Origin: Bacteroidota bacterium
Lineage (GTDB): Bacteria > Bacteroidota > Bacteroidia > Bacteroidales > WCHB1-69
Direction: 5' to 3'
Length of the DNA: 64,000 bases
Assembly (NCBI GenBank): GCA_023413895.1
Contig: JAEZOU010000003.1
Location: 62,254-126,253, forward strand
Shown: in pieces, positions 1-64,000 of the stretch
Numbering within the stretch: position 1 is the stretch's first letter
How the letters are laid out: every line of letters begins with the position of its first letter
Translations under genes and position numbers: made by a program
The notes under the pieces: model-generated
Told to the model about the DNA's origin: nothing
The model's database searches: none
The model's input: only the letters and a program-made list of their open reading frames with translations

Positions 1-1
1 C

Positions 2-742
2 AACTATCTTCAATTTCAAAAAAGCCTAATAGAGAATTACTTTGAAAATTCCAAAGTTGATAAAGTAATCAACAATAGAATCGAAATCGAACAAAATGGC
101 GTGGGTATCTATAAAGATGTTGCCAAATCATACAAAAAACTATTCAAAAAGATCAACCTTTCCCCAGTTTTTAGTAACCTACAAGGATATTATAATTACA
201 TAGAAATGCTTGATTCTCTCAATGTAATCCAACAACAATATTTACAAGTGATTGAAAAAAGAAGATCTATTTCCGAATTAAATTACGCTATTCTAAATAA
301 TCAAGAAGCCTGCTGTAAGAAAATTAATAAAATATACAAAAGAGCATTCTCCTCTACCAATTTCACACCTCAATTTAAGACAGCTCAAGATGGAGAAAAA
401 ACATTAGAAGAGTTAGATGATTTCATTACAATTCAGAATTATGTAATTACTGCTCAACAATATAAACAAACTATTACAAAGAATGAAATAGAATTTAAAA
501 CAGCAACACGCAAATTTAGAAATATCAAATCTGCATATTTTAACATTGCAAAGAGTTTCAATACAAATTACGATTTTACCCTTGTCAAAAATGCACAAGA
601 ATATAATCAACAATTGGAAGAGTTCATTCGCTATCAACAACAATTTATTTGGATTCTGAAAACACCTACGGTGAAAGAAATCAACAAAAAATTGCGCAAT
701 ATTACAGATAAAAAGAGTATTACAAATATAATCGGATTATAA
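2..742 (+). CDS. hypothetical protein, 5'-truncated by the window edge (Q/N/K-rich)
   Basis: The reading frame is open from nt 2 with no stop before the listed GTG at 101. The TAA stop at 740-742 directly abuts the next ATG (743). I recognise no motif. Confidence 0.45.
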   Translation, partial: NYLQFQKSLIENYFENSKVDKVINNRIEIEQNGVGIYKDVAKSYKKLFKKINLSPVFSNLQGYYNYIEMLDSLNVIQQQYLQVIEKRRSISELNYAILNNQEACCKKINKIYKRAFSSTNFTPQFKTAQDGEKTLEELDDFITIQNYVITAQQYKQTITKNEIEFKTATRKFRNIKSAYFNIAKSFNTNYDFTLVKNAQEYNQQLEEFIRYQQQFIWILKTPTVKEINKKLRNITDKKSITNIIGL

Positions 743-1744
743 ATGTCAATTAAATTAGGAATCAACGGATTAGGAAGAATTGGAAAACTTGTTTTACGAC
801 TAACACTCGCTCAAAACAATATTGAAGTGGTACACATCAATGATATGATGAATACCGAACTAATGGCACACCTTCTCAAATATGATAGTATTCATGGGAA
901 ACTGAACGCTTCGATAACATTTGATGACAATCATATCATCATTAATGGCAAACCAATTCGTGTGACTAATGCCGCACACCCCTCTGAAATTACATGGGAA
1001 GAAACTGGCACTGAAATTGTTCTTGATTCTAGTGGGCGTTTCAAAACCTATTCAACTTTAGAAGGGCACCTTAATCACGGGGTAAAAAAAGTAGTACTTA
1101 GTTGCCCTCCAGATGACTATTCTATTGAGAGAGTTGTTGTTATGGGTGTAAATCAGAATACGATTCTACCTACAGATCGCATCATATCCAATGCGTCTTG
1201 CACTACTAATTGTGTTGCAATAATGTTAAAAGTTCTACTCAATGAATTTGGAATCGAGAATGCTTTTATGAATACAATCCATCCAACAACCAACAATCAA
1301 AACCTACAAGATGGATACCACTCAGACTACCGCCGCGCACGTTCAGCAATTAACAATATCATTCCAACCACTTCGAGCGCCGTTCGCAGTGTACACCGAA
1401 TTTTCCCTGAACTACAAGATAAATTTAATGGGTTTGCTACACGTATTCCTATATTAGATTGTTCATACGTAGAGGTGTGCGCAATGCTCCAAAAAGAGGT
1501 AACCCGCAACGAAATCATCTCCGCATTTAAAAAATATAGCTCAGATCCTCAAATGTGTAAATTCTTGGAATTTACACAAGATCCTATTGTAAGCAGCGAC
1601 ATCACCGACAACCCCCATTCCGCAATCTTTGACGCTCTTGCAACCCAAATTCTTGGCAACAGATTTATCCAAATTCTTGGTTGGTACGATAACGAATATG
1701 GATATTCATCCCGAACCATTGACCTTATTAATTACATTGCATAA
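743..1744 (+). CDS. gap: glyceraldehyde-3-phosphate dehydrogenase, type I
   Basis: 333 aa. It has the N-terminal NAD fold GINGLGRIGK, AHLLKYDSIHG, the catalytic SNASCTTNC and the C-terminal WYDNEYGYS. Confidence 0.9.
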   Translation: MSIKLGINGLGRIGKLVLRLTLAQNNIEVVHINDMMNTELMAHLLKYDSIHGKLNASITFDDNHIIINGKPIRVTNAAHPSEITWEETGTEIVLDSSGRFKTYSTLEGHLNHGVKKVVLSCPPDDYSIERVVVMGVNQNTILPTDRIISNASCTTNCVAIMLKVLLNEFGIENAFMNTIHPTTNNQNLQDGYHSDYRRARSAINNIIPTTSSAVRSVHRIFPELQDKFNGFATRIPILDCSYVEVCAMLQKEVTRNEIISAFKKYSSDPQMCKFLEFTQDPIVSSDITDNPHSAIFDALATQILGNRFIQILGWYDNEYGYSSRTIDLINYIA

Positions 1745-1746
1745 TA

Positions 1747-4700
1747 ATGGAAGATAAAAATTTCTCAACTCAAAGCGACCATATCATCGAGTCCGATGCG
1801 CTAAAAGCCAACATCGAACAGATGAAAAATATCAAACCTATCATTCCTGAAGAACATCTTTGGCTAATCGCATTCTCCGAAAATCTATGGGGAATCCACA
1901 AAAAAACAGAGGAATTCTTTAAAGAATACAACCACCCCTACTCCAATAGAAATATTATTGTTAACAATATCGTTGATATCACAAATTCCTACTTCAGAAT
2001 TTATAAAGAGTTCTCTGATGAGGACCTAATTAAAACATTCAATATCCTTTTCGATATATTCGAAAAACTTCTACAAGAAAAACTAACTGATGAATTGGGT
2101 AAAAACCTAGTAACCAATTACCTAACGTTCTTGTTCAAAAACTATTCCCTGCTCCAAAATAAAAAGGAATTACTTATCAGAAGTATTGATATTCTGAGTC
2201 AAAATCTCGAACAAAATGAGTTCCGATATATCAGCAATATGGGGCATTTCCGCAAAAACTTAGCTTGCGCAGTTTATAATCCGCTGGTTCAAAAAAAGAT
2301 TATTGCTTTTATGCGCAACCTAAATGAGAAAAACTTGCATTTCTGGGACGAAAGTACACGTATCAACGAATGGTATGACACACATAAAAGCAGATTTTCA
2401 ACTGATTATTCACATGCCATTGATAAATTAGGACGAAAATTCTTTGATTCCCAATATGAGCAACTCAAAAAGGCAGAAACCTGGGAAGATTTAGTTGCTA
2501 TCACTTTTACATTTTCTGACATTATAAACGCTCTCAAAAAAGAGATTGAAACATTTAAAACAATTCCCGAACAATTCTGCTATCTCTTCTACCTTCTTCA
2601 CCTAAAAGGAACTATATACCATCGTGATTATCTGATTATTGAACTAAATAAAGTTATTAAACGATTTAGTACAGAATTAGATGAAGAGCAAGCCATACTT
2701 TCCATGGACGAACTATTTATCCATTTCAAGGATTTTAAAGAATCGCACGTTAACCTCATCTTAGACTCTATCCTCTCTCTAGGAAAAGAGATTATTGCAA
2801 CACATAATAAAAAATTAATCCATCACTTTGAAAATGAGGTTATTAAATTTGGATTTGAATCTCCAGGAATTGCTTATTTGACCAACGATTGGGAACTAAA
2901 AGTAAATCCTGCACACATCAAAAATATTCGTGTATGGCTCGAACTTATTGAATTCGACCCCGAAATGATGAACAAACTACTTTCGGCCTTAATTATCAAC
3001 CTGAGAGTAGGCGGAATCTTTATTTTCGATACTGATTTCTTCCAAAAAGACGTTACAAGACTACTAAACTCCAAAGTATCACCTAAATACAAACAAATCA
3101 AGCAACTTTCTCGCATATTTCCTGTTTTCTTCAATGAAATTGGTGCAGAAGGTAAACTCCGAAATGTTTCCACCCAAATTGATGAATTAGCTCACCGTAA
3201 TGATAAACTAATACATTTTCTCCGAAAACAGATTCATACAGAGGGAAATAACTCCCATATCGATATTACTAAAGAGGTAATTTTATTCTGGAATGACCTT
3301 AAGAAATCCCGATTGGCCAAAATCGTTCCACCTAATGTTTACGAAGAGATCAACCCGCGTGGCGAGTGGACTGTAGGAGTGCATAAAGTGCTAAATCGCC
3401 TATATCGTGCTGGTAATTGCACACTTGAACAACTGCTTGAACTCCCTAAAGAAGAGGTGCAAAAGTTGTCTGAAACAATCGAACACGATTCTCAACTCGA
3501 CGTCAGCCGCGTTTGCCTTATCATCGAACTTTATCAACTTCTCAAAGAGAAATATGTATTTGAAACAAAAGATATTAGTTCTATCATTAGAAGATATAAT
3601 TTCTTTGATAATGAGGAGATTGTAAATTTCGAAAAATATCTCGAGGAAGCAAATTATATTGGCGCCCTAAAGCAGATTTATGGCTTCATGAAGAAACTCA
3701 ACAATATTATTTTTGATGCTAAAGAAAGTCTCGGTTGGGAAAACATATACTACAAACGCCATATCGCTTTCGGAATTCCATCAATGTATGGCAGATACCA
3801 AGAACCTAAATTCGATGCTCTCGGTCTTACATTCCGTCTCGAAACAATGGCTTCTATTTTAATTAATAATATTATTAATCAGGTTAATACTGAATATTTT
3901 ACACTAAATTCTCTCAATCATACTTTTGAAGTAATCCAACTACTTAGAGATGGACTCAGCTTGGACGGAATCTACGACCAAGGGTTTGAGTCTAATATAA
4001 AAATGCTACAATATAGCTTAACATCTAGAAGTTTTACAATCAAACAATATATAAATATTTTCCAATTTATGGAAAATAGTATCAAGGAGATTACTCACAA
4101 ATATTTTATCCGACCTTACGAACGCCTTCTACACACTATTATTCCACTATACGCTACTGAAGAAGAACGCAACGATCCAAAACTTCTTAGCAAACTAATT
4201 GTACAAAAATCTGAAAATTTCTATCGCGAACTCATTTCATCAGCATTTATTGTGCAACCCATTGACAACTTTATCGGAACAATTCTGAATAACCTAAGAA
4301 AACAAATCAATAGCCTTTCTGACTCCGAAATTCAAAGTTTAATGTCGTACGATAGAAATTTGGTTTTCAGTCCTTTATATAAAGAAACCCCCACATTAGA
4401 CAATCAAGTTTTCTTGGGTTCTAAAGCCTACTATCTAAAAAACTTATACCTAAATAAATTCCCCGTACCCCCTGGCTTTGTTATCACAACTGAGGTCTTC
4501 CGCCGAATGAATGCCATTCAAAAAATTCCATCACTTTCAGCAGAAATTGATGCTATTATCAAGGAAAATATTACCGAATTAGAGAAAATTTCTGGATTAG
4601 AGTACGGAAATCCAGAAAAGCCGCTTCTTCTTAGCGTACGCTCTGGTGCCGCTATATCTATGCCTGGCGCTATGAATACATTCCTCAACGTCGGTATGAA

Positions 4701-5877
4701 TGATGAAATTACCGAAAATCTTAGCAAACGCGATAACTTCGCTTGGACATCATGGGACTGCTATCGTCGCTTACTGCAAACCTGGGGGATGTCTTTTGGC
4801 TTGGAAAGAAATGATTTCGACCAAATCATCTTAAATTACAAGAAAAAATATAATGTAAATCAGAAGATCGAGTTCACTCCTGCAATGATGCGTGAAATCG
4901 CTTTTGCATACAAACAACTGCTCATTGATAACAATATTGAATTTGAAAGTGACCCATTCCTACAAATTCGACAAGCAATAATCGCTGTCTTTAACTCTTG
5001 GTTTACCGACCGCGCACAAGTCTATCGCGACCACATGCAAATCGCTAACGAGTGGGGAACCGCTGTCATTGTGCAGAAAATGATCTTCGGAAATATACAT
5101 CGCGAATCGGGATCTGGCGTCCTCTTTACCCACGATCCTCAAGAGAAAGAATCTCGCATCAGCCTTACCGGTGATTTCTCTTTCCTTAGTCAAGGTGAAG
5201 ATATTGTGGCTGGACTTATCAATACCCTACCCATCAGCGAACACCAACGAATCAAATACTACCACAAATCACCATTCTCGCTCGAAAGTGCTTATCCTAA
5301 AATCTATAATAAACTAAAGGAAATTGCTAAAGATATGATTGAAAAACATAGCTTTGGACACCAAGAGATTGAGTTTACTTTTGAAACAGATAAAGCTGAA
5401 GACCTATTCGTACTTCAAACCCGAAATATGACCTTTACCAAACAAGAAAATGTGGAAGTATTTGCTACTTCTGAAGACCAAATGGTGCGAGTAGGAAGCG
5501 GTATAGGAATTGGAAATAAAGTACTTAACGGAGTAATTGTTTTTGACTTGCAAGACGTGGCAACAATGAAACGCCAAACTCCATTCAAAAATGCAGTTCT
5601 CGTTCGCCCCGATACAGTTCCCGACGACATCGAAATTATCTTCGAATGCGAAGGACTACTTACTAGTCGCGGAGGTGCAACTTCTCACGCCGCTGTTACA
5701 GCCGCTACTCTCGGTAAAACTTGCGTCGTAAACTGCGTCGATATGATTGTTTACGAAAAGAATAAAAAATGTATCATCAACGATGTGCAATTCAAACTTT
5801 TCGACGAAATTGCTATTGACGGAACCAATGGTATAATATATAAAGGTAATTATCCTATCAAATTTCAAGAAATCTAA
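1747..5877 (+). CDS. large dikinase-like protein: unrecognised ~880-aa N-terminal region + PPDK/PEP-synthase-type ATP-grasp domain + phosphohistidine swivel domain, with no PEP/pyruvate TIM-barrel
   Basis: 1376 aa. From about residue 890 it carries PPDK N-domain motifs: PVPPGF, LLSVRSGAAISMPGAMNTFLNVG, WGTAVIVQKMIFGN, GSGVLFTHDP and SQGEDIVAG. The motif GGATSHAAV follows (His codon 5686-5688). The ORF ends ~60 aa later. The start lies 2 nt after the gap stop. Confidence 0.75.
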   Translation: MEDKNFSTQSDHIIESDALKANIEQMKNIKPIIPEEHLWLIAFSENLWGIHKKTEEFFKEYNHPYSNRNIIVNNIVDITNSYFRIYKEFSDEDLIKTFNILFDIFEKLLQEKLTDELGKNLVTNYLTFLFKNYSLLQNKKELLIRSIDILSQNLEQNEFRYISNMGHFRKNLACAVYNPLVQKKIIAFMRNLNEKNLHFWDESTRINEWYDTHKSRFSTDYSHAIDKLGRKFFDSQYEQLKKAETWEDLVAITFTFSDIINALKKEIETFKTIPEQFCYLFYLLHLKGTIYHRDYLIIELNKVIKRFSTELDEEQAILSMDELFIHFKDFKESHVNLILDSILSLGKEIIATHNKKLIHHFENEVIKFGFESPGIAYLTNDWELKVNPAHIKNIRVWLELIEFDPEMMNKLLSALIINLRVGGIFIFDTDFFQKDVTRLLNSKVSPKYKQIKQLSRIFPVFFNEIGAEGKLRNVSTQIDELAHRNDKLIHFLRKQIHTEGNNSHIDITKEVILFWNDLKKSRLAKIVPPNVYEEINPRGEWTVGVHKVLNRLYRAGNCTLEQLLELPKEEVQKLSETIEHDSQLDVSRVCLIIELYQLLKEKYVFETKDISSIIRRYNFFDNEEIVNFEKYLEEANYIGALKQIYGFMKKLNNIIFDAKESLGWENIYYKRHIAFGIPSMYGRYQEPKFDALGLTFRLETMASILINNIINQVNTEYFTLNSLNHTFEVIQLLRDGLSLDGIYDQGFESNIKMLQYSLTSRSFTIKQYINIFQFMENSIKEITHKYFIRPYERLLHTIIPLYATEEERNDPKLLSKLIVQKSENFYRELISSAFIVQPIDNFIGTILNNLRKQINSLSDSEIQSLMSYDRNLVFSPLYKETPTLDNQVFLGSKAYYLKNLYLNKFPVPPGFVITTEVFRRMNAIQKIPSLSAEIDAIIKENITELEKISGLEYGNPEKPLLLSVRSGAAISMPGAMNTFLNVGMNDEITENLSKRDNFAWTSWDCYRRLLQTWGMSFGLERNDFDQIILNYKKKYNVNQKIEFTPAMMREIAFAYKQLLIDNNIEFESDPFLQIRQAIIAVFNSWFTDRAQVYRDHMQIANEWGTAVIVQKMIFGNIHRESGSGVLFTHDPQEKESRISLTGDFSFLSQGEDIVAGLINTLPISEHQRIKYYHKSPFSLESAYPKIYNKLKEIAKDMIEKHSFGHQEIEFTFETDKAEDLFVLQTRNMTFTKQENVEVFATSEDQMVRVGSGIGIGNKVLNGVIVFDLQDVATMKRQTPFKNAVLVRPDTVPDDIEIIFECEGLLTSRGGATSHAAVTAATLGKTCVVNCVDMIVYEKNKKCIINDVQFKLFDEIAIDGTNGIIYKGNYPIKFQEI

Positions 5878-5893
5878 CTTAATACACATTAAT

Positions 5894-6568
5894 ATGAATG
5901 ATAAATTGTGCAAACTGCTTATCGATAAAGGTGAATTAAAACAAAATATCTTTGCCTCTACTTTAGACGCAATGCAAATGTTTAAAGATGCTGCTAAAGA
6001 ATTTGACGACCACTTTAAAAATGAATATGCAGATGACCACGAAAAAATTAACGTGCACTTTAATAATAAAAATCAATACCTCTTCCAAATGAGATTCGCT
6101 GGCGATGTTCTCATATTCCTAATGCATACTAATATCTTTGAATTCCCTCGCGACCACGAAGTGATGAGAACACCCTACATTCGCCAAGATAAAGAAAGGT
6201 CCTACTGTGGAATGATCTCTATCTTCAATTTCCTCTCTGATTCCTTAAAATACAACCGCATTAATGATATCGGTTATATGATTGGAAGAATTCTTATCAA
6301 CAAAGATCAACATTACTTCGTTGAGGGAAAAAGAGAGCTCGCTCAAATACTAAATAACTTCAGCGAGAACAAATTTTCTCCCGAAATTGCTAGGAAAGTT
6401 TTACACTCCGCAATCGAATATACGATAAATTTTGACCTTTTGCTTCCAAATTATGAACTCACAAAAGAGATTTCTGTCGATAATATCCTCCAAATTGAGG
6501 ATCAAGGCATGACTATCAAAACTGCTAAACGTCTGGGTTTCAGGTTTGAACGAGACAAAAATCAATAA
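5894..6568 (+). CDS. hypothetical protein (last gene of the gap/dikinase-like run)
   Basis: 224-aa ORF starting 16 nt after the previous stop. No recognisable motif. It is followed by an A8T9 palindrome. Confidence 0.55.
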   Translation: MNDKLCKLLIDKGELKQNIFASTLDAMQMFKDAAKEFDDHFKNEYADDHEKINVHFNNKNQYLFQMRFAGDVLIFLMHTNIFEFPRDHEVMRTPYIRQDKERSYCGMISIFNFLSDSLKYNRINDIGYMIGRILINKDQHYFVEGKRELAQILNNFSENKFSPEIARKVLHSAIEYTINFDLLLPNYELTKEISVDNILQIEDQGMTIKTAKRLGFRFERDKNQ

Positions 6569-6614
6569 AAAAAATTTTTTTTCATTTTTTGGCTGCGCGT
6601 ATTCTAAAAACTAT

Positions 6615-6622
6615 TACTTTTG
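6615..6622 (+). promoter_or_regulatory. Bacteroidota -7 promoter box (TAnnTTTG) for tRNA-Glu
   Basis: TACTTTTG lies 21 nt upstream of the mature tRNA 5' end. Confidence 0.5.
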
Positions 6623-6642
6623 CACTCATCAAAAACGGAAAC

Positions 6643-6717
6643 GCCGCGTTCGTCTAGCTGGCCCAGGACGCAAGGTTTTCATCCTTGAAATCAGGGGTTC
6701 GAATCCCCTACGCGGTA
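6643..6717 (+). tRNA. tRNA-Glu (anticodon UUC)
   Basis: Hand-folded cloverleaf. Acceptor stem GCCGCGT/ACGCGGT (1 G-U). D stem GTCT/GGAC. Anticodon stem CAAGG/CCTTG with loop TTTTCAT (anticodon TTC). T arm AGGGG-TTCGAAT-CCCCT. Discriminator A. CCA is not encoded. Confidence 0.9.
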
Positions 6718-6723
6718 CCCCTT

Positions 6724-6752
6724 AAGGCAAAACATTACGTTTTGCCTTTTTT
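6724..6752 (+). terminator. hairpin + T-run after tRNA-Glu
   Basis: AAGGCAAAAC-attac-GTTTTGCCTT followed by a T run. Confidence 0.6.
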
Positions 6753-7051
6753 GTTTTTACCTATGCAGAAAATTTGAGTTTTACTCTCTGACTCCTCTAC
6801 ACGCAAAGACCACATACTTGCTACCAGATTGTCCTCTCAAATTTCAGATATTTACCAAACATATACAACTATCGCATGATTCTATTCCACAAACCATATT
6901 TATTCTTTTATTCACATTCTAAAAACCTCAATTTATATCAGACACCAACAACTTATTGCATCCCATCTTAAAACAAAAAATAGCACTTTCCGTCTAGTCT
7001 TTTATTCTATATTTTTACTAAAAACAAGCCTATTTGTATTATTTTTTTTCG

Positions 7052-7059
7052 TACTTTTG
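7052..7059 (+). promoter_or_regulatory. candidate -7 box upstream of gyrA
   Basis: TACTTTTG lies 68 nt upstream of the gyrA ATG. It overlaps an imperfect hairpin, ACTTTTGTA..TACAAAAAGT. Confidence 0.4.
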
Positions 7060-7126
7060 TAAGATAATACAAAAAGTCTCAAGATATTAAAAATCAACAA
7101 TATAACAATATAAAAAAGGAAAGAAA

Positions 7127-9628
7127 ATGACAGAAGGAGAAAAAATTGTTCGCGTGAACATAGAAGACCAGATGAAAACAGCATATATCGACTACTCTAT
7201 GTCAGTAATCGTTTCTCGCGCCCTCCCCGATGCGAGAGATGGGCTAAAACCCGTACATAGAAGAATCTTATATGCTATGTGGGATACCGGAATCCTCTCC
7301 AACAAACCATACAAGAAATCTGCTAGTACCGTCGGTGAAGTATTAGGTAAATACCACCCACACGGTGATACTGCTGTTTATGATGCATTGGTTCGCTTGG
7401 CTCAAGATTGGACGCTCCGCTACCCATTCGTTGATGGTCAAGGAAACTTTGGCTCCGTCGATGGTGATAGCCCTGCAGCAATGCGTTATACTGAAGCTCG
7501 TATGCGCAAAATCGCAGAAGAGATGCTCGTTGACATCGACAAAGATACTGTGATGTTTGTCAACAACTTCGACGACTCACTCCAAGAACCATCAGTTCTT
7601 CCTTCCAAAATTCCAGCACTCCTCGTCAATGGCTCCTCTGGTATTGCTGTTGGTATGGCAACAAACATGGCTCCACACAACCTAACAGAGGTTTGTAACG
7701 GAGTATGCGCCTATATCGATAATCCTGATATCACAATTCCCGAACTTATGGAGCATATACAAGCTCCAGACTTTCCAACGGGCTGTACCATATATGGTTA
7801 TGAAGGCGTAAGAAATGCTTTCGAAACAGGTAGAGGTAGAGTTGTAATGCGCGGAGATGCTATTATCAATGAAAATAATGGAAAAAATACTATCACTGTT
7901 GTATCTCTCCCCTACTTGGTAAACCCTTCTGAAATGATTAAAAGAACCGTCGAACTGATTCGTGAAGACAAAATCGACGGAATCTCCAATATTGAGAATC
8001 TTTCAAGCAAGAAAAATGGAACTAAAATTGTATATGAACTAAAAAAAGATGCTGTTCCTAACGTAGTTCTCAACAAATTATACCAATACACAGCATTACA
8101 ATCCTCTTTCAGCATTAACAACGTAGCTCTCGTTAACGGACGCCCTATGTCGTTAAATTTGAAAGACTTAATTTCTGAATACGTAAAACATAGACATAAC
8201 GTAATCATTCGTCGTACTGAATTTGAACTCAAAAAAGCGCAAAGTCGCGCTCATATCCTCGAAGGATTCTTAAAAGCACTTGACATTATCGACGAAATTA
8301 TTCACCTTATCCGTGCGAGTGCAACTCCAGCAGATGCAATCACGGGATTGATGGAAAAATGGGATTTCTCCGAAATTCAAGCCCGAGAAATCGTGGATAT
8401 GAGATTGCGCCAATTAACAGCTCTCGAAAAGGATAAACTCCAAAATGAGTTTGATGAGTTGATGAAGAAAATCAAATATTACCAAGATGTTTTAGCAGAT
8501 TACAACTTACAAATGAAAATTGTAAAAGATGAGATTATGGAAGTGCGCGAAAAATATGGTGATGAACGTCGCTCCCGTATAGAATTTTCTGCAACTGACT
8601 TCTGCATCGAAGACACAATCTCCGACGACGAAGTGGTAATTACCATCTCTCACCTTGGCTACATCAAACGTACTCCATTAACCGAATATAAAGTACAAAA
8701 TCGTGGTGGAAAAGGATCTAAAGGATCTTCTTCTCGTGAAGAAGATTTCACAGAACACCTCTATACAGCAACCAATCATAACCACCTTCTCTTCTTCACA
8801 GAAAAAGGTAAGTGCTTCTGGCTTAGAGTATTTGAAATTCCAGAAGGAACCAAAACATCCAAAGGACGCGCTATTCAAAACCTTATCAATATTGAGCAAG
8901 ACGATAAGATTAAAGCCGTTATCAATCTTAAAACATTATCTGACACAGACTATATAAACAACAATTATATCATTCTTTGTACCCAAAAAGGTATCATTAA
9001 GAAAACCTCTTTGGAAGCTTATTCACGCCCACGCCAAAATGGTATCATAGCTATCAACATTCGCGAAAACGACCACCTACTAGAAGCTCACCTTACCAAT
9101 GGCGAAAGCGAGATTATGATGGCTCTTAACTCAGGAAAAGCGGTACGCTTTAATGAAAATACGGTACGTCCAATGGGAAGAAATGCATCTGGAGTTCGCG
9201 GTATTACCTTGGCAGACGAAAACGACTTCGTTGTAGGTATGATTAGCATCAACAACCTGAGAGATAATATTTTAGTTGTTTCTGAAAATGGATACGGAAA
9301 ACGTTCATTACTAGAAGATTACAGAATTACAAATCGTGGTGGAAAAGGTATTAAAACTATCAGTATCAGTGAAAAAACAGGTGGTTTGATTGCACTTAAA
9401 AATGTTACCGACAATGATGACCTTATGATTATCAATCGCTCGGGAATCGCAATTCGCCTACATGTTGACCAGTTACGCGTACTGAGCCGCGCAACACAAG
9501 GCGTTAAATTAATCAATTTAAAAGAGGGAGACATTATTGCAGCCGTTTCTCAAGTTCCACGTTCTGAAGATGAAATGGAAGGTGAAGAAGTTATAGAACA
9601 ACCTTCTGAAAACATTACTAATGAATAA
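7127..9628 (+). CDS. gyrA: DNA gyrase subunit A
   Basis: 833 aa. Contains [13 protein letters not shown], the QRDR sequence [20 protein letters not shown] and the active-site region [11 protein letters not shown]-terminal beta-pinwheel repeats are present. Confidence 0.95.
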
Positions 9629-9648
9629 ATTTCTTAACATAAGAAAAT

Positions 9649-10839
9649 ATGATAAAAAATAAACTTTTAACGTTGGGATTACTTCTCCTTTTCAGCACTG
9701 TTTTTGCTCAAAAACCATCATTAACAAAAGCATATAACTATTATTATGAAAAGGACTTTGCAAATGCTAAAGAAGCAATTGACTTATGCACACAAGATGC
9801 TAAGTTATCCACAAAAGCAAACACTTGGCTCTACAAAGGCAATATCTATTTTTATATAGCTAACGAAGAGTTTGAAAAACGCAAAACCGACGAAAATTAC
9901 ATATTCGTTTATCCAGATGCAGCTTCTGAAGCATACAAAGCATTTCTCAAAGCAAAAGAGATTAATGCCAACATTGAAGGTTCTGGAATGCTTACTCCCG
10001 ATGAAGGCTTGAGCAAAATTTATCTTCTACTATTTTATACAGCTGCTGATTTCCTTAATACAAATAATTTCACAAAAGCGAAAGAAATGTTAAAAGAAGC
10101 GGTTGAAAGTTACGAAATGTTCAACCCACCATTCTACCCATTAAATGGTGAACTTTACTATTACTACGCTTACACCCTCGAATCACTGAATGAACTCTCT
10201 GAAGCAGAGAAATATTACAACAAAGCTATTAATGATAATCCTAACAACTACAACGCATATTTTCGTCTTACTGAACTTTACAAAAAAGAGAACCAATTAG
10301 ATAAAATGAAAGAGGTCTTGGAGGCTGGGAAAAAATCATTTCCAAGCGAGCCTGCCTTCTACATTGCTACAATTGAATACTATTTTACGAAAGGTGAAAA
10401 AGAAAAAGCTACTGAGATGTTAAAAAACATCCCTCAAACTGCCTATCAAAATGCTGACATGTTGGGAAATATTGCCAATTTCTATATTCAAAATAAGGAC
10501 TATCATCAAGCCTTGGATTTGTTAAAAAAAGCTAATAAAATCAACCCCAATAATTTCGTTATACATTATAATATGGGAGTTTGTTATTACTATCTTTCCG
10601 AATCTACCTTCACTGAACTCAATAAGTTAGAAGCAGAAGGCAAGAAAGATGAAGCAACTCCTTTACGTACAGATTACGAAAATTATCTTCACTATGCGAC
10701 ATTCTACTTTGAAAAAGTATTAGAAAAAGAGCCTAACGATTTAAACGTTCTTAAATCATTAAAATCAATATACGCAAGAACGCAATCATCAAAGATTGAT
10801 GAAATTAATAACCGAATAAATCAAATTGAAAGTAAATAA
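9649..10839 (+). CDS. secreted tetratricopeptide-repeat protein
   Basis: 396 aa. Signal peptide (LLLLFSTVFAQ). Repeated A/Y/L-patterned TPR-like helices (YNKAINDNPNNYNAYFRL, ALDLLKKANKINPNN). Confidence 0.65.
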   Translation: MIKNKLLTLGLLLLFSTVFAQKPSLTKAYNYYYEKDFANAKEAIDLCTQDAKLSTKANTWLYKGNIYFYIANEEFEKRKTDENYIFVYPDAASEAYKAFLKAKEINANIEGSGMLTPDEGLSKIYLLLFYTAADFLNTNNFTKAKEMLKEAVESYEMFNPPFYPLNGELYYYYAYTLESLNELSEAEKYYNKAINDNPNNYNAYFRLTELYKKENQLDKMKEVLEAGKKSFPSEPAFYIATIEYYFTKGEKEKATEMLKNIPQTAYQNADMLGNIANFYIQNKDYHQALDLLKKANKINPNNFVIHYNMGVCYYYLSESTFTELNKLEAEGKKDEATPLRTDYENYLHYATFYFEKVLEKEPNDLNVLKSLKSIYARTQSSKIDEINNRINQIESK

Positions 10840-10861
10840 AAAAACAGCAAAATTAACAATT

Positions 10862-12073
10862 ATGAAAAAGTCATTATTTTTAGCATTATTTATGCTAGTA
10901 AGCACAACATTCGCATTTGCTCAGCCATCATGTGTACAAGACATTTGGCAAACTCTCAACAATGAGCAATACATTAAAGCTCAAAAATTGATGGAATCTT
11001 GTATGGTTGGTAACGAGGGTAGTGCTATTACATGGTTAGTAAAAGGAAATGTCTATTTAAAACTTTACGATTACGAAAATACTCGTGCTACTGAAAATCC
11101 ATCTTACAAACCACGTTTTCCATTAGCACTTGAAACCGCTAACGAAGCATTCTTCAAAGCAATGGAGATTAATCCTGATGTAAAACCTCTTTCTGGTATG
11201 GTTTCTCCTACCGATGGCCAACTTCTTTGCGCATATCCAATTCAAGAGATGGGAAATGCTGAAAAAGAAAAAGGAAATTGGGACAAAGCTATTGAATACA
11301 TTGAAAAAGCAATCAAATCATACAAAATTGATGCCAAAAGAAATAGTTTGTACATTGCATACGCATACATCGATATTGCAACTTGCTACCAAAAGAAAGG
11401 TGACGATGCTAAATATTTGGAATATATGAGAAATTCTGCAGAATTACGTCCTAACATTCCAGAACTTTACACCTCTTTGTATGACATTTACAAAGCAAAA
11501 AATGACACTGTAAACTGTTTAAGTATCTTAAAATTAGGAGAAAAAGCTGTTCCAGATTCATTGGCTGCTGACATTCAAGGAGCATACTTAGATTACTATG
11601 CATTTATCGGAGAACAAGAAAAAATGCAAACTATGGCAAACGAAATCTTAGCTAAATATGGAAATAATGCTGCTGTTGTTTCTTCAATCAGTACACAATT
11701 AATTAATGGTAGATCTTACGAAACAGCAAAAGCTGCTTTAAATAATGCAATTGCAACAAATCCTACCAACTTCGATCTCATTCAAACAATGGCAGACTGC
11801 TACTATTTTGAAGCTATCGACAAGCAAAATGAGGGAACTGATATCCAAAAGAACAGCAAAGATGCTGATAAATGGGATAGAATCAATGCATTGAAAGAGC
11901 AATCTGATGCACTCTTTACTGAAGCTCATACTTGGTTGGAAAAAGCATACCAAATCAACAATAACGATCCACGTAACGTAAAGATGTTAAGACAATTAAA
12001 ATTACGTTTTAGAATGGAAGTTCCTGCTGATTTACAAGAAAAATATGATTCATTTTACAAAGAAAACAAATAA
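10862..12073 (+). CDS. secreted tetratricopeptide-repeat protein (paralog-like neighbour)
   Basis: The start is taken at the internal Met that begins the signal peptide MKKSLFLALFMLVSTTFAFAQ. TPR-like repeats are present. The listed GTG/ATG at 10826 overlaps the upstream gene. Confidence 0.65.
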   Translation: MKKSLFLALFMLVSTTFAFAQPSCVQDIWQTLNNEQYIKAQKLMESCMVGNEGSAITWLVKGNVYLKLYDYENTRATENPSYKPRFPLALETANEAFFKAMEINPDVKPLSGMVSPTDGQLLCAYPIQEMGNAEKEKGNWDKAIEYIEKAIKSYKIDAKRNSLYIAYAYIDIATCYQKKGDDAKYLEYMRNSAELRPNIPELYTSLYDIYKAKNDTVNCLSILKLGEKAVPDSLAADIQGAYLDYYAFIGEQEKMQTMANEILAKYGNNAAVVSSISTQLINGRSYETAKAALNNAIATNPTNFDLIQTMADCYYFEAIDKQNEGTDIQKNSKDADKWDRINALKEQSDALFTEAHTWLEKAYQINNNDPRNVKMLRQLKLRFRMEVPADLQEKYDSFYKENK

Positions 12074-12076
12074 GCT

Positions 12077-12634
12077 ATGGTCATTGAAGAATTAAAACAA
12101 TCGGAAGCCTTATTAGAAGGTCACTTTCTACTCTCATCAGGAAGACATAGTAACAGATATTGTCAATGTGCAAAATTGATGCAATATCCAGAACGAGCAG
12201 CAAAAGTTTTAAAAGTAGTTGCTGACAAATTAAAAGATGTCAAAATTGATATGGTAGTAGGGCCAGCAATGGGTGGCATTATCGTTGCATACGAATTAGG
12301 ACGCCAACTAGGAGTTCCTGCTATTTTTACAGAACGCGAAGAGGGACAAATGACACTTCGTAGAGGTTTTGAAGTAAAACCTGGACAACGTTTGCTCATT
12401 ACAGAAGATGTTGTCACTACAGGAAAATCATCATTAGAGACTATTGAGGTTTTAAAAGGTTATGGAGCAGAAGTTGTGGGTATTGCATGTATTGCCAATC
12501 GTTGTGCAGTAGAATTGGAATATCCTATTTTTGAAGCCATTAAATTAGATATCGAAAGCTGGGAAGCTACCGATTGTCCTCTTTGTAAAGAGGGAAAACC
12601 TTATATTAAACCTGGTTCAAGAAAAATTAAATAG
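12077..12634 (+). CDS. pyrE: orotate phosphoribosyltransferase
   Basis: 185 aa with the PRPP-binding motif [13 protein letters not shown] and a type I PRTase fold pattern. Confidence 0.8.
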
Positions 12635-12651
12635 AAAAGTTAAGATCTACA

Positions 12652-13653
12652 ATGGCAAGTGAGAACTTTATTGACTATGTAAAAATATTTTTCCGATCAG
12701 GAAATGGCGGAGCGGGCAGTGCGCATTTATTGCGTACCGCCCGCAACCCTAAAGCTGGTCCAGATGGTGGAGATGGTGGCAAAGGCGGTGATATTATTCT
12801 CAAGGGCAATCGTAATTTATGGACACTATTACACTTGCGCTATACAAAACACATTTTTGCTGAAGATGGTGGAAATGGACAAGGTAACAAATGTTTTGGA
12901 AAAAATGGGAAAGATGCCATAGTGGAAGTTCCATTAGGGACAATTGTTCGAGACGTAGAAACAAACGAAATTCTTGGAGAAGTTATTAATGACGGAGAAG
13001 AGGTTATTATTTTTAAAGGTGGACGTGGAGGATTAGGAAATGTACATTTCAAGTCTCCTACTATGCAAACTCCAAGATTCGCACAACCAGGAGAAAGTGG
13101 TATTGAAGGTTGGGTTGTACTAGAGCTAAAAGTATTAGCAGATGTTGGGCTTGTAGGTTTTCCTAATGCTGGAAAATCAACCTTAATTTCTGTAGTTTCC
13201 AATGCGAAGCCCAAAATTGCAGACTATCCATTTACAACACTCACGCCGAACCTTGGCATGGTATCGTACCGTGACAACAAATCATTTGTAATTGCTGATA
13301 TTCCAGGAATTATCGAAGGAGCTTCCGAGGGGAAAGGTATTGGTTTAAGATTTTTACGTCATATAGAGCGAAATGCACTTTTACTCTTTATGGTTCCGTG
13401 TACTACCGAAGAGATAAAAAAAGAGTACAATATATTAATAAATGAAATTAGATCATACAACGAAGAGTTAATGGATAAAAAAAGAATATTAGCCATTACC
13501 AAGTGTGATTTACTATCAGAAGAGGAATTAAAAGAGGTTAAAAAAACAGCACCCAAAAATGTAAAAATTGTCTATATTTCTTCCTTTACAGAAAAGAATA
13601 TCACTAAATTAAAGGATATAATTTGGGAAAAGCTCAATGAAATCGACAATTAA
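12652..13653 (+). CDS. obg: GTPase Obg
   Basis: Gly-rich Obg fold ([23 protein letters not shown]) followed by the G domain GFPNAGKST and DIPGIIEGA. Confidence 0.9.
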
Positions 13654-13740
13654 ATTCACACTTAAAACACTGATAATCAACAAACAAAAATAAAAATAAG
13701 AAAAATTCAAAAAAAGTATAGTAGGTTACAAAAAAAGTTG

Positions 13741-13748
13741 TATCTTTG
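13741..13748 (+). promoter_or_regulatory. -7 promoter box upstream of rpmG
   Basis: TATCTTTG lies 38 nt upstream of the rpmG ATG. Confidence 0.5.
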
Positions 13749-13786
13749 CAACCTCAAATGATGAACGAAAAAATACGTAATTAGAA

Positions 13787-13975
13787 ATGGCAAAGAAAAA
13801 TAAAGAAGCACGTCAACAAGTGATTTTAGAGTGCACTGAACAAAAAGCAAGTGGAGTGCCAGGAATGTCAAGATACATTACTACCAAAAATAGAAAAAAC
13901 ACAACTGAGAGATTAGAATTAAAAAAATATAATCCTTATCTTAAAAAAGTAACAGTTCATAAAGAAATTAAATAG
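13787..13975 (+). CDS. rpmG: 50S ribosomal protein L33
   Basis: 62 aa. The pattern MAKK..R..V.LECTE...SG..G.SRY.T.KN..N...RLELKKY.P is typical of L33. Confidence 0.9.
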
Positions 13976-13983
13976 TTTTAACA

Positions 13984-14139
13984 ATGGCAAAGAAGGTTGT
14001 AGCAACATTAAAGAAAGAAGGTGGAGTAACCTTCACACGCGTCGTAAAAATGGAACGTTCACCAAAAACAGGTGCGTACACATTTAAAGATGTAATTGTA
14101 GAAACTGAAAATGCAAAGGACTTTTTAGCTAAAAAGTAA
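13984..14139 (+). CDS. DUF4295-type small protein (51 aa), the usual Bacteroidota partner of rpmG
   Basis: Absent from the ORF track because it is shorter than 60 aa. ATG at 13984, TAA at 14137-14139. Translation: MAKKVVATLKKEGGVTFTRVVKMERSPKTGAYTFKDVIVETENAKDFLAKK. It sits 8 nt after rpmG. Confidence 0.75.
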   Translation: MAKKVVATLKKEGGVTFTRVVKMERSPKTGAYTFKDVIVETENAKDFLAKK

Positions 14140-14164
14140 TATTTTGTTTTCATGGTTGAGGTTA

Positions 14165-14198
14165 GAGTGAGAATGGGATTCCTTTCCTGTTCTCACTC
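14165..14198 (+). terminator. hairpin after the rpmG/DUF4295 pair
   Basis: GAGTGAGAA-16 nt-TTCTCACTC, a 9-bp stem. Confidence 0.45.
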
Positions 14199-14255
14199 GC
14201 TCATTTTTAGAAGAACATATTGCTTCAGCATTTGTTCACATAAATAAAAAGGTAA

Positions 14256-15440
14256 ATGGAGAGCATCAAGCACATATTTAAGATTGGAGTAGGTCCATCT
14301 AGTTCACATACTATGGGTCCTGCCAAAGCAGCCAAAGCATTCAATGAGGCTAACGCTACAGCACACCATTTTAAGATAACCTTATATGGGAGTTTAGCGG
14401 CTACAGGAAAAGGTCACTTTACAGACGTAGCCGTTTTAAAACAATTTCCCAATAACAACGCAAAAATTATCTGGAAACCAGAAATTTTCCTTCCAGAACA
14501 TCCGAATGGTATATTATTTGAATCGTTCAGTGAAACAGATGAACTACTCACGCAACAGAAAGCATTTAGTGTTGGAGGAGGAGACATCTCCTACACAGGC
14601 GAACGAGTTTTAAAAGAGGAGATCTATCCTCTTTCATCAATGGAAGATATTTTACGCTATCTACAAAACCGAAAGTTATGGGAATATGTTTCGGAATGCG
14701 AGGAGAGCGACATTTGGGATTATCTTTCTGAAGTTTGGAAGCAAATGATGAAATGTATCCAAGATGGTTTAGAACACGAAAGTACACTACCGGGCTGTCT
14801 TCAACTTCCGAGAAAAGCTTCCACATTAAATTCGCGTTTACAAGGTATGAATAGTTTCTCTCAGCGTCGTTACTCCTCAATGGTTTACGCTTTAGCGGTT
14901 GCAGAAGAGAACGCTTCGGGACAAACCGTGGTTACGGCACCGACATGTGGTTCTTGCGGCATTCTTCCAGCAGTATTGAGAACCTATTATGAATATTACG
15001 ACAAGAGCGAGAAGAAAATTCTGCATGCACTTGCCACAGCTGGCATTATTGGGAATCTCATCAAGACGAATGCATCAATAAGTGGTGCAGAAGTGGGTTG
15101 TCAAGGTGAAGTTGGAGCAGCTTGTTCAATGGCATCTGGAGCAATTTGTCAACTATTAGGAGGTTCATCGTATCAGGTAGAATACGCAGCGGAGATGGGT
15201 TTAGAGCATCACTTAGGACTTACCTGCGATCCCGTTTGCGGATTGGTACAAGTTCCTTGTATTGAGCGAAATGCTTTCGCGGCAGTACGAGCTATTGACT
15301 CTGGTATGTATGCTTTACTTTCAGATGGAAAACACCTCATCAGCTTTGACAAAGTAGTAAAAGTGATGAAAGCCACAGGTCACGACCTTCCTTCTTTATA
15401 CAAGGAAACTGCGTTAGGAGGACTAGCCGCAGAGCAATAG
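14256..15440 (+). CDS. sdaA: L-serine ammonia-lyase (iron-sulfur-dependent, single chain)
   Basis: 394 aa. Contains GVGPSSSHTMGP, a CGxxP-type Cys cluster (PTCGSCGILPA) and GLTCDPVCGLVQVPCIERN. Confidence 0.85.
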   Translation: MESIKHIFKIGVGPSSSHTMGPAKAAKAFNEANATAHHFKITLYGSLAATGKGHFTDVAVLKQFPNNNAKIIWKPEIFLPEHPNGILFESFSETDELLTQQKAFSVGGGDISYTGERVLKEEIYPLSSMEDILRYLQNRKLWEYVSECEESDIWDYLSEVWKQMMKCIQDGLEHESTLPGCLQLPRKASTLNSRLQGMNSFSQRRYSSMVYALAVAEENASGQTVVTAPTCGSCGILPAVLRTYYEYYDKSEKKILHALATAGIIGNLIKTNASISGAEVGCQGEVGAACSMASGAICQLLGGSSYQVEYAAEMGLEHHLGLTCDPVCGLVQVPCIERNAFAAVRAIDSGMYALLSDGKHLISFDKVVKVMKATGHDLPSLYKETALGGLAAEQ

Positions 15441-15536
15441 TAAACTCAGCAAGGTAAATAGTAAATACAATAGTTTTTCCCTTTTGCAAGAGGAATAAAA
15501 TGATTATTTGCGGAAGGATTTGCGCACAAAAAGAAT

Positions 15537-15708
15537 GCGTGAGGGATTGCAGCGGTTATGAGCGCCGGTTTAGTACTTAAGAACTTAAAAATTAGAACTA
15601 AGAAATTGGATTTTAGGGAGAAAAGGTAGCGAGAGGAATAGGCGCGAAATTTGAGCGGAAAGCCCGACGGCGTGCGTTGGATTAGGCGATAGAAAAGCCG
15701 GCACGCCC
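15537..15708 (+). repeat. GC-rich interspersed intergenic repeat, copy 1 (weaker similarity to copy 3 extends upstream to ~15513)
   Basis: Shares three blocks with the copies at 23426, 58824 and 60436(-): GCGTGAGGGATTGCAGCGGTTATGAGCGCCGG, GGCGCGAAATTTGAGCGGAAAGCCCGACGGCG and GTGCG..AGCCGGCACGCCC. It lies between the convergent sdaA and fabZ. Confidence 0.85.
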
Positions 15709-15737
15709 AAACAAAAAAAACAAAAATTAGCTAATAC

Positions 15738-15772
15738 CTTCAGAGGATTAGCCACTGACCAATCCTCTGAAG
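15738..15772. terminator. strong hairpin between convergent genes (probable fabZ-operon terminator)
   Basis: CTTCAGAGGATT-11 nt-AATCCTCTGAAG, a perfect 12-bp stem 20 nt from the fabZ stop. Confidence 0.6.
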
Positions 15773-15791
15773 TGAATCAACAAGATAAATT

Positions 15792-16223
15792 TTATGGAAT
15801 AGAAACCTTATCATTATCAACAAGGACGAATGTCAACAATCCTGATACACAAAGATTTCCTGATACTTTAATTTCAGCATTAACGACAAAAAGAAGATTT
15901 TTACGTTGAATAATTTGAGCTTTTATTTGCAACACATCTCCAGGTCGTACTTGATGTTTAAAGCGCACCTTATCGATACCTGCGTAAAAAGGAGTTCTTC
16001 CGACGAGTTCATCAACTAGGAGTAAGCATGATGATTGTGCCATAATTTCGCAGAGGATTACGCCGGGCACAACAGGATAACCTGGGAAATGCCCTTGTAA
16101 AAAGAACTCATCACCTTTTACAGTATATGTTGCATAAGCCACATCATTTTCAAGATGGACCTCATCTACGAGCAACATTGGGGCTCGATGAGGCAAAATA
16201 TTCATTATTTCAGTCCGATTCAT
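15792..16223 (-). CDS. fabZ: 3-hydroxyacyl-ACP dehydratase
   Basis: 143 aa hotdog fold with ILPHRAPMLLVD and GHFPGYPVVPGVILCE. Confidence 0.85.
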   Translation of the reverse strand: MNRTEIMNILPHRAPMLLVDEVHLENDVAYATYTVKGDEFFLQGHFPGYPVVPGVILCEIMAQSSCLLLVDELVGRTPFYAGIDKVRFKHQVRPGDVLQIKAQIIQRKNLLFVVNAEIKVSGNLCVSGLLTFVLVDNDKVSIP

Positions 16224-16232
16224 ATTTCAAAA

Positions 16233-17468
16233 TTAATCGTTACAAATACGAAGAGCAACACAACCATTTTGTCCTCCAAATCCAAATGAATTTGAAATTG
16301 CCATATTGGCATCGTAACGTCTTGCCACATTAGGCACATAGTCCAAGTCACAATCAGGATCTGGAGAAAGCAGGTTAATAGTTGGCGGGAGGACACCATT
16401 TTTCAGAGTTAGTGCAGTAGCTATTAATTCAACAGCTCCAGCGGCGCCCAACAAGTGTCCCATCATTGATTTATTTGAGCTAATAGGAACATTAGCGGCG
16501 GTTTGATGTCCCAGAGCTATTTTTATAGCTTGAGTTTCTGATTTATCATTAAGAGGAGTTCCTGTACCATGAGCATTGATATATAATTTATCTTTATCAG
16601 AGTTATAATTTGCTTCTTGGAGTGCGAGAGCTATTGCCCGAGCGGCGCATTTTCCTTCTGGATGAGGAGCAGTATAGTGGTGGGCATCGCAGGTATTTCC
16701 ATAACCACAAACTTCTGCATAGATTTTGGCACCTCTTTTCTTAGCGTGCTCATACTCTTCTAAAATCATCACTCCGGCTCCTTCACCGATAGTAAAACCT
16801 TGTCTTCGAGAATCAAATGGGAGAGAAGCTGTTTCGGGATTATTCGTTCTGGAGAGGGCACGACAATTTGTAAATCCGCCTATAGCGATAGGAGTAATTG
16901 CGGCTTCGGCACCGCCAGCAATAATTGCATCGGCATATCCGCCTTTAATACAACGATACGCTTCGCCAATGGCATGTGTAGAACTTGCGCAAGCCGTAAC
17001 TACGGGCAGGCAGGGGCCTTCAGCGTGATGAATAATAGCTACATTTCCAGCAGCCATATTAGGAATCATCATAGGAATAAATAGAGGAGAAACTCGTCCT
17101 GCACCATTTTGTAACATCTTAGTATGTTCATTATGGAAAGTTTTAATTCCACCAATACCTGAGCCTATATAGACGCCTAATCGGTCAGGGTTTACAGAGA
17201 GTTGGCTATCGGTCATTGCTTGTTGAGCTGCTGCCATAGCATATTGAGTAAATAGGTCTGCGCGACGCGCCATATCCTTATCAACTCCAAAATCTTCAGG
17301 TTTAAAATCTTTAACTTCACCTGCGATTTTCACTACCAATTCATCAGTTGGAATAGATGTAATTTCAGAAATTCCTAATACACCATTTTGCAAACTATTC
17401 CAATAAGTAGCAATATCCTTTGCGATGGGAGAAATCACCCCCATACCTGTTATAACAACACGTTTCAT
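16233..17468 (-). CDS. fabF: beta-ketoacyl-ACP synthase II
   Basis: 411 aa. Active-site Cys in VVTACASSTHAIGEA, His in NAHGTGTPLND, and SNKSMMGHLLGAAG. Confidence 0.9.
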   Translation of the reverse strand: MKRVVITGMGVISPIAKDIATYWNSLQNGVLGISEITSIPTDELVVKIAGEVKDFKPEDFGVDKDMARRADLFTQYAMAAAQQAMTDSQLSVNPDRLGVYIGSGIGGIKTFHNEHTKMLQNGAGRVSPLFIPMMIPNMAAGNVAIIHHAEGPCLPVVTACASSTHAIGEAYRCIKGGYADAIIAGGAEAAITPIAIGGFTNCRALSRTNNPETASLPFDSRRQGFTIGEGAGVMILEEYEHAKKRGAKIYAEVCGYGNTCDAHHYTAPHPEGKCAARAIALALQEANYNSDKDKLYINAHGTGTPLNDKSETQAIKIALGHQTAANVPISSNKSMMGHLLGAAGAVELIATALTLKNGVLPPTINLLSPDPDCDLDYVPNVARRYDANMAISNSFGFGGQNGCVALRICND

Positions 17469-17486
17469 TTCAATATATTAATTAGA

Positions 17487-18437
17487 TTAATTCCATTGTA
17501 AAACACATGCACCAGAGACGAATCCTGCGCCAAAAGCGCTCAGCACCAAATTATCTCCGGATTTTATTTTATTAGTTCTCACCAATTCATCTAAAAGGAT
17601 TGGGATACTAGCGGAAGAGGTATTTCCGTATTTATCTAGATTGAGAGGGAACTTCTCTTTATCGCAGTTGAAATTAGCTCTAATAGAATCTATAATACGA
17701 GCATTTGCTTGATGTAGTAAAAACCAATCCACCTGAGACATTTCCAAACCTGCTTCTTTCAGTACCACATTTACATCCTGAATTGAGGAAGAGACAGCCA
17801 TTTTAAAAACATCACGGCCAGACATTACTAATGGATTTTGCATTTCTGTTCCTTCATCAAAAGGAGTTTGCTCCATTTTTCTTTGGTAGTAAAGCACTTC
17901 GGGTTTTGAAGTTGTGGTTAAGCGAATCGACTTCAGTCTATCTCCTTGAGAAACCACAACTGCTCCAGCGCCATCGCCGAAAAGCACAGAAGTATCGCGT
18001 TCCTTCCAATTGCAAAATTTTGAAGGCTCTTCGGCACAAATAATCAGAATATGGTTTGCGCGACCAGCTTTCAGCAAAGCTTCTGCCATATCTAAGGCAA
18101 AAATAAAACCCACGCAAGCACCATTAATATCAACACAAGGGCATTGAGCTTCCAACCGTTTCTGGAGAATGCAGCTCATTGCTGGAGTTACAAAATTATT
18201 TGCCACATTAGAACATATAATATAGTCTAATTGTGAAGGGTGAATATTGGCTGCTTCAATAGCAGACTGAGATGCTTTAACAGCCAACTCTAATAAATCT
18301 TCCGTAGTGATTAATCTACGTTCCTTAATTCCTGTTCTTGAGATAATCCATTCATCAGAAGTATCCAAAAATTTCGACAAATTTTCATTTGTAACCGATT
18401 GTTGAGGCAATGCGCTGCCTGTTCCTACTATTTTCAT
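17487..18437 (-). CDS. fabH: beta-ketoacyl-ACP synthase III
   Basis: 316 aa. Cys in NGACVGFIFAL, His in LLHQANARI, Asn in YGNTSSASIP. Confidence 0.85.
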   Translation of the reverse strand: MKIVGTGSALPQQSVTNENLSKFLDTSDEWIISRTGIKERRLITTEDLLELAVKASQSAIEAANIHPSQLDYIICSNVANNFVTPAMSCILQKRLEAQCPCVDINGACVGFIFALDMAEALLKAGRANHILIICAEEPSKFCNWKERDTSVLFGDGAGAVVVSQGDRLKSIRLTTTSKPEVLYYQRKMEQTPFDEGTEMQNPLVMSGRDVFKMAVSSSIQDVNVVLKEAGLEMSQVDWFLLHQANARIIDSIRANFNCDKEKFPLNLDKYGNTSSASIPILLDELVRTNKIKSGDNLVLSAFGAGFVSGACVLQWN

Positions 18438-18493
18438 GTGTATAGTTTTTACGATGGCAAAAGAACAATATTTTACTTTTTGTATTTCTGTAA

Positions 18494-18600
18494 TGTGGTA
18501 GAAATCAATAATTTTGTGGTAAAATCATCAAATATGGGGTGAAATTTTTGATATAAAGGTGAATTAGAAAAAAACAAAAAAAGGATTGGGGTGAATTAGA
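18494..18600 (+). promoter_or_regulatory. array of five phased direct repeats (consensus GKGGTRAAWT); candidate LytTR operator
   Basis: TGTGGTAGAAATC (18494), TGTGGTAAAATC (18515), TGGGGTGAAATT (18535), AAAGGTGAATTAG (18555) and TGGGGTGAATTAG (18587). The GGT cores sit at 18497/18518/18538/18558/18590, giving spacings of 21, 20, 20 and 32 nt. Confidence 0.55.
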
Positions 18601-18611
18601 AATAAAAGTTG

Positions 18612-18619
18612 TATTTTTG
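18612..18619 (+). promoter_or_regulatory. -7 promoter box for the LytTR gene
   Basis: TATTTTTG lies immediately downstream of the last direct repeat and ~95 nt upstream of the ATG at 18714. Confidence 0.45.
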
Positions 18620-18713
18620 CCAAATGAAAGGAGGTTCAATTGCACAACTAATTAACCAATTGATAAATTCTGAATAAAGATTACCCATAAACGCATAACA
18701 ACAAGACCGCCTT

Positions 18714-19574
18714 ATGATGATAATCAATGACTTAACAAGAAAAAAAGATATCTTTCGATTTATTCTTAGTGTTGCTTTTTTTGCTATTATTTTTGTATTG
18801 ATATACAAACCTGCAGGATTTCAATACATATTAAAAAGCGACAACAATCTCACTTGGTTTCTTGAATGTGGCACCATTATTGGGGTTGGAATGATAATAT
18901 TGATTTCTAGTAGACTTATTTTATATCGAGTTTCTCAAAAGAGAGAATTAACAGACCTACAATATGCCGTTTGGCTTATAGGAGAAATTTTTCTTCTCAC
19001 CTTTATATTAACCTTATGGGCATACTTTTTAAATCCTGATGGTCCTTCGTTTTTGGATATGGGATTTCGTATGTTTGTGAATATCATTAGTATATTAGCT
19101 ATTCCATATACGATTGGAACTTTATTAGAGATTTTACGCTTAAAAAACCGGAAACTTGCGGAGTCAGAGAATCGCAAAATAAAAGTTGTGGGTTCACAAC
19201 CCACAACCATTAATTTTTATGATAGAAATGGAAAATTTACAATTTCCATCAAGAAAGAAGATATTCTATACATCAAATCTGCCGATAACTACGTTGAGAT
19301 TTTCTATTTAGATGAGGGAAAAGTTATGAATCAACTACTTCGCAACTCGTTACGGAATATTGAGAATATGTTTGTTTCAGCAGGGCTCATTAGATGTCAT
19401 CGGCTTTACGTTGTCAATATGCAGAAAGTGAAATTAGTAAAACGTTCTAAAGAATCAATATTAGTTTTAGAGTTATCCGAAACGACAGAATCTATTCCTG
19501 TTTCTTCCACATACACAAAGAGCATCATGCAATATATTACAGAGACTAGTGCAGAGAATGCTGCAACAGAATAG
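18714..19574 (+). CDS. membrane-anchored LytTR-family DNA-binding protein (no receiver domain)
   Basis: 286 aa. It has ~4 predicted TM helices in the first ~150 aa. The C-terminal LytTR pattern is ILYIKSADNYVEIFY...LIRCHRLYVVNMQKV. Confidence 0.75.
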   Translation: MMIINDLTRKKDIFRFILSVAFFAIIFVLIYKPAGFQYILKSDNNLTWFLECGTIIGVGMIILISSRLILYRVSQKRELTDLQYAVWLIGEIFLLTFILTLWAYFLNPDGPSFLDMGFRMFVNIISILAIPYTIGTLLEILRLKNRKLAESENRKIKVVGSQPTTINFYDRNGKFTISIKKEDILYIKSADNYVEIFYLDEGKVMNQLLRNSLRNIENMFVSAGLIRCHRLYVVNMQKVKLVKRSKESILVLELSETTESIPVSSTYTKSIMQYITETSAENAATE

Positions 19575-19576
19575 AA

Positions 19577-21292
19577 TTATCTTAAATTTGCAAGAAGATC
19601 GTTCTTCAACTCTGGAGTAAAACGAATAATTGACGTTTTATTCTTTAGAATTTCAGCCATTCCCCAATGGATCATCAACTTACAAGAGTGCAAATAAGTA
19701 TTATTCCGATTTGCATCTAACAATAGGAGTGTACACATAATTAAGATAGCAGATGATTCCACTAACTTTCTAGCATTCAAGTCGAAGGAAGTTGGCTTAT
19801 CGGAGAATTGTTCTGCGGTAGCGCACATCTCCGCATAATATTGTTTCATTACAAGCATTTGTTCACGCAGTTCTTGCAATTCAGCAGAGATTGATTTTGA
19901 GAGATAGTTTTCTACTTTTTGCAAGAAGAATCCATTTGTTACACCTCGAATTGCTGCGACCACTTGTAATTGAGAAGTTCCTTCATAGATTGACAAAATA
20001 CGGGCATCACGATACAATCGTTCGCAAGCGTACTCTTTCATATAACCGGAACCACCATGAACTTGAATAGAATCGTAAGCAATTTGATTTGCATACTCAC
20101 TTGAGATTAACTTCAGCAGAGGCGTATAGAAATCTGCACTTTTTTGATTCTCTTTCAATTCAGTTTTCTCCTCAGCAGTTAGCGGACGTTCTTTAGCGAT
20201 AGCTTCCAGAGCCTTATAGTGATCCACGAATCGAGTTGTTTCGTACAATAGTGTACGGATTGCGTCAGTTTTAGCACGCATAAGAGCAAGCAATTCATAA
20301 ACTTGTGGAAAACTTAGGATCGAATTTCCAAATTGTTTTCGTTGTTTAGCGTAGCACAATGCTTCTTGATAAGCAGCTTCGGCCAATCCAACAGATTGAG
20401 CGCCAACGCCGAGACGAGCACCATTCATCAGCGACATCACATATTTTATCAATCCGAATCTTCTATTTCCCACTAATTGAGCGGGGGCATTATCGAATAC
20501 GATTTCTGCGGTTGGAGAACCTTTAATTCCCAATTTATTTTCTATTCTTCTAATTTTTACTGCATTACTTTTTCTATCATAAAGAAAACAAGAGAGGCCA
20601 CGTGCATCATCTGTTCCCTCTTCAGAGCGTGCCAAAACCAATTTTATATCGGCATCACCATTGGTTATAAAACGTTTAACACCATTCAATCGCCAGCAAT
20701 TGGCTTCTTCATCGAACGTTGCCTTTAGGCGTACGGATTGCAAATCAGAACCTGCATCTGGTTCTGTAAGATCCATTGAGCAAGTAGCACCGGCGTGGAT
20801 TCTAGGTAAGAATTGTTCTTTTTGTTCTTCAGAGCCAAATTCACAGATTGTTGAAGCGCAATCTTGCAATCCCCAAATATTGGCAAAACTAGCATCGGCA
20901 CGAGAAATAATCTCGGCTGCCATTACATAAGGAAGATACGGGAAATTCAACCCGTTATACTTACGAGGTAGCGCCATACCATAGAGTCCAGCATCGCGCA
21001 ACGCATTATGATTTTGCGAAGTTCCTGAAGCATAAAGAATTTCATTATTCACCACCTTTGGACCTTCAGCATCAACGCCTTCTGCATTTGGAGCTATCAA
21101 ATCTGCGGCGATCTCACCTACAATTTCCAAAACTAACTTATAGTTTTCCATTGCTTCTTCATAACTTGCAGGAGCTTCTACATAAGATTTAGCATCCAAA
21201 AAATTTCGTTCCTTCAAATTTACGATTCGTTCCATATCATCATTTTGAAGATGGAACAATAGATTTTTATTATCTGAGAAAAAATTAGCCAT
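19577..21292 (-). CDS. acyl-CoA dehydrogenase (long, ~570-aa form)
   Basis: 571 aa. ACAD motifs are present (CSMDLTEPDAGSD, RFITNGD, QVHGGSGYMKEYACERLYRDARILSIYEGTSQ). It lies directly downstream of etfA. Confidence 0.85.
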   Translation of the reverse strand: MANFFSDNKNLLFHLQNDDMERIVNLKERNFLDAKSYVEAPASYEEAMENYKLVLEIVGEIAADLIAPNAEGVDAEGPKVVNNEILYASGTSQNHNALRDAGLYGMALPRKYNGLNFPYLPYVMAAEIISRADASFANIWGLQDCASTICEFGSEEQKEQFLPRIHAGATCSMDLTEPDAGSDLQSVRLKATFDEEANCWRLNGVKRFITNGDADIKLVLARSEEGTDDARGLSCFLYDRKSNAVKIRRIENKLGIKGSPTAEIVFDNAPAQLVGNRRFGLIKYVMSLMNGARLGVGAQSVGLAEAAYQEALCYAKQRKQFGNSILSFPQVYELLALMRAKTDAIRTLLYETTRFVDHYKALEAIAKERPLTAEEKTELKENQKSADFYTPLLKLISSEYANQIAYDSIQVHGGSGYMKEYACERLYRDARILSIYEGTSQLQVVAAIRGVTNGFFLQKVENYLSKSISAELQELREQMLVMKQYYAEMCATAEQFSDKPTSFDLNARKLVESSAILIMCTLLLLDANRNNTYLHSCKLMIHWGMAEILKNKTSIIRFTPELKNDLLANLR

Positions 21293-21307
21293 ATCAATAA
21301 ATTTAAA

Positions 21308-22330
21308 TTATTTCTGACAAGCAGAATAACACTTTATCAACTTTTCCAACACTGACGTTACATCACCCACAATTACATAATCAGCCATTGTATTAATGGG
21401 TGCTAATGGATCGGTATTGATAGAGATAATTTTGGCTGATTCAGCCATTCCTGCGCAATGTTGCACAGCACCTGAGATACCGCATGCCACATACAACTTC
21501 GGGCGTACTGTCACCCCCGTTTGGCCGATTTGGCGTTGTGGTTCGGTAAAGCCTGCATCAACGGCAGCACGCGTTGCACCCACCTCACCGCCAATCAATG
21601 AAGCATATTTGTGCAACAACGAGAAATTCTCTTTTGAACCAACTCCATAGCCACCGGCAACAATAATTTGTGCATTCTTAATATTGATGGAGTGAGCTTC
21701 TACCTCTCGGGTTATAATTTCCACAGCAAGATCTTCATCATTCAGAAATAATTGAGGGTTAATTTTTTCCACAACACCTTTATATTCTGTGTTATAAACC
21801 TCTTTTTTCATTACACCTTCTCGTACGGTTGCCATTTGTGGGCGTGTTTCAGGATTCACAATAGTAGCAACAATATTTCCACCGAAAGCAGGACGAATTT
21901 GGTATAAAAGTTGAGAATATTCTTTCCCTTTTTTAGCATCCGTATAACTTCCCACCTCCAAATTTGTACAATCAGCAGTCAATCCGCAGGAGAGACGTGA
22001 GGCCACGCGTGGAGCGAGGTCTCGGCCGATATGAGTTGCTCCCAAGAGCAAAATTTGAGGATTATATTGTTTCACGACATTCACTAAAATTGAAAAATGG
22101 GGCAAAGTTCTGTAAGGAAACAGATGATTAGAATTTGCCAAAATCACTCTATCGACGCCATATTGAAACAACTGATTTTCAGCACCATTTAAATCATCAC
22201 AAAGCACTAAAGCATCAACTTGCACCTTTAACTCATCTGCTAATTTTCGAGCTTTTGAACATAACTCCAAGCTCACTTCAGCAAACTCACGATTATCATT
22301 AACTTCGCAATAAACTAAAATATTATTCAT
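21308..22330 (-). CDS. etfA: electron transfer flavoprotein subunit alpha
   Basis: 340 aa with the FAD-binding C-terminal pattern IGQTGVTVRPKLYVACGISGAVQHCAGM. Confidence 0.9.
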   Translation of the reverse strand: MNNILVYCEVNDNREFAEVSLELCSKARKLADELKVQVDALVLCDDLNGAENQLFQYGVDRVILANSNHLFPYRTLPHFSILVNVVKQYNPQILLLGATHIGRDLAPRVASRLSCGLTADCTNLEVGSYTDAKKGKEYSQLLYQIRPAFGGNIVATIVNPETRPQMATVREGVMKKEVYNTEYKGVVEKINPQLFLNDEDLAVEIITREVEAHSINIKNAQIIVAGGYGVGSKENFSLLHKYASLIGGEVGATRAAVDAGFTEPQRQIGQTGVTVRPKLYVACGISGAVQHCAGMAESAKIISINTDPLAPINTMADYVIVGDVTSVLEKLIKCYSACQK

Positions 22331-22338
22331 AAAACTGA

Positions 22339-23202
22339 TTAACTTAAAATGTGTGTATCCATCAAATCCTTAGTTAACGTCATCAAATCCTCGTCAGAAT
22401 TTGACAACACTTGAGATTCCTTTTGAGCGAGCACCATACTTTCAATATTCTTCACTTTAGTTGGCGAACCTTGCAAACCCAAACGTTGCGGATTTGCGTT
22501 AATATCTTCTGCATTCCACTCTATTATTTGAAGATAATCTTTTGATTTAAAAATAGTTGAAACATTATCGAACTTACCTTCATGAAGTGATGTTGCATAC
22601 TTATATTTCATTACTCTAAGAGCATTTCTAAAACGGCAAGATTTTGCAGAACTTTGCACAGTAATTAGAGCAGGAAGAGTAGTTTTTACCACCTCAATAC
22701 CATTTTCGAGTCTGCGTTTTACAACGATTGCATTTGGAGTAACTTCCAGGGCCTCTTCGGCATAAGTAATTTGAGGGATATTCAGTTTTTCAGCCACTTG
22801 TGGCCCTACTTGTGCGGTATCACCATCAATAGCTTGGCGGCCACACAACACCAAATCTACGGCACCCAACTTTTTGATAGCCATAGATAAGGCATAAGAA
22901 GTTGCCAATGTATCGGAGCCTGCAAAACGGCTATCACTAATAACGGTACCCGAATCGGCACCTCTAAATATTGCTTCACGGACAATTTCAGCTGCGCGAG
23001 GCGGTCCCATTGTCAAGACATGCACTTCAGCATTACAGAGATCTTTGATCGATAGTGCCATTTCGAGCGCATTTAAATCTTCGGGATTAAAAACAGCGGC
23101 GAGTGCACCACGATTTATCGTACCATCGGTACGCATAGCCTCCTTACCCACATTTCGGGTATCGGGCACCTGTTTCGCCAATACTACAATTTTCAAACTC
23201 AT
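22339..23202 (-). CDS. etfB: electron transfer flavoprotein subunit beta
   Basis: The start is taken at the second Met (MSLKIVVLAKQVPD), the typical EtfB N-terminus. The listed start at 23223 adds 7 aa. Confidence 0.85.
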   Translation of the reverse strand: MSLKIVVLAKQVPDTRNVGKEAMRTDGTINRGALAAVFNPEDLNALEMALSIKDLCNAEVHVLTMGPPRAAEIVREAIFRGADSGTVISDSRFAGSDTLATSYALSMAIKKLGAVDLVLCGRQAIDGDTAQVGPQVAEKLNIPQITYAEEALEVTPNAIVVKRRLENGIEVVKTTLPALITVQSSAKSCRFRNALRVMKYKYATSLHEGKFDNVSTIFKSKDYLQIIEWNAEDINANPQRLGLQGSPTKVKNIESMVLAQKESQVLSNSDEDLMTLTKDLMDTHILS

Positions 23203-23266
23203 AATAAAAAATTTTGGCTGCAAAACAAATAAAAAAAGGCGATAACAAATCGGAGGATAACAATAT

Positions 23267-23341
23267 TGCAGGTAAAAGGGGGTAATATTCCGTTAAAACG
23301 CAGAATTTGGGGTGTATTTTGGAATAATGTGGTGAATTAAG
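23267..23341 (+). promoter_or_regulatory. second cluster of the GKGGTRAAWT motif, upstream of etfB-etfA-acd
   Basis: GGTAAAA (23271), GGGGGGTAATATT (GGT at 23281), TTGGGGTGTATTTT (23311) and ATGTGGTGAATTAA (23331). The spacings are 10, 30 and 20 nt. Strand orientation is the same as in the fabH-proximal array. Confidence 0.45.
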
Positions 23342-23425
23342 GGCCCAAAGGAGCGTAAAAAGGATAGTATTGGATCGAAAGATGAGTAAAATTTTGCAGA
23401 AAAAAAATAGGAAACGGGGCAAAAT

Positions 23426-23589
23426 GCGTGAGGGATGGAAGCGGTTATGAGCGCCGAATTTAGAACTTAGATCTTAGCATTAGAGTTAGGGAATGGTGAA
23501 GAATTGAAGCGAGAGACAGCGGCGCGAAATTTGAGCGGACAGCCCGACGGCGCGGGCTGGAATTTGTGCGTAGGATAGCCGGCACGCCC
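23426..23589 (+). repeat. GC-rich interspersed intergenic repeat, copy 2
   Basis: GCGTGAGGGATGGAAGCGGTTATGAGCGCCGA ... GGCGCGAAATTTGAGCGGACAGCCCGACGGCG ... GTGCGTAGGATAGCCGGCACGCCC. It lies between the divergent etfB and rpe promoters. Confidence 0.85.
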
Positions 23590-23659
23590 AAATAAAACTG
23601 AAGATTCAAAAGGCAAATTAAAACACCGATTTTGATAGAGAAAAAATCAAAAAAAATTA

Positions 23660-23667
23660 TACTTTTG
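23660..23667 (+). promoter_or_regulatory. -7 promoter box for rpe
   Basis: TACTTTTG lies 20 nt upstream of the ATG at 23687. Confidence 0.5.
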
Positions 23668-23686
23668 CACGCTTAAAAATAAACAG

Positions 23687-24358
23687 ATGAGTAATATTAT
23701 TTCGCCCTCACTTTTATCCGCCGATTTCGGCAATTTATCTTCTGATATTCAAATGCTTAACGACTCAGAAGCTGATTGGTTACACCTTGATATTATGGAC
23801 GGAATTTTCGTTCCTAATATCTCATTTGGCATGCCAATTGTTCGAAAAGTAAGAGAACTTTCAGAAAAGCCGCTTGATGTTCACTTGATGATTATGCAAC
23901 CCGAACGCTATATTGAAGAGTTTAAATGCTGCGGTGCAGACCTTTTGACTATTCATTATGAAGCATGCACACACCTTCACCGAACCATTCATCAGATTAA
24001 AGATATGGATATGTTGGCGGGGGTAGCGCTTAATCCCCACACACCCGTTTCTCTTTTAGAAGACATTATTGATGACGTTGATTTAGTGTTGATTATGTCT
24101 GTAAATCCAGGTTTTGGTGGGCAGAAATTCATTGAACGCACATATCAAAAAGTTAGAGACTTAAAGGAGATGATTGAGCGCAATGGATCTGAAACCTTGA
24201 TTGAAGTTGATGGTGGGGTAAACCTTGACAATGCTCCTTTGTTGCGCGAAGCTGGTGTTGACGCCTTTGTTGCAGGCAATACTGTTTTCAAAGCCGCCAA
24301 TCCTATCGAAACTATTTCATTACTCAAAGACTCTGATAAATCTGAAGAAACAGAATGA
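23687..24358 (+). CDS. rpe: ribulose-phosphate 3-epimerase
   Basis: 223 aa with LHLDIMDGIFVPNISFG, MSVNPGFGGQKF and EVDGGVN. Confidence 0.9.
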   Translation: MSNIISPSLLSADFGNLSSDIQMLNDSEADWLHLDIMDGIFVPNISFGMPIVRKVRELSEKPLDVHLMIMQPERYIEEFKCCGADLLTIHYEACTHLHRTIHQIKDMDMLAGVALNPHTPVSLLEDIIDDVDLVLIMSVNPGFGGQKFIERTYQKVRDLKEMIERNGSETLIEVDGGVNLDNAPLLREAGVDAFVAGNTVFKAANPIETISLLKDSDKSEETE

Positions 24359-25923
24359 AAGCTTGGAAAGTATTCCTCTTTATTGTCTCAGTCATAGGCT
24401 TACTAACTATCATCTCATTGCTTATTCCTGCGGAAGAATGGAAGGTTGGTAAGTTAACCTTAAAATTTCCGAAACCTGAATCGATTTTGGTTCGAGAAGA
24501 GGAAGAATATATTGACCCAGAAGAGATTATAAAAGCTTTAGAATTAGAAGCCCGCATCATAGATTCTACATATAAGAGTTTGGAGGACACAGTAGCGTAC
24601 TATAAGAAAGCGATGGCAATGCCGACCAAATTCTGCTTTCCGAATAACGATTACACCTATTACGACCATTTCTTTGCTGCATTAGAAAGTGCACGTAGTC
24701 AAGGACGCACGATTCGAATTATGCACTACGGAGACTCTCAAATCGAGCTTGACCGCATCTCATCCAATATTCGAGAGTACTTTCAATCACATTTTGGGGG
24801 TGGTGGGCCAGGACTTCTTCCACTTGTTGCCTCAGTTGGCTCGCCCACAATTTATCAATCATACTCAGGGAACAGCACACAATATGCACTTTACGGAGAT
24901 GGTTCGAGAAATTCGGATCGCAACTATGGCGTAATGGCCAAATCTTTTAGAATTTATGGCAATAATAGTTTTTATGTTTCATCTCCGAAAAAAGTAAAAT
25001 CGGTAAGGCAAAAAAGTTACAATAAGATCCAGCTTTTCTGTACACCTCGCAAAGGAAATTTCAAAGCAACTTTAATTAGCAAGGCCCATGGGGTGCGGCT
25101 TGAGCAACAGGCTGATAGCAATGGAACACAACTACTTACATGGAATTTAGACACAGCTATCAGTAATTTTACGCTTCAACTTTCGGGCGAAGCCGACATT
25201 TACGGCATTGCTGTTGACAATGGTTATGGGGTTGCTGTTGACAATATGCCGATGCGTGGAGCCAGCGGGACATTCTTTTCTCAAATGAGTGATTCACTTC
25301 TATCACACTATTTTGAAATAATAGATGTTGGAATGATTATTATGCAATTTGGTGGAAACAGCGTTCCCTCGTTACATAGTGAAAAAAGTGTTGACAAATA
25401 CGTAGAAAGCATTGGAAGACAGATTCGCTTTATGCGAAGAGTACGTCCAGGCGTTCCCATTCTGTTCATTGGGCCATCAGATATGAGCACACGCATTAAT
25501 GGAGTAATGAGCACTTACAAATGGCTTCCGCTTTTGGTCGAAAAACTTAAGGCGACGGTCGTTGAAAATGGCGCTGCATTTTGGGATTTGTACAATGTAA
25601 TGGGCGGTAAAGGCTCTATGATTTCTTGGGTAAAAAAAGGTTGGGCAGGTAAAGACTACATCCACTTTTCAACTCAAGGAGCTCAACAAGTGGGCGAGGT
25701 TCTGACTCAATCATTTCAATCGATGTATGAATTTTATAAACTTCGCAAGACCAATCCTGAGATAGATTTTAATGTGATTTGGTCTAAAATTCCTCAAGTT
25801 CAGCAACAAGATTCGCTCAACAATAGTTCCAAAGATATAATTCATACACAACATTATACAGGGAAAAACAGCAAGAAATCAACTCCACAAATTGTAACTT
25901 CTGACACTAATCAAAAACTATGA
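24355..25923 (+). CDS. SGNH/GDSL-type hydrolase or O-acyltransferase-like protein, N-terminal membrane anchor
   Basis: 522 aa. Block I HYGDSQ, block III FGGNS, block V DYIHFS. ATGA overlap with rpe. Confidence 0.6.
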   Translation: MKAWKVFLFIVSVIGLLTIISLLIPAEEWKVGKLTLKFPKPESILVREEEEYIDPEEIIKALELEARIIDSTYKSLEDTVAYYKKAMAMPTKFCFPNNDYTYYDHFFAALESARSQGRTIRIMHYGDSQIELDRISSNIREYFQSHFGGGGPGLLPLVASVGSPTIYQSYSGNSTQYALYGDGSRNSDRNYGVMAKSFRIYGNNSFYVSSPKKVKSVRQKSYNKIQLFCTPRKGNFKATLISKAHGVRLEQQADSNGTQLLTWNLDTAISNFTLQLSGEADIYGIAVDNGYGVAVDNMPMRGASGTFFSQMSDSLLSHYFEIIDVGMIIMQFGGNSVPSLHSEKSVDKYVESIGRQIRFMRRVRPGVPILFIGPSDMSTRINGVMSTYKWLPLLVEKLKATVVENGAAFWDLYNVMGGKGSMISWVKKGWAGKDYIHFSTQGAQQVGEVLTQSFQSMYEFYKLRKTNPEIDFNVIWSKIPQVQQQDSLNNSSKDIIHTQHYTGKNSKKSTPQIVTSDTNQKL

Positions 25924-27182
25924 AAAAGCTACTTTTTAGCATACTTATTATATTGGGAACACTCTCAATAGTAGCCCAAGAGGTGCAATATGTAGCTCTT
26001 GACACTTTTCCTTTCATCAAGTATGAAGCAGACACACTTGTCTTCGACAAAGACACCTCTCTTTTGGGTAATTTTTTCAAAAAGATGGAGAAGTTGATTG
26101 AAAATAATGAAGGAGAAATCAATATTATACAAATCGGAGGATCACATATTCAGGCGGGTACCATGTCACATACCATCCGTCGTAATCTACTACTCGCCTA
26201 CCCTACTTTAATTTCCAATCGTGGATTTGTATTTCCTTACTCCGTTGCTCCCAAATGTAACAATCCTATCGACTACCGAGTGCGCAAAAACGGAGAGTTT
26301 TCATTGGTAAGAAACGTTTATAAAGACCATAACAAACCACTAAACACCAGTGGTATAGCTGTATATACATCAGATACATTTCCAGAAATCACTATTCAAT
26401 TCAAAGATTCTATTCTTAAATTTCAAACTAAGAAACTCACTTTAGTAGGACATTCACAACCCAGCTACGTTGTACCTACAATTTGGGTAGATAGTTTAGA
26501 ATATTTTCCAACATCAATTGACACTATTTTAGGTCGTTACGTATATGATGTTGAATTTGGAGATAGTTTCACACTTCATCCCAACTGTAATGGCGACTCG
26601 CTGCAAGAGTTCACCCTGAACAGTCTCATTTTAGAAAATAGGAAACCAGGAATAACATTTCACTCGATAGGTGTTAATGGAGCGAGCGTTCCTGCCTATC
26701 TTCGTTGCGAAAACTTTGCACGTGATTTAGATCTTTTTCGTCCAGACTTAGTTATTTTCGGCATTGGAATTAATGATGCTTTCGATGCAGACTTCAATGC
26801 AGAAACTTTTGAGCAAAACTACATTCAGTTAATTCAAAAAATTCAAACCTATAATCCAGATTGTGCCTTTATCTTCTTTACGAACAACGACTCTTACAAA
26901 AAAGTTGCACGCAGAAAATATCAAGTAAACAGAAATGCTACTGAAGTTCAACGTGTTATGTACTCCTTGGCAAAGCAGACGCGCGGAGCCGTATTTGACC
27001 AATTTGAAATTATGGGCGGAATGACCTCAATGTACAAATGGTACACCAATAAGTTAGCAAAATATGACCGCGTCCATTTTACCAACGAAGGTTATGTGCT
27101 GATGGGAAATCTCTTTTACAACGCTTTCCTTCACGCTATGAAGAAGTATCAAAATAGTAATCAATCACTTAACATCGAATAA
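25920..27182 (+). CDS. SGNH/GDSL-type hydrolase-like protein, secreted
   Basis: 420 aa with a signal peptide. Block I variant IGGSH, block III GIGINDAF, block V DRVHFT. ATGA overlap with the upstream gene. Confidence 0.6.
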   Translation: MKKLLFSILIILGTLSIVAQEVQYVALDTFPFIKYEADTLVFDKDTSLLGNFFKKMEKLIENNEGEINIIQIGGSHIQAGTMSHTIRRNLLLAYPTLISNRGFVFPYSVAPKCNNPIDYRVRKNGEFSLVRNVYKDHNKPLNTSGIAVYTSDTFPEITIQFKDSILKFQTKKLTLVGHSQPSYVVPTIWVDSLEYFPTSIDTILGRYVYDVEFGDSFTLHPNCNGDSLQEFTLNSLILENRKPGITFHSIGVNGASVPAYLRCENFARDLDLFRPDLVIFGIGINDAFDADFNAETFEQNYIQLIQKIQTYNPDCAFIFFTNNDSYKKVARRKYQVNRNATEVQRVMYSLAKQTRGAVFDQFEIMGGMTSMYKWYTNKLAKYDRVHFTNEGYVLMGNLFYNAFLHAMKKYQNSNQSLNIE

Positions 27183-27197
27183 AACCCTTTAGAGGAG

Positions 27198-28916
27198 ATG
27201 AACTTAGAAAATATCAAGACATTTTTCACAACACTTCTATCATTCGATGACAAATATCCTTTGTTATTCACTCAATTTTATTTTTGGGCATTTTTCGCGA
27301 TAGTATTTGCAGGCTTTGCCGTTTTGCGTAACAAAATACTTCTTCGCAATACCTACCTCTTCTTTATCAGTTTATTCTTCTACTATAAAACCTCTGGATT
27401 ATTTGTTCTTCTTCTGATTTTCACTACGTTAGTATGCTTTATCACAGGGCGTGCCATTGATAAGTCCGCGCGAAATTTATTCCGCAAATTCTTTCTTTTT
27501 TTAGGAATCACATTAAATCTTTTTGTGCTATTCTACTTCAAATATGCATATTTTTTTACGGAAGTTTACAACTCCATAATGCATACTGAAATTCCTGTTA
27601 TCAATTATTTAGCGCAATGGACTAATGAATTTTCAGGCAAGGAGGTTTTCGATGCTAGTAAGATTCTTCTTCCGGTCGGTATCTCTTTCTATACATTCCA
27701 AAGTATTAGTTACATTATTGATGTTTATAGAAAGAAAATCACGCATATTCCTAATATTTTAAACTTTGGATTTTATGTAAGTTTCTTTCCAGGATTGGTT
27801 GCGGGACCAATTATTCGTGCAAGCCAATTTATGCCGCAACTTTACAAGAAATATTTCCTTACTAAACGTCAATTCGGCATTGCAATCTTCTGGATTCTAA
27901 ATGGTTTACTCAAAAAAATTATTATGAGTGACTATTTAGCCGTAAATTTTGTTGACCGAGTTTTTGACAATCCAGACCTATTCACTGCATTTGAAAACTT
28001 GTCGGCGCTTTTCTGCTATTCATTGCAAGTATATGCTGACTTTTCAGGTTATACCGATATTGCCATTGGAGTTGCGATGCTGATGGGCTTCTATCTCCCA
28101 CAGAACTTCAATTCGCCATACAAAGCCACCAATCCTGGGGCATTTTGGAGACGCTGGCACATCTCCCTCTCCACTTGGTTGAAAGACTATCTTTACATTC
28201 CGCTTGGCGGCAACCGTAAGGGCAAATTCCGCACGCAAGTTAACCTGATGGCCACAATGCTTTTAGGAGGTTTGTGGCACGGCGCAAGTTGGAATTTCGT
28301 GATTTGGGGCGGATTGAACGGCGTTGGAATTCTTCTATACAAATGGTGGCGAAACGTGAAGAAATTGCCTCGTACGATTAGCTCCGCGATTGTTTTCGCT
28401 GGATTTATCGCATTACAATACTACTACCCACGCCCAATTTTTATGATTGGCGTAGTCTGGTCCGGCACCTTCTTCTTCGGCATATTTATCGATTGGATCC
28501 ATCGTAACTGCTTTAAATTCAGGCCTATTCATTGGTTGGAAAGATGTTGGTGCATCTTCCAAACCTTTATCTTTATCTCTTTCACCCGACTCTTTTTCCG
28601 CTCCGGATCCAATCTTGACCCTGCGGAAGCTAATGCTACGGCATGGAACACTGCAAAAAAGATGGTAGGACAAATTGGAGGCACTTGGAATGTGGAAGCA
28701 ATTCCAGATATTATCTCTACCTACGCATCTGTTTTCATCCTCTTTGTAGTCGGAATGATTATCCACTGGCTACCGGCAAAATGGAAACAATGGTACAGAA
28801 TCCAATTCGCATACCTCCCCGTTTGGGTAATGATGCTGATTTGCGTTGCTGCAGTGTTTGTCGTTTATCAATTTGTCACTGCTGAGATGCAACCTTTCAT
28901 TTATTTCCAATTTTAG
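27198..28916 (+). CDS. MBOAT-family membrane-bound O-acyltransferase (AlgI/PatA/DltB-like)
   Basis: 572 aa polytopic protein. Contains FYTFQSISYIIDVY, WRRWHISLSTWLKDYLYIPLGGNR and the conserved His in GGLWHGASWNF. Confidence 0.85.
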   Translation: MNLENIKTFFTTLLSFDDKYPLLFTQFYFWAFFAIVFAGFAVLRNKILLRNTYLFFISLFFYYKTSGLFVLLLIFTTLVCFITGRAIDKSARNLFRKFFLFLGITLNLFVLFYFKYAYFFTEVYNSIMHTEIPVINYLAQWTNEFSGKEVFDASKILLPVGISFYTFQSISYIIDVYRKKITHIPNILNFGFYVSFFPGLVAGPIIRASQFMPQLYKKYFLTKRQFGIAIFWILNGLLKKIIMSDYLAVNFVDRVFDNPDLFTAFENLSALFCYSLQVYADFSGYTDIAIGVAMLMGFYLPQNFNSPYKATNPGAFWRRWHISLSTWLKDYLYIPLGGNRKGKFRTQVNLMATMLLGGLWHGASWNFVIWGGLNGVGILLYKWWRNVKKLPRTISSAIVFAGFIALQYYYPRPIFMIGVVWSGTFFFGIFIDWIHRNCFKFRPIHWLERCWCIFQTFIFISFTRLFFRSGSNLDPAEANATAWNTAKKMVGQIGGTWNVEAIPDIISTYASVFILFVVGMIIHWLPAKWKQWYRIQFAYLPVWVMMLICVAAVFVVYQFVTAEMQPFIYFQF

Positions 28917-29036
28917 CGAAAAAGAGTTTTTATGAAATAAGATTTGTTGATCAGTTTTATTTGTAAGTTACTTGAAATCAACGTTTTACCCCCCGAAAAA
29001 ATTTACATTCACCACTAAACATACACAAAAATAATA

Positions 29037-29044
29037 TATCTTTG
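29037..29044 (+). promoter_or_regulatory. candidate -7 box upstream of the small lipoprotein gene
   Basis: TATCTTTG lies ~130 nt upstream of the ATG at 29177. A 7-bp hairpin (TTTCCTT..AAGGAAA) sits in the putative leader. Confidence 0.35.
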
Positions 29045-29176
29045 CGCTACCGATTTCCTTCCATTAGAAAGGAAAAATACTGACCAAAATTAAGGATTTT
29101 CTATCAAGAAATTGAATACAAATTTGGATATAAAACTAAAAAAAGGTTGTGCCCGACACGTAACAAGGGAATGAAT

Positions 29177-29547
29177 ATGAAAAACTAAAATTATTACTTG
29201 TACTTTGTATTTCTGCAATTTTATTTTCTAGTTGTGCTGGATTTAATAGTACTATCTATCCTAAGGAAAGCCCTGCGCACACACAAGTTCTACTGCAGGA
29301 GAACAATTTCAGAGTTATCAAAACAGTGGAGGGAGAATGGTCTGCGACCTATATTTTAGGAATTGGCGGCTCATCGAAAGAATCACTTCTCAATAGTGCA
29401 ACATCAAATATGTACAAAAATGCACAATTAACAGGAAGCCAAACTATTATTAATATAACTAGCGTAGTGTCTAGCAAAACTATTTTGGGAATATATACAA
29501 AGAAAACTGCAATTGTATCAGGTACTATTATTGAATTTATTGAATAG
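29177..29547 (+). pseudogene. small lipoprotein gene with its start codon out of frame at an A5 run (frameshift, phase-off state or homopolymer sequencing error)
   Basis: ATG(29177)-AAAAA-CTAAAA reads MKN-stop. With one extra A it would read MKKLKLLLVLCISAILFSSCAG..., a signal peptide plus lipobox, continuous with the listed ORF ending at 29547. The long frame has no ATG/GTG/TTG between its upstream stop (29161) and the lipobox. Confidence 0.65.
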
Positions 29548-29588
29548 AACCGTTTGAATATTAACAATCGATTGCAGGTATAATAGAA

Positions 29589-29626
29589 AAGGAAACGTCA
29601 GCATCAGCAAGCGTTTCCTTTTTTTT
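29589..29626. terminator. hairpin + T-run between convergent genes
   Basis: AAGGAAACG..CGTTTCCTT followed by T8. Confidence 0.6.
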
Positions 29627-29648
29627 ATAAAATCAATTATACTGCGTC

Positions 29649-31520
29649 TTATTCCATCACTTTTTGTCCTAATTGCAAACCGAGGTTATACAGTCTTTCG
29701 ATATCCTCCTCTTTAATTGGAGCGCCCAACACTTCAGCAGGTTCAGTAACTACATTCCACTTGCAGTACTCAGCTTGTGCTTTCAAAGTTTTCAAGCCAC
29801 CGCCACTCCAAGAAGCGCCACCAAAGAGCGCATAAAATCTATCTTTAGGTTTAAATTCAGCAATTTCGTGAAGAAGTAAAGTCATATTAGGGAATATTGA
29901 GCCATAGTGGGAAGATGCCCCCAAAACAACTCCTTTATATTTCCAAATTTCGCTCATAATAATAGAAACATCTGTTTTGGAAATATCAAAAATTTTAATT
30001 TCTTTTACACCAGCAGCAGAAACACCACGTGCAATAATATCAGCCATTCTTCCTGTATTTCCATACATTGAAGCGTACGCAATAACTACACCTTTTTGAG
30101 TTTCATGCTTACTCCATTGAGTATAGCGGGACAGCACCCATTCCAAGTTAGTTCGCCAGATAAGACCGTGAGAAGGTGCTATCATCTTAATAGGAAGTGG
30201 AGCTACTTTTTGGATTGCTTTCAATGCCATAGGAGCTACTTTACCAACAATATTTGCATAATAGCGACGCATATCATCTTCATAAAAATCAAGATTTACC
30301 TCATCATCGAAGATGGTTCCATTCAGGGTTCCGAAACCTCCGAATGCATCATTTGAAAATATAATCCCCGTTGTTTGTTCAAAAGTCACCATCGATTCTG
30401 GCCAGTGACACATTGGAGCAGTAAAAAATTGCAATGTATGCTTACCTATTGGCAACTCTTCTCCATCAACAACTACTTTTTTATTTGCAATCGGGCCATA
30501 GAAATTTTCCAAAGGTCCGAAAGTTTTCTCATTTCCGATCACGGTCACATTTGGATATGCAGAAACCACTGCTGCAACAGCACCGCTATGGTCTGGTTCA
30601 TCGTGATTGATTACCAAGTAATCCACTTGACGTTCTCCCAGAACTGCTTTGATTTGGGACAGATATTGGCTCATAAAGCCAGACTCTACTGGGTCAATCA
30701 ATACAACCTTATCATCTACAATAAGATAAGAGTTATAAGAAACGCCATTAGGAATTTCGATATGATTTTCGAACAATTCTGTACGACGGTCATTTACACC
30801 TACATAGTATATATTTTCTGCTAATTCAAACTGTAAATTTTTCATTGGGTTGTTGTTTTGATTCTTTTCTACTTGATTTGTACTAATTTGTGGTATAGAG
30901 ACTTCTGGTTCTGTCGATTCAGCGACATACTCGAACTCACTTTTTCCGTGTTTACAGATAGGACAGATAATATCATCCGGAAGATCGTTACCCTCATATA
31001 CCCAACCGCATAGAGCACACACCCAACACCCTTTTTTAGGAGCTGCCGATGGTTTCACATGATGTTGATAATAATCATACGTTACAGAATCATCATCAGA
31101 AATTACTTGTGCATCAACAAGATCTGCAACAAACATTGTGTGGGTACCCAAATCTACTATTTGTGCAGTTTGGCAAGACAAAAAGGCATTAGCATTATGC
31201 GACAAATACAATACATTGTTAGCAGCACGTTCAAAACCAACTTTATCGGCAAATTTTTCTGTATCACTTCCGGAGTGGAAGCCGAAACGTTCGTAAACAG
31301 AAAATGGAGTTTGCGTAGTAAGAACAGAAATATTAAACACACCTGATTCCATAATCAGACGATGAGTATAATTTTGTTTATTTACCACAATTGAGATTCG
31401 GAGCGGATTATCTGTAACTTGTTGAACAGTATTAATAATACAACCATTATCAACCCCATTAGAATGGGTTGTCAACACGTACAAACCATAACCAATTTTA
31501 AAAAGTGCTTTGGTATCCAT
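29649..31520 (-). CDS. flavin reductase-rubredoxin-flavodiiron protein fusion (putative self-sufficient NAD(P)H:O2/NO oxidoreductase)
   Basis: 623 aa. Residues 1-155 form a flavin-reductase-like split barrel. Residues 163-198 form a rubredoxin domain (CWVCALCG...CPICKHG). Residues 226-623 form the FDP core, with the diiron motif HDEPDH and a C-terminal flavodoxin-like domain (VVIAYASMYGNTGRMA). Confidence 0.8.
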   Translation of the reverse strand: MDTKALFKIGYGLYVLTTHSNGVDNGCIINTVQQVTDNPLRISIVVNKQNYTHRLIMESGVFNISVLTTQTPFSVYERFGFHSGSDTEKFADKVGFERAANNVLYLSHNANAFLSCQTAQIVDLGTHTMFVADLVDAQVISDDDSVTYDYYQHHVKPSAAPKKGCWVCALCGWVYEGNDLPDDIICPICKHGKSEFEYVAESTEPEVSIPQISTNQVEKNQNNNPMKNLQFELAENIYYVGVNDRRTELFENHIEIPNGVSYNSYLIVDDKVVLIDPVESGFMSQYLSQIKAVLGERQVDYLVINHDEPDHSGAVAAVVSAYPNVTVIGNEKTFGPLENFYGPIANKKVVVDGEELPIGKHTLQFFTAPMCHWPESMVTFEQTTGIIFSNDAFGGFGTLNGTIFDDEVNLDFYEDDMRRYYANIVGKVAPMALKAIQKVAPLPIKMIAPSHGLIWRTNLEWVLSRYTQWSKHETQKGVVIAYASMYGNTGRMADIIARGVSAAGVKEIKIFDISKTDVSIIMSEIWKYKGVVLGASSHYGSIFPNMTLLLHEIAEFKPKDRFYALFGGASWSGGGLKTLKAQAEYCKWNVVTEPAEVLGAPIKEEDIERLYNLGLQLGQKVME

Positions 31521-31522
31521 AA

Positions 31523-32500
31523 TTAATTTTCGTTATTATTTCTTCGTAAATATTGTAATCTTTCCATCAACTTCACATTACTATTATTGCAAAGATTGCC
31601 TCTAAACTGTTGTACACTATCAAATTGATGTTTTTGCATCCATAAATTCAAATCATCAAGGATTGTATGAATTACAGAAACGCCTTGGTGGAACAATACA
31701 GAGCATAATTGCACAACGGTTGCTCCTGCTAAAATTTGTTTTACCACATCTTTTGCATCGTGAATTCCTGTTGAAGCAGCTAAATGGCACGGAATTTTTT
31801 GTGCAGCCAACAAAGAGACCCAGCGCAAAGTTGATCCATTTTCTTCTGGAACCGAAAAAGCGTGTCCAGGCACAACTTTCATCTCTTCTACATCAATATC
31901 TGAATTATAGAATCGGTTAAACAACACCAAACCATCTGCACCATTTTCTACTAAACGGAAGGCAATATGTGCGATATTAGTAAAATGATCACCAATTTTA
32001 ACAGAAACTGGAATTTTCACAATAGTTTTTACCGATTTTAGAATTTCTATCATTTTATCTTCAATATCATCTGCAGTTACAGTTCTATCAAAGGGAGAAA
32101 TAGCGATATTTAATTCCAACGCATCAGCGCCAGCGTCTTCAAAAATCTTAGCAATATTTACCCACTCACCTGCGTCGGTACAATTAATACTAGCAATAAT
32201 TGGAATATCAACAGCAGTTTTTGCTCCACGTATCAATTCGGTATATAACTCTATTTCGTTACCACGCAAATAGGAAACCATATAGGCGTACATTTCTGGA
32301 TCATTGTCATAAAAATCGTGGCTTTCCTCTTTTCTAACATCCTTCAAAATTTGTTCTTCAAAGAGAGATTTCAAGATTACTGCGCCTGCACCTGCCTCTT
32401 CACATGCTTTTACGCCTTCGACAGTTCCTGTCAATGGTGAACTTCCGACCACAATTGGATTTTTAAGTTCAAGTCCTAAATAATTCGTTGATAAGTTCAT
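31523..32500 (-). CDS. dihydroorotate dehydrogenase-like / dihydropyrimidine dehydrogenase PreA-like flavoprotein
   Basis: 325 aa TIM-barrel flavoenzyme pattern (LKNPIVVGSSPLT, NIAISPF, GADGLVLFNR, AASTGIHDAKDVVKQILAGA). It ends 2 nt before the FDP-fusion start. Confidence 0.65.
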   Translation of the reverse strand: MNLSTNYLGLELKNPIVVGSSPLTGTVEGVKACEEAGAGAVILKSLFEEQILKDVRKEESHDFYDNDPEMYAYMVSYLRGNEIELYTELIRGAKTAVDIPIIASINCTDAGEWVNIAKIFEDAGADALELNIAISPFDRTVTADDIEDKMIEILKSVKTIVKIPVSVKIGDHFTNIAHIAFRLVENGADGLVLFNRFYNSDIDVEEMKVVPGHAFSVPEENGSTLRWVSLLAAQKIPCHLAASTGIHDAKDVVKQILAGATVVQLCSVLFHQGVSVIHTILDDLNLWMQKHQFDSVQQFRGNLCNNSNVKLMERLQYLRRNNNEN

Positions 32501-32523
32501 AGTTATTATATTAAATTCATTGG

Positions 32524-32531
32524 CAAAAGTA
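32524..32531 (-). promoter_or_regulatory. -7 promoter box for the DHOD-like/FDP operon
   Basis: TACTTTTG on the minus strand, 24 nt upstream of the ATG at 32500. Confidence 0.5.
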
Positions 32532-32563
32532 CAACAAATTTAGATTTTTTGCAACCATTTTAT

Positions 32564-32595
32564 ATAAAAAAAGCGGCATATATAATATACCGCTT
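32564..32595 (-). terminator. hairpin + T-run after pruA
   Basis: On the minus strand, AAGCGG..CCGCTT with an AT-rich inner stem, followed by T7. Confidence 0.6.
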
Positions 32596-32616
32596 AAAAT
32601 ATACATTTCTATGCAA

Positions 32617-34242
32617 TTATCCTAAAAAAGGATAACGATAATCTGTTGCTGGGGCGTAGGTTTCTTTAATACAACGAACACTTATCCAACGCATAAGGTT
32701 TAGCACACTGCCTGCCTTATCGTTTGTACCAGATGCACGAGCACCACCAAATGGCTGACAACCTACTACAGCACCCGTTGGTTTGTCATTGATATAGAAA
32801 TTTCCAGCTGTATGACGGAGCATCTGTTCAGCAGTTTCAATAGCATATCGATCTTGTGCAAAGATAGAACCTGTTAATGCGTATGGAGAGGTTTGATCGC
32901 AAAGGCGTAAAGTCTCTTCATATTTTTCATCTTCATAAACATAAACAGTGATTACAGGCCCAAAGATTTCTTCACAAATAGACTCATAATCAGGTGTTTT
33001 AGCCACAATGATTGTGGGTTCTACAAAATAGCCCACAGATTTATCACAATTTCCTCCCAAAACGATTTCTGCATCTTTAGAATTCCTTGCTCGTTCGATA
33101 TATCCAGCAATATTATCGAACGATTTTTCATCAATTACAGCATTGATAAAGTTTGAAAAATCGCGAACGTCACCCATTTTCACAGTTTGCATCATCTCTT
33201 TAATATGTGCTAATGTTGGTTCCCACAATGATTTAGGAACGTATGCACGAGATGCTGCAGAACATTTTTGACCTTGGAACTCGAATGCGCCGCGCAATAT
33301 TGCTACAGCCAACTCACGAGCAGGTGCCGAATGATGAGCAAAGATAAAATCTTTTCCTCCAGTTTCACCAACAATTTTTGGATATGTATTGTAAATGTCA
33401 ATATTTTCACCTATTAACTTCCAGAATTTTTTGAAAGTTGCGGTACTTCCTGTAAAGTGAATACCAGCTAAGTGCGGAGATTTGAAAGCCACGTCACTAA
33501 TTACAGAACCACTTCCTGGCAAGAAATTGATAACACCATCAGGGAGTCCTGCTTCTTGTAATAGTTTCATTAAATAGTAGTTAGAAAGAAGAGATGTAGT
33601 TGATGGCTTCCAAATGGTAACGTTACCCATCAAAGCTGGAGCCACATTCAAATTTAAAGCAATAGATGTAAAATTGAACGGAGTGATAGCATAAACGAAA
33701 CCTTCCATTCCACGATACTCAAGGCGATTTAACATTGTGTGGTCGGAAAGTGGTTGTTGACAATACAATTGTGATGCGAAGAAACTATTGAAACGCAAGA
33801 AGTCAATTGCTTCACAAGGACAATCAATTTCTGCTTGCATTGGGCTTTTCCCTTGTCCCAACATACTAGAAGCATTCAATACATATCTATATTTAGTAGC
33901 CAAAAGTTCAGCAGCCTTCATCATAATTGATGAACGTTGAATCCAAGGCATCTCTTCCCAACCTTTTTTAGCTGCCATTGCAGCATCGATAGCCATTTCG
34001 ACCTCTTTTTTACCGACTTTATGGTATTTTGCCAAAACATGTTGATGTTCTGTAGGCATAACCACGATTCCCATATCGCCGGTTTTCACCTCTTTTCCAC
34101 CTATGATTGCCGGAATTTCAATCACTTGATTATACTGACGTTCCAACTCTTGTTGCAACAATTCTCTTTCTCTGGTACCAGGAGCATAAGAGTAAACAGG
34201 TTCATTTTGAGGTTCTCTAAAAACGTAGTTTGAATTGTTCAT
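32617..34242 (-). CDS. pruA: L-glutamate gamma-semialdehyde (1-pyrroline-5-carboxylate) dehydrogenase
   Basis: 541 aa aldehyde dehydrogenase with ETGGKDF and the catalytic Cys in EFQGQKCSAASR. Its length and N-terminus are typical of stand-alone P5CDH. Confidence 0.8.
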   Translation of the reverse strand: MNNSNYVFREPQNEPVYSYAPGTRERELLQQELERQYNQVIEIPAIIGGKEVKTGDMGIVVMPTEHQHVLAKYHKVGKKEVEMAIDAAMAAKKGWEEMPWIQRSSIMMKAAELLATKYRYVLNASSMLGQGKSPMQAEIDCPCEAIDFLRFNSFFASQLYCQQPLSDHTMLNRLEYRGMEGFVYAITPFNFTSIALNLNVAPALMGNVTIWKPSTTSLLSNYYLMKLLQEAGLPDGVINFLPGSGSVISDVAFKSPHLAGIHFTGSTATFKKFWKLIGENIDIYNTYPKIVGETGGKDFIFAHHSAPARELAVAILRGAFEFQGQKCSAASRAYVPKSLWEPTLAHIKEMMQTVKMGDVRDFSNFINAVIDEKSFDNIAGYIERARNSKDAEIVLGGNCDKSVGYFVEPTIIVAKTPDYESICEEIFGPVITVYVYEDEKYEETLRLCDQTSPYALTGSIFAQDRYAIETAEQMLRHTAGNFYINDKPTGAVVGCQPFGGARASGTNDKAGSVLNLMRWISVRCIKETYAPATDYRYPFLG

Positions 34243-34288
34243 ATTAATTAATTTTAATGGTGAATAAATATTTCAAATTAAGCGGCTG

Positions 34289-34296
34289 CAAAGATA
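34289..34296 (-). promoter_or_regulatory. -7 promoter box for pruA
   Basis: TATCTTTG on the minus strand, 46 nt upstream of the ATG at 34242. Confidence 0.5.
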
Positions 34297-34398
34297 ACTT
34301 TTTTTATCTACAATTTCCTGATTTTTCACAAAAAAAATATGGATATAAAAAAAGACGCACCATAGGCACGTCTTTTTATAAATAAAGGCAAAACCTCA

Positions 34399-34968
34399 CT
34401 ATTCTACTACTGGAGCTTCTTCAACATTACGAGTTGAAAGAACTGTAACCACAACGGTTCCAGGATTTTCAATTAAAGTAAGACCTTCGATTTTAATATC
34501 ACTAACTTTGATAGTATCGTTAATATCAAGAGATGAAATATTTAAGGTGATATTTTCTGGAATATTCTTTAATTCACCTCTAACTTTCAATTTTCTTACT
34601 TTTTTTGCTAATTTACCACCACGCAATACACCAGGAGAAGTACCTTCAATACGAACTGGAATACCAATTGAGATCTCTTTTCCGTCAACAACTTCTAAAA
34701 AGTCAACGTGTAACAACTTATCTGTAATTGGGTGGAATTGTGTTTCTTTAATAATAGCGATATGTTTTTCACCATTAATATCCAATTCTGCATATTTTAC
34801 CTCAGGTGTATAAATAATGCTTTGGAATTGTTTTTCATCTACTACGAAGCGAAGTTGTTTTTCACCGCCATAGATTACACAAGGGATAAGTCCTTGATTT
34901 CTTTGTGCTTTTGCATCTTTTTTCCCTACGTTCTCTCTAAGAGAACCGCTCATAGATACTGATTTCAT
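34399..34968 (-). CDS. rplY: 50S ribosomal protein L25/general stress protein Ctc
   Basis: The start is taken at the internal Met (MKSVSMSGSLRENVGKKDAKAQRNQGLIPCVIYGG). The longer listed ORF would run through its own promoter box. Confidence 0.85.
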   Translation of the reverse strand: MKSVSMSGSLRENVGKKDAKAQRNQGLIPCVIYGGEKQLRFVVDEKQFQSIIYTPEVKYAELDINGEKHIAIIKETQFHPITDKLLHVDFLEVVDGKEISIGIPVRIEGTSPGVLRGGKLAKKVRKLKVRGELKNIPENITLNISSLDINDTIKVSDIKIEGLTLIENPGTVVVTVLSTRNVEEAPVVE

Positions 34969-35011
34969 TTCTTTAATTTTTTTGTTAATACGTTTACTTA
35001 GAAAAAGTGCG

Positions 35012-35019
35012 CAAAAATA
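35012..35019 (-). promoter_or_regulatory. -7 promoter box for rplY
   Basis: TATTTTTG on the minus strand, 44 nt upstream of the ATG at 34968. Confidence 0.5.
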
Positions 35020-35055
35020 GAATTTTTTTTTATATGATTGTATGCAAAAAAATAT

Positions 35056-35063
35056 TATTTTTG
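35056..35063 (+). promoter_or_regulatory. -7 promoter box for the PpiD-like gene
   Basis: TATTTTTG lies 38 nt upstream of the ATG at 35101, divergent from the rplY box. Confidence 0.5.
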
Positions 35064-35100
35064 CACCCTCAAAAATTAACGTTAAAAACATATTATATTT

Positions 35101-37272
35101 ATGGCAGCAATTGGTTCAATTCGCAAACACGGAGTCTTGTTGATGGTTATCATTGGAGTTGCGCTCCTTGCATTTCTCTTATCAGACTTAGATCAATTAG
35201 TATCTTCATTTTCAGACAGGAACACCATTGTTAAGATGGATGGAAAAGAGTTAAATGATGAGTATCGCATACTTTATGAGCAAAACACATCATTACAAAG
35301 ATTTCTCGGACAAAAGACCTCTCTTACAGAAACTGAGGTTGCACAAATTCACAACATAACTTGGGAAATTCTCCTAAACGAGATTAACACAGACAAAGAA
35401 TTAGCCGCATTAGGTTTATCATTCTCCCCTGAGAAAATTGAAGAAATTAAGACAAATATGTTGGCAAGAATTTCAGTAGAATCTCCTCGTACTGAGATTG
35501 ATTATTTTGCACAACTTTTGGTTTCTCAAGGCGAGCCTCTAGAATCTGTAGTAAGTTTCTTAACAAACATCGAAGAGGTTAGAAACGTGCCTGGTTACGA
35601 AGAATTTTACAATGCATACAAAGCTATTGAAAGAAAAGAGATTCTTAATCAAAAACTTAATACATATTTAACAGCTGCAAATGCATCTGTACAATTATCC
35701 ACTCCTCTTGTACAACAATTTGCTGCTGATAACAAACGTGCGCAAGTTCAATTCTTTGCTTTAAATCCAAATACTCCTGAATTTAAAGATTTAAAAGTAG
35801 AAGTTTCTGAGCAAGAGATGAAAGATTACTATGCTAAAAATAGTAAGAAATACAATGTTAAGGAAAATATGCGTGATATCAACGTGGCAATTTTCCCTAT
35901 TCTTCCATCAGCACAAGACAAACAGGTTATTGCAGATAGCGTAAATGCACAATATGCAAGATTTGAAGCTGCAACTTCTCTAGCTGAATTCAATGCTAAC
36001 GAGTATTTCAACCCCGTTGATAGCACTTTCTATTCACGTGCTCGTTTTGCAGAAATCTATCAAATTGATACACTTACAAAAGCATTCTTTGATCAACCAG
36101 CAAATACAAATGTTGCACCTATCAATTATCAAGATAATGTATGGATTTATGGAAAAAGCTATAGCGAAGTAATGCGTCCAGATTCAATTATGGTTGGTTA
36201 CTTGATTGTTGATTTCAAAAACGATAATAATCCTAATGGAACAAGAACACAAGAGGAAGCTACACTTTTGAAAGATAGTTTACAAAATGTTCTAACAACA
36301 GGCGCTGCAAATATTTTCCAATTAACACCTCAATATTTAGGTGGTCGCGATGCAGCTGATACTACTGCTTGGTTAGTGGATGGTGCTGTAATTCCTGCCG
36401 TTTTTGATGGCCTTTTAAATAGTACTAATGGTTTATATATATTTAACCATCCATCTGCATACATTATTTATCAAGCAATTACGGCAACTCAACCTATTAC
36501 AAAACGTCAAATTGCTTTCTACACAAAAGAGATTATTCCTTCTGACAATACCATTTCTGCTACACGCGCAGAGGCAAACAAACTTACCTCTTCAGTAACA
36601 TCTGCTGATGGTTTAGTTGAATACGCTAACCAAAACGGTATCCAAGTTATTAATGGCACAGATGTAACATCTATTGCAGCATCTATCCAACAATTACAAA
36701 ATTGCCGTGATTTAGTAAAATGGTCTTTCAACGAAGATATTGAAGTTGATGCTATCTCTCCCGTATTTGAAGTTAACGAAAACATGTTTGTTGTCGGCGC
36801 AGTAAAAAATATTAAGGAGAAAGGTGCAATGAAATTTGAAGCTGCTAAAGCTGCTATCGAGGCTGAATTAGTTGCTAAGAAGAAAATTGAAACTATTGCT
36901 AACAACTTGCAAGCAGAACTAAAAAACACCTCTATGGCTGATGCTGCTGTTAAACACAAAGTGGCAATGGCTGATAGTGTAAACCTAACATGGGGTGGCA
37001 ATCAATACGCCAACCGTAATATTGAAAGCAAAGCTATCGGTCAAATCTTTACCCTCACTCCTAATACTCCAACTGCTGTTAGCGGAAACAATATGGTTTA
37101 TGCAATCAATGTAATGAACATTACTGAACCAGTTCCTGCATCAGCTAACTTGCAAGCCGAAACATACGCATTACGCGATATTCTTATCGGTAGAAACAGA
37201 GGTGCTTATAGCATTCTTCAAAAATTAATGGACAATACTAAAACATTAGATAAACGCGCTTTAGTTTACTAA
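35101..37272 (+). CDS. PpiD-like periplasmic chaperone (N-terminal anchor, SurA-N-like region, degenerate parvulin-like segment)
   Basis: 723 aa. The N-terminus MAAIGSIRKHGVLLMVIIGVALLAFLLSD is typical of PpiD. The central segment RPDSIMVGYLIV...GGRDAADTTAWLVDG resembles a parvulin domain but is degenerate. Confidence 0.6.
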   Translation: MAAIGSIRKHGVLLMVIIGVALLAFLLSDLDQLVSSFSDRNTIVKMDGKELNDEYRILYEQNTSLQRFLGQKTSLTETEVAQIHNITWEILLNEINTDKELAALGLSFSPEKIEEIKTNMLARISVESPRTEIDYFAQLLVSQGEPLESVVSFLTNIEEVRNVPGYEEFYNAYKAIERKEILNQKLNTYLTAANASVQLSTPLVQQFAADNKRAQVQFFALNPNTPEFKDLKVEVSEQEMKDYYAKNSKKYNVKENMRDINVAIFPILPSAQDKQVIADSVNAQYARFEAATSLAEFNANEYFNPVDSTFYSRARFAEIYQIDTLTKAFFDQPANTNVAPINYQDNVWIYGKSYSEVMRPDSIMVGYLIVDFKNDNNPNGTRTQEEATLLKDSLQNVLTTGAANIFQLTPQYLGGRDAADTTAWLVDGAVIPAVFDGLLNSTNGLYIFNHPSAYIIYQAITATQPITKRQIAFYTKEIIPSDNTISATRAEANKLTSSVTSADGLVEYANQNGIQVINGTDVTSIAASIQQLQNCRDLVKWSFNEDIEVDAISPVFEVNENMFVVGAVKNIKEKGAMKFEAAKAAIEAELVAKKKIETIANNLQAELKNTSMADAAVKHKVAMADSVNLTWGGNQYANRNIESKAIGQIFTLTPNTPTAVSGNNMVYAINVMNITEPVPASANLQAETYALRDILIGRNRGAYSILQKLMDNTKTLDKRALVY

Positions 37273-37291
37273 TCATAATTGAGCGACAAAA

Positions 37292-37349
37292 AACATTCAG
37301 TCAGATTAAACTTTCAACAAAGTCTTCTATCTACTGAATGTTTTTTTTT
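37292..37349 (+). terminator. long-loop hairpin + T-run after the PpiD-like gene
   Basis: AACATTCAGT-31 nt-ACTGAATGTT followed by T9. Confidence 0.5.
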
Positions 37350-37358
37350 ATTTTTAAT

Positions 37359-39947
37359 ATGCAAACAAAATTTTTTTTCCTACTTTTTACTTTTTTTGCG
37401 AGTTCTCTTTTCGCTCAAAACTATCCAACTTCTAACCAAGGGTATAGTGGTTCTGTATCTGGTACCATTGTTGACTCGCACAAAAAACCGATTCAATTTG
37501 CAACAATCTACGTAAAACGTGTTTCCGACTCTCTTGTGGTAACCGGAGGTGTTACTGAAGAATCAGGAAAGTTCTCCATTACTGAAATTCCTTGGGGAAC
37601 CTTCTTTATCGAAGTAAGCTATATGGGATATGCACAACATCAAACAGCAGAATTCACTCTTGATGCTGGTACCCCACACCATAAGTTAGGGCAATTTATG
37701 CTCCGACAACAATCTACAACACTAGAAGGAATTGAGATTTCTGTTCAAAAAAACATGATTGAAACTAATCTTGACAAAACGGTTTACAATGTGGAGAACA
37801 GCGTTACGTCAGAAGGTGCTACAGCTGTGGAAGTTTTAGAAGAGGTTCCTGCCGTAGATGTAGATATTGAAGGCAATGTACAACTTCGGGGTAGTAGTAA
37901 CATTACTTTGCTAATTGATGGACGTCCGACAGAGCTTACATTGGACCAAATTCCGGCAAACGATATTGCCAGCATTGAGGTTGTTACCAATCCTTCTGCA
38001 CGTTTCGACCCTGATGGAATGGGCGGTATTATCAATGTGGTACTCAAGAAAAAAAGAGTAAGTGGATTCAATGCTCTCTTTAGCTTAAATGGAGGATTTA
38101 ATATTTTCCAAAAGAAAGGCTATTTCAGCAATGGAAATGCTAATATGAATCTGAACTATACCTATAATAAGATTAACATCTACTTTACCTATAATTATAG
38201 AAGAGGAAATCGCCGTTCAGCAGGTACGTTGGAAAGAGATAGTTGGTTTCACAACGACACTACACATCTTTCGCAAGCCAACAACCAATGGTCAAACTCT
38301 AACGGTCATAACACACGCTTTTCGCTAGATTATTTCATTAACACAAAAAACACCTTAACACTCAGCGTTGGTTTTAACCACCATAGCAGTCAAGATAGCA
38401 GTTTTACCAACTCTTTGAGTTCAAATGTTTTTGGAGAAACTCTAATTCCTTATTCTAGTTACAATCAATTAGGCAAAGAGATTTGGAAATCAAACAACAT
38501 CTACTCCAGCCTTTTTTACAAGAAAACCTTCGCACGCAAGGGGCAGGAATTAACTGCAGACCTTATGTACACTGAAAGGAACAACAAGAGTTTTGATAAT
38601 TCGTTGCAAAACTTTACGCTTTATGATGGAACTCCTAACTATTTCCAAAAGAGTGAGACATTAGGAAAAAACCGAGTTGCCAACGGACAGGTTGATTTCG
38701 TAACACCAGTAGGAAATGGCGGAAGAATTGAAACTGGATATAAATTCACTTACAGAACGATGGAGCAAGATTATTCACTATTCTATGGTGAATCTGACAC
38801 AACTGCAATTGAAGATATTCAACAAAGCAACGACTTCACCTACAAAGAGACTTTGAATGCTGCATACTTTATCTACTCCAATACTTTCTGGAAAAAATTC
38901 AAAATGCAATTAGGATTGCGCGGTGAATTAGCAAATACCAATTCACACTTAGAATCATCCGACACTTCTTATAAGAAAACATACTTCAATATCTTTCCAA
39001 CAGTTCACTTGGTATATGACTTTAACGAGCAACACGCACTACAATTTAGCTATTCTCGAAGAGTTACGCGTCCACGATTTTGGGATTTGAATCCATTTGT
39101 AAATGCATCCAATAAACTAAATTTACGAATGGGAAATCCGAACCTAACACCTGAATTTGCCAACAATATAGAGCTTACATACGTTACAAATTTTAAAAAA
39201 ACCTCATTCAATGTAGTAGCTTTCTATCGCCAAAGAACCGACTTGATAGGACGTTATACTGAACTTCACGAAGCATTGATTGAAGATGGCTACATATTCT
39301 ACGAACTTTATGATGGTGAAATCTATCAAACTCCAGTTACATCCGAGTTTGACTCATTGGAATCGTTCACATATACATTAACTTCCAACCAAAATATTAA
39401 TAAGAGCCAAAGTTATGGTTTTGAATTGATTTATAATCAAAGACTTTGGAAATTTTGGAGAATAACCTTCAGTGGAAACTTCTATCGCACCAAGATTGAC
39501 ACGACCTTCTTGATTGATCCGAATTTAGCAGCAGATTGGTCATGGGGGTTCCGTTTAAATCAAACCTTTACACTTCCACATGATTGGAGTATTCAGTTGA
39601 ATTTCCGTTTCCGTTCACGCTCACTAACCACAGGAAGTATGGGTTGGGGTACTGGCGGTGTAGGACAAGGAAAACGTAATGCAAACTACTCGTTAAACTT
39701 CGGTCTAAAAAAATCTTTCTTCAACAAACAACTTAGTATCAGCTTAAATATCAGAAATTTAATCTATAATCCTGTAACAAAAATTCACTCTTACTCACAC
39801 GAGGCAACGCAAGGATATGACTCATACAGCGAACGCTTCCGGAGCGCATATCAAACTAATCTCACAATCACTTACAAACTTAATAACTACAAGCGCCGAA
39901 TGGATGAGTTTAATGGCGGAGAAGAGGAATATATGATGGAAGAATAA
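37359..39947 (+). CDS. TonB-dependent-receptor-like outer membrane beta-barrel protein with a carboxypeptidase-regulatory-like N-domain
   Basis: The start is taken at MQTKFFFLLFTFFASSLFAQ, after the terminator. A plug-like segment (LEEVPAVDVDIEGNVQLRGSSNITLLIDGRP) and a long Y/N/S/T-rich beta-barrel follow. Confidence 0.75.
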   Translation: MQTKFFFLLFTFFASSLFAQNYPTSNQGYSGSVSGTIVDSHKKPIQFATIYVKRVSDSLVVTGGVTEESGKFSITEIPWGTFFIEVSYMGYAQHQTAEFTLDAGTPHHKLGQFMLRQQSTTLEGIEISVQKNMIETNLDKTVYNVENSVTSEGATAVEVLEEVPAVDVDIEGNVQLRGSSNITLLIDGRPTELTLDQIPANDIASIEVVTNPSARFDPDGMGGIINVVLKKKRVSGFNALFSLNGGFNIFQKKGYFSNGNANMNLNYTYNKINIYFTYNYRRGNRRSAGTLERDSWFHNDTTHLSQANNQWSNSNGHNTRFSLDYFINTKNTLTLSVGFNHHSSQDSSFTNSLSSNVFGETLIPYSSYNQLGKEIWKSNNIYSSLFYKKTFARKGQELTADLMYTERNNKSFDNSLQNFTLYDGTPNYFQKSETLGKNRVANGQVDFVTPVGNGGRIETGYKFTYRTMEQDYSLFYGESDTTAIEDIQQSNDFTYKETLNAAYFIYSNTFWKKFKMQLGLRGELANTNSHLESSDTSYKKTYFNIFPTVHLVYDFNEQHALQFSYSRRVTRPRFWDLNPFVNASNKLNLRMGNPNLTPEFANNIELTYVTNFKKTSFNVVAFYRQRTDLIGRYTELHEALIEDGYIFYELYDGEIYQTPVTSEFDSLESFTYTLTSNQNINKSQSYGFELIYNQRLWKFWRITFSGNFYRTKIDTTFLIDPNLAADWSWGFRLNQTFTLPHDWSIQLNFRFRSRSLTTGSMGWGTGGVGQGKRNANYSLNFGLKKSFFNKQLSISLNIRNLIYNPVTKIHSYSHEATQGYDSYSERFRSAYQTNLTITYKLNNYKRRMDEFNGGEEEYMMEE

Positions 39948-39948
39948 C

Positions 39949-40362
39949 ATGAAGAGATACGTTGCACTATTTTTTATCATTCTCACCAATGCAATTCTAT
40001 TTGCTCATGCAATAGTTCCGCATCACCATCACGGAATGATTATAGTGTGGCATCTTCACGGAACAACGGAAAAAGTTCCTCACACAGAGGATACCACACC
40101 TTGTCCCTGTCAACGGCAGGAGAAACAAGACACCGAACCCTCTTGCCTGTTGAACCAACCTGTGATTCTTCCCTCAACACATAATTTTGCTATTTTCTCT
40201 CCTTCATTCGAAATACCCAATCCATTACACATTGAATATCAACCTCTAATAGAGGAGATTGAATTATCGTCATTCTATAATCAAAACATTCTAAAAATCC
40301 CTGACCGAAATCAAAAGCCTATGGTCAGAGGTTGGTCAACACTAGCTCCACCGATTTGTTAA
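39949..40362 (+). CDS. small His-rich membrane/secreted protein (HAIVPHHHHG)
   Basis: 137 aa. Hydrophobic N-terminus, then a PHHHH run and a CPC pair. It starts 1 nt after the receptor stop and lies upstream of the RND efflux operon. Confidence 0.5.
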   Translation: MKRYVALFFIILTNAILFAHAIVPHHHHGMIIVWHLHGTTEKVPHTEDTTPCPCQRQEKQDTEPSCLLNQPVILPSTHNFAIFSPSFEIPNPLHIEYQPLIEEIELSSFYNQNILKIPDRNQKPMVRGWSTLAPPIC

Positions 40363-40425
40363 CTTGTACACTTTTTGAAAATCACAATCTATTCTAAAAA
40401 CACAAGTTAATTAAATCAATATATA

Positions 40426-41952
40426 ATGAAGAAATTATTTTTTATTCTTCTTACGTCTATTTTTTTTGCATCATGTGGACATAAGGAGGAAGCTCATAAT
40501 CATGACCATCACGGTCATAGTCACGAACATGAACACGAACATAACGCTAAACTTCATCTAACGGGGTATAATGATACTTTTGAAGTTTATGCGGAAGCAG
40601 ATCCATTCGTAACGGGCCAAGAATCTACTATCTTAACACACATCACTTGGCTGAATAGCTTTAAACCTCTATCATCAGGCAAAGTAACTGCCACATTAAA
40701 TGTTGGAGGCAAACAACACATCTACAAAGCAGACCTGCCAATTCAAGCGGGTATTTTTAGAATTGTTATTACGCCAGAAGAATCTGGTACTGCAACTCTT
40801 ACCTATAAAATAGAGACGCGTGACAGCACATCTACTATCGAAATAAAGGGTATCGATATTTATACAGATGAGCATGAAGCTCACGAAATGGCAGAGGCAA
40901 TTACTCCGAAAAGTATCAACGGCATAAACTTTACTAAAGAACAGGGTTGGGAAGTAGATTTTGCTACAGAACAAGCTACGTATGAACCTTTTGGACAAAG
41001 CATTAAAACGATAGCTCAAGTACAACCTACACCTAACGATGACCGCGTTGTTACTGCAAAAAGTTCTGGAATCATTCTTTTGCCACACAATGCACTTTAT
41101 GCAGGGTCAACAGTAACAACTGGCCAACAAATCTGCACGATTACAAGTCAGGGAATGGAATCAAACAACTTAGGTATTCGCTTTATCGAAGCTCAAAACA
41201 ACTACACAACCTCAAAAGAGAACTACGAGCGCAATATGCAGTTAGCAAAAGATAAAATTGTATCGCAGAAGGAGTTATCCGAATCTAAACGTGAATATGA
41301 AAACTGCAAAGCTATTTATGACAACATGCTTAAAAACTTCAATTCTGGAAGTGAAACTGTTAGTTCTCCTATTAATGGATATGTCAAAGAAATCTTTGTT
41401 CAAAATGGAACTTTTGTTGAAGTAGGAACCCCAATAATGACAATTTCTGAAAATCGTGATCTAATTCTAATTGCAGAAGTTCAACAGAAATATCTTCCTC
41501 TTCTTGCCAACCTTTATACGGCAAACATTCGCAATCCACACAACAACACCTACATTTCATTAGATTCCTTAGAAGGGAAAATTATTTCTTACGGAAAATC
41601 CTTACAATCTGATTGTTACCTTATTCCTGTAACAATGCAAATTCGTAATACAAACCACTTTGTTGCAGGAGAATTGTTAGACATTTACCTCAAGACACGT
41701 TCTTCCGAATCTGTAATCAGTGTACCAACAAGCGCCATACTCGAAGAACAGGGAACCTACTATGTAATGGTGCAACTTTATCCAGAACTATTTGAAAAAC
41801 GAGAAGTTAAATTAGGTGTAAGCGATGGACAGCGTACTGAAATTAAGCAAGGTATCAAAGCACACGAACGCATTGTTAGCCGAGGTGCAACCATTGTAAA
41901 ACTCTCTCAAGCCAGCGGAAGTCTAGATCCTCACGCAGGTCATGTTCACTAA
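40426..41952 (+). CDS. efflux RND periplasmic adaptor (CzcB/CusB-like) lipoprotein with His-rich termini
   Basis: 508 aa. Lipobox FFASCG. The N-terminal tract is HNHDHHGHSHEHEHEHN and the C-terminus is DPHAGHVH. It shows the HlyD/MFP barrel-sandwich pattern. Confidence 0.8.
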   Translation: MKKLFFILLTSIFFASCGHKEEAHNHDHHGHSHEHEHEHNAKLHLTGYNDTFEVYAEADPFVTGQESTILTHITWLNSFKPLSSGKVTATLNVGGKQHIYKADLPIQAGIFRIVITPEESGTATLTYKIETRDSTSTIEIKGIDIYTDEHEAHEMAEAITPKSINGINFTKEQGWEVDFATEQATYEPFGQSIKTIAQVQPTPNDDRVVTAKSSGIILLPHNALYAGSTVTTGQQICTITSQGMESNNLGIRFIEAQNNYTTSKENYERNMQLAKDKIVSQKELSESKREYENCKAIYDNMLKNFNSGSETVSSPINGYVKEIFVQNGTFVEVGTPIMTISENRDLILIAEVQQKYLPLLANLYTANIRNPHNNTYISLDSLEGKIISYGKSLQSDCYLIPVTMQIRNTNHFVAGELLDIYLKTRSSESVISVPTSAILEEQGTYYVMVQLYPELFEKREVKLGVSDGQRTEIKQGIKAHERIVSRGATIVKLSQASGSLDPHAGHVH

Positions 41953-41973
41953 CCCTTTAATTTTCTGAATATT

Positions 41974-44900
41974 ATGTTGGATAAAATCATAAAATTCTCA
42001 CTAAACAACAAATTTTTTATCATTGTTTGTTATTTAGTGTTAACGATAGCAGGTATATACTCTGCACGTCAAATGGATATTGATGTATTTCCGGACCTTA
42101 CAGCACCAACGGTAGTCGTAATGACTGATTGCCACGGTATGGCTTCAGAAGAGGTAGAAAAACTCGTCACCTACCCTATTGAAACAGCTGTAAATGGGGC
42201 TGTTGGCGTTCGTCGTGTTCGCTCTAGTTCCTCACAAGGTTTCTCTTTTGTGTGGGTTGAATTTGATTGGGGTGAAGATATTTTCCGTGCACGACAGATT
42301 GTAAGTGAAAAACTTGCAACTATCAATGCACAGATGCCAGATGGTATTGACCAACCCACTTTGGCTCCACAATCTAGCGTAATGGGAGAAATATTTTTTG
42401 TATCGCTGCAAGCAGATAGCACCTCAATGCTTGACTTACGCACGCTTGCCGATTGGACCTTGAAGCCACTCATTTTAGCAACAGGAGGAGTTTCTCAAGT
42501 TACCGTAATTGGCGGTGACCACAAACAATATCAAATACTTGCAGACCCACAACGAATGGGCTACTACGGCGTCTCATCTGGAGAACTTATTGAAGCTTGC
42601 AAAAGTATCAATGACAACTCCTCCGGAAACGTAGTGAGACAATATGGAAACGAATATGTGGTACGAGGAATTGCACGAACATCTGATCTTAATGAGTTAG
42701 GAAACACCTATATCAAATCAATGAATGGTAAACCTATACGCATCAACGATGTTGCTGAGGTGAAAATAGGAGCATCAACAAAGATGGGACATGCTGCTGA
42801 AAACACTAAACCATCTGTTGTTCTTTCCATCTCCAAGCAACCCAATATCAACACATTAAATGTTACGAAGGCAATTGAGAAAAATCTCAAAGAAATTCAA
42901 AAAACATTACCTCCTGATGTAAAAGTGAATACTGAAATCTTCCGCCAATCTGACTTTATCGAAACCGCTGTTCACAATGTCGGTCGTGCTATTTTAGAAG
43001 GTGGTATTCTCGTTATCGTTATTCTACTACTTTTCCTCGGAAATTTCCGTACCACCATTATTTCTCTACTTGCTATTCCCTTATCTTTATTAGGTTCAAT
43101 CATTGTGCTAAATCTTTTAGGTATGACCATAAATACAATGAGTTTGGGAGGTATGGCCATTGCCATTGGCTCGTTGGTTGACGATGCGATTATCGATGTA
43201 GAAAATGTTTATAAACGACTCAGACAAAATAGATTAAAACCGAAAGAGGAGAGAGAGTTAGACTTTGATGTGGTTTTCCACGCCTCTTCAGAAATCCGCT
43301 CCTCTATTATGAATGCTACATTGATTATTATGGCAACATTTCTTCCGCTTTTCTTCTTATCAGGAATGGAAGGAAGAATGCTTCACTCATTGGGTATCAG
43401 CTTTTTAGTTTCGTTATTCATCTCTCTTATTGTAGCAATGACTCTCACGCCACTGCTTTCAAAAATGCTCCTAACAAATGAAAAATTCCTAAGTAAAAAC
43501 GAAGAGGATAAATGGCTAGTTAGAAACATTACACAGTTATATAAACGCTCTCTAACTTGGGTATTGGATCACAAAAAGTGGGTTGTGAGCTCAGTTTTAG
43601 TACTATTCCTCATTTCAGTGATACTTTTCTCACGTTTCGGACATAGTTTCCTGCCTGAGTTTAATGAAGGAAGTTTAACCATTGCTGTAGTTACCAAACC
43701 TGGTACATCACTAGAAGAAAGTGATAACATTGGACGATTAGTAGAGCAGGAACTGCTTTCCATTCCAGAGGTGCGCAGTACTTGCCGTAGAACGGGACGC
43801 GGGGAATTAGACGAACACTCCCAAGCTACCAATAGTGCAGAGATTGATGTCAACTTCGATTTAATGGAGCGGGATCAAGAGAAATTTTTAGCAGAGGTCA
43901 GAGAAAAACTCGCTCAAATTCCTGGGATAGCATCTTCTGTAGGGCAACCGCTCGGGCACCGCATTGACCACATGCTCTCTGGAACTCGTGCTAATATTGC
44001 CATCAAAATCTTCGGAACTGACTTAAATAAAATGTACTTGGTAGGAGAAGAGATTAAACAAGCTGTGAGTGGAATTGATGGACTTGTAGATGTTTCCGTA
44101 GATCAACAAGTGGAGGTTCCTCAACTTCAAATTCGCGCTAACCGCGAGAAATTAGCTTTTTATGGTATTTCTTTGGAAACTTTCAATCAATATATTAACT
44201 ATCTATTGGGAGGAGAAAAAATTACGGACATCTACGAAGGGCAATGCAAATATGATTTGGTTGTTAAATTAGCAGGCGATTATATTCACTCTATTGATGA
44301 GATAAAAAATGCACTGATAGATACATACGATGGAAAGAAAATTCCCCTTGAACAAGTTGCAGACATCGTTTCCGTATCGGGGCCCAATAGTATTAGTCGT
44401 GAAAATGTACAACGAAAAATTGTAGTCTCAGCCAATGTTGCAGGTGGAGACCTAAGTGGATGCGTTGAGCAGATTGAAAAAAACATTACCGAGAAAGTAC
44501 AACTTCCTGAAGGCTATCGCATTGAATATGGTGGTCAATTTGAAAGTGCAGAAAAAGCTTCTAAAACATTGACTCTTCTTGCTATTGCAGCTGTTTTTGT
44601 TATATTTATGCTTTTATATCGAGAATTTCACAATACGAAATTAGCGTCTCTTGTACTTTTAAATCTTCCTTTAGCCTTGATTGGCGGCGTTTTTGCTATC
44701 CAATTCAGTTCTGGCATTCTTAGTATTCCTGCCATTATCGGTTTTATCTCCCTTTTCGGAATTGCAACACGAAACGGACTTCTTTTAGTATCTGGTTATG
44801 AACGTCTTCGTAACCAAGGAATTGCTATTGACCAAATCATTATTCAAGGTTCGTGCGACCGCCTCAATGCCATTTTGATGACAGCACTAACAGGTGCTTT

Positions 44901-45057
44901 AGCATTAATTCCGATGGCAATTAACGGAAACGCATCGGGTAATGAAATTCAGAGTCCAATGGCAATTGTAATTTTGGGAGGATTAATAACATCCACAATA
45001 TTAAATATTTATATCGTTCCAATTATCTATATCTGGTTACATAAAAAACTGAATTAA
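41974..45057 (+). CDS. CusA/CzcA-family heavy-metal efflux RND transporter
   Basis: 1027 aa with 12-TM RND architecture. GGMAIAIGSLVDDAIIDVENV is the HME-type TM4 motif. Confidence 0.9.
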   Translation: MLDKIIKFSLNNKFFIIVCYLVLTIAGIYSARQMDIDVFPDLTAPTVVVMTDCHGMASEEVEKLVTYPIETAVNGAVGVRRVRSSSSQGFSFVWVEFDWGEDIFRARQIVSEKLATINAQMPDGIDQPTLAPQSSVMGEIFFVSLQADSTSMLDLRTLADWTLKPLILATGGVSQVTVIGGDHKQYQILADPQRMGYYGVSSGELIEACKSINDNSSGNVVRQYGNEYVVRGIARTSDLNELGNTYIKSMNGKPIRINDVAEVKIGASTKMGHAAENTKPSVVLSISKQPNINTLNVTKAIEKNLKEIQKTLPPDVKVNTEIFRQSDFIETAVHNVGRAILEGGILVIVILLLFLGNFRTTIISLLAIPLSLLGSIIVLNLLGMTINTMSLGGMAIAIGSLVDDAIIDVENVYKRLRQNRLKPKEERELDFDVVFHASSEIRSSIMNATLIIMATFLPLFFLSGMEGRMLHSLGISFLVSLFISLIVAMTLTPLLSKMLLTNEKFLSKNEEDKWLVRNITQLYKRSLTWVLDHKKWVVSSVLVLFLISVILFSRFGHSFLPEFNEGSLTIAVVTKPGTSLEESDNIGRLVEQELLSIPEVRSTCRRTGRGELDEHSQATNSAEIDVNFDLMERDQEKFLAEVREKLAQIPGIASSVGQPLGHRIDHMLSGTRANIAIKIFGTDLNKMYLVGEEIKQAVSGIDGLVDVSVDQQVEVPQLQIRANREKLAFYGISLETFNQYINYLLGGEKITDIYEGQCKYDLVVKLAGDYIHSIDEIKNALIDTYDGKKIPLEQVADIVSVSGPNSISRENVQRKIVVSANVAGGDLSGCVEQIEKNITEKVQLPEGYRIEYGGQFESAEKASKTLTLLAIAAVFVIFMLLYREFHNTKLASLVLLNLPLALIGGVFAIQFSSGILSIPAIIGFISLFGIATRNGLLLVSGYERLRNQGIAIDQIIIQGSCDRLNAILMTALTGALALIPMAINGNASGNEIQSPMAIVILGGLITSTILNIYIVPIIYIWLHKKLN

Positions 45058-45060
45058 AGT

Positions 45061-46236
45061 ATGAAAAGAATCCATATAACTATATTCGTAATCTTGTTTA
45101 CATTTCCGCTATGGAGTGCGAGCCAAACGTTAAATCAGATTCTCAACACTATCGAAAACAACAACCTAACTTTAAAAGCTTTCCACCAATTAGGAGAATC
45201 TGAAAAAGTAAGTAACAAAGTAGGCATTGCACCGAGCAACCCGAGTGTTGATTTTACTTACGCATGGGGTTCCCCAAATATGGGAAATAAGATTGCACTT
45301 TCCGCAAGTCAAAACTTCTATTTCCCTTCGGTTTACGTTAGAAAAAGTCAGATAGCAAACCTCCGAAATGACCAAGTTGACTTGAATTACCAAATAAAAC
45401 GAAACGAAATTTTGGGTGCAGCAGCTCAAGTTTGCAATGAAATTGTCTTCTACAATGCTCTCCTTCAGGATTTGGAAAAATGTGCAAAAAATATTACGGG
45501 ATTATCTGAAATTTACAAAAAAAAATTAGATGCTGGCTCCTGCAATATTTTTGAATACAATAAATTTAAAATCAATGCTTTAAATATTGAACAAGAGATA
45601 ATTTTGAAAAAAATAGAACGAGATGCACTTCTTCGTAATCTGGTTACACTAAATGGAGGCGTTCCTATAGAAATATCTCAAAATGAGGTTATTATAGATA
45701 ACTTTGAAAAAGATTTTGAAGTTTGGTATCAAAATGCTGAACAGAAAAATCCATTACTACAAATTCAAAATAAAGAGATTGAAGTAAGCAAACGTCAAGT
45801 CCAATTAGCACAAGGAATGTACGCACCTCAATTCAAAGTAGGATATGCCTTAGAACATCTGCCATCTGAACAATTTAGTGGTATTACTGCAGGAATTTCC
45901 ATCCCTCTTTGGGAAAATCTAAATTCTGTCAAACATTCTCAAGCACAAAGGATTGCAACGCAAGCTATCGCCTACGACAGCAAAACGCAATTCTACAACG
46001 AAATGAAAACCATTCATGCCCGTTTGATAGCGCTACTTCAGATAAGCCAAGAGTACCGCGAAAGTATTGTACAAATTGAGAATTTAGACCATATTACTCG
46101 CGCTTTGGAAAGCGGAGAAATCTCCATCGAAGAATTTTTCTTGGAATATAGCGCATTTCACGACAGCCACGTTACGCTACTTAACATACTGCTTGAAGCG
46201 GCTCAGTGCCGTGCAAAGTTGCATCTTTATGAGTAA
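45061..46236 (+). CDS. TolC/CzcC-like outer membrane efflux protein
   Basis: 391 aa with a signal peptide and two-repeat coiled OEP architecture. It starts 3 nt after the RND pump gene. Confidence 0.75.
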   Translation: MKRIHITIFVILFTFPLWSASQTLNQILNTIENNNLTLKAFHQLGESEKVSNKVGIAPSNPSVDFTYAWGSPNMGNKIALSASQNFYFPSVYVRKSQIANLRNDQVDLNYQIKRNEILGAAAQVCNEIVFYNALLQDLEKCAKNITGLSEIYKKKLDAGSCNIFEYNKFKINALNIEQEIILKKIERDALLRNLVTLNGGVPIEISQNEVIIDNFEKDFEVWYQNAEQKNPLLQIQNKEIEVSKRQVQLAQGMYAPQFKVGYALEHLPSEQFSGITAGISIPLWENLNSVKHSQAQRIATQAIAYDSKTQFYNEMKTIHARLIALLQISQEYRESIVQIENLDHITRALESGEISIEEFFLEYSAFHDSHVTLLNILLEAAQCRAKLHLYE

Positions 46237-46256
46237 TTTGGTAAACATCTAAGAAA

Positions 46257-46287
46257 AAAGCTAACTAAAATATGGTTAGCTTTTTTT
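46257..46287 (+). terminator. hairpin + T-run after the efflux operon
   Basis: AAAGCTAAC-9 nt-GTTAGCTTT followed by a T run. Confidence 0.6.
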
Positions 46288-46355
46288 CTATTGATGCTAA
46301 ATAATTGAATTTCTAATTCCGAGATTATTTTAGAGTAAGTAACACAAAATTTATG

Positions 46356-46363
46356 TATCTTTG
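46356..46363 (+). promoter_or_regulatory. -7 promoter box for mtnN
   Basis: TATCTTTG lies inside the longest listed ORF, which argues for a downstream start codon. Confidence 0.5.
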
Positions 46364-46373
46364 CAGGATTAAA

Positions 46374-47150
46374 ATGTTACTGATGAAAAAATCACCGATT
46401 GGAATTCTCTGCGCAATGCAGGAAGAAGTTGCGGACATTCTAAAGTGCATCGAAAATGCAGTGCAAACTGAAATTGGATGTCGTACCTATTACAAAGGAA
46501 CTATCTGTGAGCAAGAAGTGGTAGTCGTTTTCTCGCGATGGGGAAAAGTGGGCGCAGCCACAACAACGACAATGCTAATCGACCATTTTAAAGTTTCGGA
46601 AATTATTTTTGTGGGCACTGCTGGCGCACTCAACGCAGAACTTAACGTGGGCGACATCGTTATTGGTAAGCAGTTTCTCCAACACGATTTTAATTGTGCC
46701 CCCATTCTTAAACCTTACGAATTACCATTTATCAAACGCAGATTTTTGGAGGCTGCAGATACTCAAATTCAAAAAGCAGAGAAAGCGGTTTCCACATTTT
46801 TACAACCCCATAACTTCACACAATCTTTCTCTCAAGAGCAACGGGAACTTTTCCATCTGCAAAATCCTAAATATAAAGTCGGTCAGATTGCCAGCGGTGA
46901 TTCATTTTTCTCAACAGATAAGCAAAAACAAGAACTTCTTGAAAAATTTCCATCACTCCTATGCGTTGAAATGGAAGGTGCTGCCGTAGCACAAGTCTGC
47001 TACGAATATGAAATACCTCTCACCGTAATTCGTGTTATTTCAGACTCTGCAAACGACAATGCCACTATTGACTTCAATAAATTTATCAAGGAAGTAGCTG
47101 CAAACTACTCAAAACAGATTGTATTAAACTTATTAAATCCAATATTATGA
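46374..47150 (+). CDS. mtnN: 5'-methylthioadenosine/S-adenosylhomocysteine nucleosidase
   Basis: IGILCAMQEE, FVGTAGAL, VEMEGAAVAQVC and IRVISD motifs. The start is at 46374 or 46383, since the listed start at 46353 precedes the promoter box. Confidence 0.8.
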   Translation: MLLMKKSPIGILCAMQEEVADILKCIENAVQTEIGCRTYYKGTICEQEVVVVFSRWGKVGAATTTTMLIDHFKVSEIIFVGTAGALNAELNVGDIVIGKQFLQHDFNCAPILKPYELPFIKRRFLEAADTQIQKAEKAVSTFLQPHNFTQSFSQEQRELFHLQNPKYKVGQIASGDSFFSTDKQKQELLEKFPSLLCVEMEGAAVAQVCYEYEIPLTVIRVISDSANDNATIDFNKFIKEVAANYSKQIVLNLLNPIL

Positions 47151-48121
47151 AAAAAATATCTTTATTATGCACACTAATTTTTGCTATTTTATTCGTTAAC
47201 GCACAAGATTTTCCATCAAATGGTGATTTTGAGGACTGGACAAGCTCCACTAAACCTGAAGGTTGGACATTAGAAATCGAAGGAACTTTTGAAAACACAA
47301 TTCCGATAACCTATCCTTTAGGAGCTAGAACTTCTGATGCACATTCAGGAAGTTACGCTGTAAAGCTTACTCCTTCACAAATTCCTATGTCAGAAATGAC
47401 AATTCCTGGCGTTTGCCAACTGGGAAGTTCTGAAAGCGTTAATCTTACCTTGGAGGATATTGAAACTTTGGTAAATTTCACTAACAGCGACTTTACCAAC
47501 TTCGATATGAATATGATTACTACCCTTTCTGAATTCAGCCACATTATGGCCCACGGAGTACCTGTTGACGAAATACCAAGTGAAGTCAGAGCTTGGATAA
47601 AATTTCACCCTTATGCAGGAAGCACAGATAAAGCAACCTTTATGGCTGTAGCTTTCAGCACACTCTTCTCTGTAAAAATTCCTACTGCCTACGGAATCTA
47701 TACAACAGAAGAAACGATTAGTGATTATCAACAAATTCAATTTCCACTTCAACAACTTGCACCTGGTGCAAGCTGCGATTCAATTATTCTTCTAATGATG
47801 GTAAGTGGAACAGAATCTAGCTTACAATCAGCACTTTATATTGATGATGTAACAATGCTTTTTGACACATGGGGAATTGATGAAACTGATAATTTCGTTC
47901 AAATTTACCCAAATCCAGCAAACGATGTGCTTACAATTTGCAACGAAGTTAGCGGTGATTTTAGCATTCGTCTCTATGATATGACGGGCAAAGTTCTTCT
48001 TGAAGAAAAAAATATATCCGAGAAAATTACTATCAACACCTCCAAATTTGCTCCAGGAAACTATATTGTACAAATTTCACAAAACAATACGCTTACACAT
48101 CAAAAGGTAATCATTTATTAA
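47147..48121 (+). CDS. secreted protein with a T9SS (Por) C-terminal sorting domain
   Basis: 324 aa with a signal peptide. The C-terminal ~75 aa (VQIYPNPANDVLTI...GNYIVQISQNN...KVIIY) match the T9SS CTD pattern. ATGA overlap with mtnN. Confidence 0.75.
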   Translation: MKKISLLCTLIFAILFVNAQDFPSNGDFEDWTSSTKPEGWTLEIEGTFENTIPITYPLGARTSDAHSGSYAVKLTPSQIPMSEMTIPGVCQLGSSESVNLTLEDIETLVNFTNSDFTNFDMNMITTLSEFSHIMAHGVPVDEIPSEVRAWIKFHPYAGSTDKATFMAVAFSTLFSVKIPTAYGIYTTEETISDYQQIQFPLQQLAPGASCDSIILLMMVSGTESSLQSALYIDDVTMLFDTWGIDETDNFVQIYPNPANDVLTICNEVSGDFSIRLYDMTGKVLLEEKNISEKITINTSKFAPGNYIVQISQNNTLTHQKVIIY

Positions 48122-48126
48122 TATAG

Positions 48127-49077
48127 ATGAAACTTTGGTTAGCCCCACTACACGGTATTACTTATTACTACTTCCGTAATACTTTTTTACGCCATTTTTC
48201 AGGAATAGATGCTATCATCACTCCCTTTGTCCCCGTACAAGAAACGAACAAATTAAATGTAGGGAAGTGGTTAGATTTTCATTCTGAAAACAACCCTTTT
48301 TGCGATATTATTCCCCAATTAATGGGTAATATTCCTGCTCATTTTACGGACACAATTCGCGCACTACAAGACCGTTACGGATTTACTCAATTCAATTGGA
48401 ATATTGGTTGTCCGATGAATGCAATTGTCCGCAAACAGCGAGGTTGCGGAATTATGCCCTTCCCAGATAAGATTGAAACTGTTGTGGAAGAGGTATTTAG
48501 CAAAACGAACTGCAAATTTTCTCTTAAAATGAGATTAGGTCTCGAAAACCGCGATGAAGCATACCAAATTATAGAACGCCTCGCCCCCTACCCCATTGAT
48601 TTTTGGGTGATTCATCCACGATTAGGAATTGAACAGTACGCCTATACTGTTGATTTAGAAAACTTTGCAATGTTACTAACTATAACAAATACTCCAATTG
48701 TATATAGCGGAGATATTCTGACTCCTAACGATGTTCTCGTATTGCAAGAAAGATTTCCACAAATTGACAATATTATGTTAGGTCGCGGAATCTTAAAAAA
48801 TCCATTTTTAGCAGAACAGATACAAAAAAAATCTTCTTCTGCCGCAGCAGAAGAAGATTGGAAGATTCGCTTTTATAATTTCTACAAGGATTTAGCCTCA
48901 ACTTATTTGTCGATCAAACCAGAAAATGCTACTCTTGCAAATTTTAAAGAACTTTGGCACTATTTTTCCATTCTTTACAAGCTTACACCCTTGCAGCTCC
49001 AACAACTTTTGCGTATTAAATCGTGGGACGATTTCTTCGCAAAAACGTTAGAGATTATCGTCTCTGAACACGTTTAA
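48127..49077 (+). CDS. tRNA-dihydrouridine synthase family protein
   Basis: 316 aa with a Dus-like NIGCPMNAIVRKQRGCG segment and TIM-barrel pattern. Confidence 0.7.
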   Translation: MKLWLAPLHGITYYYFRNTFLRHFSGIDAIITPFVPVQETNKLNVGKWLDFHSENNPFCDIIPQLMGNIPAHFTDTIRALQDRYGFTQFNWNIGCPMNAIVRKQRGCGIMPFPDKIETVVEEVFSKTNCKFSLKMRLGLENRDEAYQIIERLAPYPIDFWVIHPRLGIEQYAYTVDLENFAMLLTITNTPIVYSGDILTPNDVLVLQERFPQIDNIMLGRGILKNPFLAEQIQKKSSSAAAEEDWKIRFYNFYKDLASTYLSIKPENATLANFKELWHYFSILYKLTPLQLQQLLRIKSWDDFFAKTLEIIVSEHV

Positions 49078-49990
49078 TTGTCAAATGTTTTTGAGACCAA
49101 GGAGAATACACTGCTGATTGTGTTTCAATTGTAATAATTTCACTTTCTTCATCATGAAAACTATTTAAATGAAGGTGAAGAGCAGTTGCAATTGCTGCAA
49201 TTTCTTGTCCTGTAATTGATTCCTCATCTTTAACCAATTCTGGCTTTGGAGTTGAGGTTGAGGTTGCAGTTGCTTGTTGTGCTGCGGCATTCATTTTCTG
49301 TTTTTTACGATTAAATATTCCGAACACTTTCAACATTATATAGATCAACACAAGAGCACTAAACACTACAGCCATTGAGATAACAGCTAAACCTACTCCA
49401 AATGGATCAGACTTCATCAACTTTTCCGACTTTGTAACATCCATATCAACTTTGTTTGTAGATCCAGGAGTAAAATAATCTAAGTATCCTAATTCAGGTT
49501 CTCCATCAACGATAGCGCCGAAAGATTTATCCGAATTTCTCAAACTTGCAGGATAAGGGAAAATATGAATCAAAGTCTTTGCATTAGAACTGATAAGTGC
49601 CACATAATTATTCTTAGATTCATTAGGATCGAAATTTGTATGGAAAGTTCCATACAATGCGCTATTATCAAGATAGAAAACTATATGACCTCTTTGAGGA
49701 ATTTGCGTTTTAACATCAGTTGATGGAATTCTATACCAATTAGGATTTCCATTACCTGCGGCAAGTCCTGTAGTATCATCTGTCAAATAACAACCTGCGA
49801 TGTTTACAGTGTTATAAGAAGTGTTAAAAATTTCAACCCAAGGAGTATGACGGCCATACTCGTCGATAAAATTCTTTTCATTTTTAATGAGTAATTCATT
49901 GATTCGCAAATCTGTAATCTGTTGTCCAAAAGTAACAGAAACAGAGAAGACTGCAACCAAAAGAATACACAGACGTTTAATATTTTTCAT
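49055..49990 (-). CDS. lamin-tail-domain / OadG-like membrane protein (decarboxylase gamma-type subunit)
   Basis: 311 aa. Signal peptide, LTD-like N-domain (LRINELL...WVEIFN...CYLTDD), one TM helix, and a C-terminal ITGQEIAAIATALHLHL OadG-like tail. It lies downstream of the carboxyltransferase gene. The 3' end overlaps dus by 23 nt. Confidence 0.6.
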   Translation of the reverse strand: MKNIKRLCILLVAVFSVSVTFGQQITDLRINELLIKNEKNFIDEYGRHTPWVEIFNTSYNTVNIAGCYLTDDTTGLAAGNGNPNWYRIPSTDVKTQIPQRGHIVFYLDNSALYGTFHTNFDPNESKNNYVALISSNAKTLIHIFPYPASLRNSDKSFGAIVDGEPELGYLDYFTPGSTNKVDMDVTKSEKLMKSDPFGVGLAVISMAVVFSALVLIYIMLKVFGIFNRKKQKMNAAAQQATATSTSTPKPELVKDEESITGQEIAAIATALHLHLNSFHDEESEIITIETQSAVYSPWSQKHLTIKRVQRR

Positions 49991-50021
49991 TGTGTTTCAA
50001 TTAAAAATTAGCAATTACTTC

Positions 50022-51581
50022 TTATAAAGGCAAGTTATCGTGTTTTTTAGCTGGATTTTCAAGACGTTTATTCTTAAGAGATTCCAAAGCACGGATAACT
50101 CTGAAACGAGTATTGCGAGGTTCGATAACATCGTCGATATAGCCATATTTAGCCGCAACGTATGGGTTAGCGAAAGCATCGCGATATTCAGTTTCTTTTT
50201 CTGCGATAAATTCTGCTTGTTTTTGAGGATCTTCGATAGCTTTAATTTCGCGACCCATCAAAATTTCCACAGCACCTTTACCACCCATTACAGCGATTTC
50301 AGCAGTTGGCCATGCGTAGTTGATATCACCACGTAAATGTTTAGAACTCATCACGCAATATGCTCCACCATAATTTTTACGAAGAATAACTGTAACTTTA
50401 GGAACTGTACATTCACCGTATGCATAAAGCAATTTTGCTCCGTGGAGGATAATTCCGCCATATTCTTGACCTGTTCCTGGTAAGAAACCTGGAACATCAA
50501 CCAAAGTAACGATTGGAATATTGAACGCATCACAGAAACGAACGAAACGTGCGCCTTTACGTGATGAATTAATATCAAGAACACCAGCCAAATATTTAGG
50601 TTGATTAGCAACGATACCTACAGACATTCCATTGAAACGAGCAAAACCTACTACGATATTTGGTGCATAGTTTTGTTGAATTTCCAAAAATTCTCCATTA
50701 TCAACGATTCCGTGAATAACCTCTTTCACATCGTAAGGTTTGTTTGGATTATCAGGAATAATGGAATTCAAAGTATCTTCCAAACGATTGATTGGATCTT
50801 CTGTTGGTTGATATGGAGGTTCTTCCATATTGTTAGAAGGCAAATAACTAATTAACTGACGTAACATAGCGATACCTTCCTCTTCATTTTCAACTGCAAA
50901 GTGAGCAACTCCTGATTTAGAAGCGTGAACAGATGCTCCACCTAAATCTTCTACTGTAACGTCCTCATTAGTAACTGTTTTCACCACTTTTGGACCTGTT
51001 ACGAACATATAGCTCGTATTTTTAGTCATCATAATGAAGTCTGTCAAAGCTGGAGAATATACAGCACCACCTGCACAAGGTCCGAAAATAGCTGAAATCT
51101 GTGGAACTACACCTGAAGCAAGAATATTTCTTTGGAAAATTTCAGCATAGCCAGCCAAACTATTTACACCTTCTTGGATACGTGCTCCACCTGAATCATT
51201 AAAACCGATAAGAGGAGCACCCACTTTCATTGCTTGATCCATAACTTTACAAATTTTGTTAGCTACACTTTCTGAAAGTGAACCACCAAAAACTGTAAAA
51301 TCTTGAGAATAAACATACACTAATCTTCCGTTAACTGTACCATAACCTGTAATTACGCCATCGGTTAAAAATTTCTCTTTTTCAAGACCGAAATTGGTAC
51401 AACGGTGAGTTACAAACATGTCAAACTCCTCGAAACTTCCCTCATCTAAGAACATAAGAATTCTTTCGCGAGCAGTAAACTTTCCTTGTGAGTGTTGTTT
51501 GTCAATTCTCTTTTGACCTCCACTCAAACGAGCTTCTTCACGCTTTTTAAGCAACTCGTTAATTTTTTCTTGCATTATCAT
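50022..51581 (-). CDS. methylmalonyl-CoA decarboxylase alpha / acyl-CoA carboxylase carboxyltransferase subunit
   Basis: 519 aa with carboxyltransferase motifs ([41 protein letters not shown]). The start may be the third codon, ATG at 51575. Confidence 0.85.
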
Positions 51582-51658
51582 AACTTGCTTATATTAAATT
51601 AATTACATTTGAAACCAAAAAAGTTTTCAACACTAAAAAGTATATTTTTTAGCGAGTG

Positions 51659-51666
51659 CAAAATTA
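51659..51666 (-). promoter_or_regulatory. -7 promoter box for the carboxyltransferase operon
   Basis: TAATTTTG on the minus strand, ~77 nt upstream of the start. Confidence 0.45.
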
Positions 51667-51722
51667 CATCATTTTTTGAAAAAAACAAACTTAATTGGGG
51701 AAAAAATCAAGATTTTATTTTT

Positions 51723-52508
51723 TTATTCATACAATCCTTTTTTCTTTCCAAAACTATATGATATATAAGCATTTAGAAATACTGGAGTTGGATTATTGAA
51801 AGCCATTTGTTGAATAAAAGGAAAAACTGCATCTGCAGAGATTCCTACCTCAAGGATATGCGACCTATATTGATCTTTACTAAAATCGAAACTTAACCCA
51901 GTTTTAGCATACGCTCCAGGTCGAAAAGCAACTCCTTTGAATGAATAATACCATTCGGCACCCCCTAAAATATTACTCACATCGTGTATGTTAGGGTCAT
52001 AACGTTCGGTTTGTACGATATAATTCATATCTGGATAGGTTACATACAAAACATCGAGATAAACGGGAAACCCTAGTCCGAGAGCAAAACCGAAAGAAAA
52101 TGAATAACGCACCTCAACACCTCCCCAATAGGGTTTATGATGCAAAATACGTTGGTATCCATAGCCTACTCGCCAAAAGAAAAGGTCATATAACTTGCCA
52201 TAACAAAAAGGACGACTTTCCTCCCAATAAACACTCTGAGCACGCAACTGTTTATAATGCATACTATAGAGAAAATCGGTTTCAAAATAGTGCTTATTGC
52301 GATAATCGGGTAATTTTCCTACTTGGAAACCAATTCCTGCCCCACGGGTATTCAAAAAAAAGGACAAATTCCATTCACGCGACTTTACCTGAATGATTTC
52401 AGTTTCACCTACCTCTTGTGCTTCCAAAGAGAAAATAGCAAATAAAAAAAGCACGACAACAACGGTCCTGCTTCCTATTTTTTCAAGAATTTTCCCTATT
52501 GGAATCAT
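51723..52508 (-). CDS. hypothetical secreted / outer-membrane-like protein
   Basis: 261 aa with a signal peptide (VVVLFLFAIFSLEAQE). Aromatic-rich alternating pattern. No motif recognised. Confidence 0.5.
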   Translation of the reverse strand: MIPIGKILEKIGSRTVVVVLFLFAIFSLEAQEVGETEIIQVKSREWNLSFFLNTRGAGIGFQVGKLPDYRNKHYFETDFLYSMHYKQLRAQSVYWEESRPFCYGKLYDLFFWRVGYGYQRILHHKPYWGGVEVRYSFSFGFALGLGFPVYLDVLYVTYPDMNYIVQTERYDPNIHDVSNILGGAEWYYSFKGVAFRPGAYAKTGLSFDFSKDQYRSHILEVGISADAVFPFIQQMAFNNPTPVFLNAYISYSFGKKKGLYE

Positions 52509-52522
52509 AGCTCAAAACACTT

Positions 52523-52660
52523 TTACTCAGCAGTTTGCTCTTGCTGTGGTTGATAGTTTTGTGAATAATGTCCGTACGCTGCGCACTTATGATACTCGCA
52601 AGCTGACATAATCAAAACAAAACAAAATAAAACTGCAGCGATTACAATATTTTTCTTCAT
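52523..52660 (-). CDS. small lipoprotein (45 aa), absent from the ORF track
   Basis: ATG at 52660. Translation: MKKNIVIAAVLFCFVLIMSACEYHKCAAYGHYSQNYQPQQEQTAE, stop TAA at 52525-52523. Signal peptide with lipobox IMSAC. It lies 14 nt upstream of the next minus-strand gene. Confidence 0.5.
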   Translation of the reverse strand: MKKNIVIAAVLFCFVLIMSACEYHKCAAYGHYSQNYQPQQEQTAE

Positions 52661-52674
52661 ATACGTTATTTTTT

Positions 52675-52682
52675 TAATTTTG
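52675..52682 (+). promoter_or_regulatory. -7 promoter box for the Omp85-like gene
   Basis: TAATTTTG lies 18 nt upstream of the TTG start at 52700. Confidence 0.4.
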
Positions 52683-52699
52683 CAAAAATAAACAAAAAG

Positions 52700-54457
52700 T
52701 TGAGACCTTTGCTTTCTTTTCTAAAAAATATCGACAAAGATAAACGGATAACGCTGATTATAGGTTATTTATTTTTTGTTCTATTCATTTTTTCCGCAGG
52801 AGGCAAAAAAACTTATGCGCAAAAATTAGAGATTACTTGCTTCGAAACCCAAAATCAAGTTTTACGAAAGATTTCTCCTGATTCTATTTTTCTTCCCCAA
52901 AAAATCAAACTATCAGAGGTTGAAAAAAGGTTTCAAAAAGCGATTTCAAAGAATCAAAAAAATGGTTATTTAAATTTTTCAATTGATACTTTTTACAAAG
53001 TAAATGACACACTTAACGTTTTGATATATAGAGGGAAAAAGTATGAGAATTATCATTTTCTTATCCCTGATAGTTCACACAATTTTATTGATAATTCAAT
53101 ACTTCGAGGATACGTTTCCCATAATACAATCCCATGGGACAAGTATATCCCCTTTGCTAACAAATTTGTGGAATTATACGAAAATCATGGCTACCCTTTT
53201 GCGTCAATACGCATCCAGAATGTGCCCAAAAGTTCGAACGTTACACTCGCTTTAGAAACAGGTCCATATATTCGATTCGATTCGATTGTAATGAAAGGAG
53301 ATGCAAAAATAGGAAATGGGTTTCTGCAATCTTACTTACGATTTAGGCATGGCAAACCTTACAAAGAGAAATATGTTAAAAATATTTTGCAGTTACTATC
53401 GGAACTTCCATATATCACATTAACGAGAGCACCAGGTGTAGAATTTTCGCAAGAAGGTGCCACTTTGTATATTTTTGCAAACAAACGCAAAATTAATCAA
53501 TTTGATGGTTATATCGGGTTGGTTCCTATAGATGAGAAAAGTGGAAAAGTAGCACTTTCCGGAGAAATTAATCTGCATCTTCGAAACCTTTTCACTATCG
53601 GAGAATCCATAGATTTACAATGGAAAGCAAGCGAAAGATACTCTCAGGACCTCAATATCCACGCTAATTTTCCTTGCTTACTACGTACACCATTAGGAAT
53701 TGACGGCACTTTTATTTTAGAAAAAAAAGACACTGCTTACATTAATAATCAATATAAAGTTGGAATCCAATACAACTTTTCAGGCAACAATTTTCTAAAA
53801 GTATATTATGCTAGACACAACTCTAACCTCATTAACAATAACAATGATATACAAAATGATATACAAATAGATATTTGGGATTACTACAAAAAAAATGTTT
53901 ACGGCATAGAGTTTCATTTTCGGCGATTAGATTATCTCTACAACCCCAAAAAAGGAATTGATATTCAGTTTGATTTTAATCTTGCACAAAAAGTTAATGA
54001 AAGTCTTGAAAAAAGTACCCAAACATCAATCATTACTAATATAACAGGTTATATTCCTATCAAAAAATGGTGGACTATAGTAATTTGCGGAAAACATGGC
54101 TCAATTATCAGCAATAGTTTGTTATCCAACGAACTTTTCCGCATTGGAGGCATCGGCACCTTACAAGGATTTAACGACAAATCGCTTTACGCTTCATCAT
54201 ACACCATAGGTGCAGCAGAATTACGTTTCATTTTTGCCAAAAATGCTTACATAAATTTATTTGTAAATGGTGGGGTTTTGAAAAAACAAACAATACAACA
54301 ATCTTCAAAAGATTTCCCCATAGGATTTGGAATTGGCACAACGTTAGAGACTAAAGCAGGACAATTTTACATTAGCTACGCATTAGGAAAACTCAAAGAT
54401 AGTCAAATCTCTTTCAAAACCGGCAAAATACACTTCGGAATTTTAGTCAACTTCTAA
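52700..54457 (+). CDS. Omp85/BamA-family (surface antigen D15-like) outer membrane protein
   Basis: 585 aa with a TTG start. A POTRA-like N-region is followed by a beta-barrel. The loop-6-like motif is RIGGIGTLQGF and the C-terminal residue is aromatic (..ILVNF). Confidence 0.6.
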   Translation: MRPLLSFLKNIDKDKRITLIIGYLFFVLFIFSAGGKKTYAQKLEITCFETQNQVLRKISPDSIFLPQKIKLSEVEKRFQKAISKNQKNGYLNFSIDTFYKVNDTLNVLIYRGKKYENYHFLIPDSSHNFIDNSILRGYVSHNTIPWDKYIPFANKFVELYENHGYPFASIRIQNVPKSSNVTLALETGPYIRFDSIVMKGDAKIGNGFLQSYLRFRHGKPYKEKYVKNILQLLSELPYITLTRAPGVEFSQEGATLYIFANKRKINQFDGYIGLVPIDEKSGKVALSGEINLHLRNLFTIGESIDLQWKASERYSQDLNIHANFPCLLRTPLGIDGTFILEKKDTAYINNQYKVGIQYNFSGNNFLKVYYARHNSNLINNNNDIQNDIQIDIWDYYKKNVYGIEFHFRRLDYLYNPKKGIDIQFDFNLAQKVNESLEKSTQTSIITNITGYIPIKKWWTIVICGKHGSIISNSLLSNELFRIGGIGTLQGFNDKSLYASSYTIGAAELRFIFAKNAYINLFVNGGVLKKQTIQQSSKDFPIGFGIGTTLETKAGQFYISYALGKLKDSQISFKTGKIHFGILVNF

Positions 54458-54957
54458 TAATTTGAAGTAATTGTATCGGGATCGATTTCTAATATTCTAA
54501 TGTTGTATTTAGGAACACCTTTTCGCACCACTTTGGGTGTATCAGGAGCAGAGTTGAGGTTCTGCGCAGGTTGTATCGTTGTTACAGATGGTGTTTGGTG
54601 CTTCACTTGAGGAGGATTTGGCACTTGTTCCGTAACAATTTTCATATCAGCAATAGTATCTTCTACTGGAATTACCACGGTATCAATAGGTTGAGAAATA
54701 GAATCCTCTTCTATCTCAACTATAGTTACGGGCACTGTAGGTATAGTTTTTTGCTTTTGAATATTTCTTACTATTGCATACGTTCCTCCGGCCAACAACG
54801 AAACTGTTACCACAGATGCAGCTACAATCTGTGCTACTGAAAAGGCGGCAACTCCCGCTTTCTTAGCAAAAAGAAGCCAAAACAGCGGACAATATCGAAA
54901 CTTTTTCTTTTCCGCTTTATTTTTCACTAATTCGTCAAAACTATTATCTTCTTTCAT
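54454..54957 (-). CDS. putative anti-sigma factor (single-pass membrane protein)
   Basis: The start ATG at 54957 overlaps the sigma-factor stop (ATGA). There is one TM helix (VAAFSVAQIVAASVVTVSLLAGG) and a P/T/V-rich C-terminal region. Confidence 0.5.
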   Translation of the reverse strand: MKEDNSFDELVKNKAEKKKFRYCPLFWLLFAKKAGVAAFSVAQIVAASVVTVSLLAGGTYAIVRNIQKQKTIPTVPVTIVEIEEDSISQPIDTVVIPVEDTIADMKIVTEQVPNPPQVKHQTPSVTTIQPAQNLNSAPDTPKVVRKGVPKYNIRILEIDPDTITSNY

Positions 54958-55496
54958 TGTGCCAAAATCATCATTTTCAATTTTGTTCTTGCAAAATTCA
55001 AGTGCCAATGTGAGGTACCTTCCTTCATATTTAACATTTCTGCAATCTCTGTATGCGAGTATCCTTCAAATACATAAAGGTTAAAAACAGCTTTACTTGT
55101 AGGTGGCAATTGTTGGATCATCAGCATTAACTCATCAGAAGAGAGTTTTGAGATAGCTGCATTCTGATCGACGCCCTCCCAATTTAGTTCTTGTAAATCC
55201 TCCATACTCACCTCTGCGTGATTACAATAACGGCGCTGATAATCCAATGCGGCATTCACCATCACTCGTTTCAGCCATGCCTCAAAAGAACCATCTGGTT
55301 TATATTTATGCAAATTTTCAAAGATCTTGATAAACCCCTCATTCAACATATCTTGCGCTTCATCTTTATTTTGTGCGTAACGATAGCACAAATGAAACAA
55401 CTTGCTATAAAACAACTTAAACAGACGATGCTGCGCTGCTCGCTTTCCATCGATACAATCTGCAATCAGTTGTGAATAATCTTGTTGTTTCGACAT
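54954..55496 (-). CDS. RNA polymerase sigma-70 factor, ECF subfamily
   Basis: 180 aa. Region 2 is AQDMLNEGFIKIFENLHKY. Region 4 HTH is GYSHTEIAEMLNMKEGTSHWHLNFARTKL. Confidence 0.85.
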   Translation of the reverse strand: MSKQQDYSQLIADCIDGKRAAQHRLFKLFYSKLFHLCYRYAQNKDEAQDMLNEGFIKIFENLHKYKPDGSFEAWLKRVMVNAALDYQRRYCNHAEVSMEDLQELNWEGVDQNAAISKLSSDELMLMIQQLPPTSKAVFNLYVFEGYSHTEIAEMLNMKEGTSHWHLNFARTKLKMMILAQ

Positions 55497-55814
55497 CGCT
55501 TAATGTATAAACGTAATAATGGAAAAAAATCTTTGGATAATTATTGGCTTTAACGAAAAAAAAAACTATTTGTTTCATTTCGAGAAAAATTTAGCTCTGA
55601 AGGTCATGTTAATATCTTTTTTTTGCGGAATTTCAACTATTTTTCTTTAATAATCCGTTGAAAAATCAGTATTATTTCAGTAATAATCATAGCCTTTTAG
55701 AAAAACTCCACAATCCATTAAAACAATAAATACCTATAAAACAAGTATTTACACACCAACAAGAATTAAAATATTTTTTATTGTAAAAAAGGGGTTTTGT
55801 AATTAAAAAAATTG

Positions 55815-55822
55815 TATTTTTG
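55815..55822 (+). promoter_or_regulatory. -7 promoter box for rpmB
   Basis: TATTTTTG lies 48 nt upstream of the ATG at 55870. Confidence 0.5.
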
Positions 55823-55869
55823 CACCTCGAAAAAAGTACGAAAGAATAACATAAAAAAACAGAATAACG

Positions 55870-56106
55870 ATGTCAAGAGTTTGTCAAATTACAGGAAAAA
55901 AGGCATTAACAGGAAATCATGTTTCCCACTCTAATATTAAAACTAAAAGAAAATTCAACCCAAACTTACATAGTAAAAAATTCTTTGTTCCTGAAATGGG
56001 TGGTTGGGTAATGATGAAAGTTTCTGCAAAAGGTATCAGAAACATGACTAAAAAAGGAGTGTGGAACTGCATTATCGAAGCTAGCAATAAGGGTTATATT
56101 AAATAA
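55870..56106 (+). CDS. rpmB: 50S ribosomal protein L28
   Basis: 78 aa. MSRVCQITGKKALTGNHVSHSNIKTKRKFNPNL is a canonical L28 N-terminus. Confidence 0.9.
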   Translation: MSRVCQITGKKALTGNHVSHSNIKTKRKFNPNLHSKKFFVPEMGGWVMMKVSAKGIRNMTKKGVWNCIIEASNKGYIK

Positions 56107-56227
56107 ATATTATTGGATTTTAATGGGGTAAAACTGCTGCATCATTATGGTGTGGCAGTTTTTGTATTAAATACACAATAATTAGAAGAAATCTTCGTAT
56201 TAGTAACAGTTTTTAGTAAAATAAATT

Positions 56228-58723
56228 TTGAAACAGATATCTATACTTCTTCTCTTTCTATTTTTGCTGTTTACAACAAAAGCACAATCTTTTATATTTG
56301 GAACAGTAACAAGTGAAAATGGCCAACCCATTGACAACCTAGTTGTTTCAAATATTGGTATGCAAGAACGCGTATTTACCACATCTGATGGAAAATACAA
56401 ACTTGAAATTCCAGCTGAAGAAAACATCCAGATTCTGTTTCATCACATCTCTTTTACAGACTCCATTCTTACCCTTAAACTTTCAGCAAATGAGCAGCGA
56501 CAATTAGACATAACGCTCCGTCCTATAGGAAAAGTTTTGGAACAAGTAGTAATTTCGGCAGAACACCAAGATGGCTACGAGCGCATCGATCCCAAGCTAT
56601 CTTTCAAAATGCCATCACCCACCAATGGTGTAGAAGGTTTGCTTAAAGGTTTCCAAGGTGTTTCATCCACCAATGAACTAAGTTCGCAGTATAATGTACG
56701 CGGTGGAAATTATGATGAAAACCTCATTTTTGTCAATGGCATTCAAATTTATAGACCTTTTTTGGTGCGCAGTGGGAATCAAGAAGGCCTTAGTTTTGTC
56801 AACCTCGATCTTACCAAGAGCGTAAAATTCTCAGCTGGAGGATTTTCCGCAGAGTATGGAGATAAAATGTCATCGGTATTGGATGTCGAATACAAAAAAC
56901 CTCGTAAATTGGGAGGCTCGCTATCTTTTGGTTTTTTAGGGGGAAGTGCCCACATAGAAGGTACCATAAAAGACAAAAAGAAGGAAAGGGAAATATTCAC
57001 TTACCTTGTTGGCGTGCGCTACAAATCAAACGCATACCTACTCAGTTTTATGGATACAAAAGGTGATTACAAACCTCACTTTTTCGACACTCAAATGCTA
57101 CTTACTTGGAATATTGCGCCCAAGTTTAATATTAGTTTCTTAGGTAATTTTGCAATTAATAGCTACTTATACGCACCCACAATCCGTACCACACGCTACG
57201 GAACTACTGATGTTATGCGGCAATTTACTGTTTATTCAGAAGGACAAGAGGTGGATAAATATGAGAGCTATTTAGGTGGCTTGACCTTTACCTATAATCC
57301 TACACAGAAGAACACACTTCGCTGGATTATCTCTTCATATTATGCTAAAGAGAAGGAAACCTATGACATTTTAAACGAGTACTTTTTATCCGACTTAGAA
57401 GGAGATATGAGTGGAGAAACTGATGATGTAGCGCAAGAAATTTCGCGTAGGGCAGTGGGGGGAAGTTTGGAACACGTCCGTAACTCATTAACAGCCGCCG
57501 TTACAGCATTAGACTTTAGTGGCACACATCGTTTTAGTAACCATGTTTTCACGTGGGGCATCAAGGCACAAAGTGAAATTATCGAAGACCGCATAAAAGA
57601 ATGGACGATGTTCGATTCCACAGGATATACTCTACCAGCAATTCCCACAACTCCAGGCACTATTATTCCGTTTGACGATCCCTCACGTATTTTAGATATA
57701 GGAGTGAACAACTATTTCACTTGCCAAAACGCCATTAACACGTTACGAGCAACTGGATTTATACAAGATAGTTGGGGATTTGAAAGTGGAAACACAAAAT
57801 TTATTTTAAATGGCGGAATCCGTTTCCACTATTGGAGTTTTAACAATGAATTTACGGCATCGCCTCGTGTTGCTCTACGTATTCTTCCTAATTGGAAAAG
57901 AGATTGGAGTTTTGGCATAAAGACGGGAGTTTACTACCAATCGCCATTTTACCGCGAAATGCGCCGTCCTGATGGCACTCTCAACTCTAACATTAAATCC
58001 CAATACTCCTATCAAATTTTAGGTTCATCAGAATACAACTTCAAGATGTGGAAGAGACCATTTAAGTTCACTACTGAAGTTTACTATAAACACCTTGAAA
58101 ATTTAGTTTCCTATTCACTTGACAACTTGAGAATTACCTACAGTGGAGAGAATGATGCTCACGGTTATGCAACGGGAATTGACATGAAATTAAGCGGAGA
58201 ATTTATCGATGGATTGGAATCATGGGTTAGCCTATCCATAATGAAAACTGCAGAAGATTTATACAACGACTTTTACTATACACCCGAAGGAGAACTTGTA
58301 CGACCTAGATATATTCGTAGGCCCTCAGATCAACGTTTTGCATTTAACATCTTCTTCCAGGACCACGTACCCGGTTTCCGACCTATTCGTGTACACCTTA
58401 ACTTCGTTTTTGCCAGCGGATTACCACATGGTGCACCACATACCGAACGCTACCAACAAACTTTGAGTATGCCGTGGTATCGCCGAGTTGATATCGGATT
58501 TTCGTACGTTTTTCTAGAACAAAATCGCGACAGATATACCCATAAAAGCCGTTTCGTCCGTGCCATTGGTAATGCTGGAATCTATCTTGAAGTTTTTAAT
58601 ATTCTGGGTATCAACAATGTGTCATCATACACCTGGTTTACAGATATTAACGGCTTACAAAATGCAGTTCCCGACTACTTAACGCCGCGACTTATCAACT
58701 TGAAATTTGCGGTAGATTTTTAG
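56228..58723 (+). CDS. TonB-dependent receptor with a carboxypeptidase-regulatory-like N-domain
   Basis: 831 aa. The start is TTG, the only start-like codon after the in-frame stop at 56222. It has a signal peptide, a plug-like region (SSQYNVRGGNYDENLIFVNGIQIYRP) and a C-terminal barrel ending in ..KFAVDF. Confidence 0.8.
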   Translation: MKQISILLLFLFLLFTTKAQSFIFGTVTSENGQPIDNLVVSNIGMQERVFTTSDGKYKLEIPAEENIQILFHHISFTDSILTLKLSANEQRQLDITLRPIGKVLEQVVISAEHQDGYERIDPKLSFKMPSPTNGVEGLLKGFQGVSSTNELSSQYNVRGGNYDENLIFVNGIQIYRPFLVRSGNQEGLSFVNLDLTKSVKFSAGGFSAEYGDKMSSVLDVEYKKPRKLGGSLSFGFLGGSAHIEGTIKDKKKEREIFTYLVGVRYKSNAYLLSFMDTKGDYKPHFFDTQMLLTWNIAPKFNISFLGNFAINSYLYAPTIRTTRYGTTDVMRQFTVYSEGQEVDKYESYLGGLTFTYNPTQKNTLRWIISSYYAKEKETYDILNEYFLSDLEGDMSGETDDVAQEISRRAVGGSLEHVRNSLTAAVTALDFSGTHRFSNHVFTWGIKAQSEIIEDRIKEWTMFDSTGYTLPAIPTTPGTIIPFDDPSRILDIGVNNYFTCQNAINTLRATGFIQDSWGFESGNTKFILNGGIRFHYWSFNNEFTASPRVALRILPNWKRDWSFGIKTGVYYQSPFYREMRRPDGTLNSNIKSQYSYQILGSSEYNFKMWKRPFKFTTEVYYKHLENLVSYSLDNLRITYSGENDAHGYATGIDMKLSGEFIDGLESWVSLSIMKTAEDLYNDFYYTPEGELVRPRYIRRPSDQRFAFNIFFQDHVPGFRPIRVHLNFVFASGLPHGAPHTERYQQTLSMPWYRRVDIGFSYVFLEQNRDRYTHKSRFVRAIGNAGIYLEVFNILGINNVSSYTWFTDINGLQNAVPDYLTPRLINLKFAVDF

Positions 58724-58823
58724 TTCTCATTAATTTTTCCGAGAAATTAGATAGTTTTCCTCAATGGATATAACTTCTGCAGGAAAAAGGATTGCGCACA
58801 AAAACAGAATGAGACTATTGCCT

Positions 58824-58995
58824 GCGTTAGGGATTGCAGCGGTTATGAGCGCCGGTTTTAGAATCTAGAATCTAGAGTTAGAACTTAGAATTGGATTTAG
58901 GGAAAGATTATAGTGAGAGAATGAGGCGCGAAATTTGAGCGGAAAGCCCGACGGCGAGCGGGTAGCATCGTGCGCAGGAAAGAGCCGGAACGCCC
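58824..58995 (+). repeat. GC-rich interspersed intergenic repeat, copy 3 (5' extension similar to copy 1 from ~58787)
   Basis: GCGTTAGGGATTGCAGCGGTTATGAGCGCCGG ... GGCGCGAAATTTGAGCGGAAAGCCCGACGGCG ... GTGCGCAGGAAAGAGCCGGAACGCCC. It lies between convergent genes. Confidence 0.85.
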
Positions 58996-59005
58996 AAATA
59001 AAAAA

Positions 59006-59521
59006 TTAAAACAGATATTGGATTGCATCTTTTACGATAAAAATTAGCACCACAACTGCGTAAACCACCTTCATAAAGGTACCCAAAAGAAAGCCCACAA
59101 AGGAACCGAGTGCCGCTCGAAACGCATTTTCGTGATTCTTAGCGATCATCTCTCCTATCAACGCTCCCAAAAATGGACCTAAAAGTAGTCCGATAATACC
59201 AAACGGACCGATTACAATTCCCAATAGCGGCAAAACTAAAACACTTACAATCAAACCTATAGTACTTCCGCGTACACCTTGTTTTGTACCTCCAAAAAAT
59301 TTGGTACCATAAATCGGAATTATATAATCTAACACCGTAATAACCAACGCTGTAGCTCCCATAATCACTAAAAAAGCAAGATCCACTTCAAAATTTGGAA
59401 GCAGAAGGAACAACAATAACGATACAAAACTGAGAGGCGTTCCTGGTAATCCAGGTAATATTGCTCCAATTAAACCGACAATGCCCAAAATTAGCGCACC
59501 TATAATCACCAAATATTCCAT
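59006..59521 (-). CDS. DUF456-family membrane protein
   Basis: 171 aa, G/L/I/V-rich with 4 TM helices. The N-terminus ...GAILPGLPGTPL is characteristic of the family. Confidence 0.65.
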   Translation of the reverse strand: MEYLVIIGALILGIVGLIGAILPGLPGTPLSFVSLLLFLLLPNFEVDLAFLVIMGATALVITVLDYIIPIYGTKFFGGTKQGVRGSTIGLIVSVLVLPLLGIVIGPFGIIGLLLGPFLGALIGEMIAKNHENAFRAALGSFVGFLLGTFMKVVYAVVVLIFIVKDAIQYLF

Positions 59522-59542
59522 AATTTCATTATTTTCAAAATA

Positions 59543-60364
59543 TTACAGATTCCAAAAAGAGAAATCAATATTAGCTTCAATACTATTTTCAATCTTATCG
59601 TCTAGTTGCGGAAAGAAATCTATTTTTGTCATTGCCTCCACCTCATCAACGGTTTTGCAGAAAGTTTTTAAAGGTCGCGTTCCGGCCTTGTTTTCAAAGT
59701 AAAAGCCGATAGCTTGATAGGTTCCGCCCATAGGAATCAACAATACCTTATAGAAAGCTTCAGGTACTGAAATATCACAACTTCCAATTACTGAACAATT
59801 TGAAGACACAATAGGTCCACAAACCACATAAACAGATCCATATTGTTGCGCCCAATTGCGCACCTTCTCCTCCAAACTTTTCCAAACACCAGCATTTAGA
59901 TTATGATTTTGAGGACAAATATTAGACAGATAAAAACTCTCTCGCATTGCTTGTTCGTCCCACTTCATATCTCCAGCAGGGGCCATGTGGCCGCGATCAT
60001 AACCTGAATTGGAGTAATCGCGAGTTTCCGGGCAAACACCACGAACTTCTGGGTCAGGAATAAAATGTCGCGCTCGTTCACATGTTCCTTCACTCTCAAA
60101 CTTTGTGAGTTCATACGCTACCCAATTGGGAATTCGCCAATCTGCATTGTAGCTCACCGTAAACCCCTTATGTTCAACAACCTGCGATGTTCTATTTTGA
60201 GTAAAAACAGGAATTTCTAACTTATCTATCTGAACTATTTCAAAATATTCCTTCTCCTCAGCTGCTATATTTTTCTTAGTTTGTGCCAAGAATAGCAACA
60301 ATAAAACAATTCCCAAAACAATTACCAACATCGACACCGCTGGTGATTTTAATCTCTTTGCCAT
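59543..60364 (-). CDS. DNA/RNA non-specific endonuclease (NucA/EndoG-type, beta-beta-alpha-Me), membrane-anchored/secreted
   Basis: The start is taken at MAKRLKSPAVSMLVIVLG (60364), 24 nt downstream of a minus-strand TAATTTTG box (60388-60395). The catalytic motif is SGYDRGHMAPAGD, followed by NICPQNHNLN. Confidence 0.8.
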   Translation of the reverse strand: MAKRLKSPAVSMLVIVLGIVLLLLFLAQTKKNIAAEEKEYFEIVQIDKLEIPVFTQNRTSQVVEHKGFTVSYNADWRIPNWVAYELTKFESEGTCERARHFIPDPEVRGVCPETRDYSNSGYDRGHMAPAGDMKWDEQAMRESFYLSNICPQNHNLNAGVWKSLEEKVRNWAQQYGSVYVVCGPIVSSNCSVIGSCDISVPEAFYKVLLIPMGGTYQAIGFYFENKAGTRPLKTFCKTVDEVEAMTKIDFFPQLDDKIENSIEANIDFSFWNL

Positions 60365-60435
60365 CTTATAATTTTTAGAATTTTGTGCAAAATTACAATT
60401 TTTATTAATGTGAAAAAGATTTATAAAAATTATTA

Positions 60436-60609
60436 GGGCGTGCCGGCTTTTCCCACGCACAAGCCACCGCGCTGCCGTCAGGCTTTCCGCTCAAATTTCG
60501 CGCCTCTTTCTCTCGCTACAATTTCTCTTTAAAATCCAATTTCTAAGCTTCAAGCTCTAAATTCTAAAATTCATGGCCGGCGCTCATAACCGCTGCAATC
60601 CTTCACGCA
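60436..60609 (-). repeat. GC-rich interspersed intergenic repeat, copy 4 (inverted orientation)
   Basis: The reverse complement reads GCGTGAAGGATTGCAGCGGTTATGAGCGCCGG ... GGCGCGAAATTTGAGCGGAAAGCCTGACGGCA ... GTGCGTGGGAAAAGCCGGCACGCCC. It lies between the divergent nuclease and hydF-like promoters. Confidence 0.85.
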
Positions 60610-60734
60610 CCCATTTGCCTCTACCTCATTGCACTTGCAACAAACACCTCTTGCGTTCTAAAAAACACAAACTTCCAAATACCAAAAGCTTCTGAAAGAT
60701 TCTCAAAACATTCTTTAAATAGCAAAAAAAATCA

Positions 60735-60742
60735 TACTTTTG
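60735..60742 (+). promoter_or_regulatory. -7 promoter box for the HydF-like gene
   Basis: TACTTTTG lies 36 nt upstream of the ATG at 60778. Confidence 0.5.
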
Positions 60743-60777
60743 CCACCCAAACTCTACTCGCATAAAAAGAGAATACA

Positions 60778-61968
60778 ATGAAAGCATCAAGCATACATAT
60801 CGGCATTTTCGGCAGAAGGAATCAAGGCAAAAGTGCACTCATCAATGCGTTAGCGGGACAAGAGATTGCGATAGTTTCTGACACTGCTGGCACCACCACT
60901 GATCCCGTAAAAAAATCGATTGAAATTTTTGGCATTGGACCAACAATTTTAGTGGATACAGCAGGCATTGACGACATTGGCACATTGGGAGAAATGCGGG
61001 TGCAGAGGAGCTTTGAGGCGATAAAAACCATTGACATTGCACTATTAGTTACCGCAGGAGAACAAGTGGGGGCACCTGAAGAACAAGTAATTGCGGAACT
61101 CCATCGCTTTAACATCCCTTTCATTTGGGTTTACAATAAATCAGACTTACGCCCAATACCAACCTCATTACAACAACAATTTGAGCAAAGTCATGCACCT
61201 TGGGTAAGTTGCAGTGCACAGACAAAAGCGGGAATCGAAGAACTTATCCGAAAAATTGTCGAAATTACCCCTGCAAGTATGCATCAACGCCCCACCCTAT
61301 TGGGCGACCTCATTCCTAAAAATGCGGTAGTACTTTTAGTGATGCCGCAAGATGCTGAGGCACCTGAAGGACGCCTAATTCTTCCACAAGTACAAACCCT
61401 GCGCGACCTTCTCGACAATCACGCTATCACTATTGCAATACAGCCTGAAGAGTTGCGCACTACGCTTCAAAAAATCACTCCAGACTTAATTATCACTGAT
61501 AGTCAAGTTTTTGAGTATGTATCCCAAAATATACCTAAAGAGATTCCACTAACGAGTTTCAGTATTCTTTTAGCGCGAGCAAAGGGGAACTTTGAACTCT
61601 TTTTACAAGGAACCTCTTATATTTCACAACTCAAAGATGGTGATAATATCTTAATTCTAGAATCCTGCACACACACCACCTCTTGTGGTGACATTGGACG
61701 TCATAAACTTCCAAATCTGCTCCAAAAAGTAACGGGGAAACAACTTCGCTTTACCTTTGTTGCCTCTTTAGACCCGCTTCCTGAACTTACCGACATATCC
61801 TTCGCTATTCAATGTGGTGGTTGTATGGTTACACGCAAGCAATTGCAAAACCGCATTTTACAAATCGTTGAAGCAGGAATTCCTATTTCAAACTACGGAA
61901 TGGCATTAGCATTGCTAACTGGAATTTTTGAACGCGCAACGCAGATTTTCCTGAAACTGACGGAATAA
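60778..61968 (+). CDS. hydF: [FeFe]-hydrogenase maturation GTPase HydF-like protein
   Basis: 396 aa. The N-terminal GTPase motifs are GRRNQGKSALINAL, TTTDPV, DTAGIDD and NKSD. The C-terminal cluster-binding region has ESCTH...QCGGC, against a family consensus of CxH...HCxxC. Confidence 0.65.
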   Translation: MKASSIHIGIFGRRNQGKSALINALAGQEIAIVSDTAGTTTDPVKKSIEIFGIGPTILVDTAGIDDIGTLGEMRVQRSFEAIKTIDIALLVTAGEQVGAPEEQVIAELHRFNIPFIWVYNKSDLRPIPTSLQQQFEQSHAPWVSCSAQTKAGIEELIRKIVEITPASMHQRPTLLGDLIPKNAVVLLVMPQDAEAPEGRLILPQVQTLRDLLDNHAITIAIQPEELRTTLQKITPDLIITDSQVFEYVSQNIPKEIPLTSFSILLARAKGNFELFLQGTSYISQLKDGDNILILESCTHTTSCGDIGRHKLPNLLQKVTGKQLRFTFVASLDPLPELTDISFAIQCGGCMVTRKQLQNRILQIVEAGIPISNYGMALALLTGIFERATQIFLKLTE

Positions 61969-61978
61969 AAAAAAACTC

Positions 61979-61986
61979 TATTTTTG
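61979..61986 (+). promoter_or_regulatory. -7 promoter box for the yhhQ-like gene
   Basis: TATTTTTG lies 89 nt upstream of the ATG at 62075, implying an ~80-nt leader. Confidence 0.5.
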
Positions 61987-61991
61987 CATCC

Positions 61992-62074
61992 TCGTTTCTA
62001 ACAACGAATGGCAGTTCGAAACCCTCCTGCCAGATAATGAGAATTTTATCGAAACAAAACTAACGGAATTAAAA
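61992..62074 (+). promoter_or_regulatory. structured 5' leader (two hairpins, possible pseudoknot); candidate cis-regulatory RNA
   Basis: Hairpin 1 is TCGTT-tctaac-AACGA (61992-62007). Hairpin 2 is TGGCAG-ttcgaaaccctc-CTGCCA (62009-62032). The loop sequence UUCGA can pair with UCGAA at 62049-62053. An A-rich tail ACAAAACUAA sits at 62054-62063. Confidence 0.35.
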
Positions 62075-62782
62075 ATGAATGAAATTCTTCTCATCTCATC
62101 CCTACTTTTTATTTACGGGACAACACTCTTGGCGTATCGTTTCCTCGGACGCGCAGGACTTTTCGGCATGACCGTTGCCGTCACAATTTTAGCCAATATT
62201 GAAGTGGTAATTCTCATTACAGCATTCGGCATTGAGCAAACATTAGGCAACGTTTTATTTGCAACAACATTCCTCATCACGGATATCCTTTCTGAATGCG
62301 AAGGGAAAAAATACGCCAATCGTGCGGTTGTAATGGGGCTTTGGGCTTCTCTATTCTTCTTGATAATCTCCCAAAGTTGGCGAATGTATCAACCATCTAT
62401 CAACGACACAATGCACCCGATGGTTTACCAACTCTTCTCTTTGACACCGCGTATTATCATTGCCTCATTTATTGCCTTTGCCATCAGTCAGTTTTTTGAC
62501 GTGTGGATTTACCACAAATGGTGGCAATTTACTGAAAAGCGAACAGGCTCTCGTCATCGCTTCCTTTGGATACGCAACAATGGCTCTACACTCATCAGTC
62601 AATTCTTTAATACTCTTATTTTCACGGCTATAGCATTTACAGGCATTTATAACTTCAAAACCTTATTCTATATCTTTACCTCCTCTTATATCATTTATTT
62701 CATTGCTAGCTTGCTAGACACACCAATTGTATATTGGGCACGAAAAATCAAAGAAAAACAAAGTCGAACTGAAATAAAATAA
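62075..62782 (+). CDS. yhhQ: YhhQ/COG1738-family queuosine-precursor (preQ0/preQ1) transporter
   Basis: 235 aa polytopic protein. The family-like motifs are FATTFLITDILSE, AFAISQFFDVWIYH and RNNGSTLISQFFNTLIFT. Confidence 0.7.
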   Translation: MNEILLISSLLFIYGTTLLAYRFLGRAGLFGMTVAVTILANIEVVILITAFGIEQTLGNVLFATTFLITDILSECEGKKYANRAVVMGLWASLFFLIISQSWRMYQPSINDTMHPMVYQLFSLTPRIIIASFIAFAISQFFDVWIYHKWWQFTEKRTGSRHRFLWIRNNGSTLISQFFNTLIFTAIAFTGIYNFKTLFYIFTSSYIIYFIASLLDTPIVYWARKIKEKQSRTEIK

Positions 62783-62814
62783 AAAGTCGGCGTAGTGTGT
62801 GCTACGCCGACTTT
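62783..62814. terminator. strong bidirectional hairpin between convergent genes
   Basis: AAAGTCGGCGTAG-tgtgtg-CTACGCCGACTTT, a perfect 13-bp stem. Confidence 0.7.
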
Positions 62815-62833
62815 CGAATATTAAATTTCAAAA

Positions 62834-63292
62834 TTAGTTTAATTCTCCATTAAACTCTAAAATTCTCACTTGAGTTGTTAATGTTGCTATCAACTCAACT
62901 TCATATTTAACCTCTAAATGAAGAGACGAACCGTTAAACTTAGCCGTTACAATTACATTCTTGATATTTTCTTCTGCACTATTCAACAAATTAGTCATAC
63001 CTGTATTTTGGGTAAGAGATGCGAAAAGTGTGGTTAACAACTCTACATTATCGGTATTAGCCGTAAAAGTATTATCACCTGTATAATCCATTGGGAGAAC
63101 GTAGTAAAGTAGAATACCATCCTGCACGACAGGATTTTCACCAATCATCACCTTACCTTCTTTAGAGGTGCTTTGAGAAATTAATGTAAATGTTCCGTGG
63201 TAAGTACCTTTTACTTTAGATCCTTCGCCACCAAAATTACAAGATGTAAGTCCTAAAATTAGAACCATCAAAATAGGTAAAATTTTTTTCAT
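62834..63292 (-). CDS. hypothetical lipoprotein
   Basis: 152 aa with a signal peptide and lipobox (LGLTSCN). No other motif recognised. Confidence 0.5.
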   Translation of the reverse strand: MKKILPILMVLILGLTSCNFGGEGSKVKGTYHGTFTLISQSTSKEGKVMIGENPVVQDGILLYYVLPMDYTGDNTFTANTDNVELLTTLFASLTQNTGMTNLLNSAEENIKNVIVTAKFNGSSLHLEVKYEVELIATLTTQVRILEFNGELN

Positions 63293-63439
63293 ATTCTGTG
63301 ATTTTTAATTATTAAATTGGCTGCAAAAGTACATAAATTATCTTTTCTAATCACAAATAAAGAGAGTTAAGTTTAAAACTTATCAAGAATAAAAGTTGAT
63401 AAAAAAAACCAACATATAAATATATATTATATTATTTTG

Positions 63440-63447
63440 TATTTTTG
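63440..63447 (+). promoter_or_regulatory. -7 promoter box for pheT
   Basis: TATTTTTG lies 36 nt upstream of the ATG at 63484. Confidence 0.5.
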
Positions 63448-63483
63448 CCGCCTTAAAATCACTATAAATAAATTGACAAAACA

Positions 63484-64000
63484 ATGAAAATATCTTTCAA
63501 TTGGCTGAAACAATATTTAAGTTTCGACTTGAACCCGGAAGAAACCGGAAAACTCCTCACAAATTGTGGATTAGAAGTTGAGAATATCGAACTTTTTGAA
63601 ACCATCAAAGGTGGACTCAAAGGGTTAGTTGTAGGTGAAGTTTTAACCTGCGAAGATCATCCGGATTCGGACCATCTCCACGTTACTACAGTTGACGTTG
63701 GCGGCGAAAAGATTTTAGACATTGTTTGCGGAGCACCCAATGTAGCAGCAGGACAAAAAGTTATTGTTGCAACCATTGGAACAATACTTTACGATGACGA
63801 CAAGCCCTTCACCATTAAGAAATCAAAGATTCGCGGTTGCGTATCAGAAGGTATGATTTGCGCTGAAGATGAAATTGGAGTAGGTTCAGCACACGATGGC
63901 ATTATGGTTTTACCTGCTGATGCCAAAGTTGGAACGCCCGCTGCTGACTACTTCAAAATTGAAAGCGACTATATTTTCGAGATTGGACTAACACCGAACC
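63484..64000 (+). CDS. pheT: phenylalanine--tRNA ligase beta subunit, 3'-truncated by the window edge
   Basis: Absent from the ORF track because there is no stop in the window. The translation MKISFNWLKQYLSFDL...VVGEVLTCEDHPDSDHLHVTTVDVG...DIVCGAPNVAAGQKV...IRGCVSEGMICAEDE is the canonical PheT N-terminal tRNA-binding domain. Confidence 0.9.
   Translation, partial: MKISFNWLKQYLSFDLNPEETGKLLTNCGLEVENIELFETIKGGLKGLVVGEVLTCEDHPDSDHLHVTTVDVGGEKILDIVCGAPNVAAGQKVIVATIGTILYDDDKPFTIKKSKIRGCVSEGMICAEDEIGVGSAHDGIMVLPADAKVGTPAADYFKIESDYIFEIGLTPN

Follow-up and report, generated by a model that had tools for sequence, protein, structure and literature searches.

A large family of PPDK-derived phosphohistidine enzymes encoded beside glyceraldehyde-3-phosphate dehydrogenase in anaerobic bacteria

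Introduction

Lower glycolysis and gluconeogenesis are regarded as fully mapped, and the pairing of glyceraldehyde-3-phosphate dehydrogenase (GAPDH) with phosphoglycerate kinase (PGK) is treated as universal. In the 64,000-nucleotide stretch of Bacteroidales DNA analysed here (the window), a gap gene is followed directly by a large gene for a dikinase-like protein (Table 1), raising the question of what such a protein does beside GAPDH. An earlier note on this DNA had called the protein an orphan and placed its gene in a four-gene unit linked to triose-phosphate metabolism. We examined the domains of the protein, its relatives and the neighbourhoods in which they are encoded.

Table 1. Features of the dikinase-like gene and its surroundings, in window coordinates
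Feature	Position	Strand	Details
gap, type-I glyceraldehyde-3-phosphate dehydrogenase	743..1744	+	333 aa; stop codon 2 nt before the dikinase-like gene
Dikinase-like gene	1747..5877	+	1376 aa, ATG start; N-domain, PPDK-type ATP-grasp domain and phosphohistidine swivel domain
N-terminal domain (N-domain)	1747..4386	+	residues 1-880; predicted all-alpha, about 45 helices, one beta-hairpin; candidate acceptor/partner-binding module
Conserved core of N-domain	2704..4401	+	residues 320-885; AF2 pLDDT 84.8, pTM 0.83
Sole beta-hairpin of N-domain	3736..3801	+	residues 664-685; invariant motif YYKRHIAFGIPSMYG; predicted flexible
PPDK-type ATP-grasp nucleotide-binding domain	4399..5466	+	residues about 885-1240; TIGR01828, PDB 1kbl/9pzl
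Phosphohistidine swivel domain	5581..5853	+	residues about 1279-1369; PF00391; aligns to PPDK residues 420-510
224-aa ORF	5894..6568	+	adjoins the dikinase-like gene; no family match
tRNA-Glu(UUC), then terminator-like hairpin (6724-6748 and T-tract)	6643..6758	+	only such hairpin in the region

Results

Judged by its sequence, the protein has the ATP-grasp and swivel-histidine logic of a dikinase without a PEP/pyruvate domain. Residues 885-1376 comprise a PPDK-type ATP-grasp domain and a phosphohistidine swivel domain, as the earlier note had read from the C-terminal ~490 aa, and Pfam assigned residues 890-1159 to PPDK_N (PF01326; E 6.6e-35) and residues 1281-1362 to PEP-utilizers (PF00391; E 7.7e-16). 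The GGATSHAAV motif spans residues 1309-1317, and its catalytic histidine, put at about 1314 in that note, is His1314 (codon CAC, 5686-5688). The ATP-grasp domain aligned to PPDK chain residues 16-349 (PDB 1kbl/9pzl, E 3e-67), and the equivalents of PPDK K22, R92, E323, Q335 and R337 are kept, the kept positions being K893, SVRSG (963-967), QEIEFT (1206-1211) and LQTRN (1223-1227). The PEP/pyruvate TIM barrel (PEP-utilizers_C, PF02896) gave no Pfam match in the protein, which ends 62 aa past His1314; the barrel is missing, as had been claimed, and the predicted end at ~60 aa was close.

The protein scored below the whole-protein cutoff for PPDK (TIGR01828, 359.5 bits against 843.45, model positions 13-345) and below those for VadK-type truncated PPDK (NF004531, 270.6 against 456), PEP synthase (TIGR01418, 83.2 against 739.75; NF005057, 101.5 against 598), rifampin phosphotransferase (RPH; NF041857, 43.4 against 999) and PTS Enzyme I (TIGR01417, 14.4 against 341.7, through the His motif alone). 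By these scores the C-terminal module is far nearer PPDK than PEP synthase or RPH, and RPH chains in PDB gave weak matches within part of the ATP-grasp domain only, with none in the N-domain.

Residues 1-880 had been described as helical and matching nothing recognisable, and both points held up. They had no Pfam, NCBIfam or PDB-sequence match, AF2 predicted an all-alpha structure (pLDDT 83.7, pTM 0.72), and the Foldseek comparison with PDB that the earlier note had suggested returned nothing but solenoid noise (TM <=0.17), with no RPH chain among the matches listed. The core (residues 320-885) likewise had no Foldseek match in PDB at E<=1e-3. On these models the N-domain is a well-predicted fold with no detectable PDB relative. 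A displaced or diverged TIM barrel within it is ruled out by the all-alpha prediction, and neither a diverged PEP/pyruvate domain nor a characterised substrate domain was recognised. The N-domain had no match in plasmids or phages, and no carbohydrate-binding module was detected in the protein even at E<=10.

Short motifs mark the core, namely GGIFIFDTDfFQKD (422-435), IGAEG (465-469), LIHFLRKQIHTEGNN (488-502) and QYINIFQFM (767-775), and 17 polar residues of the N-domain are invariant down to 25% identity. The hairpin (strands 664-674 and 677-685, pLDDT <50 at 669-680) has K670, H672, S679, G682, Y684 and E686 invariant to the same depth. Conserved in this way, the invariant polar residues resemble an active site that binds an anionic or phosphorylated ligand.

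The dikinase-like gene lies in a run of four + strand genes spaced by 0, 2 and 16 nt, exactly as first reported. The gap product scored 370.3 bits against TIGR01534 (cutoff 367.2), contains Gp_dh_N and Gp_dh_C, and keeps the catalytic Cys in SCTT, the His in TIH and the phosphate-site Arg residues (equivalents of R197, R200 and R234). The first ORF of the run had been taken for a truncated hypothetical gene, but the window edge cuts it: the complete gene encodes 634 aa, of which the C-terminal part lies in the window. The 224-aa ORF had no family match in Pfam, NCBIfam or PADLOC and is not a TIM barrel, so it does not supply the missing domain, in agreement with the original reading; PADLOC anti-phage defence models also had no match for the 634-aa ORF or the dikinase-like protein. 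In the window the 224-aa ORF is probably co-transcribed with the dikinase-like gene, and the hairpin with its T-tract is likely the 3' end of the transcription unit. The 224-aa ORF has 952 homologues in Bacteroidales and adjoins the dikinase-like gene in the window's own species alone (loci L005 and L008), as does the 634-aa ORF; both are outside the conserved unit.

The protein proved not to be an orphan. We found 1,837 homologues at E<=1e-3, and more than 1,800 share its architecture, occurring in at least 385 GTDB species of Bacteroidales, Ignavibacteria, Cloacimonadota and Clostridia, with cultured hosts that include Anoxybacterium hadale and Petroclostridium sp. X23. We found no literature on these proteins. 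The present protein is best placed in a large, uncharacterised family of phosphohistidine enzymes that derive from PPDK and are about 1,365 aa long. Some sources label members 'pyruvate phosphate dikinase' or 'ppdk2', as would suit a decayed or mis-assembled PPDK (a truncated gene plus junk), but the homologues, drawn from several phyla, keep a constant length (1,355-1,376 aa) and are 42-60% identical over the entire N-domain. Catalytic motifs are also undamaged and AF2 modelling is confident; this conservation effectively refutes decay.

GAPDH adjoins the dikinase-like gene in 72 of 80 species-representative GTDB loci and is its sole conserved neighbour, the runner-up gene cluster occurring in nine; no transporter, hydrolase or other pathway gene was conserved with the pair across the 80 loci. 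The linked GAPDH takes one of two forms, a type-I gap just upstream (the case in the window) or a distinctive 415-417-aa paralogue just downstream, or both are present. A gap orthologue was directly upstream and co-oriented in 42 of the 80 loci and divergent in seven more, while the most widespread partner, the downstream paralogue of ~417 aa, is absent from this window. In a reciprocal search, 69 loci of the paralogue were located through motifs specific to it, and the dikinase-like gene lay immediately upstream (23-297 nt) in 59. The pair stands alone in the A. hadale and Petroclostridium sp. X23 genomes and is retained in relatives only 25-35% identical (L089, L093). Pairwise identities of the two proteins correlated at r=0.94 (mirror-tree, uncorrected for species phylogeny). 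No GAPDH was found nearby in loci L044, L074, L082 and L087, nor in the P0249 and P0178 clades. Of the proposed triose-phosphate unit, then, the link to gap is conserved, while the four-gene run is not.

All partner GAPDHs retain the Cys, His, Arg and phosphate-site residues and should therefore handle GAP and 1,3-bisphosphoglycerate (1,3-BPG)-type substrates. In the downstream type the NAD-specificity Asp is replaced by V, T or A, followed by GRE, so that this paralogue, the partner in the ancestral module, may use NADP(H) and serve gluconeogenesis.

Discussion

We propose that the dikinase shuttles phosphate between ATP and a metabolite of GAPDH, most simply the 3-phosphoglycerate (3-PG)/1,3-BPG couple, as a bypass of PGK, and we give this reading a probability of roughly 0.37. 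Phosphorylation would begin, as in PPDK, with transfer of the ATP beta-phosphate to His1314 by the ATP-grasp domain; the swivel domain would then hand the phosphate to a site in the N-domain instead of the absent pyruvate-binding TIM barrel. The candidate acceptor site is the invariant cluster H390, D428, R472, R493, K494, H497, K670, H672 and R827. Operating with GAPDH as a two-gene module, the protein would catalyse the reversible reaction 3-phosphoglycerate + ATP (+Pi) <-> 1,3-bisphosphoglycerate + AMP (+PPi), and the adjacent GAPDH would make or consume the labile acyl phosphate, so that the route would avoid PGK. Acceptor, reaction and direction are inferred here, as is any physical complex with GAPDH, whereas the domain content, the intact catalytic residues, the lack of a known N-domain fold, the family size and the GAPDH linkage are shown.

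The energetics of a dikinase-type 3-PG/1,3-BPG reaction are near equilibrium, and gene pairs of a kinase and an acyl-phosphate reductase are familiar in AK/ASADH, ProB/ProA and ArgB/ArgC. These pairs, and PGK with GAPDH, resemble the module by functional analogy only, each joining a phosphotransferase to a dehydrogenase, of the GAPDH or semialdehyde type, that acts on an acyl phosphate; PGK and the AK-type kinases are not homologous to the dikinase-like protein and pass the gamma-phosphate directly, releasing ADP, whereas dikinase machinery uses a phosphohistidine intermediate and AMP is the expected product. A bypass has no obvious purpose given that PGK works in both directions and is almost universal, and an 880-aa domain is large for holding a three-carbon acid; both points count against the proposal, as do the few loci with no GAPDH nearby and the distant clades whose fusions or gene clusters hint at regulation. 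The most specific form of the proposal is more tentative, and we consider it somewhat unlikely: an AMP-forming, possibly Pi/PPi-dependent 3-PG/1,3-BPG dikinase of new fold, complexed with a dedicated and probably NADP(H)-linked GAPDH and bypassing PGK in hundreds of anaerobe species of Bacteroidota, Cloacimonadota, Ignavibacteria and Clostridia.

Among known systems, PPDK (EC 2.7.9.1; TIGR01828; PDB 1KBL/1DIK) has homologous ATP-grasp and swivel-His domains in the same order, and its GG-x-TSH motif and its nucleotide and Mg residues are kept; the dikinase-like protein differs in lacking the C-terminal TIM barrel, in its unrelated 880-aa all-alpha N-terminal domain and in its GAPDH neighbour. 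The earlier note had likened the protein to RPH and the glucan-water dikinases (GWD), and the parallel is apt in that an ATP-grasp domain and a swivel His are joined to an N-terminal module of no recognisable kind. RPH (PDB 5FBS/5HV1) likewise combines them with a substrate domain that is lineage-specific and whose fold is otherwise unknown, and has its His domain C-terminal, but its order is ATP-grasp, RIF-binding, His, whereas the extra domain here is N-terminal and twice as large. GWD/PWD are also large dikinases, exceeding 1,300 aa, in which a long N-terminal region for acceptor binding precedes the catalytic modules (PMC13553574); GWD, however, carries CBM45 starch-binding modules and has its His domain before the nucleotide-binding domain, while the present protein has no CBM45, CBM20 or other CBM and the order ATP-grasp then His.

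The main rival reading, which we judge unlikely but credible, is a regulatory phosphohistidine kinase that autophosphorylates with ATP and whose helical N-domain binds the neighbouring GAPDH and phosphorylates or allosterically tunes it; energy charge, and O2 or redox state in forms fused to hemerythrin, would then be coupled to flux at the triose-phosphate node. Its model is VadK (Rv1127c), a PPDK without the PEP/pyruvate domain that autophosphorylates on His and interacts with methylcitrate-cycle enzymes encoded adjacent to it (bioRxiv 10.1101/2025.10.30.685616). Both proteins are PPDK-derived, have lost the PEP/pyruvate domain and are encoded beside central-metabolic enzymes, to which VadK is functionally tied, and the 270.6 bits on NF004531, the model of the truncated type, though below its cutoff, speak for this reading. 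A hemerythrin domain, as a putative sensor, is fused N-terminally in some distant relatives (P0178 and P0171), and a distant clade follows rpoN-hpf-ptsN-rapZ-EIIA-man; the fusions and this cluster hint at regulation. An all-alpha, solenoid-like fold is also typical of scaffolds that bind proteins, and every noise match from Foldseek was a scaffold. VadK, however, is an actinobacterial protein of two domains and about 490 aa that works without an extra domain, while the present family, found in anaerobes of the Bacteroidota, the Clostridia and related groups, adds a conserved 880-aa one and is GAPDH-linked. The charged and His residues that are invariant in short N-domain motifs from Bacteroidota to Clostridia are more like a catalytic site than an interface, the GAPDH of the ancestral module is a dedicated paralogue and not the housekeeping enzyme, and no phospho-acceptor residue can be pointed to.

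We consider it still less probable that the dikinase, like RPH and GWD, phosphorylates a hydroxyl group, in this case of another acceptor, such as glyceraldehyde, dihydroxyacetone, glycerate or some other metabolite or polymer, and that the product enters metabolism through the neighbouring GAPDH. The characterised non-pyruvate dikinases RPH, GWD/PWD and TalE all act on OH or NH groups, which they phosphorylate irreversibly (PMC4844700, PMC13553574, PMC6482885), the RPH authors pointed to a large unexplored group of such enzymes, and the EIIA-man gene, of the DhaM type, beside the P0146 clade would suit an acceptor of this kind. Against this stand the lack of any pathway gene conserved with the pair, the two GAPDH phosphate sites retained in the partner, pointing to GAP/1,3-BPG itself, and the likeness of the ATP-grasp/His module to PPDK and not to RPH or PEP synthase.

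The module, present in gut, rumen, digester and sediment anaerobes, implies either a new reaction at the 3-PG/1,3-BPG step or a new mode of GAPDH regulation. A new reaction at this step would affect ATP/PPi bookkeeping and the metabolic models of anaerobe communities. The labels 'pyruvate phosphate dikinase' and 'PEP/pyruvate-binding domain-containing protein' are misleading for these proteins and lead to a false PPDK reaction in genome-scale models. Since cultured hosts exist, the role of the module is directly testable.

Gene organization around the dikinase-like gene

The open reading frame proposed in the earlier note was genuine, and the four plus-strand ORFs of its run were separated by 0, 2 and 16 nt as had been described. 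The gene directly ahead of it, read there as gap, was recognized as a type-I GAPDH by TIGR01534 (370.3 bits, cutoff 367.2). The first ORF of the run, taken to be a truncated hypothetical, was indeed cut at the window edge, but it proved to be part of a 634-aa Q/N/K-rich protein, encoded in full at 7092-8996 of L005 (a locus from our set of relatives) and without a match in Pfam, NCBIfam or PADLOC. Its TAA stop directly abutted the gap ATG in the same frame. Read-through into gap, from which only this TAA separates it, was set aside, since the upstream ORF is a lineage-specific gene that among 80 related loci was confined to the window's own species.

The sole terminator-like site within positions 1 to 7300 followed the tRNA-Glu, past the 224-aa ORF, so the four ORFs plausibly form one transcription unit. 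The 224-aa ORF had 952 homologues conserved across Bacteroidales (62-99% identity among the matches listed), none of its family carrying a Pfam domain, and it belongs to a separate, uncharacterised family with no relation to the dikinase module. It was rejected as a missing domain or conserved partner, and the idea that the whole run is a functional unit did not hold, since in the loci examined both the 224-aa and 634-aa ORFs adjoined the dikinase-like gene only in the window's species.

Features of the window by position
Feature	Position	Strand	Remarks
Upstream ORF	1-742	+	Cut by window start; C-terminal third of 634-aa protein
gap	743-1744	+	333 aa
Dikinase-like gene	1747-5877	+	1376 aa, ATG start
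Codon of His1314	5686-5688		Catalytic His of swivel domain
224-aa ORF	5894-6568	+	Bacteroidales-wide family of ~225-aa proteins
tRNA-Glu(UUC)	6643-6719	+	Just 3' of 224-aa ORF
Terminator-like hairpin	within 6643-6758	+	10-bp stem; directly 3' of tRNA-Glu, between 224-aa ORF and gyrA
gyrA	7127-9628		3' of tRNA-Glu and hairpin
Acyl-CoA dehydrogenase, EtfA, EtfB	19577-23223	-	Dehydrogenase with C-terminal extension
Ribulose-phosphate 3-epimerase	23687-24358
522-aa ORF	24355-25923	+	No Pfam match; 4-nt overlap with epimerase gene
623-aa fusion	29649-31520	-	Four modules

Domain structure of the 1376-aa protein

Both C-terminal domains read from the sequence were recovered by Pfam, the ATP-grasp domain as PPDK_N (residues 890-1159, E 6.6e-35) and the phosphohistidine swivel domain as the PEP-utilizers mobile domain (residues 1281-1362, E 7.7e-16), with the GGATSHAAV motif at residues 1309-1317. 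The PEP/pyruvate TIM barrel was missing as claimed, with no such Pfam domain found and 62 residues from His1314 to the protein end. TIGR01828 (PPDK) matched at 359.5 bits over model positions 13-345, against 843 for membership; PEP synthase models scored 101.5 and 83.2 bits and the rifampin phosphotransferase (RPH) model 43.4 bits. By these scores the C-terminal third is specifically PPDK-like. Alignment to Clostridium symbiosum PPDK (E 3e-67) covered chain residues 16-349 and 420-510, and equivalents of PPDK K22, R92, E323, Q335 and R337 were kept (K893, SVRSG, QEIEFT, LQTRN). The protein is in effect PPDK residues 1 to ~515 with a new 880-aa domain placed ahead.

This N-terminal domain was modelled with good confidence by AlphaFold2 from an alignment of 60 sequences, giving pLDDT 83.7 and pTM 0.72 for the whole domain and pLDDT 84.8 and pTM 0.83 for the core (residues 320-885). 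In agreement with the helical appearance noted earlier, the model contained ~45 helices and a single beta-hairpin (664-685), predicted flexible, that bears the invariant motif YYKRHIAFGIPSMYG. A diverged PEP/pyruvate TIM barrel was dismissed on this all-alpha model. The domain had also been said to match nothing recognisable; Foldseek against the PDB returned only generic solenoid noise (TM <=0.18), with nothing at E<=1e-3 for the core, and a PDB-sequence profile search and permissive Pfam scans were empty. The domain was strikingly conserved. Motifs common to Bacteroidota and Clostridia included GGIFIFDTDLFQKD, IGAEGxLR, LIHFLRKQIHTEGNN and QYINIFQFM, among others. Seventeen polar residues (H390, D428, Q433, R472, D479, R493, K494, H497, K602, Y603, K670, H672, S679, Y684, E686, R827, D840) did not vary even among relatives with identity as low as 25%. 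We interpret this pattern of basic residues, histidines and few acidic residues as a putative site, catalytic or ligand-binding, for a partner that is anionic and phosphorylated.

Family size and distribution

The label "orphan" was not borne out, as residues 1-880 alone retrieved 1,837 proteins at E<=1e-3, the matches listed being nearly all of 1,355-1,376 aa with both C-terminal Pfam domains and N-domain identities of 42-97%. When 1.84 billion cluster representatives were searched exhaustively with a profile, 619 passed E<=1e-3 and 225 passed E<=1e-30; full-length members measured 1,335-1,540 aa. Split or alternative N-domain architectures were set aside: the short entry checked (P0137) was truncated by a contig end, and all full-length relatives tested kept PPDK_N and PEP-utilizers, two of them with an added hemerythrin domain. 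Such a domain (PF01814) was N-terminal in the distant 1,455-1,540-aa members P0171 and P0178 (the latter at 1166-5788 of the short contig L088, where no GAPDH was seen), and it suggests that some lineages receive an O2, iron or NO input.

Relatives were present in at least 385 GTDB species representatives. The best 80 of these loci were all from MAGs (rumen, gut, digester, landfill, groundwater and sediment) and spanned Bacteroidales, Lentimicrobiaceae, Prolixibacteraceae, Ignavibacteria, Cloacimonadota, Aminicenantes and several Clostridia families; an uncultured Bacteroidales MAG (L008) was ~97-98% identical to the window. Cultured carriers include Anoxybacterium hadale, Petroclostridium sp. 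X23 and Sinanaerobacter chloroacetimidivorans. Members are named in databases as "PEP/pyruvate-binding domain-containing protein", "pyruvate phosphate dikinase" or "ppdk2", and a full-text literature search found no description of the family, nor of any phosphoglycerate dikinase. A defence system or mobile element was rejected, with no match to PADLOC defence models or in plasmid and phage collections.

Linkage to GAPDH

The key result of our analysis is the GAPDH neighbourhood. The link to gap in the earlier note was upheld and extended, GAPDH being the sole conserved neighbour (72 of 80 GTDB loci, with the next commonest neighbour gene cluster at 9 of 80). A type-I gap of 332-333 aa lay directly upstream on the same strand in 42 of the 80, the arrangement of the window, and divergently in a further 7, while a distinctive GAPDH-like gene of 415-417 aa lay 20-270 nt downstream in 51. 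Both types flanked the gene in 28 loci, and neither was present in 4 among those with both flanks available. The 417-aa paralogue was not found within the 64-kb window, where the upstream gap stands alone.

In the reverse search, motifs peculiar to the 417-aa paralogue were run against metagenome contigs. They yielded 69 loci with enough upstream DNA, and the dikinase-like gene lay 23-297 nt upstream in 59 and within 5 kb in 2. Most of the remaining eight were cattle/rumen-type records, so the paralogue may have relocated there. The paralogue (~70% identical) stood alone, with no dikinase-like gene upstream, at L105, L106, L108, L119, L146, L147, L156 and L162, and rumen Bacteroidales loci such as L022-L026 carried the dikinase-like gene with the upstream gap only; the pair appears split in these lineages. 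A. hadale (CP042469.1) and Petroclostridium sp. X23 (CP124862.1), both with complete genomes, carried the two genes as an isolated pair spaced 21-30 nt apart. The linkage persists in very distant relatives: a 1,480-aa member is followed after 60 nt by a GAPDH-like gene of 381 aa, and a 1,425-aa member after ~1 kb by one of 453 aa. Pairwise identities of the dikinase-like protein, uncorrected for species phylogeny, correlated with those of the 417-aa GAPDH (r=0.94, 820 pairs) and of the upstream gap (r=0.74).

Some Bacteroidota/Lentimicrobium MAGs (L063, L068, L070, L077 and L084, compared with L056, L060 and L061) bore a "Clostridia-type" pair (47-48% identity to references for the dikinase-like protein, 56-59% for GAPDH), which suggests inter-phylum transfer of both genes as a unit, or mis-binning. 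The "Alphaproteobacteria/Caulobacteraceae" assignments of MAG loci L055 and L065 look suspicious for this reason. At L089-L091 (1-12680) the 1,425-aa relative directly followed lptB-rpoN-hpf-ptsN(EIIA-Ntr)-rapZ-EIIA-man-GNAT and preceded the GAPDH-like gene and a CBS protein. HPr and Enzyme I (EI) genes occupy that position after the rpoN-ptsN cluster in some bacteria; neither was present at this locus, and the family may be tied to the nitrogen-PTS.

All partner GAPDHs retained the SCTT catalytic cysteine, the TVH histidine, the phosphate-site arginines and the STGAAK Pi-site motif, and thus should be able to use GAP and 1,3-BPG-type substrates. The downstream type had five insertions, and in every clade examined its NAD-specificity Asp (D34 in the window gap) was replaced by V, T or A, followed by G-R-E/S. 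Loss of this Asp is an established determinant of NADP use by GAPDH (B. stearothermophilus mutants, B. subtilis GapB), and the downstream type may prefer NADP(H).

Other features of the window

The acyl-CoA dehydrogenase and Etf genes form a cluster of the butyryl-CoA-dehydrogenase/Etf type. Such clusters are typical of fermentative anaerobes, consistent with the anaerobic lifestyle of all family carriers. The 623-aa fusion joined flavin reductase-like, rubredoxin-like, ODP/metallo-beta-lactamase (flavodiiron-type) and flavodoxin modules and is probably a flavodiiron protein that detoxifies O2/NO and has electron-input modules of its own. Downstream of the 522-aa ORF came genes for a GDSL-type acylhydrolase and an MBOAT O-acyltransferase, and the group may form a surface-polymer acylation cluster.

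Discussion

With a probability of about 90%, we consider the protein an uncharacterised phosphohistidine enzyme that derives from PPDK and is coupled in function to GAPDH. Its ATP-grasp domain and swivel His are intact, the pyruvate domain is absent, a new domain is conserved, and the genetic coupling to GAPDH looks obligate. A decayed PPDK is excluded by this family conservation. The protein failed the membership tests of PPDK, PEPS, RPH, glucan, water dikinase (GWD) and EI, and on the model of VadK, a truncated PPDK, it scored 270.6 bits against a cutoff of 456. It is predicted to work like other members of the dikinase superfamily; the family differs from them in its candidate acceptor module, domain order and conserved partner, all of which are new.

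A regulatory kinase acting on GAPDH, for which Mycobacterium tuberculosis Rv1127c (VadK) is a precedent as a PPDK without pyruvate domain that autophosphorylates and interacts with the methylcitrate-cycle enzymes encoded beside it (10.1101/2025.10.30.685616), would suit the hemerythrin fusions, the rpoN-hpf-ptsN-rapZ-EIIA-man context of one clade and the predicted scaffold-like fold of the N-domain; we regard this reading as unlikely. Somewhat less probable still is a dikinase for another acceptor (triose, glycerate or other) whose product feeds GAPDH, which would follow the pattern of RPH, GWD and TalE (PMC4844700, PMC13553574, PMC6482885).

In the reading that we favour, His1314 would be phosphorylated or pyrophosphorylated by ATP, and the swivel domain would carry the phosphate to a site in the N-domain. 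Acceptor and donor could be the GAPDH metabolite pair, 3-PG + ATP (+Pi) <-> 1,3-BPG + AMP (+PPi or Pi), the specific reaction that we consider the most likely, though at less than even odds. Textbook free energies of hydrolysis are about -49 kJ/mol (1,3-BPG), -62 (PEP) and -46 (ATP, cleaved to AMP + PPi), and on these values a PPDK-style reaction involving 1,3-BPG would lie close to equilibrium. Run anabolically, such a reaction would give gluconeogenesis an extra push, comparable to that of PEPS/PPDK at the pyruvate step, and pass its product to a GAPDH that is possibly NADPH-linked; run catabolically, it would make ATP from AMP + PPi. Gene pairs of a kinase and an acyl-phosphate reductase that share a labile intermediate are a familiar pattern (ProB/ProA, AK/ASADH, ArgB/ArgC). 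PGK is itself reversible, which is a real objection, since a bypass then seems less necessary. Should the 3-PG/1,3-BPG reaction prove true, it would add a new reaction to central metabolism.

Follow-up and report, generated by a model that had tools for sequence, protein, structure and literature searches.

Four intergenic repeats of a Bacteroidales genome as an expanded form of the Flavo-1 class-a motif with a predicted three-way junction fold

What are the short GC-rich repeats that recur between the genes of this uncultured Bacteroidales genome, and how did they come to lie there? The window, that is, the whole 64-kb stretch of DNA that was analyzed, holds four intergenic GC-rich repeat copies of ~175 nt each, with nhmmer E-values of 1e-58 to 1e-64 and covariance-model scores of 175–206 bits. 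The 16-mer GCGGTTATGAGCGCCG occurs four times in the window, whereas 0.00 occurrences were expected from 100 dinucleotide shuffles. The four intergenic copies reported in the first-pass annotation of this sequence were thus borne out by all three analyses, and the conserved blocks (A, B and C) were found as it had described them, as was the AT-rich core of variable length. That reading did not recognize that, together, the blocks form both sides of a conserved fold, whose helices are designated P1, P2 and P3 in the following list.

Copy 1, full element: 15537–15712 (+); ortholog in the sister MAG, L038 3840–4037
Copy 1, P1: 15537–15541/15702–15706 (+); GCGTG/CACGC
Copy 1, 5′ strand of P2 (block A): 15543–15566 (+); GGG-A-TT-GCA-GC-GGTT-AT-GA-GCGCC
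Copy 1, variable P2 tip: 15567–15640 (+); AT-rich and C-poor, with (TTAGAAnT)n 8-nt repeats
Copy 1, 3′ strand of P2: 15641–15665 (+)
Block B (3′ strand of P2 plus junction GA): 15641–15667 (+); GGCGC-GAA-AT-TTGA-GC-GGA-AA-G-CCC-GA
Copy 1, P3: 15668–15700 (+)
Copy 1, tail CCAAAC: 15707–15712 (+)
Copy 2, full element: 23426–23593 (+); P1 23426–23430/23583–23587, tip 23456–23520, P3 23548–23581
Copy 3, full element: 58824–58999 (+); P1 58824–58828/58989–58993, tip 58854–58924, P3 58952–58987
Copy 4, full element: 60432–60608 (−); P1 60604–60608/60438–60442, tip 60505–60578, P3 60444–60477
Fifth copy, decayed relic: 6764–6901 (−); 11.8 bits and E 0.23 with the full-length model

As described before, two copies lie at convergent gene ends (copy 1 between serine dehydratase and a FabA-like gene; copy 3 between a TonB receptor and DUF456, the stop codon of which adjoins the A-run of the copy) and two between divergent starts (copy 2, ETF-beta and Rpe; copy 4, an endonuclease and HydF). 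The relic shows heavy GC→AT substitution and lies just past a tRNA gene and the terminator of that gene, at a site that is occupied by an intact copy in the sister MAG (L054 2922–3112). The sister MAG, which is ~92% identical, carries at least 55 copies, and 62 distinct sites of the family were counted in all DNA examined, in line with the earlier view of an interspersed, non-coding repeat with many copies genome-wide. No transposase, integrase, RT or HUH gene was found within the 64-kb window, which confirms that no transposase is nearby, and no multi-copy transposase-like ORF family was found in 1.17 Mb around the copies. Plasmid and phage collections gave no blastn match to the repeat, nor did viral contigs match it; the metagenome matches outside the lineage (L076, L096 and others), which fall in a tRNA and the start of tuf, were rejected as chance.

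The fold of one strand (the + strand as oriented here) is a three-way junction of P1, P2 and P3, in which B and C are the pairing partners of block A. The element is closed by P1 (5 bp), with CC and an A-rich tail beyond it; P2 is a long rod, with the published Flavo-1 hairpin as its base, invariant purine-rich internal loops and a freely evolving tip; P3, a hairpin, varies in length. Of the 1,725 pair cells in 75 distinct copies, 99.9% were paired, compared with 92.0 ± 0.4 in shuffles, and changes on both sides were seen at 10 pairs (108 cells), where shuffles gave 20.7 and slid registers no more than 3. The one-sided changes (n = 4) were all G·U on the + strand. The RNA minimum free energy was −48 kcal/mol for this strand versus −33 kcal/mol for the other, and the + strand was better in 62 of 62 copies. 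Composition is also strand-asymmetric, with 6% C in the tip family-wide and 2% G in the tail, which is A-rich and G-poor over 10–20 nt at the 3′ end. Stem variants occur among the copies in all combinations: copy 2 has a private P2b variant TG/CA (GGGATGGAAGC...GGACAGCCC) that is kept in its ortholog L032, copy 3 has the P1 variant GCGTT/AACGC, of which AACGC is kept in the orthologs L003 and, partial, L160 11362–11390, and copy 4 carries the P2a variant AGG/CCT.

Several more specific readings of the fold were rejected. For the P2 tip a structure is not indicated, its stability being no better than that of shuffles (z about −0.5). The core UUAUGAG-[helix]-CGAAA resembles a hammerhead, but without C3/G5, and the third hammerhead helix is absent, the two flanking strands pairing with each other. 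The 'CCA' that follows P1 is not tRNA-like, without a discriminator base or a T-arm-like hairpin. Self-cleaving ribozymes (hammerhead, twister, pistol, hatchet and HDV-like) gave no Rfam match even at E ≤ 10, and the weak Rfam matches to IMES-1, BTnc201, Bacteroidales-2 and RAGATH-33 were not repeated from one copy to another. The 8-nt repeat places stop codons in six frames, an observation that is uninformative in an AT-rich stretch of 190 nt.

In Rfam, Flavo-1 is filed as an sRNA. An Rfam scan of the window at the gathering threshold, a check that the first-pass annotation had proposed, returned a tRNA only; at the curated threshold the repeat thus matches no Rfam family. In a permissive scan the Flavo-1 model (RF01705) matched copy 3 with 17.8 bits (E 0.22; gathering threshold 42), aligning at the base of P2 with the same structure, and had no match to copy 1 or to the L033 copy. 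In the cmscan alignment, the 33 central positions of the model were skipped, with 93 nt in their place; the score falls below the threshold because the long stem is expanded here. Membership in Flavo-1, a clear relationship as judged by alignment to its seed sequences, is thus assigned at a score beneath the curated cut-off. Weinberg et al. (2010; PMC2864571) described Flavo-1 as a motif that shows covariation, has stems of variable length and is likely to be a structured non-coding RNA. It is a multi-copy intergenic module of Bacteroidota chromosomes and conjugative plasmids. The F. psychrophilum seed NC_009613.1/727266 reads GCGUGAGGGAUUGCAGCGGU...AAGCGGAAAGCCCGAC, matching blocks A and B; the published 5′ half corresponds to the first 13 nt of block A and the published 3′ half to the last 15 nt of block B. 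The basal hairpin <<<-<<---<<--- is present here, with GAUUGnAGCGG on its 5′ side and AGCGGAAAGCnnGA on its 3′ side, and the 75 distinct copies covary at the same pairs.

The repeat shares with Flavo-1 class a this basal hairpin (3 bp, an A·G mismatch, 2 covarying bp, a 3×3 purine loop and 2 bp), the near-identical sequences GCGUGAGGGAUUGCAGCGGUUA and AGCGGAAAGCCCGAC, the 5-bp closing stem variants GCGUG/CACGC, GCGUU/AACGC and GCAUU/AAUGC, and flanks made up of a variable hairpin, then CC and an A-rich tail. Both are multi-copy and intergenic in Bacteroidota, with orientation-independent placement, as in F. psychrophilum with its 128 matches. P1, J=A, GGG/CCC, A·G, UU/AA, J=GA, P3, a 1-nt joiner, a CC-A tail and the same covarying variants are common to this repeat, the seed and flanked alignments (PMC2864571) and two Bacteroides plasmid copies. 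When 12 classical and the four window copies were tabulated, P1 paired 5/5 in 15 of the 16 (4/5 in the remaining one), and there were three covarying P1 types, with J=A, J=GA, a P3 of 8–38 nt and a tail reading CCA.... The published Flavo-1 motif and model are without P1, P3 or tail, but in the flanks of the 2010 seed alignment a P1, a P3 and a CC-A-rich tail are seen in classical Flavo-1a copies too.

By contrast, the distal part of P2 differs. P2 is ~2 times as long here as in classical Flavo-1, and the distance from P1 to P1′ is 162–171 nt, compared with 75–132 nt. The distal Flavo-1 hairpin (~33 consensus positions, for example GGAAAUCC...GGAUU) is not present here, where this part reads GGUU-AU-GA-GCGCC / GGCGC-GAA-AU-UUGA and has extra invariant loops (GGUU/UUGA and GA/GAA) and the helix GCGCC/GGCGC in place of the classical distal stem, along with a 65–88-nt AT-rich tip with 8-nt repeats; only GGUUA is common to some Flavo-1 seeds. 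The base of P3 is CGGC/GCCG here and CCnn/nnGG in classical Flavo-1. What is new here is the expanded variant, not a family, and by the criterion set in the first-pass annotation itself, the reading as an unassigned, novel family is refuted by the class-a match. Our main reading, to which we give a probability of roughly 0.6, is that the four copies and the relic are a lineage-specific, P2-expanded subfamily of Flavo-1 class a, whose fold would be the recognition surface of a putative trans-acting factor.

Occupied and empty orthologous sites were compared, as had also been proposed earlier, and relatives with empty sites were found for three of the four window positions: that of copy 1 in L165–L173 and L169, that of copy 3 in L161 and L162–164, and that of copy 4 in L160, the one site at which the insertion boundaries are well defined. 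Because these sites are empty in relatives, the copies are insertions, and the comparison shows that they enter between genes at 'safe' places, past terminators or stop codons and ahead of promoters. The loci of element-free lineages hold no copies of the repeat. Look-ups based on Rpe all gave the same element-free lineage, at whose copy-2 site no decayed relic was detectable, and the family is present at the copy-3 site of a relative at 75% amino acid identity. At one site a P3 indel of ~70 nt separates strains.

The element ends carry no terminal inverted repeats (TIRs) beyond the 5-bp P1, which covaries, unlike TIRs recognized as sequence. Searches for target site duplications (TSDs), both as exact repeats of at least 5 nt and by local alignment of wide flanks, gave the same result as a mismatched-flank control; with the ends known within ~5 nt, this result applies to TSDs of ~5 bp or longer. 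An apparent ~27-nt duplication at copy 1, involving the SDH 3′ end and terminator, is not a TSD, since the same similarity exists in the element-free L169. A (GTG)CGCAA(T) motif lies 9–14 nt upstream in 42% of sites, compared with ~5% in controls. An element extended in the 5′ direction to include it was rejected, given that the motif is already there in the closest of the empty sites and shows no covariation with the ATTGC/ATAGA variants, so that a preference for target or context is the likelier meaning of the motif. With no TIRs, detectable TSD or linked transposase, trans-acting machinery must move the copies.

All four window copies are found at orthologous sites in the sister genome. In these four ortholog pairs from one pair of genomes, core divergence was 4/340 (1.2%), all four differences lying outside pairs, whereas the tip diverged by 33%, the P3 loop by 26% and the flanks by 32% (5′) and 16% (3′); for comparison, gyrA diverged by 19% at third and 0.8% at second codon positions. 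Private stem variants were kept at their sites in both genomes. Considering that the cores are conserved next to diverged tips and flanks and that private variants are kept, the pattern of substitution indicates that the junction core of each inserted copy is under purifying selection in place. The relic at 6764–6901 (−) represents decay after loss of constraint.

Could the element instead be a functional RNA family, consisting either of paralogous sRNA genes or of a cis-acting UTR module (stabilizer, processing site or insulator), with a transcribed + strand whose junction binds a protein or is catalytic or ligand-binding? We regard this as possible but somewhat unlikely. Its classification as a likely structured RNA in Rfam and by Weinberg et al. 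(2010) favors it, as do the confinement of one-sided changes to G·U on the + strand, the better folding and asymmetric composition of that strand, and the RNA-like combination of invariant G·A/U·U-rich internal loops with an expandable P2 and P3. The gene contexts comprise 14 convergent, 14 tandem-co, 11 divergent and 6 tandem-anti sites, and there is a weak orientation bias: the G-rich strand carries 40/62 copies, and orientation relative to the upstream gene favors the same direction by 28:17. The mild excess of co-orientation, and of tandem-co over tandem-anti sites, speaks for an RNA, but the bias could reflect a link either to the replication strand or to transcription. A promoter belonging to the element was rejected: the Bacteroidetes-type box TAnnTTTG stands at no fixed distance upstream and is exact in only 6/62 of the 5′ flanks. 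Upstream genes are often terminated before the element by their own terminator, and a quarter of the copies lie between divergent promoters, without read-through from either neighbor; yet copies 2 and 4, at such sites, are conserved like the others. In F. psychrophilum, for which strand-specific RNA-seq and TSS data exist (PMC9723704), the Flavo-1 matches are sense or antisense to transcripts and many are untranscribed. A set of 60 to 128 paralogous sRNA genes per genome would also be unprecedented, and the repeat fits none of the known ribozyme or riboswitch models.

A purely selfish non-autonomous transposon of the MITE or PATE type, with no role after insertion and uniform through recent amplification or gene conversion, would account for a multi-copy intergenic subfamily that is confined to one lineage, has empty sites in relatives, occurs on conjugative plasmids of other genera and varies by a strain-specific P3 indel, and the stem variants in all combinations suggest recombination or recurrent mutation. 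MITEs such as the Correia elements and those of P. gingivalis (PMC4596501) are likewise small interspersed elements that encode no protein, their insertions are polymorphic among relatives, and some have internal tandem repeats. By contrast, MITEs are defined by IS-matching TIRs (~10 bp or more) and TSDs, whereas the TIRs here are at most 5 bp and the TSDs no better than control, and no transposase family was found in the 1.17 Mb of flanking DNA. PATEs derived from IS200/IS605 are partnered by TnpA(Y1) and have subterminal hairpins at both ends and a conserved 4–5-nt target directly 5′ of the left end, but no TIR or TSD. The repeat likewise has no TIR or TSD and is often preceded by (GTG)CGCAA(T); however, this motif is not adjacent to the element end, the fold spans the whole element, and no TnpA was seen. 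Above all, the cores are 98.8% identical at orthologous sites despite the third-codon divergence and the 26–33% divergence of tips, P3 loops and 5′ flanks; the private variants kept at each site indicate that homogenizing conversion is not the cause, and copy 3 is common even to the 75% amino acid relative. A purely selfish origin is thus improbable. More improbable still is a wholly new repeat family or a SINE-like retroelement whose A-tail reflects spread by reverse transcription. The scan at threshold, the plasmid, phage and viral searches and the A-rich, G-poor tail would be in keeping with it, but the clear relationship to Flavo-1 class a opposes a new family. As to a SINE, the A-run is at least partly pre-existing target, which the empty copy-1 site has as the T-tract of a convergent terminator and the empty copy-4 site as TAATAAAA; TSDs of variable length are absent, and an RT gene was found neither in the window nor in the 1.17 Mb around the copies.

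Taken together, the extension of the fold, the clean insertion sites and the conservation of the core argue for a trans-acting partner. In the subfamily reading that we prefer, the folded junction would be the surface that such a factor recognizes, acting largely independently of neighbor-gene orientation, and more probably on ssDNA or opportunistically transcribed RNA than through a dedicated sRNA gene. The element may behave as a REP/BIME/REPIN-like element of Bacteroidota. Like the REP, BIME and REPIN sequences of Proteobacteria, it is short, GC-rich, structured, multi-copy and strictly intergenic, without its own transposase; shared features also include long vertical inheritance at orthologous sites, single-strand folding and either orientation to genes. 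By contrast, a REPIN is a simple long hairpin of two inverted 20–40-nt REPs tied to a single-copy RAYT (HUH) gene, whereas the fold here is a branched three-way junction in which the P2 halves resemble direct, not inverted, repeats, and no RAYT (HUH Y1 transposase) gene was found in the 64-kb window. The BOX elements of Streptococcus pneumoniae (boxA-boxB(n)-boxC) are similar in that conserved terminal modules pair around a variable, repeat-containing middle, and they are intergenic, with ~100 copies and no transposase known. They belong to an unrelated sequence and phylum, and vary in how many times a 45-bp module is present, whereas the 8-nt-repeat tip and P3 length vary here; we know of no comparable in-place measurement of purifying selection for BOX. 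In a broader proposal, which we consider rather doubtful, Flavo-1 class-a elements would be phylum-wide structured mobile modules kept by purifying selection, and the published motif one arm of a junction that docks a putative Bacteroidota-specific enzyme or nucleoid factor, as ssDNA or RNA, in a REP/RAYT-like partnership or a new ribonucleoprotein.

Since its description in 2010, Flavo-1 has remained an orphan motif, and it is among the most abundant Rfam entries, with more than 100 copies in some genomes. The Flavo-1 motif appears to belong to a larger three-way junction whose P1, P3 and tail are left out of the curated model, so that annotation as it now stands cuts the element short and overlooks expanded relatives such as this one. 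The clean occupied and empty orthologous sites mark the element as inserted DNA, and the inserted copies are as tightly conserved as second codon positions, which is not expected of a purely selfish repeat. Natural variants with short or long P2 and short or long P3 are usable for experiments. If the proposal of a partner system is true, that system, whether REP/RAYT-like or a new ribonucleoprotein, would be unique to Bacteroidota.

A profile built from the four intergenic repeats and searched against the window returned exactly these copies (E 1e-58 to 1e-64), confirming the sites and the conserved GC-rich blocks A, B and C reported in the first-pass annotation. A decayed fifth copy, the relic, was also recognized.

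Repeat copies in the window (refined coordinates for copies 1-4)
15537-15712, + strand: copy 1, between the convergent serine dehydratase and FabA-like genes
23426-23593, + strand: copy 2, between the divergent ETF-beta and ribulose-phosphate epimerase genes
58824-58999, + strand: copy 3, between the convergent TonB-dependent receptor and DUF456 genes
60432-60608, - strand: copy 4, between the divergent non-specific endonuclease and HydF genes
6764-6901, - strand: relic, decayed from GC to AT; intact in the sister MAG (L054 2922-3112)

In the ~190-nt alignment of copies 1-4, the three blocks are invariant and the middle is AT-rich and length-variable, as had been described for the core between blocks A and B; the gene neighbors likewise agree with the earlier assignment of two copies to convergent and two to divergent spacers. 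The block A 16-mer occurs four times in the window (GC content, 37%), compared to 0.00 expected. Pfam scanning assigned only housekeeping functions to the remaining window genes, left eight ORFs without a match and revealed no transposase, integrase, RT or HUH enzyme, in keeping with the reported absence of a nearby transposase. The relic, which adjoins the 3′ side of a tRNA (6643-6717, +) and its terminator, has diverged by roughly 40%, chiefly from G/C to A/T; its intact counterpart in the sister MAG is nevertheless the most divergent copy. The mechanically called endonuclease ORF (59543-60460, -) begins at a GTG within copy 4, and its true start lies downstream, because the homologues are 273 aa long and cover 90% of the ORF. 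A 92-aa ORF abutting copy 2 (23144-23422, -) is probably spurious. The ~200 nt upstream of ETF-beta (23224-23420) are conserved in relatives at 84-88% protein identity, element-free lineages included (L165 9531-9760; L169 9522-9750), and may represent a leader, a 5′ UTR or a small gene that escaped annotation.

We scanned the block B 18-mer against 185,579 species genomes. Approximately 50 loci matched and, once chance hits to GC-rich genomes and one contig were set aside, all belonged to the sister MAG, 'uncultured Bacteroidales bacterium SRR6425803_bin.35' (CALGTS01), as expected from the earlier prediction of many copies genome-wide. That contig (L029; JAZNWD010000024.1, 2.4 kb, binned as Elusimicrobiaceae) carries a full copy (183 bits), which most probably reflects mis-binning of a Bacteroidales contig rather than spread across phyla. 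Since the window is 90-93% identical to MAG contig CALGTS010000025, it derives from a sister genome, and copies 1-4 all occupy orthologous sites in the MAG. A gapped-pattern search yielded 82 further loci in the JGI metagenomes Ga0233361/62/64/66, which are conspecific with the MAG, but no match in viral contigs. Pooling all sources gave 62 distinct sites.

The RNAalifold consensus joins block A to blocks B and C by base pairing, with P1 (GCGUG/CACGC) as the closing stem. The long P2 rod starts with GGG/CCC, an A.G mismatch and UU/AA; the loops GCA/GGA, GGUU/UUGA and GA/GAA then alternate with the helices GC/GC, AU/AU and GCGCC/GGCGC up to the AT-rich tip. P3 is a CGGC...GCCG hairpin of 33-36 nt, or about 105 nt in one subfamily. 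Among 75 distinct copies, 99.9% of 1,725 pair cells held standard pairs, compared to 92.0 ± 0.4% after shuffling (0 of 500 shuffles reached the observed value). Both sides had changed at 10 of the 23 pairs (108 cells versus 20.7 in shuffles), and sliding the partner by 1-3 columns left at most three doubly changed cells. P1 occurs as GCGUG/CACGC, GCGUU/AACGC, GCGCA/UGCGC or GCAUU/AAUGC, and the other stems vary among GGG/CCC, AGG/CCU and GAG/CUC, among UU/AA, UA/UA and UG/CA, and between GCGCC/GGCGC and GCCGC/GCGGC; the internal loops showed zero variation among copies. Only four one-sided changes were found, all of them G.U wobbles on the + strand. The RNA folding energy was -48 kcal/mol for the + strand versus -33 kcal/mol for the - strand, with the + strand better in all 62 copies, and the P2 tip (6% C) was no more stable than shuffles. 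Together, these results indicate that one defined strand folds and that the tip lies outside the constraint.

The tips (e.g., 15567-15640 and 58854-58924) are made of imperfect, strongly C-poor 8-nt repeats, (TTAGAAnT)n. In F. johnsoniae, CUUAGAA repeats directly follow a classical Flavo-1a copy (NC_009441.1/6000123-5999639, 2010 supplement), and the TTAGAAnT repeat may be an independent short repeat that the P2 stem has taken up. Long-P3 copies (loci L002, L016, L040, L065, L033 578-846, L132 and L133) have GCAGAAAG...AUAAGCGAACGC in common. One orthologous site is polymorphic for a ~70-nt P3 difference (L083 2286-2554 and L113 1255-1523 versus L063 2292-2487), which reflects a recent indel or between-copy conversion because the flanks are 98-99% identical.

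The first-pass annotation had not assigned the repeat to any named or Rfam family. Rfam indeed returned no match at gathering thresholds; a permissive scan, however, aligned copy 3 to Flavo-1 (RF01705) at 17.8 bits versus a threshold of 42. In this alignment, GGGAUUGCAGCGG...GAGCGGAAAGCCCGA of copy 3 matches the consensus ccGAUuGaAGcGGA...uAgCGgAaAGCggGA with the same <<<-<<---<<--- structure, and 33 central model positions are skipped across 93 nt. Class-a rows of the original seed alignment (Weinberg et al. 2010; PMC2864571 supplement) agree base for base with blocks A and B, as in F. psychrophilum NC_009613.1/727266 (GCGUGAGGGAUU.GCAGC.G...AAGCGGAAAGCCCGACC). We read the 3′ extent of classical copies from the flank-containing 2010 alignment and from the Bacteroides plasmids p5482 and pBF9343: class-a copies continue through a variable hairpin into CACGC and then CC plus A-rich sequence, and the closing strand covaries (AACGC with 5′ GCGUU; AAUGC with 5′ GCAUU). 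In a strict table of 12 classical and 4 window copies, all junction features were common to all 16, which places the element within Flavo-1 class a as a P2-expanded subfamily. The sole systematic difference is the P1-to-P1′ length, 75-132 nt in classical copies versus 162-171 nt in the window; short classical Flavo-1 was absent from every locus examined. The published motif and Rfam model thus represent a single arm of a three-way junction.

Nearly all Flavo-1 members were found in Flavobacteria, and the motif was rated a likely non-coding RNA with covariation (PMC2864571). A review lists it among the Rfam sRNA families of highest abundance, and a transcriptome study of F. psychrophilum (PMC9723704) counted 128 occurrences; at its example sites the motif strand was at background and the opposite strand was expressed. 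Our literature search found no paper giving the repeat sequence another name. In class-b rows (PMC2864571 supplement file 151), the hairpin, whose halves are direct repeats of GAUUGnAGCGGAAA, is flanked by 5′ UAGCC and 3′ AUAGC(U); these resemble direct repeats and might be either a target duplication or the two ends of a larger unit.

Syntenic contigs of relatives were obtained via endonuclease and Rpe homologues. In L160 (endonuclease 75% identical), the HydF/endonuclease region is free of the element. Its alignment with the window flanks extends to ~5 nt before P1 and resumes at TAATAAAA, immediately 5′ of the promoter (TAACTTTG), which marks the copy-4 site as empty. The L160 contig nevertheless breaks off within an element that occupies the copy-3 site and shares the AACGC variant of copy 3. 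L161 and L162-164 have DUF456/TonB spacers of 28 nt and 9 nt and thus an empty copy-3 site; L165-L173 and L169, with serine dehydratase/FabA spacers of 20-99 nt, have an empty copy-1 site, and a covariance-model search of the latter loci found no copy anywhere. The proposed comparison of occupied and empty orthologous sites thus shows that the copies are insertions. We detected no terminal inverted repeats beyond the 5-bp P1, no flank repeats better than mismatched controls, no match in plasmid and phage collections, and no multi-copy transposase-like ORF family in 1.17 Mb around the copies; a cis-encoded mobility gene is absent. Near copy 1, the serine dehydratase 3′ end (15411-15440) resembles a bidirectional terminator hairpin, GGAGGATTAGC... 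(15737-15771). In L165 (2040-2075) the gene runs into the hairpin, and the likeness is seen whether or not the element is present (L169 1880-1990), so it is not a target-site duplication.

Comparison of the four orthologous copies in the window and the MAG revealed differences at 4 of 340 core positions (1.2%), all outside pairs, versus 33% in tips, 26% in P3 loops, 32% in 5′ flanks and 16% in 3′ flanks; gyrA differs by 19% at third and 0.8% at second codon positions. Homogenizing gene conversion was ruled out as the source of core identity, because each ortholog pair keeps its private variant (copy 2, TG/CA; copy 3, GCGTT/AACGC; copy 4, AGG/CCT). Purifying selection therefore acts on the junction and P2 loops, excluding the tip and P3 loop, and the relic is a picture of lost constraint. 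Such conservation is not expected of a purely selfish repeat: either each copy benefits its host, or damage to a copy does harm.

The orientation classes (14 convergent, 14 tandem co-oriented, 11 divergent and 6 tandem anti-oriented) roughly fit random intergenic insertion with a mild co-orientation excess. An upstream gene's own terminator often precedes the element, and copies often lie directly upstream of a resident promoter, which in L160 is already present in the empty site. An exact sense TAnnTTTG -7 box occurs 30-70 nt downstream at 27 of 62 sites versus 6 of 62 upstream, as at 60361-60431 (-), 5′ of the endonuclease gene. The copies thus occupy what survives selection in a compact genome, namely the space from a terminator or stop codon to the following promoter, and no functional explanation is needed. 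The 3′ flank opens with an A-rich, G-poor run of 10-20 nt (63% A, 2% G); this 'tail' is partly target, since the A-run pre-exists at two empty sites. The folded strand is the locally G-rich strand at 40 of 62 sites (mean skew +0.03; t-test p = 0.003, binomial p = 0.03), a bias inseparable from the mild gene co-orientation. A (GTG)CGCAA(T)-like motif is enriched upstream of P1 (e.g., 15523-15529, TGCGCAC, and 60620-60630), with CGCA at -14 to -9 in 26 of 62 sites versus ~5% of controls and several GTGCG-like motifs at some sites; its presence in the one close empty site suggests a target or context preference.

The junction may serve as a recognition surface for a trans-acting factor, in a REP/BIME/REPIN-like role that would be exercised as ssDNA or as an incidental transcript. 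We consider such a role likelier than that of a dedicated sRNA, given that conservation is as strong between divergent promoters as elsewhere, that the element has no accompanying promoter and that, in F. psychrophilum, Flavo-1 copies frequently go untranscribed. An RNA gene or UTR module is the less probable rival identity. We favor, with a probability of about 0.6, a Flavo-1a-related inserted three-way junction, selected in place and recognized in trans in a REP/BIME/REPIN-like manner. The repeat is not a new family but a newly seen, expanded form of an orphan motif that was already known, and adds new information on the real extent and evolutionary behavior of Flavo-1.

Follow-up and report, generated by a model that had tools for sequence, protein, structure and literature searches.

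The region between the divergently oriented fabH and LytTR-domain genes described here carries several copies of one short motif on a single strand, which raises the question of whether these copies constitute an operator and, if so, which protein occupies it and which genes it controls. The window in this study means the whole 64-kb stretch of DNA that was analysed, and the intergenic region of interest occupies positions 18438-18713, between fabH on the minus strand and the LytTR gene on the plus strand. An earlier note on this DNA had named the flanking genes as a fab cluster and a LytTR-domain gene, and searches with Pfam and NCBIfam bore this out, as follows:

15792-16223, minus strand, gene for a FabZ-type dehydratase (Pfam/NCBIfam)
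16233-17468, minus strand, fabF (Pfam/NCBIfam)
17487-18437, minus strand, fabH (Pfam/NCBIfam)
15792..18437, minus strand, candidate target operon fabH-fabF-fabZ, divergent from the LytTR gene
18714..19574, plus strand, LytTR regulator gene, 286 aa, with a C-terminal LytTR domain (residues 165-263) that is preceded by four TM helices and a long linker helix

Direct reading of the sequence located five boxes between 18495 and 18597, all on the plus strand, with the core GGYRAA and the best form GGGGTGAAA. The boxes are the following:

18495..18505, plus strand, box R1, GTGGTAGAAAT, distal and weak, 21 nt from R2, matrix score about -3
18516..18525, plus strand, box R2, GTGGTAAAAT, exact match to GKGGTRAAWT, matrix score 12.3
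18536..18545, plus strand, box R3, GGGGTGAAAT, strongest box, scores 19.0 and 19.7 with two matrices
18556..18565, plus strand, box R4, AAGGTGAATT, moderate, 20 nt from R3, matrix score 6.3
18588..18597, plus strand, box R5, GGGGTGAATT, promoter-proximal, 32 nt from R4, exact consensus match, score 17.0

The earlier note had counted five same-strand copies with spacings of 21, 20, 20 and 32 nt, and both the number and the spacings were recovered exactly when measured at the GG that precedes the T (18497, 18518, 18538, 18558 and 18590). Its consensus, GKGGTRAAWT, was only partly sustained. R2, R3 and R5 are the exact matches within the array and are graded as strong; R4, which lacks the two leading G/K positions, is moderate, and R1, which has an A-to-G change, is weak, so that these two copies are degenerate with respect to the consensus. 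In the whole window, five exact matches to GKGGTRAAWT were found against 1.43 expected, and none of 100 shuffles reached five. Other matches in the window, at 34571 and 34610 (minus strand, 39 nt apart), were set aside, as they fall within coding sequence and have a low score when taken as a 20-nt pair. The shorter core GGTRAAWT was not enriched in the window (18 found, 15.3 expected), and counts of the 8-9-nt core alone were without significance there. The signal therefore resides in the clustering and in the 20-nt register, and the evidence has to be sought in the register and in comparative data.

The lack of enrichment of the short core would suit an array that is no operator at all. It could then have arisen by chance in AT-rich DNA or by decay of a tandem duplication, or it could consist of repeated promoter elements or belong to an RNA leader that is structured or bound by protein; moreover, the TTTTG that flanks the boxes in rumen lineages resembles promoter elements. 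Such an origin is highly improbable. The shuffles stand against it, as do the matrix simulations and the comparisons between genomes presented below. A decayed tandem duplication was rejected since Tandem Repeats Finder reported no array, and RNA structure was rejected on folding z-scores of +0.23 and -0.58 for the two strands across the array. A known RNA family was likewise rejected: Rfam was searched permissively over 18000-19000 and at the gathering threshold over the entire 64 kb, and only chance snoRNA-like matches plus one tRNA elsewhere were returned.

The conservation of the array in orthologous regions had been proposed as a check, and its outcome favoured the operator reading. Close relatives of the regulator occur in the same gene order at 94, 83 and 66 % protein identity (loci L004, L006 and L007). 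When the four intergenic regions were aligned, the cores of R2, R3 and R4 and the two predicted -7 boxes were conserved and little else was, the spacers having diverged. R2 is kept as TTGTGGCGAAAT in all three relatives, ATATGGGGTRAAAT of R3 is invariant across the four orthologues, and AGGYGA of R4 is kept down to the 66 % orthologue. Of the outer boxes, R1 has a better copy, GTGGTAAAAAT, at the same 21-nt offset in L006, and R5 is not kept in L007.

A scan of one genome per species with a query alignment of nine sequences added 80 further loci with full-length homologues at 31-45 % identity, nearly all from Bacteroidales and a few with another or no taxonomic label. The LytTR homologue is divergent from fabH-fabF-fabZ in 22 loci. 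These extend to rumen Bacteroidales with homologues of 31 % identity, where boxes are still kept and spacers are not. In these fabH-linked loci fabG is often the next gene, fabD is sometimes present, and in the rumen lineages etfB-etfA follows in the same orientation. At least two same-strand boxes of the GGYRAA type, often of the form TTTTGGGTGAAAT, were present in each of the fabH-linked intergenic regions examined, and all but three of these regions had an exact 20-nt pair. In 42 further loci, as judged by clustering, the divergent neighbour is instead a DUF6051 alpha/beta-hydrolase gene; in most of the 41 intergenic regions listed for this context, between two and four boxes spaced by 20 nt precede the LytTR homologue on its strand.

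The register itself was examined over the 87 loci together with the window (88 sequences, 1.96 Mb counting both strands). Distances between same-strand GGYRAA pairs peaked exactly at 20 nt, with 76 pairs against a background of about 6, and the peak was echoed at 40 nt (21 pairs) and at 60 nt. When the 20-nt pairs of each locus of about 12 kb were ranked over both strands, the top pair lay within 420 nt upstream of the LytTR homologue and on its strand in 65 of the 78 non-redundant loci, a placement expected by chance in about 2 % per locus. The placement is the same with fabH-fabF-fabZ and with the unrelated DUF6051 hydrolase gene as divergent neighbour. The other 13 loci have no top-ranking pair upstream of the LytTR gene; two of them have the etfB operator described below as their best pair, and several have degenerate boxes. 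One high-scoring pair, in the Odoribacter locus L056, maps to the 3' end of a DUF4468/flavin-reductase gene; no tie to the regulon was established for this pair. A register that is exact at 20 nt over dozens of genera, with boxes conserved where spacers are not, largely refutes the view that the array is not an operator.

A metagenome scan with the pattern GGGGTGAAW-N11-GGGGTGAA returned 120 contigs, and in 32 of these the start of a LytTR homologue followed within 450 nt downstream on the same strand. Other matches adjoin DUF6051, fabH, a KASIII-like gene or AMP-binding (acyl-CoA-synthetase-like) genes. Many of the metagenomic matches, including those in G+C-rich contigs and the unrelated tandem arrays L101, L124 and L129, were treated as chance.

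The identity of the binding protein was approached through these linkages, which measure association and not the identity of the protein that binds. The boxes accompany the LytTR gene when its divergent neighbour is DUF6051 and not fabH, so the LytTR protein is favoured as the binder over a factor specific to the fab genes. This persistence of the boxes beside the LytTR gene in a new context is the best available computational evidence that the LytTR protein may be their ligand. A different proposal is that the boxes are bound by an unlinked factor, for example of the AraC type, with direct repeats about 20-21 bp apart, and that the LytTR gene is merely one of its targets. Other regulator families also use direct repeats of roughly two-turn spacing, and the box sequence is unlike the classical LytTR consensus, both of which would suit such a factor. 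However, the LytTR homologue is the only gene that is invariably beside the boxes, in two unrelated gene contexts and in the metagenomic matches, and its position is always downstream of them in the same orientation. A second recurrent regulator gene was not seen in these loci, and four more distant TM-LytTR paralogues (22-29 % identity) have no such box pairs. An unlinked factor is therefore considered improbable. As a separate observation, the distant TM-LytTR paralogues also adjoin lipid genes. In one case the divergent neighbour is fabK-fabF-fabZ, and in another the genes of a radical-SAM protein and a fatty-acid desaturase follow as a pair. These arrangements hint at a broader theme in the phylum, in which membrane-embedded LytTR factors might govern lipid genes.

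The regulator gene encodes a protein in which residues 1-153 comprise four TM helices plus the linker, and residues 165-263 form the LytTR domain (Pfam LytTR match, E 1e-14; profile match to 3d6w, E 4e-13). The AlphaFold2 model (pLDDT 78) placed TM helices at 10-30, 45-76, 81-106 and 113-153, the last of which runs on into the linker, and a beta-rich domain at 165-263. Foldseek matched the C-terminal domain to 3d6w, to ComE (4cbv) and to AgrA (3bs1/4g4k), with target-normalised TM-scores of 0.70-0.77 for 3d6w and AgrA and of 0.36-0.39 against full-length ComE. The TM part gave no fold match in the PDB by Foldseek and no match in Pfam, and neither a Response_reg nor an MHYT domain was matched in the regulator by Pfam. 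Moreover, no kinase gene and no separate membrane partner was found in the neighbourhood, in the window or in the related loci. The comparison with response regulators of the AgrA/ComE class that had been drawn earlier thus did not hold for the protein as a whole, which has four TM helices and no receiver domain. Identity as a two-component response regulator was rejected on the same ground and on the lack of a neighbouring kinase. By its modelled architecture the regulator is a membrane-tethered one-component factor: a single chain combines TM segments, of which one would suffice, with a DNA-binding domain, as is distinctive of the class of transmembrane transcription regulators (PMC10269533).

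The motif density elsewhere in the window was assessed with a weight matrix that drew on 98 sites from 45 loci of other genomes; its sources were pairs selected by regular expression, so that its core columns are fixed by construction. The matrix has nine informative positions (GGGGTGAAA) followed by 11 bp of low information. R3 is the top single match to it in the 64-kb window. With both strands of the window scanned, the best 20-nt pairs were R2+R3 (31.2), R3+R4 (25.3) and a pair upstream of etfB (23.7), and the next scored 11.2; in 200 Markov simulations the maximum pair score had a mean of 10.3 and never exceeded 22.9. A second matrix, made from the DUF6051-context genomes only, which are distant and not fabH-linked, and thus independent of the clade of the window, returned the same top three (26.8, 18.1 and 17.9), and the next pair scored 3.7. 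In the window, the 20-nt-register motif is therefore confined to two places, the fabH/LytTR intergenic region and the region upstream of etfB, and the background density that would have spoken against the earlier note was not encountered.

The second of these places had been missed in the earlier note, whose regulon consisted of the regulator and the divergent fab operon. That regulon is supported by gene linkage as an interpretation, but it lacked the candidate operator of etfB-etfA-acd. The features concerned are the following:

19577-21292, minus strand, gene for an acyl-CoA dehydrogenase, acd (Pfam)
21308-22330, minus strand, etfA (Pfam)
22339-23202, minus strand, etfB (Pfam)
19577..23202, minus strand, candidate target operon etfB-etfA-acd, convergent with the LytTR gene (Pfam, and gene calls in L001 and L004)
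23279..23288, plus strand, possible weak box E1, GGGGTAATAT, 30 nt before E2, score 6.1
23309..23338, plus strand, candidate second operator, consisting of E2 GGGGTGTATT (23309) and E3 GTGGTGAATT (23329), 20 nt apart

E2 and E3 lie 109 and 129 nt upstream of the etfB ATG (23202) and are oriented away from etfB, just as the main array points away from fabH. Both L004 (94 %) and L007 (66 %) keep the pair, L007 with its distance unchanged, and an equivalent 20-nt pair is present upstream of etfB in the L009-L011 lineage. Membership of E1 is doubtful, this box not being conserved in L007. The etfB operator is thus found in the three lineages that have a separate etfBA-acd operon (the window with L004, L007, and L009-L011). 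In the rumen lineages, where etfB-etfA lies downstream of fabG on the same strand, a separate etfB pair is absent and the sole operator is that at fabH/LytTR. This pattern of fusion versus fission of the fab and etf genes argues that the two groups are under shared control.

The position of the boxes relative to the promoters bears on the sign of this control. The -7 promoter consensus of Bacteroidetes is TAnnTTTG, and two elements flanking the array were assigned accordingly:

18458..18465, minus strand, predicted fabH -7 box, TTCTTTTG (minus strand), 20 nt upstream of the fabH ATG, a putative assignment
18612..18619, plus strand, predicted -7 box of the LytTR gene, TATTTTTG, assigned from the TAnnTTTG consensus

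Across the four orthologues GCAAAAGAA at the fabH -7 box and TGTAYTTTTGCC at the LytTR -7 box are invariant, and together the two elements form the inverted repeat I1. The last repeat had been said to end 12 nt before the LytTR -7 box; the gap is 14 nt from the end of the 10-nt R5 (18597), and 12 nt is obtained only with a longer unit, GGTGAATTAG. The GGTGAA of R5 starts 22 nt ahead of the -7 box, which would put R5 at roughly -39 to -31 of the predicted LytTR promoter. In other loci, with promoters predicted from the consensus, the distance from the GGYRAA start of the last box to TAnnTTTG is most commonly 22-26 nt (12 of the 41 loci that have TAnnTTTG); this is also the most frequent value where the motif follows within about 35 nt. 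A second cluster falls at 55-58 nt, and in 24 of 65 loci the last box is not followed by a TAnnTTTG. In the loci of the 22-26-nt group the proximal box would likewise lie at about -39 to -31, and there is no TTTG -33 element at the expected distance. On the other side of the array, about 29 nt separate R1 from the predicted fabH -7 box downstream of it, and R1-R4 would lie at about -45 to -106 relative to the predicted fabH start. The etfB boxes would be at about -97 and -117 of the predicted etfB start, an offset of 31 nt, or about three helical turns, from R2/R3. A scan for sigma-70 promoters and terminators was uninformative, Bacteroidetes promoters being outside its coverage. The boxes are upstream of both predicted -7 boxes and are thus probably untranscribed, which is a further point against an RNA leader.

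Given these data, the array is in our view quite probably the operator of the adjacent membrane-anchored one-component LytTR factor, a conclusion in which the binding itself is inferred from sequence comparison. In the mechanism we propose, each 9-bp box would dock one LytTR domain, and the head-to-tail boxes, with an 11-bp spacer and a 20-bp period, would align two to five protomers along almost one face of the helix. Binding would be nucleated at the strong boxes R2, R3 and R5, and the weak boxes R1 and R4 would fill at higher occupancy. The array would thus be placed between two divergent promoters, and R5, which stands in the place of the -33 element of the LytTR promoter, implies autoregulation. 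Membrane-bound protomers on the phased boxes might then activate the LytTR promoter together with the divergent and the upstream-regulated operons, and a cue from the membrane or from lipids is presumed to be sensed by the N-terminal four-TM domain. In this genome the regulator would thus govern its own gene as well as fabH-fabF-fabZ and etfB-etfA-acd, and none of these targets is more than 5 kb from the regulator gene. Such closeness of all detected targets would suit a factor that is unable to leave the membrane (compare PMC10269533).

Activation is slightly more likely than repression. It is favoured by the LytTR promoters that have no -33 TTTG at the box, and by the autoactivation that most of the characterised LytTR proteins exert from repeats next to the -35. 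A proximal box placed over the -33 position would fit repression equally well, and CoxC is an example. The same protein on the same operator may thus act as a repressor in the manner of CoxC, in which case the box over -33 would shut the LytTR promoter, the array would dampen the divergent fab or DUF6051 promoter, and a membrane or lipid signal would bring release. This is a serious alternative, if a somewhat less likely one. The overlap of the proximal box with the -33 position would be in keeping with it, and so would the distal weak boxes in the DUF6051-context loci, which reach the predicted -7 box of the divergent gene. Known FASII regulators such as FapR, FabT and FabR are repressors. 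CoxC represses from three repeats that overlap the -35 (PMC11347149). However, the lack of an own TTTG -33 element at the expected distance in the LytTR promoters suggests dependence on an activator, and the strong boxes of fabH and etfB, at -66 to -117, are too far upstream for simple occlusion; in addition, most LytTR factors activate (PMC6193735, PMC11347149). We therefore retain activation by the LytTR protein as the preferred reading of the array.

In literature searches, no description was found of a link between LytTR proteins and fab genes, nor of a FASII regulator in Bacteroidota, and the FapR, FabT, FabR and FadR paradigms were not found for Bacteroidales. The sole related remark that these searches returned concerns a co-occurrence of DUF6051 genes with genes for LytTR proteins and fatty-acid-CoA ligases. 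In its architecture the operator belongs to a known class. The features that appear to be new are the box sequence, the four-TM LytTR family as cognate factor, an array of up to five boxes that would serve two divergent promoters and has a satellite operator, and a regulon of lipid metabolism. It is tempting to suggest, with a confidence that falls a little short of even, that the four-TM LytTR protein is the first dedicated FASII regulator in Bacteroidota and a membrane-integral sensor of the state of the bilayer or of a lipid or fatty-acid ligand. Through up to five phased boxes it would control fabH-fabF-fabZ(-fabG-fabD) and an Etf/acyl-CoA-dehydrogenase module, and elsewhere in Bacteroidales the lipase-like DUF6051 hydrolase and acyl-CoA synthetases. 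If this is true, a circuit for membrane-lipid homeostasis would be conserved across the order, and the Etf/acyl-CoA-dehydrogenase module might be a reductase or acyl-chain-processing step of the same pathway. Bacteroidales are dominant bacteria of the gut and the rumen, and the searches returned no account of how their membrane fatty-acid synthesis is regulated. The analysis offers a testable definition of the operator (GGGGTGAAA boxes with a 20-bp period), a candidate regulator family that is present in the cultivable genera Parabacteroides, Butyricimonas, Odoribacter and Bacteroides, and a compact candidate regulon of fab genes, etfBA-acd and the DUF6051 hydrolase. It also provides the hypothesis that the membrane domain senses lipid status, links the uncharacterised DUF6051 and the Etf/ACAD module to lipid metabolism, and gives a natural example of a membrane-tethered factor whose detected targets are all a few kilobases from its own gene.

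Published LytTR sites are 9-bp direct repeats, 10-13 bp apart (PMC11347149), and the LytTR consensus is loose and often not met (PMC6193735). The array studied here likewise has at least two same-strand repeats of about 9 bp, with an 11-bp spacer that falls within 10-13 bp, and an associated LytTR protein is encoded beside it. The proposed agreement with the LytTR rule thus stood for the repeats and the spacer and failed for the register, which is 20 bp and not 21-22 bp. The box GGGGTGAAA is, as had been stated, unrelated to the AgrA/ComE-type consensus, a resemblance that is not strictly defining for the class. AgrA (P2/P3), ComE, PlnC/D and AlgR share the DNA-binding fold (Foldseek 3bs1, 4g4k and 4cbv), bind imperfect 9-bp repeats about two turns apart upstream of a promoter, and commonly autoregulate. 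Unlike these regulators, whose sites have a period of 21-22 bp, the protein here has no receiver and no linked histidine kinase, is membrane-tethered, and is associated with boxes of unrelated sequence at a 20-bp period.

The LRS systems (HdrRM and BrsRM) would resemble the present one in that a LytTR regulator is controlled at the membrane and autoregulates from repeats 11-13 bp apart by its own promoter. The LRS repeats lie upstream of the -35 and serve autoactivation, and the conservation of repeat sequence between those systems is low (PMC6193735). Their membrane component is a separate, co-transcribed inhibitor, whereas here the membrane domain is fused to LytTR. Identity as an LRS pair was rejected owing to this fusion and to the next gene, which is the convergent acyl-CoA dehydrogenase gene.

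A further close counterpart is CoxC of Afipia carboxidovorans, a membrane MHYT-LytTR factor that binds three repeats, and RcoM has a three-repeat operator likewise (PMC11347149). CoxC is a single polypeptide with an N-terminal TM domain and a C-terminal LytTR domain, as is the regulator here; the literature search returned no other characterised LytTR factor with a fused TM domain. RcoM is compared for its LytTR domain and its triple-repeat site alone. In both systems, as in the present one, there are more than two same-strand repeats of 8-9 bp with spacers of about 11-13 bp; they lie close to or over the -35, which in the present array is a predicted position, and the targets, here candidate ones, are beside the regulator gene. 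CoxC has a seven-TM MHYT domain, whereas the regulator here has four TM helices and no MHYT motifs. Identity as a CoxC-type MHYT-LytTR protein was rejected since Pfam gave no MHYT match and the model has four TM helices. The box is GGGGTGAAA here and TTNNNGCN in CoxC/RcoM, the present array has up to five boxes, two divergent promoters and a second operator, and the candidate targets are lipid-metabolism genes where those of CoxC and RcoM are CO oxidation genes. In function, the nearest analogues are FapR, FabT, FabR and DesT, in which a dedicated regulator beside its fab genes governs a small lipid-centred regulon, as is proposed here, by means of an unrelated DNA-binding fold. These regulators are soluble and sense acyl-CoA, acyl-ACP or malonyl-CoA.

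In most Bacteroidales, the divergent neighbour of the LytTR homologue was found to be a gene for a DUF6051 alpha/beta-hydrolase, which is probably a lipid-active enzyme. The same box array was located between these two genes (loci L017, L035, L052, L056 and L068, and about 37 more), and this shared arrangement points to DUF6051 as a candidate regulon member of the LytTR homologue. In the window, the array is flanked by the following imperfect inverted repeat:

18455-18473 and 18604-18622: arms of 19 nt, on either side of the array

The arms are made up of the -7 boxes predicted for the two opposing promoters, together with the context common to both, TTGTTCTTTTGCC and TTGTATTTTTGCC.

A second candidate operator of two boxes, with the motif and 20-nt spacing of the main array, was identified upstream of etfB-etfA-acd, and this operator was kept in three lineages:

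Window 23309-23338: two-box candidate operator
L007 (66 % orthologue) 6885-6925: counterpart
L009 (related locus) 10635-10664: counterpart

A separate etfB two-box operator was absent from the loci in which etfBA follow the fab genes in the same orientation. Within the A+T-rich etfB-rpe intergenic region, a G+C-rich block (23400-23600; 0.49-0.57) with strong G skew was observed, which was partially conserved in the 94 % orthologue and had no Rfam match. Downstream of rpe, an operon (24355-28916) encodes a 522-aa protein without a Pfam match, together with a GDSL-like lipase/acylhydrolase and an MBOAT membrane O-acyltransferase; no boxes were found for this operon.

Further dimers (two same-strand boxes 20 nt apart) were detected elsewhere:

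L165 6885 (+): exact dimer, metagenomic contig
L202 1995 (-): exact dimer, metagenomic contig
L181 1334 (+): exact dimer, metagenomic contig
L056 10994-11027 (-): Odoribacter dimer with a high score (27.8), at the 3' end of a DUF4468/flavin-reductase-like gene

The three exact dimers immediately precede AMP-binding (acyl-CoA-synthetase-like) genes or a KASIII-like gene, which are possible further regulon members; in L165, 1.8 kb separates the dimer from the LytTR homologue. The Odoribacter dimer, of uncertain relevance, is 5 kb from the LytTR homologue and is followed by a terminator-like hairpin and an unannotated 515-aa gene.

Tandem arrays including GGGGTGAA, with a period of approximately 20-62 nt, were also present in three metagenomic contigs:

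L101 1468-1785
L124 449-639
L129 2867-3752

The three contigs are unrelated, and no LytTR gene is linked to their arrays, which probably represent different repeat elements.

The GGGGTGAAA boxes were absent from the distant TM-LytTR paralogues in L210 and L208 (22-25 % identity), and these paralogues likewise adjoin lipid genes:

L210 1-3376: paralogue with a divergently transcribed fabK(NMO)-fabF-fabZ neighbour
L208 2501-5846: B12-radical-SAM gene and fatty-acid desaturase downstream of the paralogue
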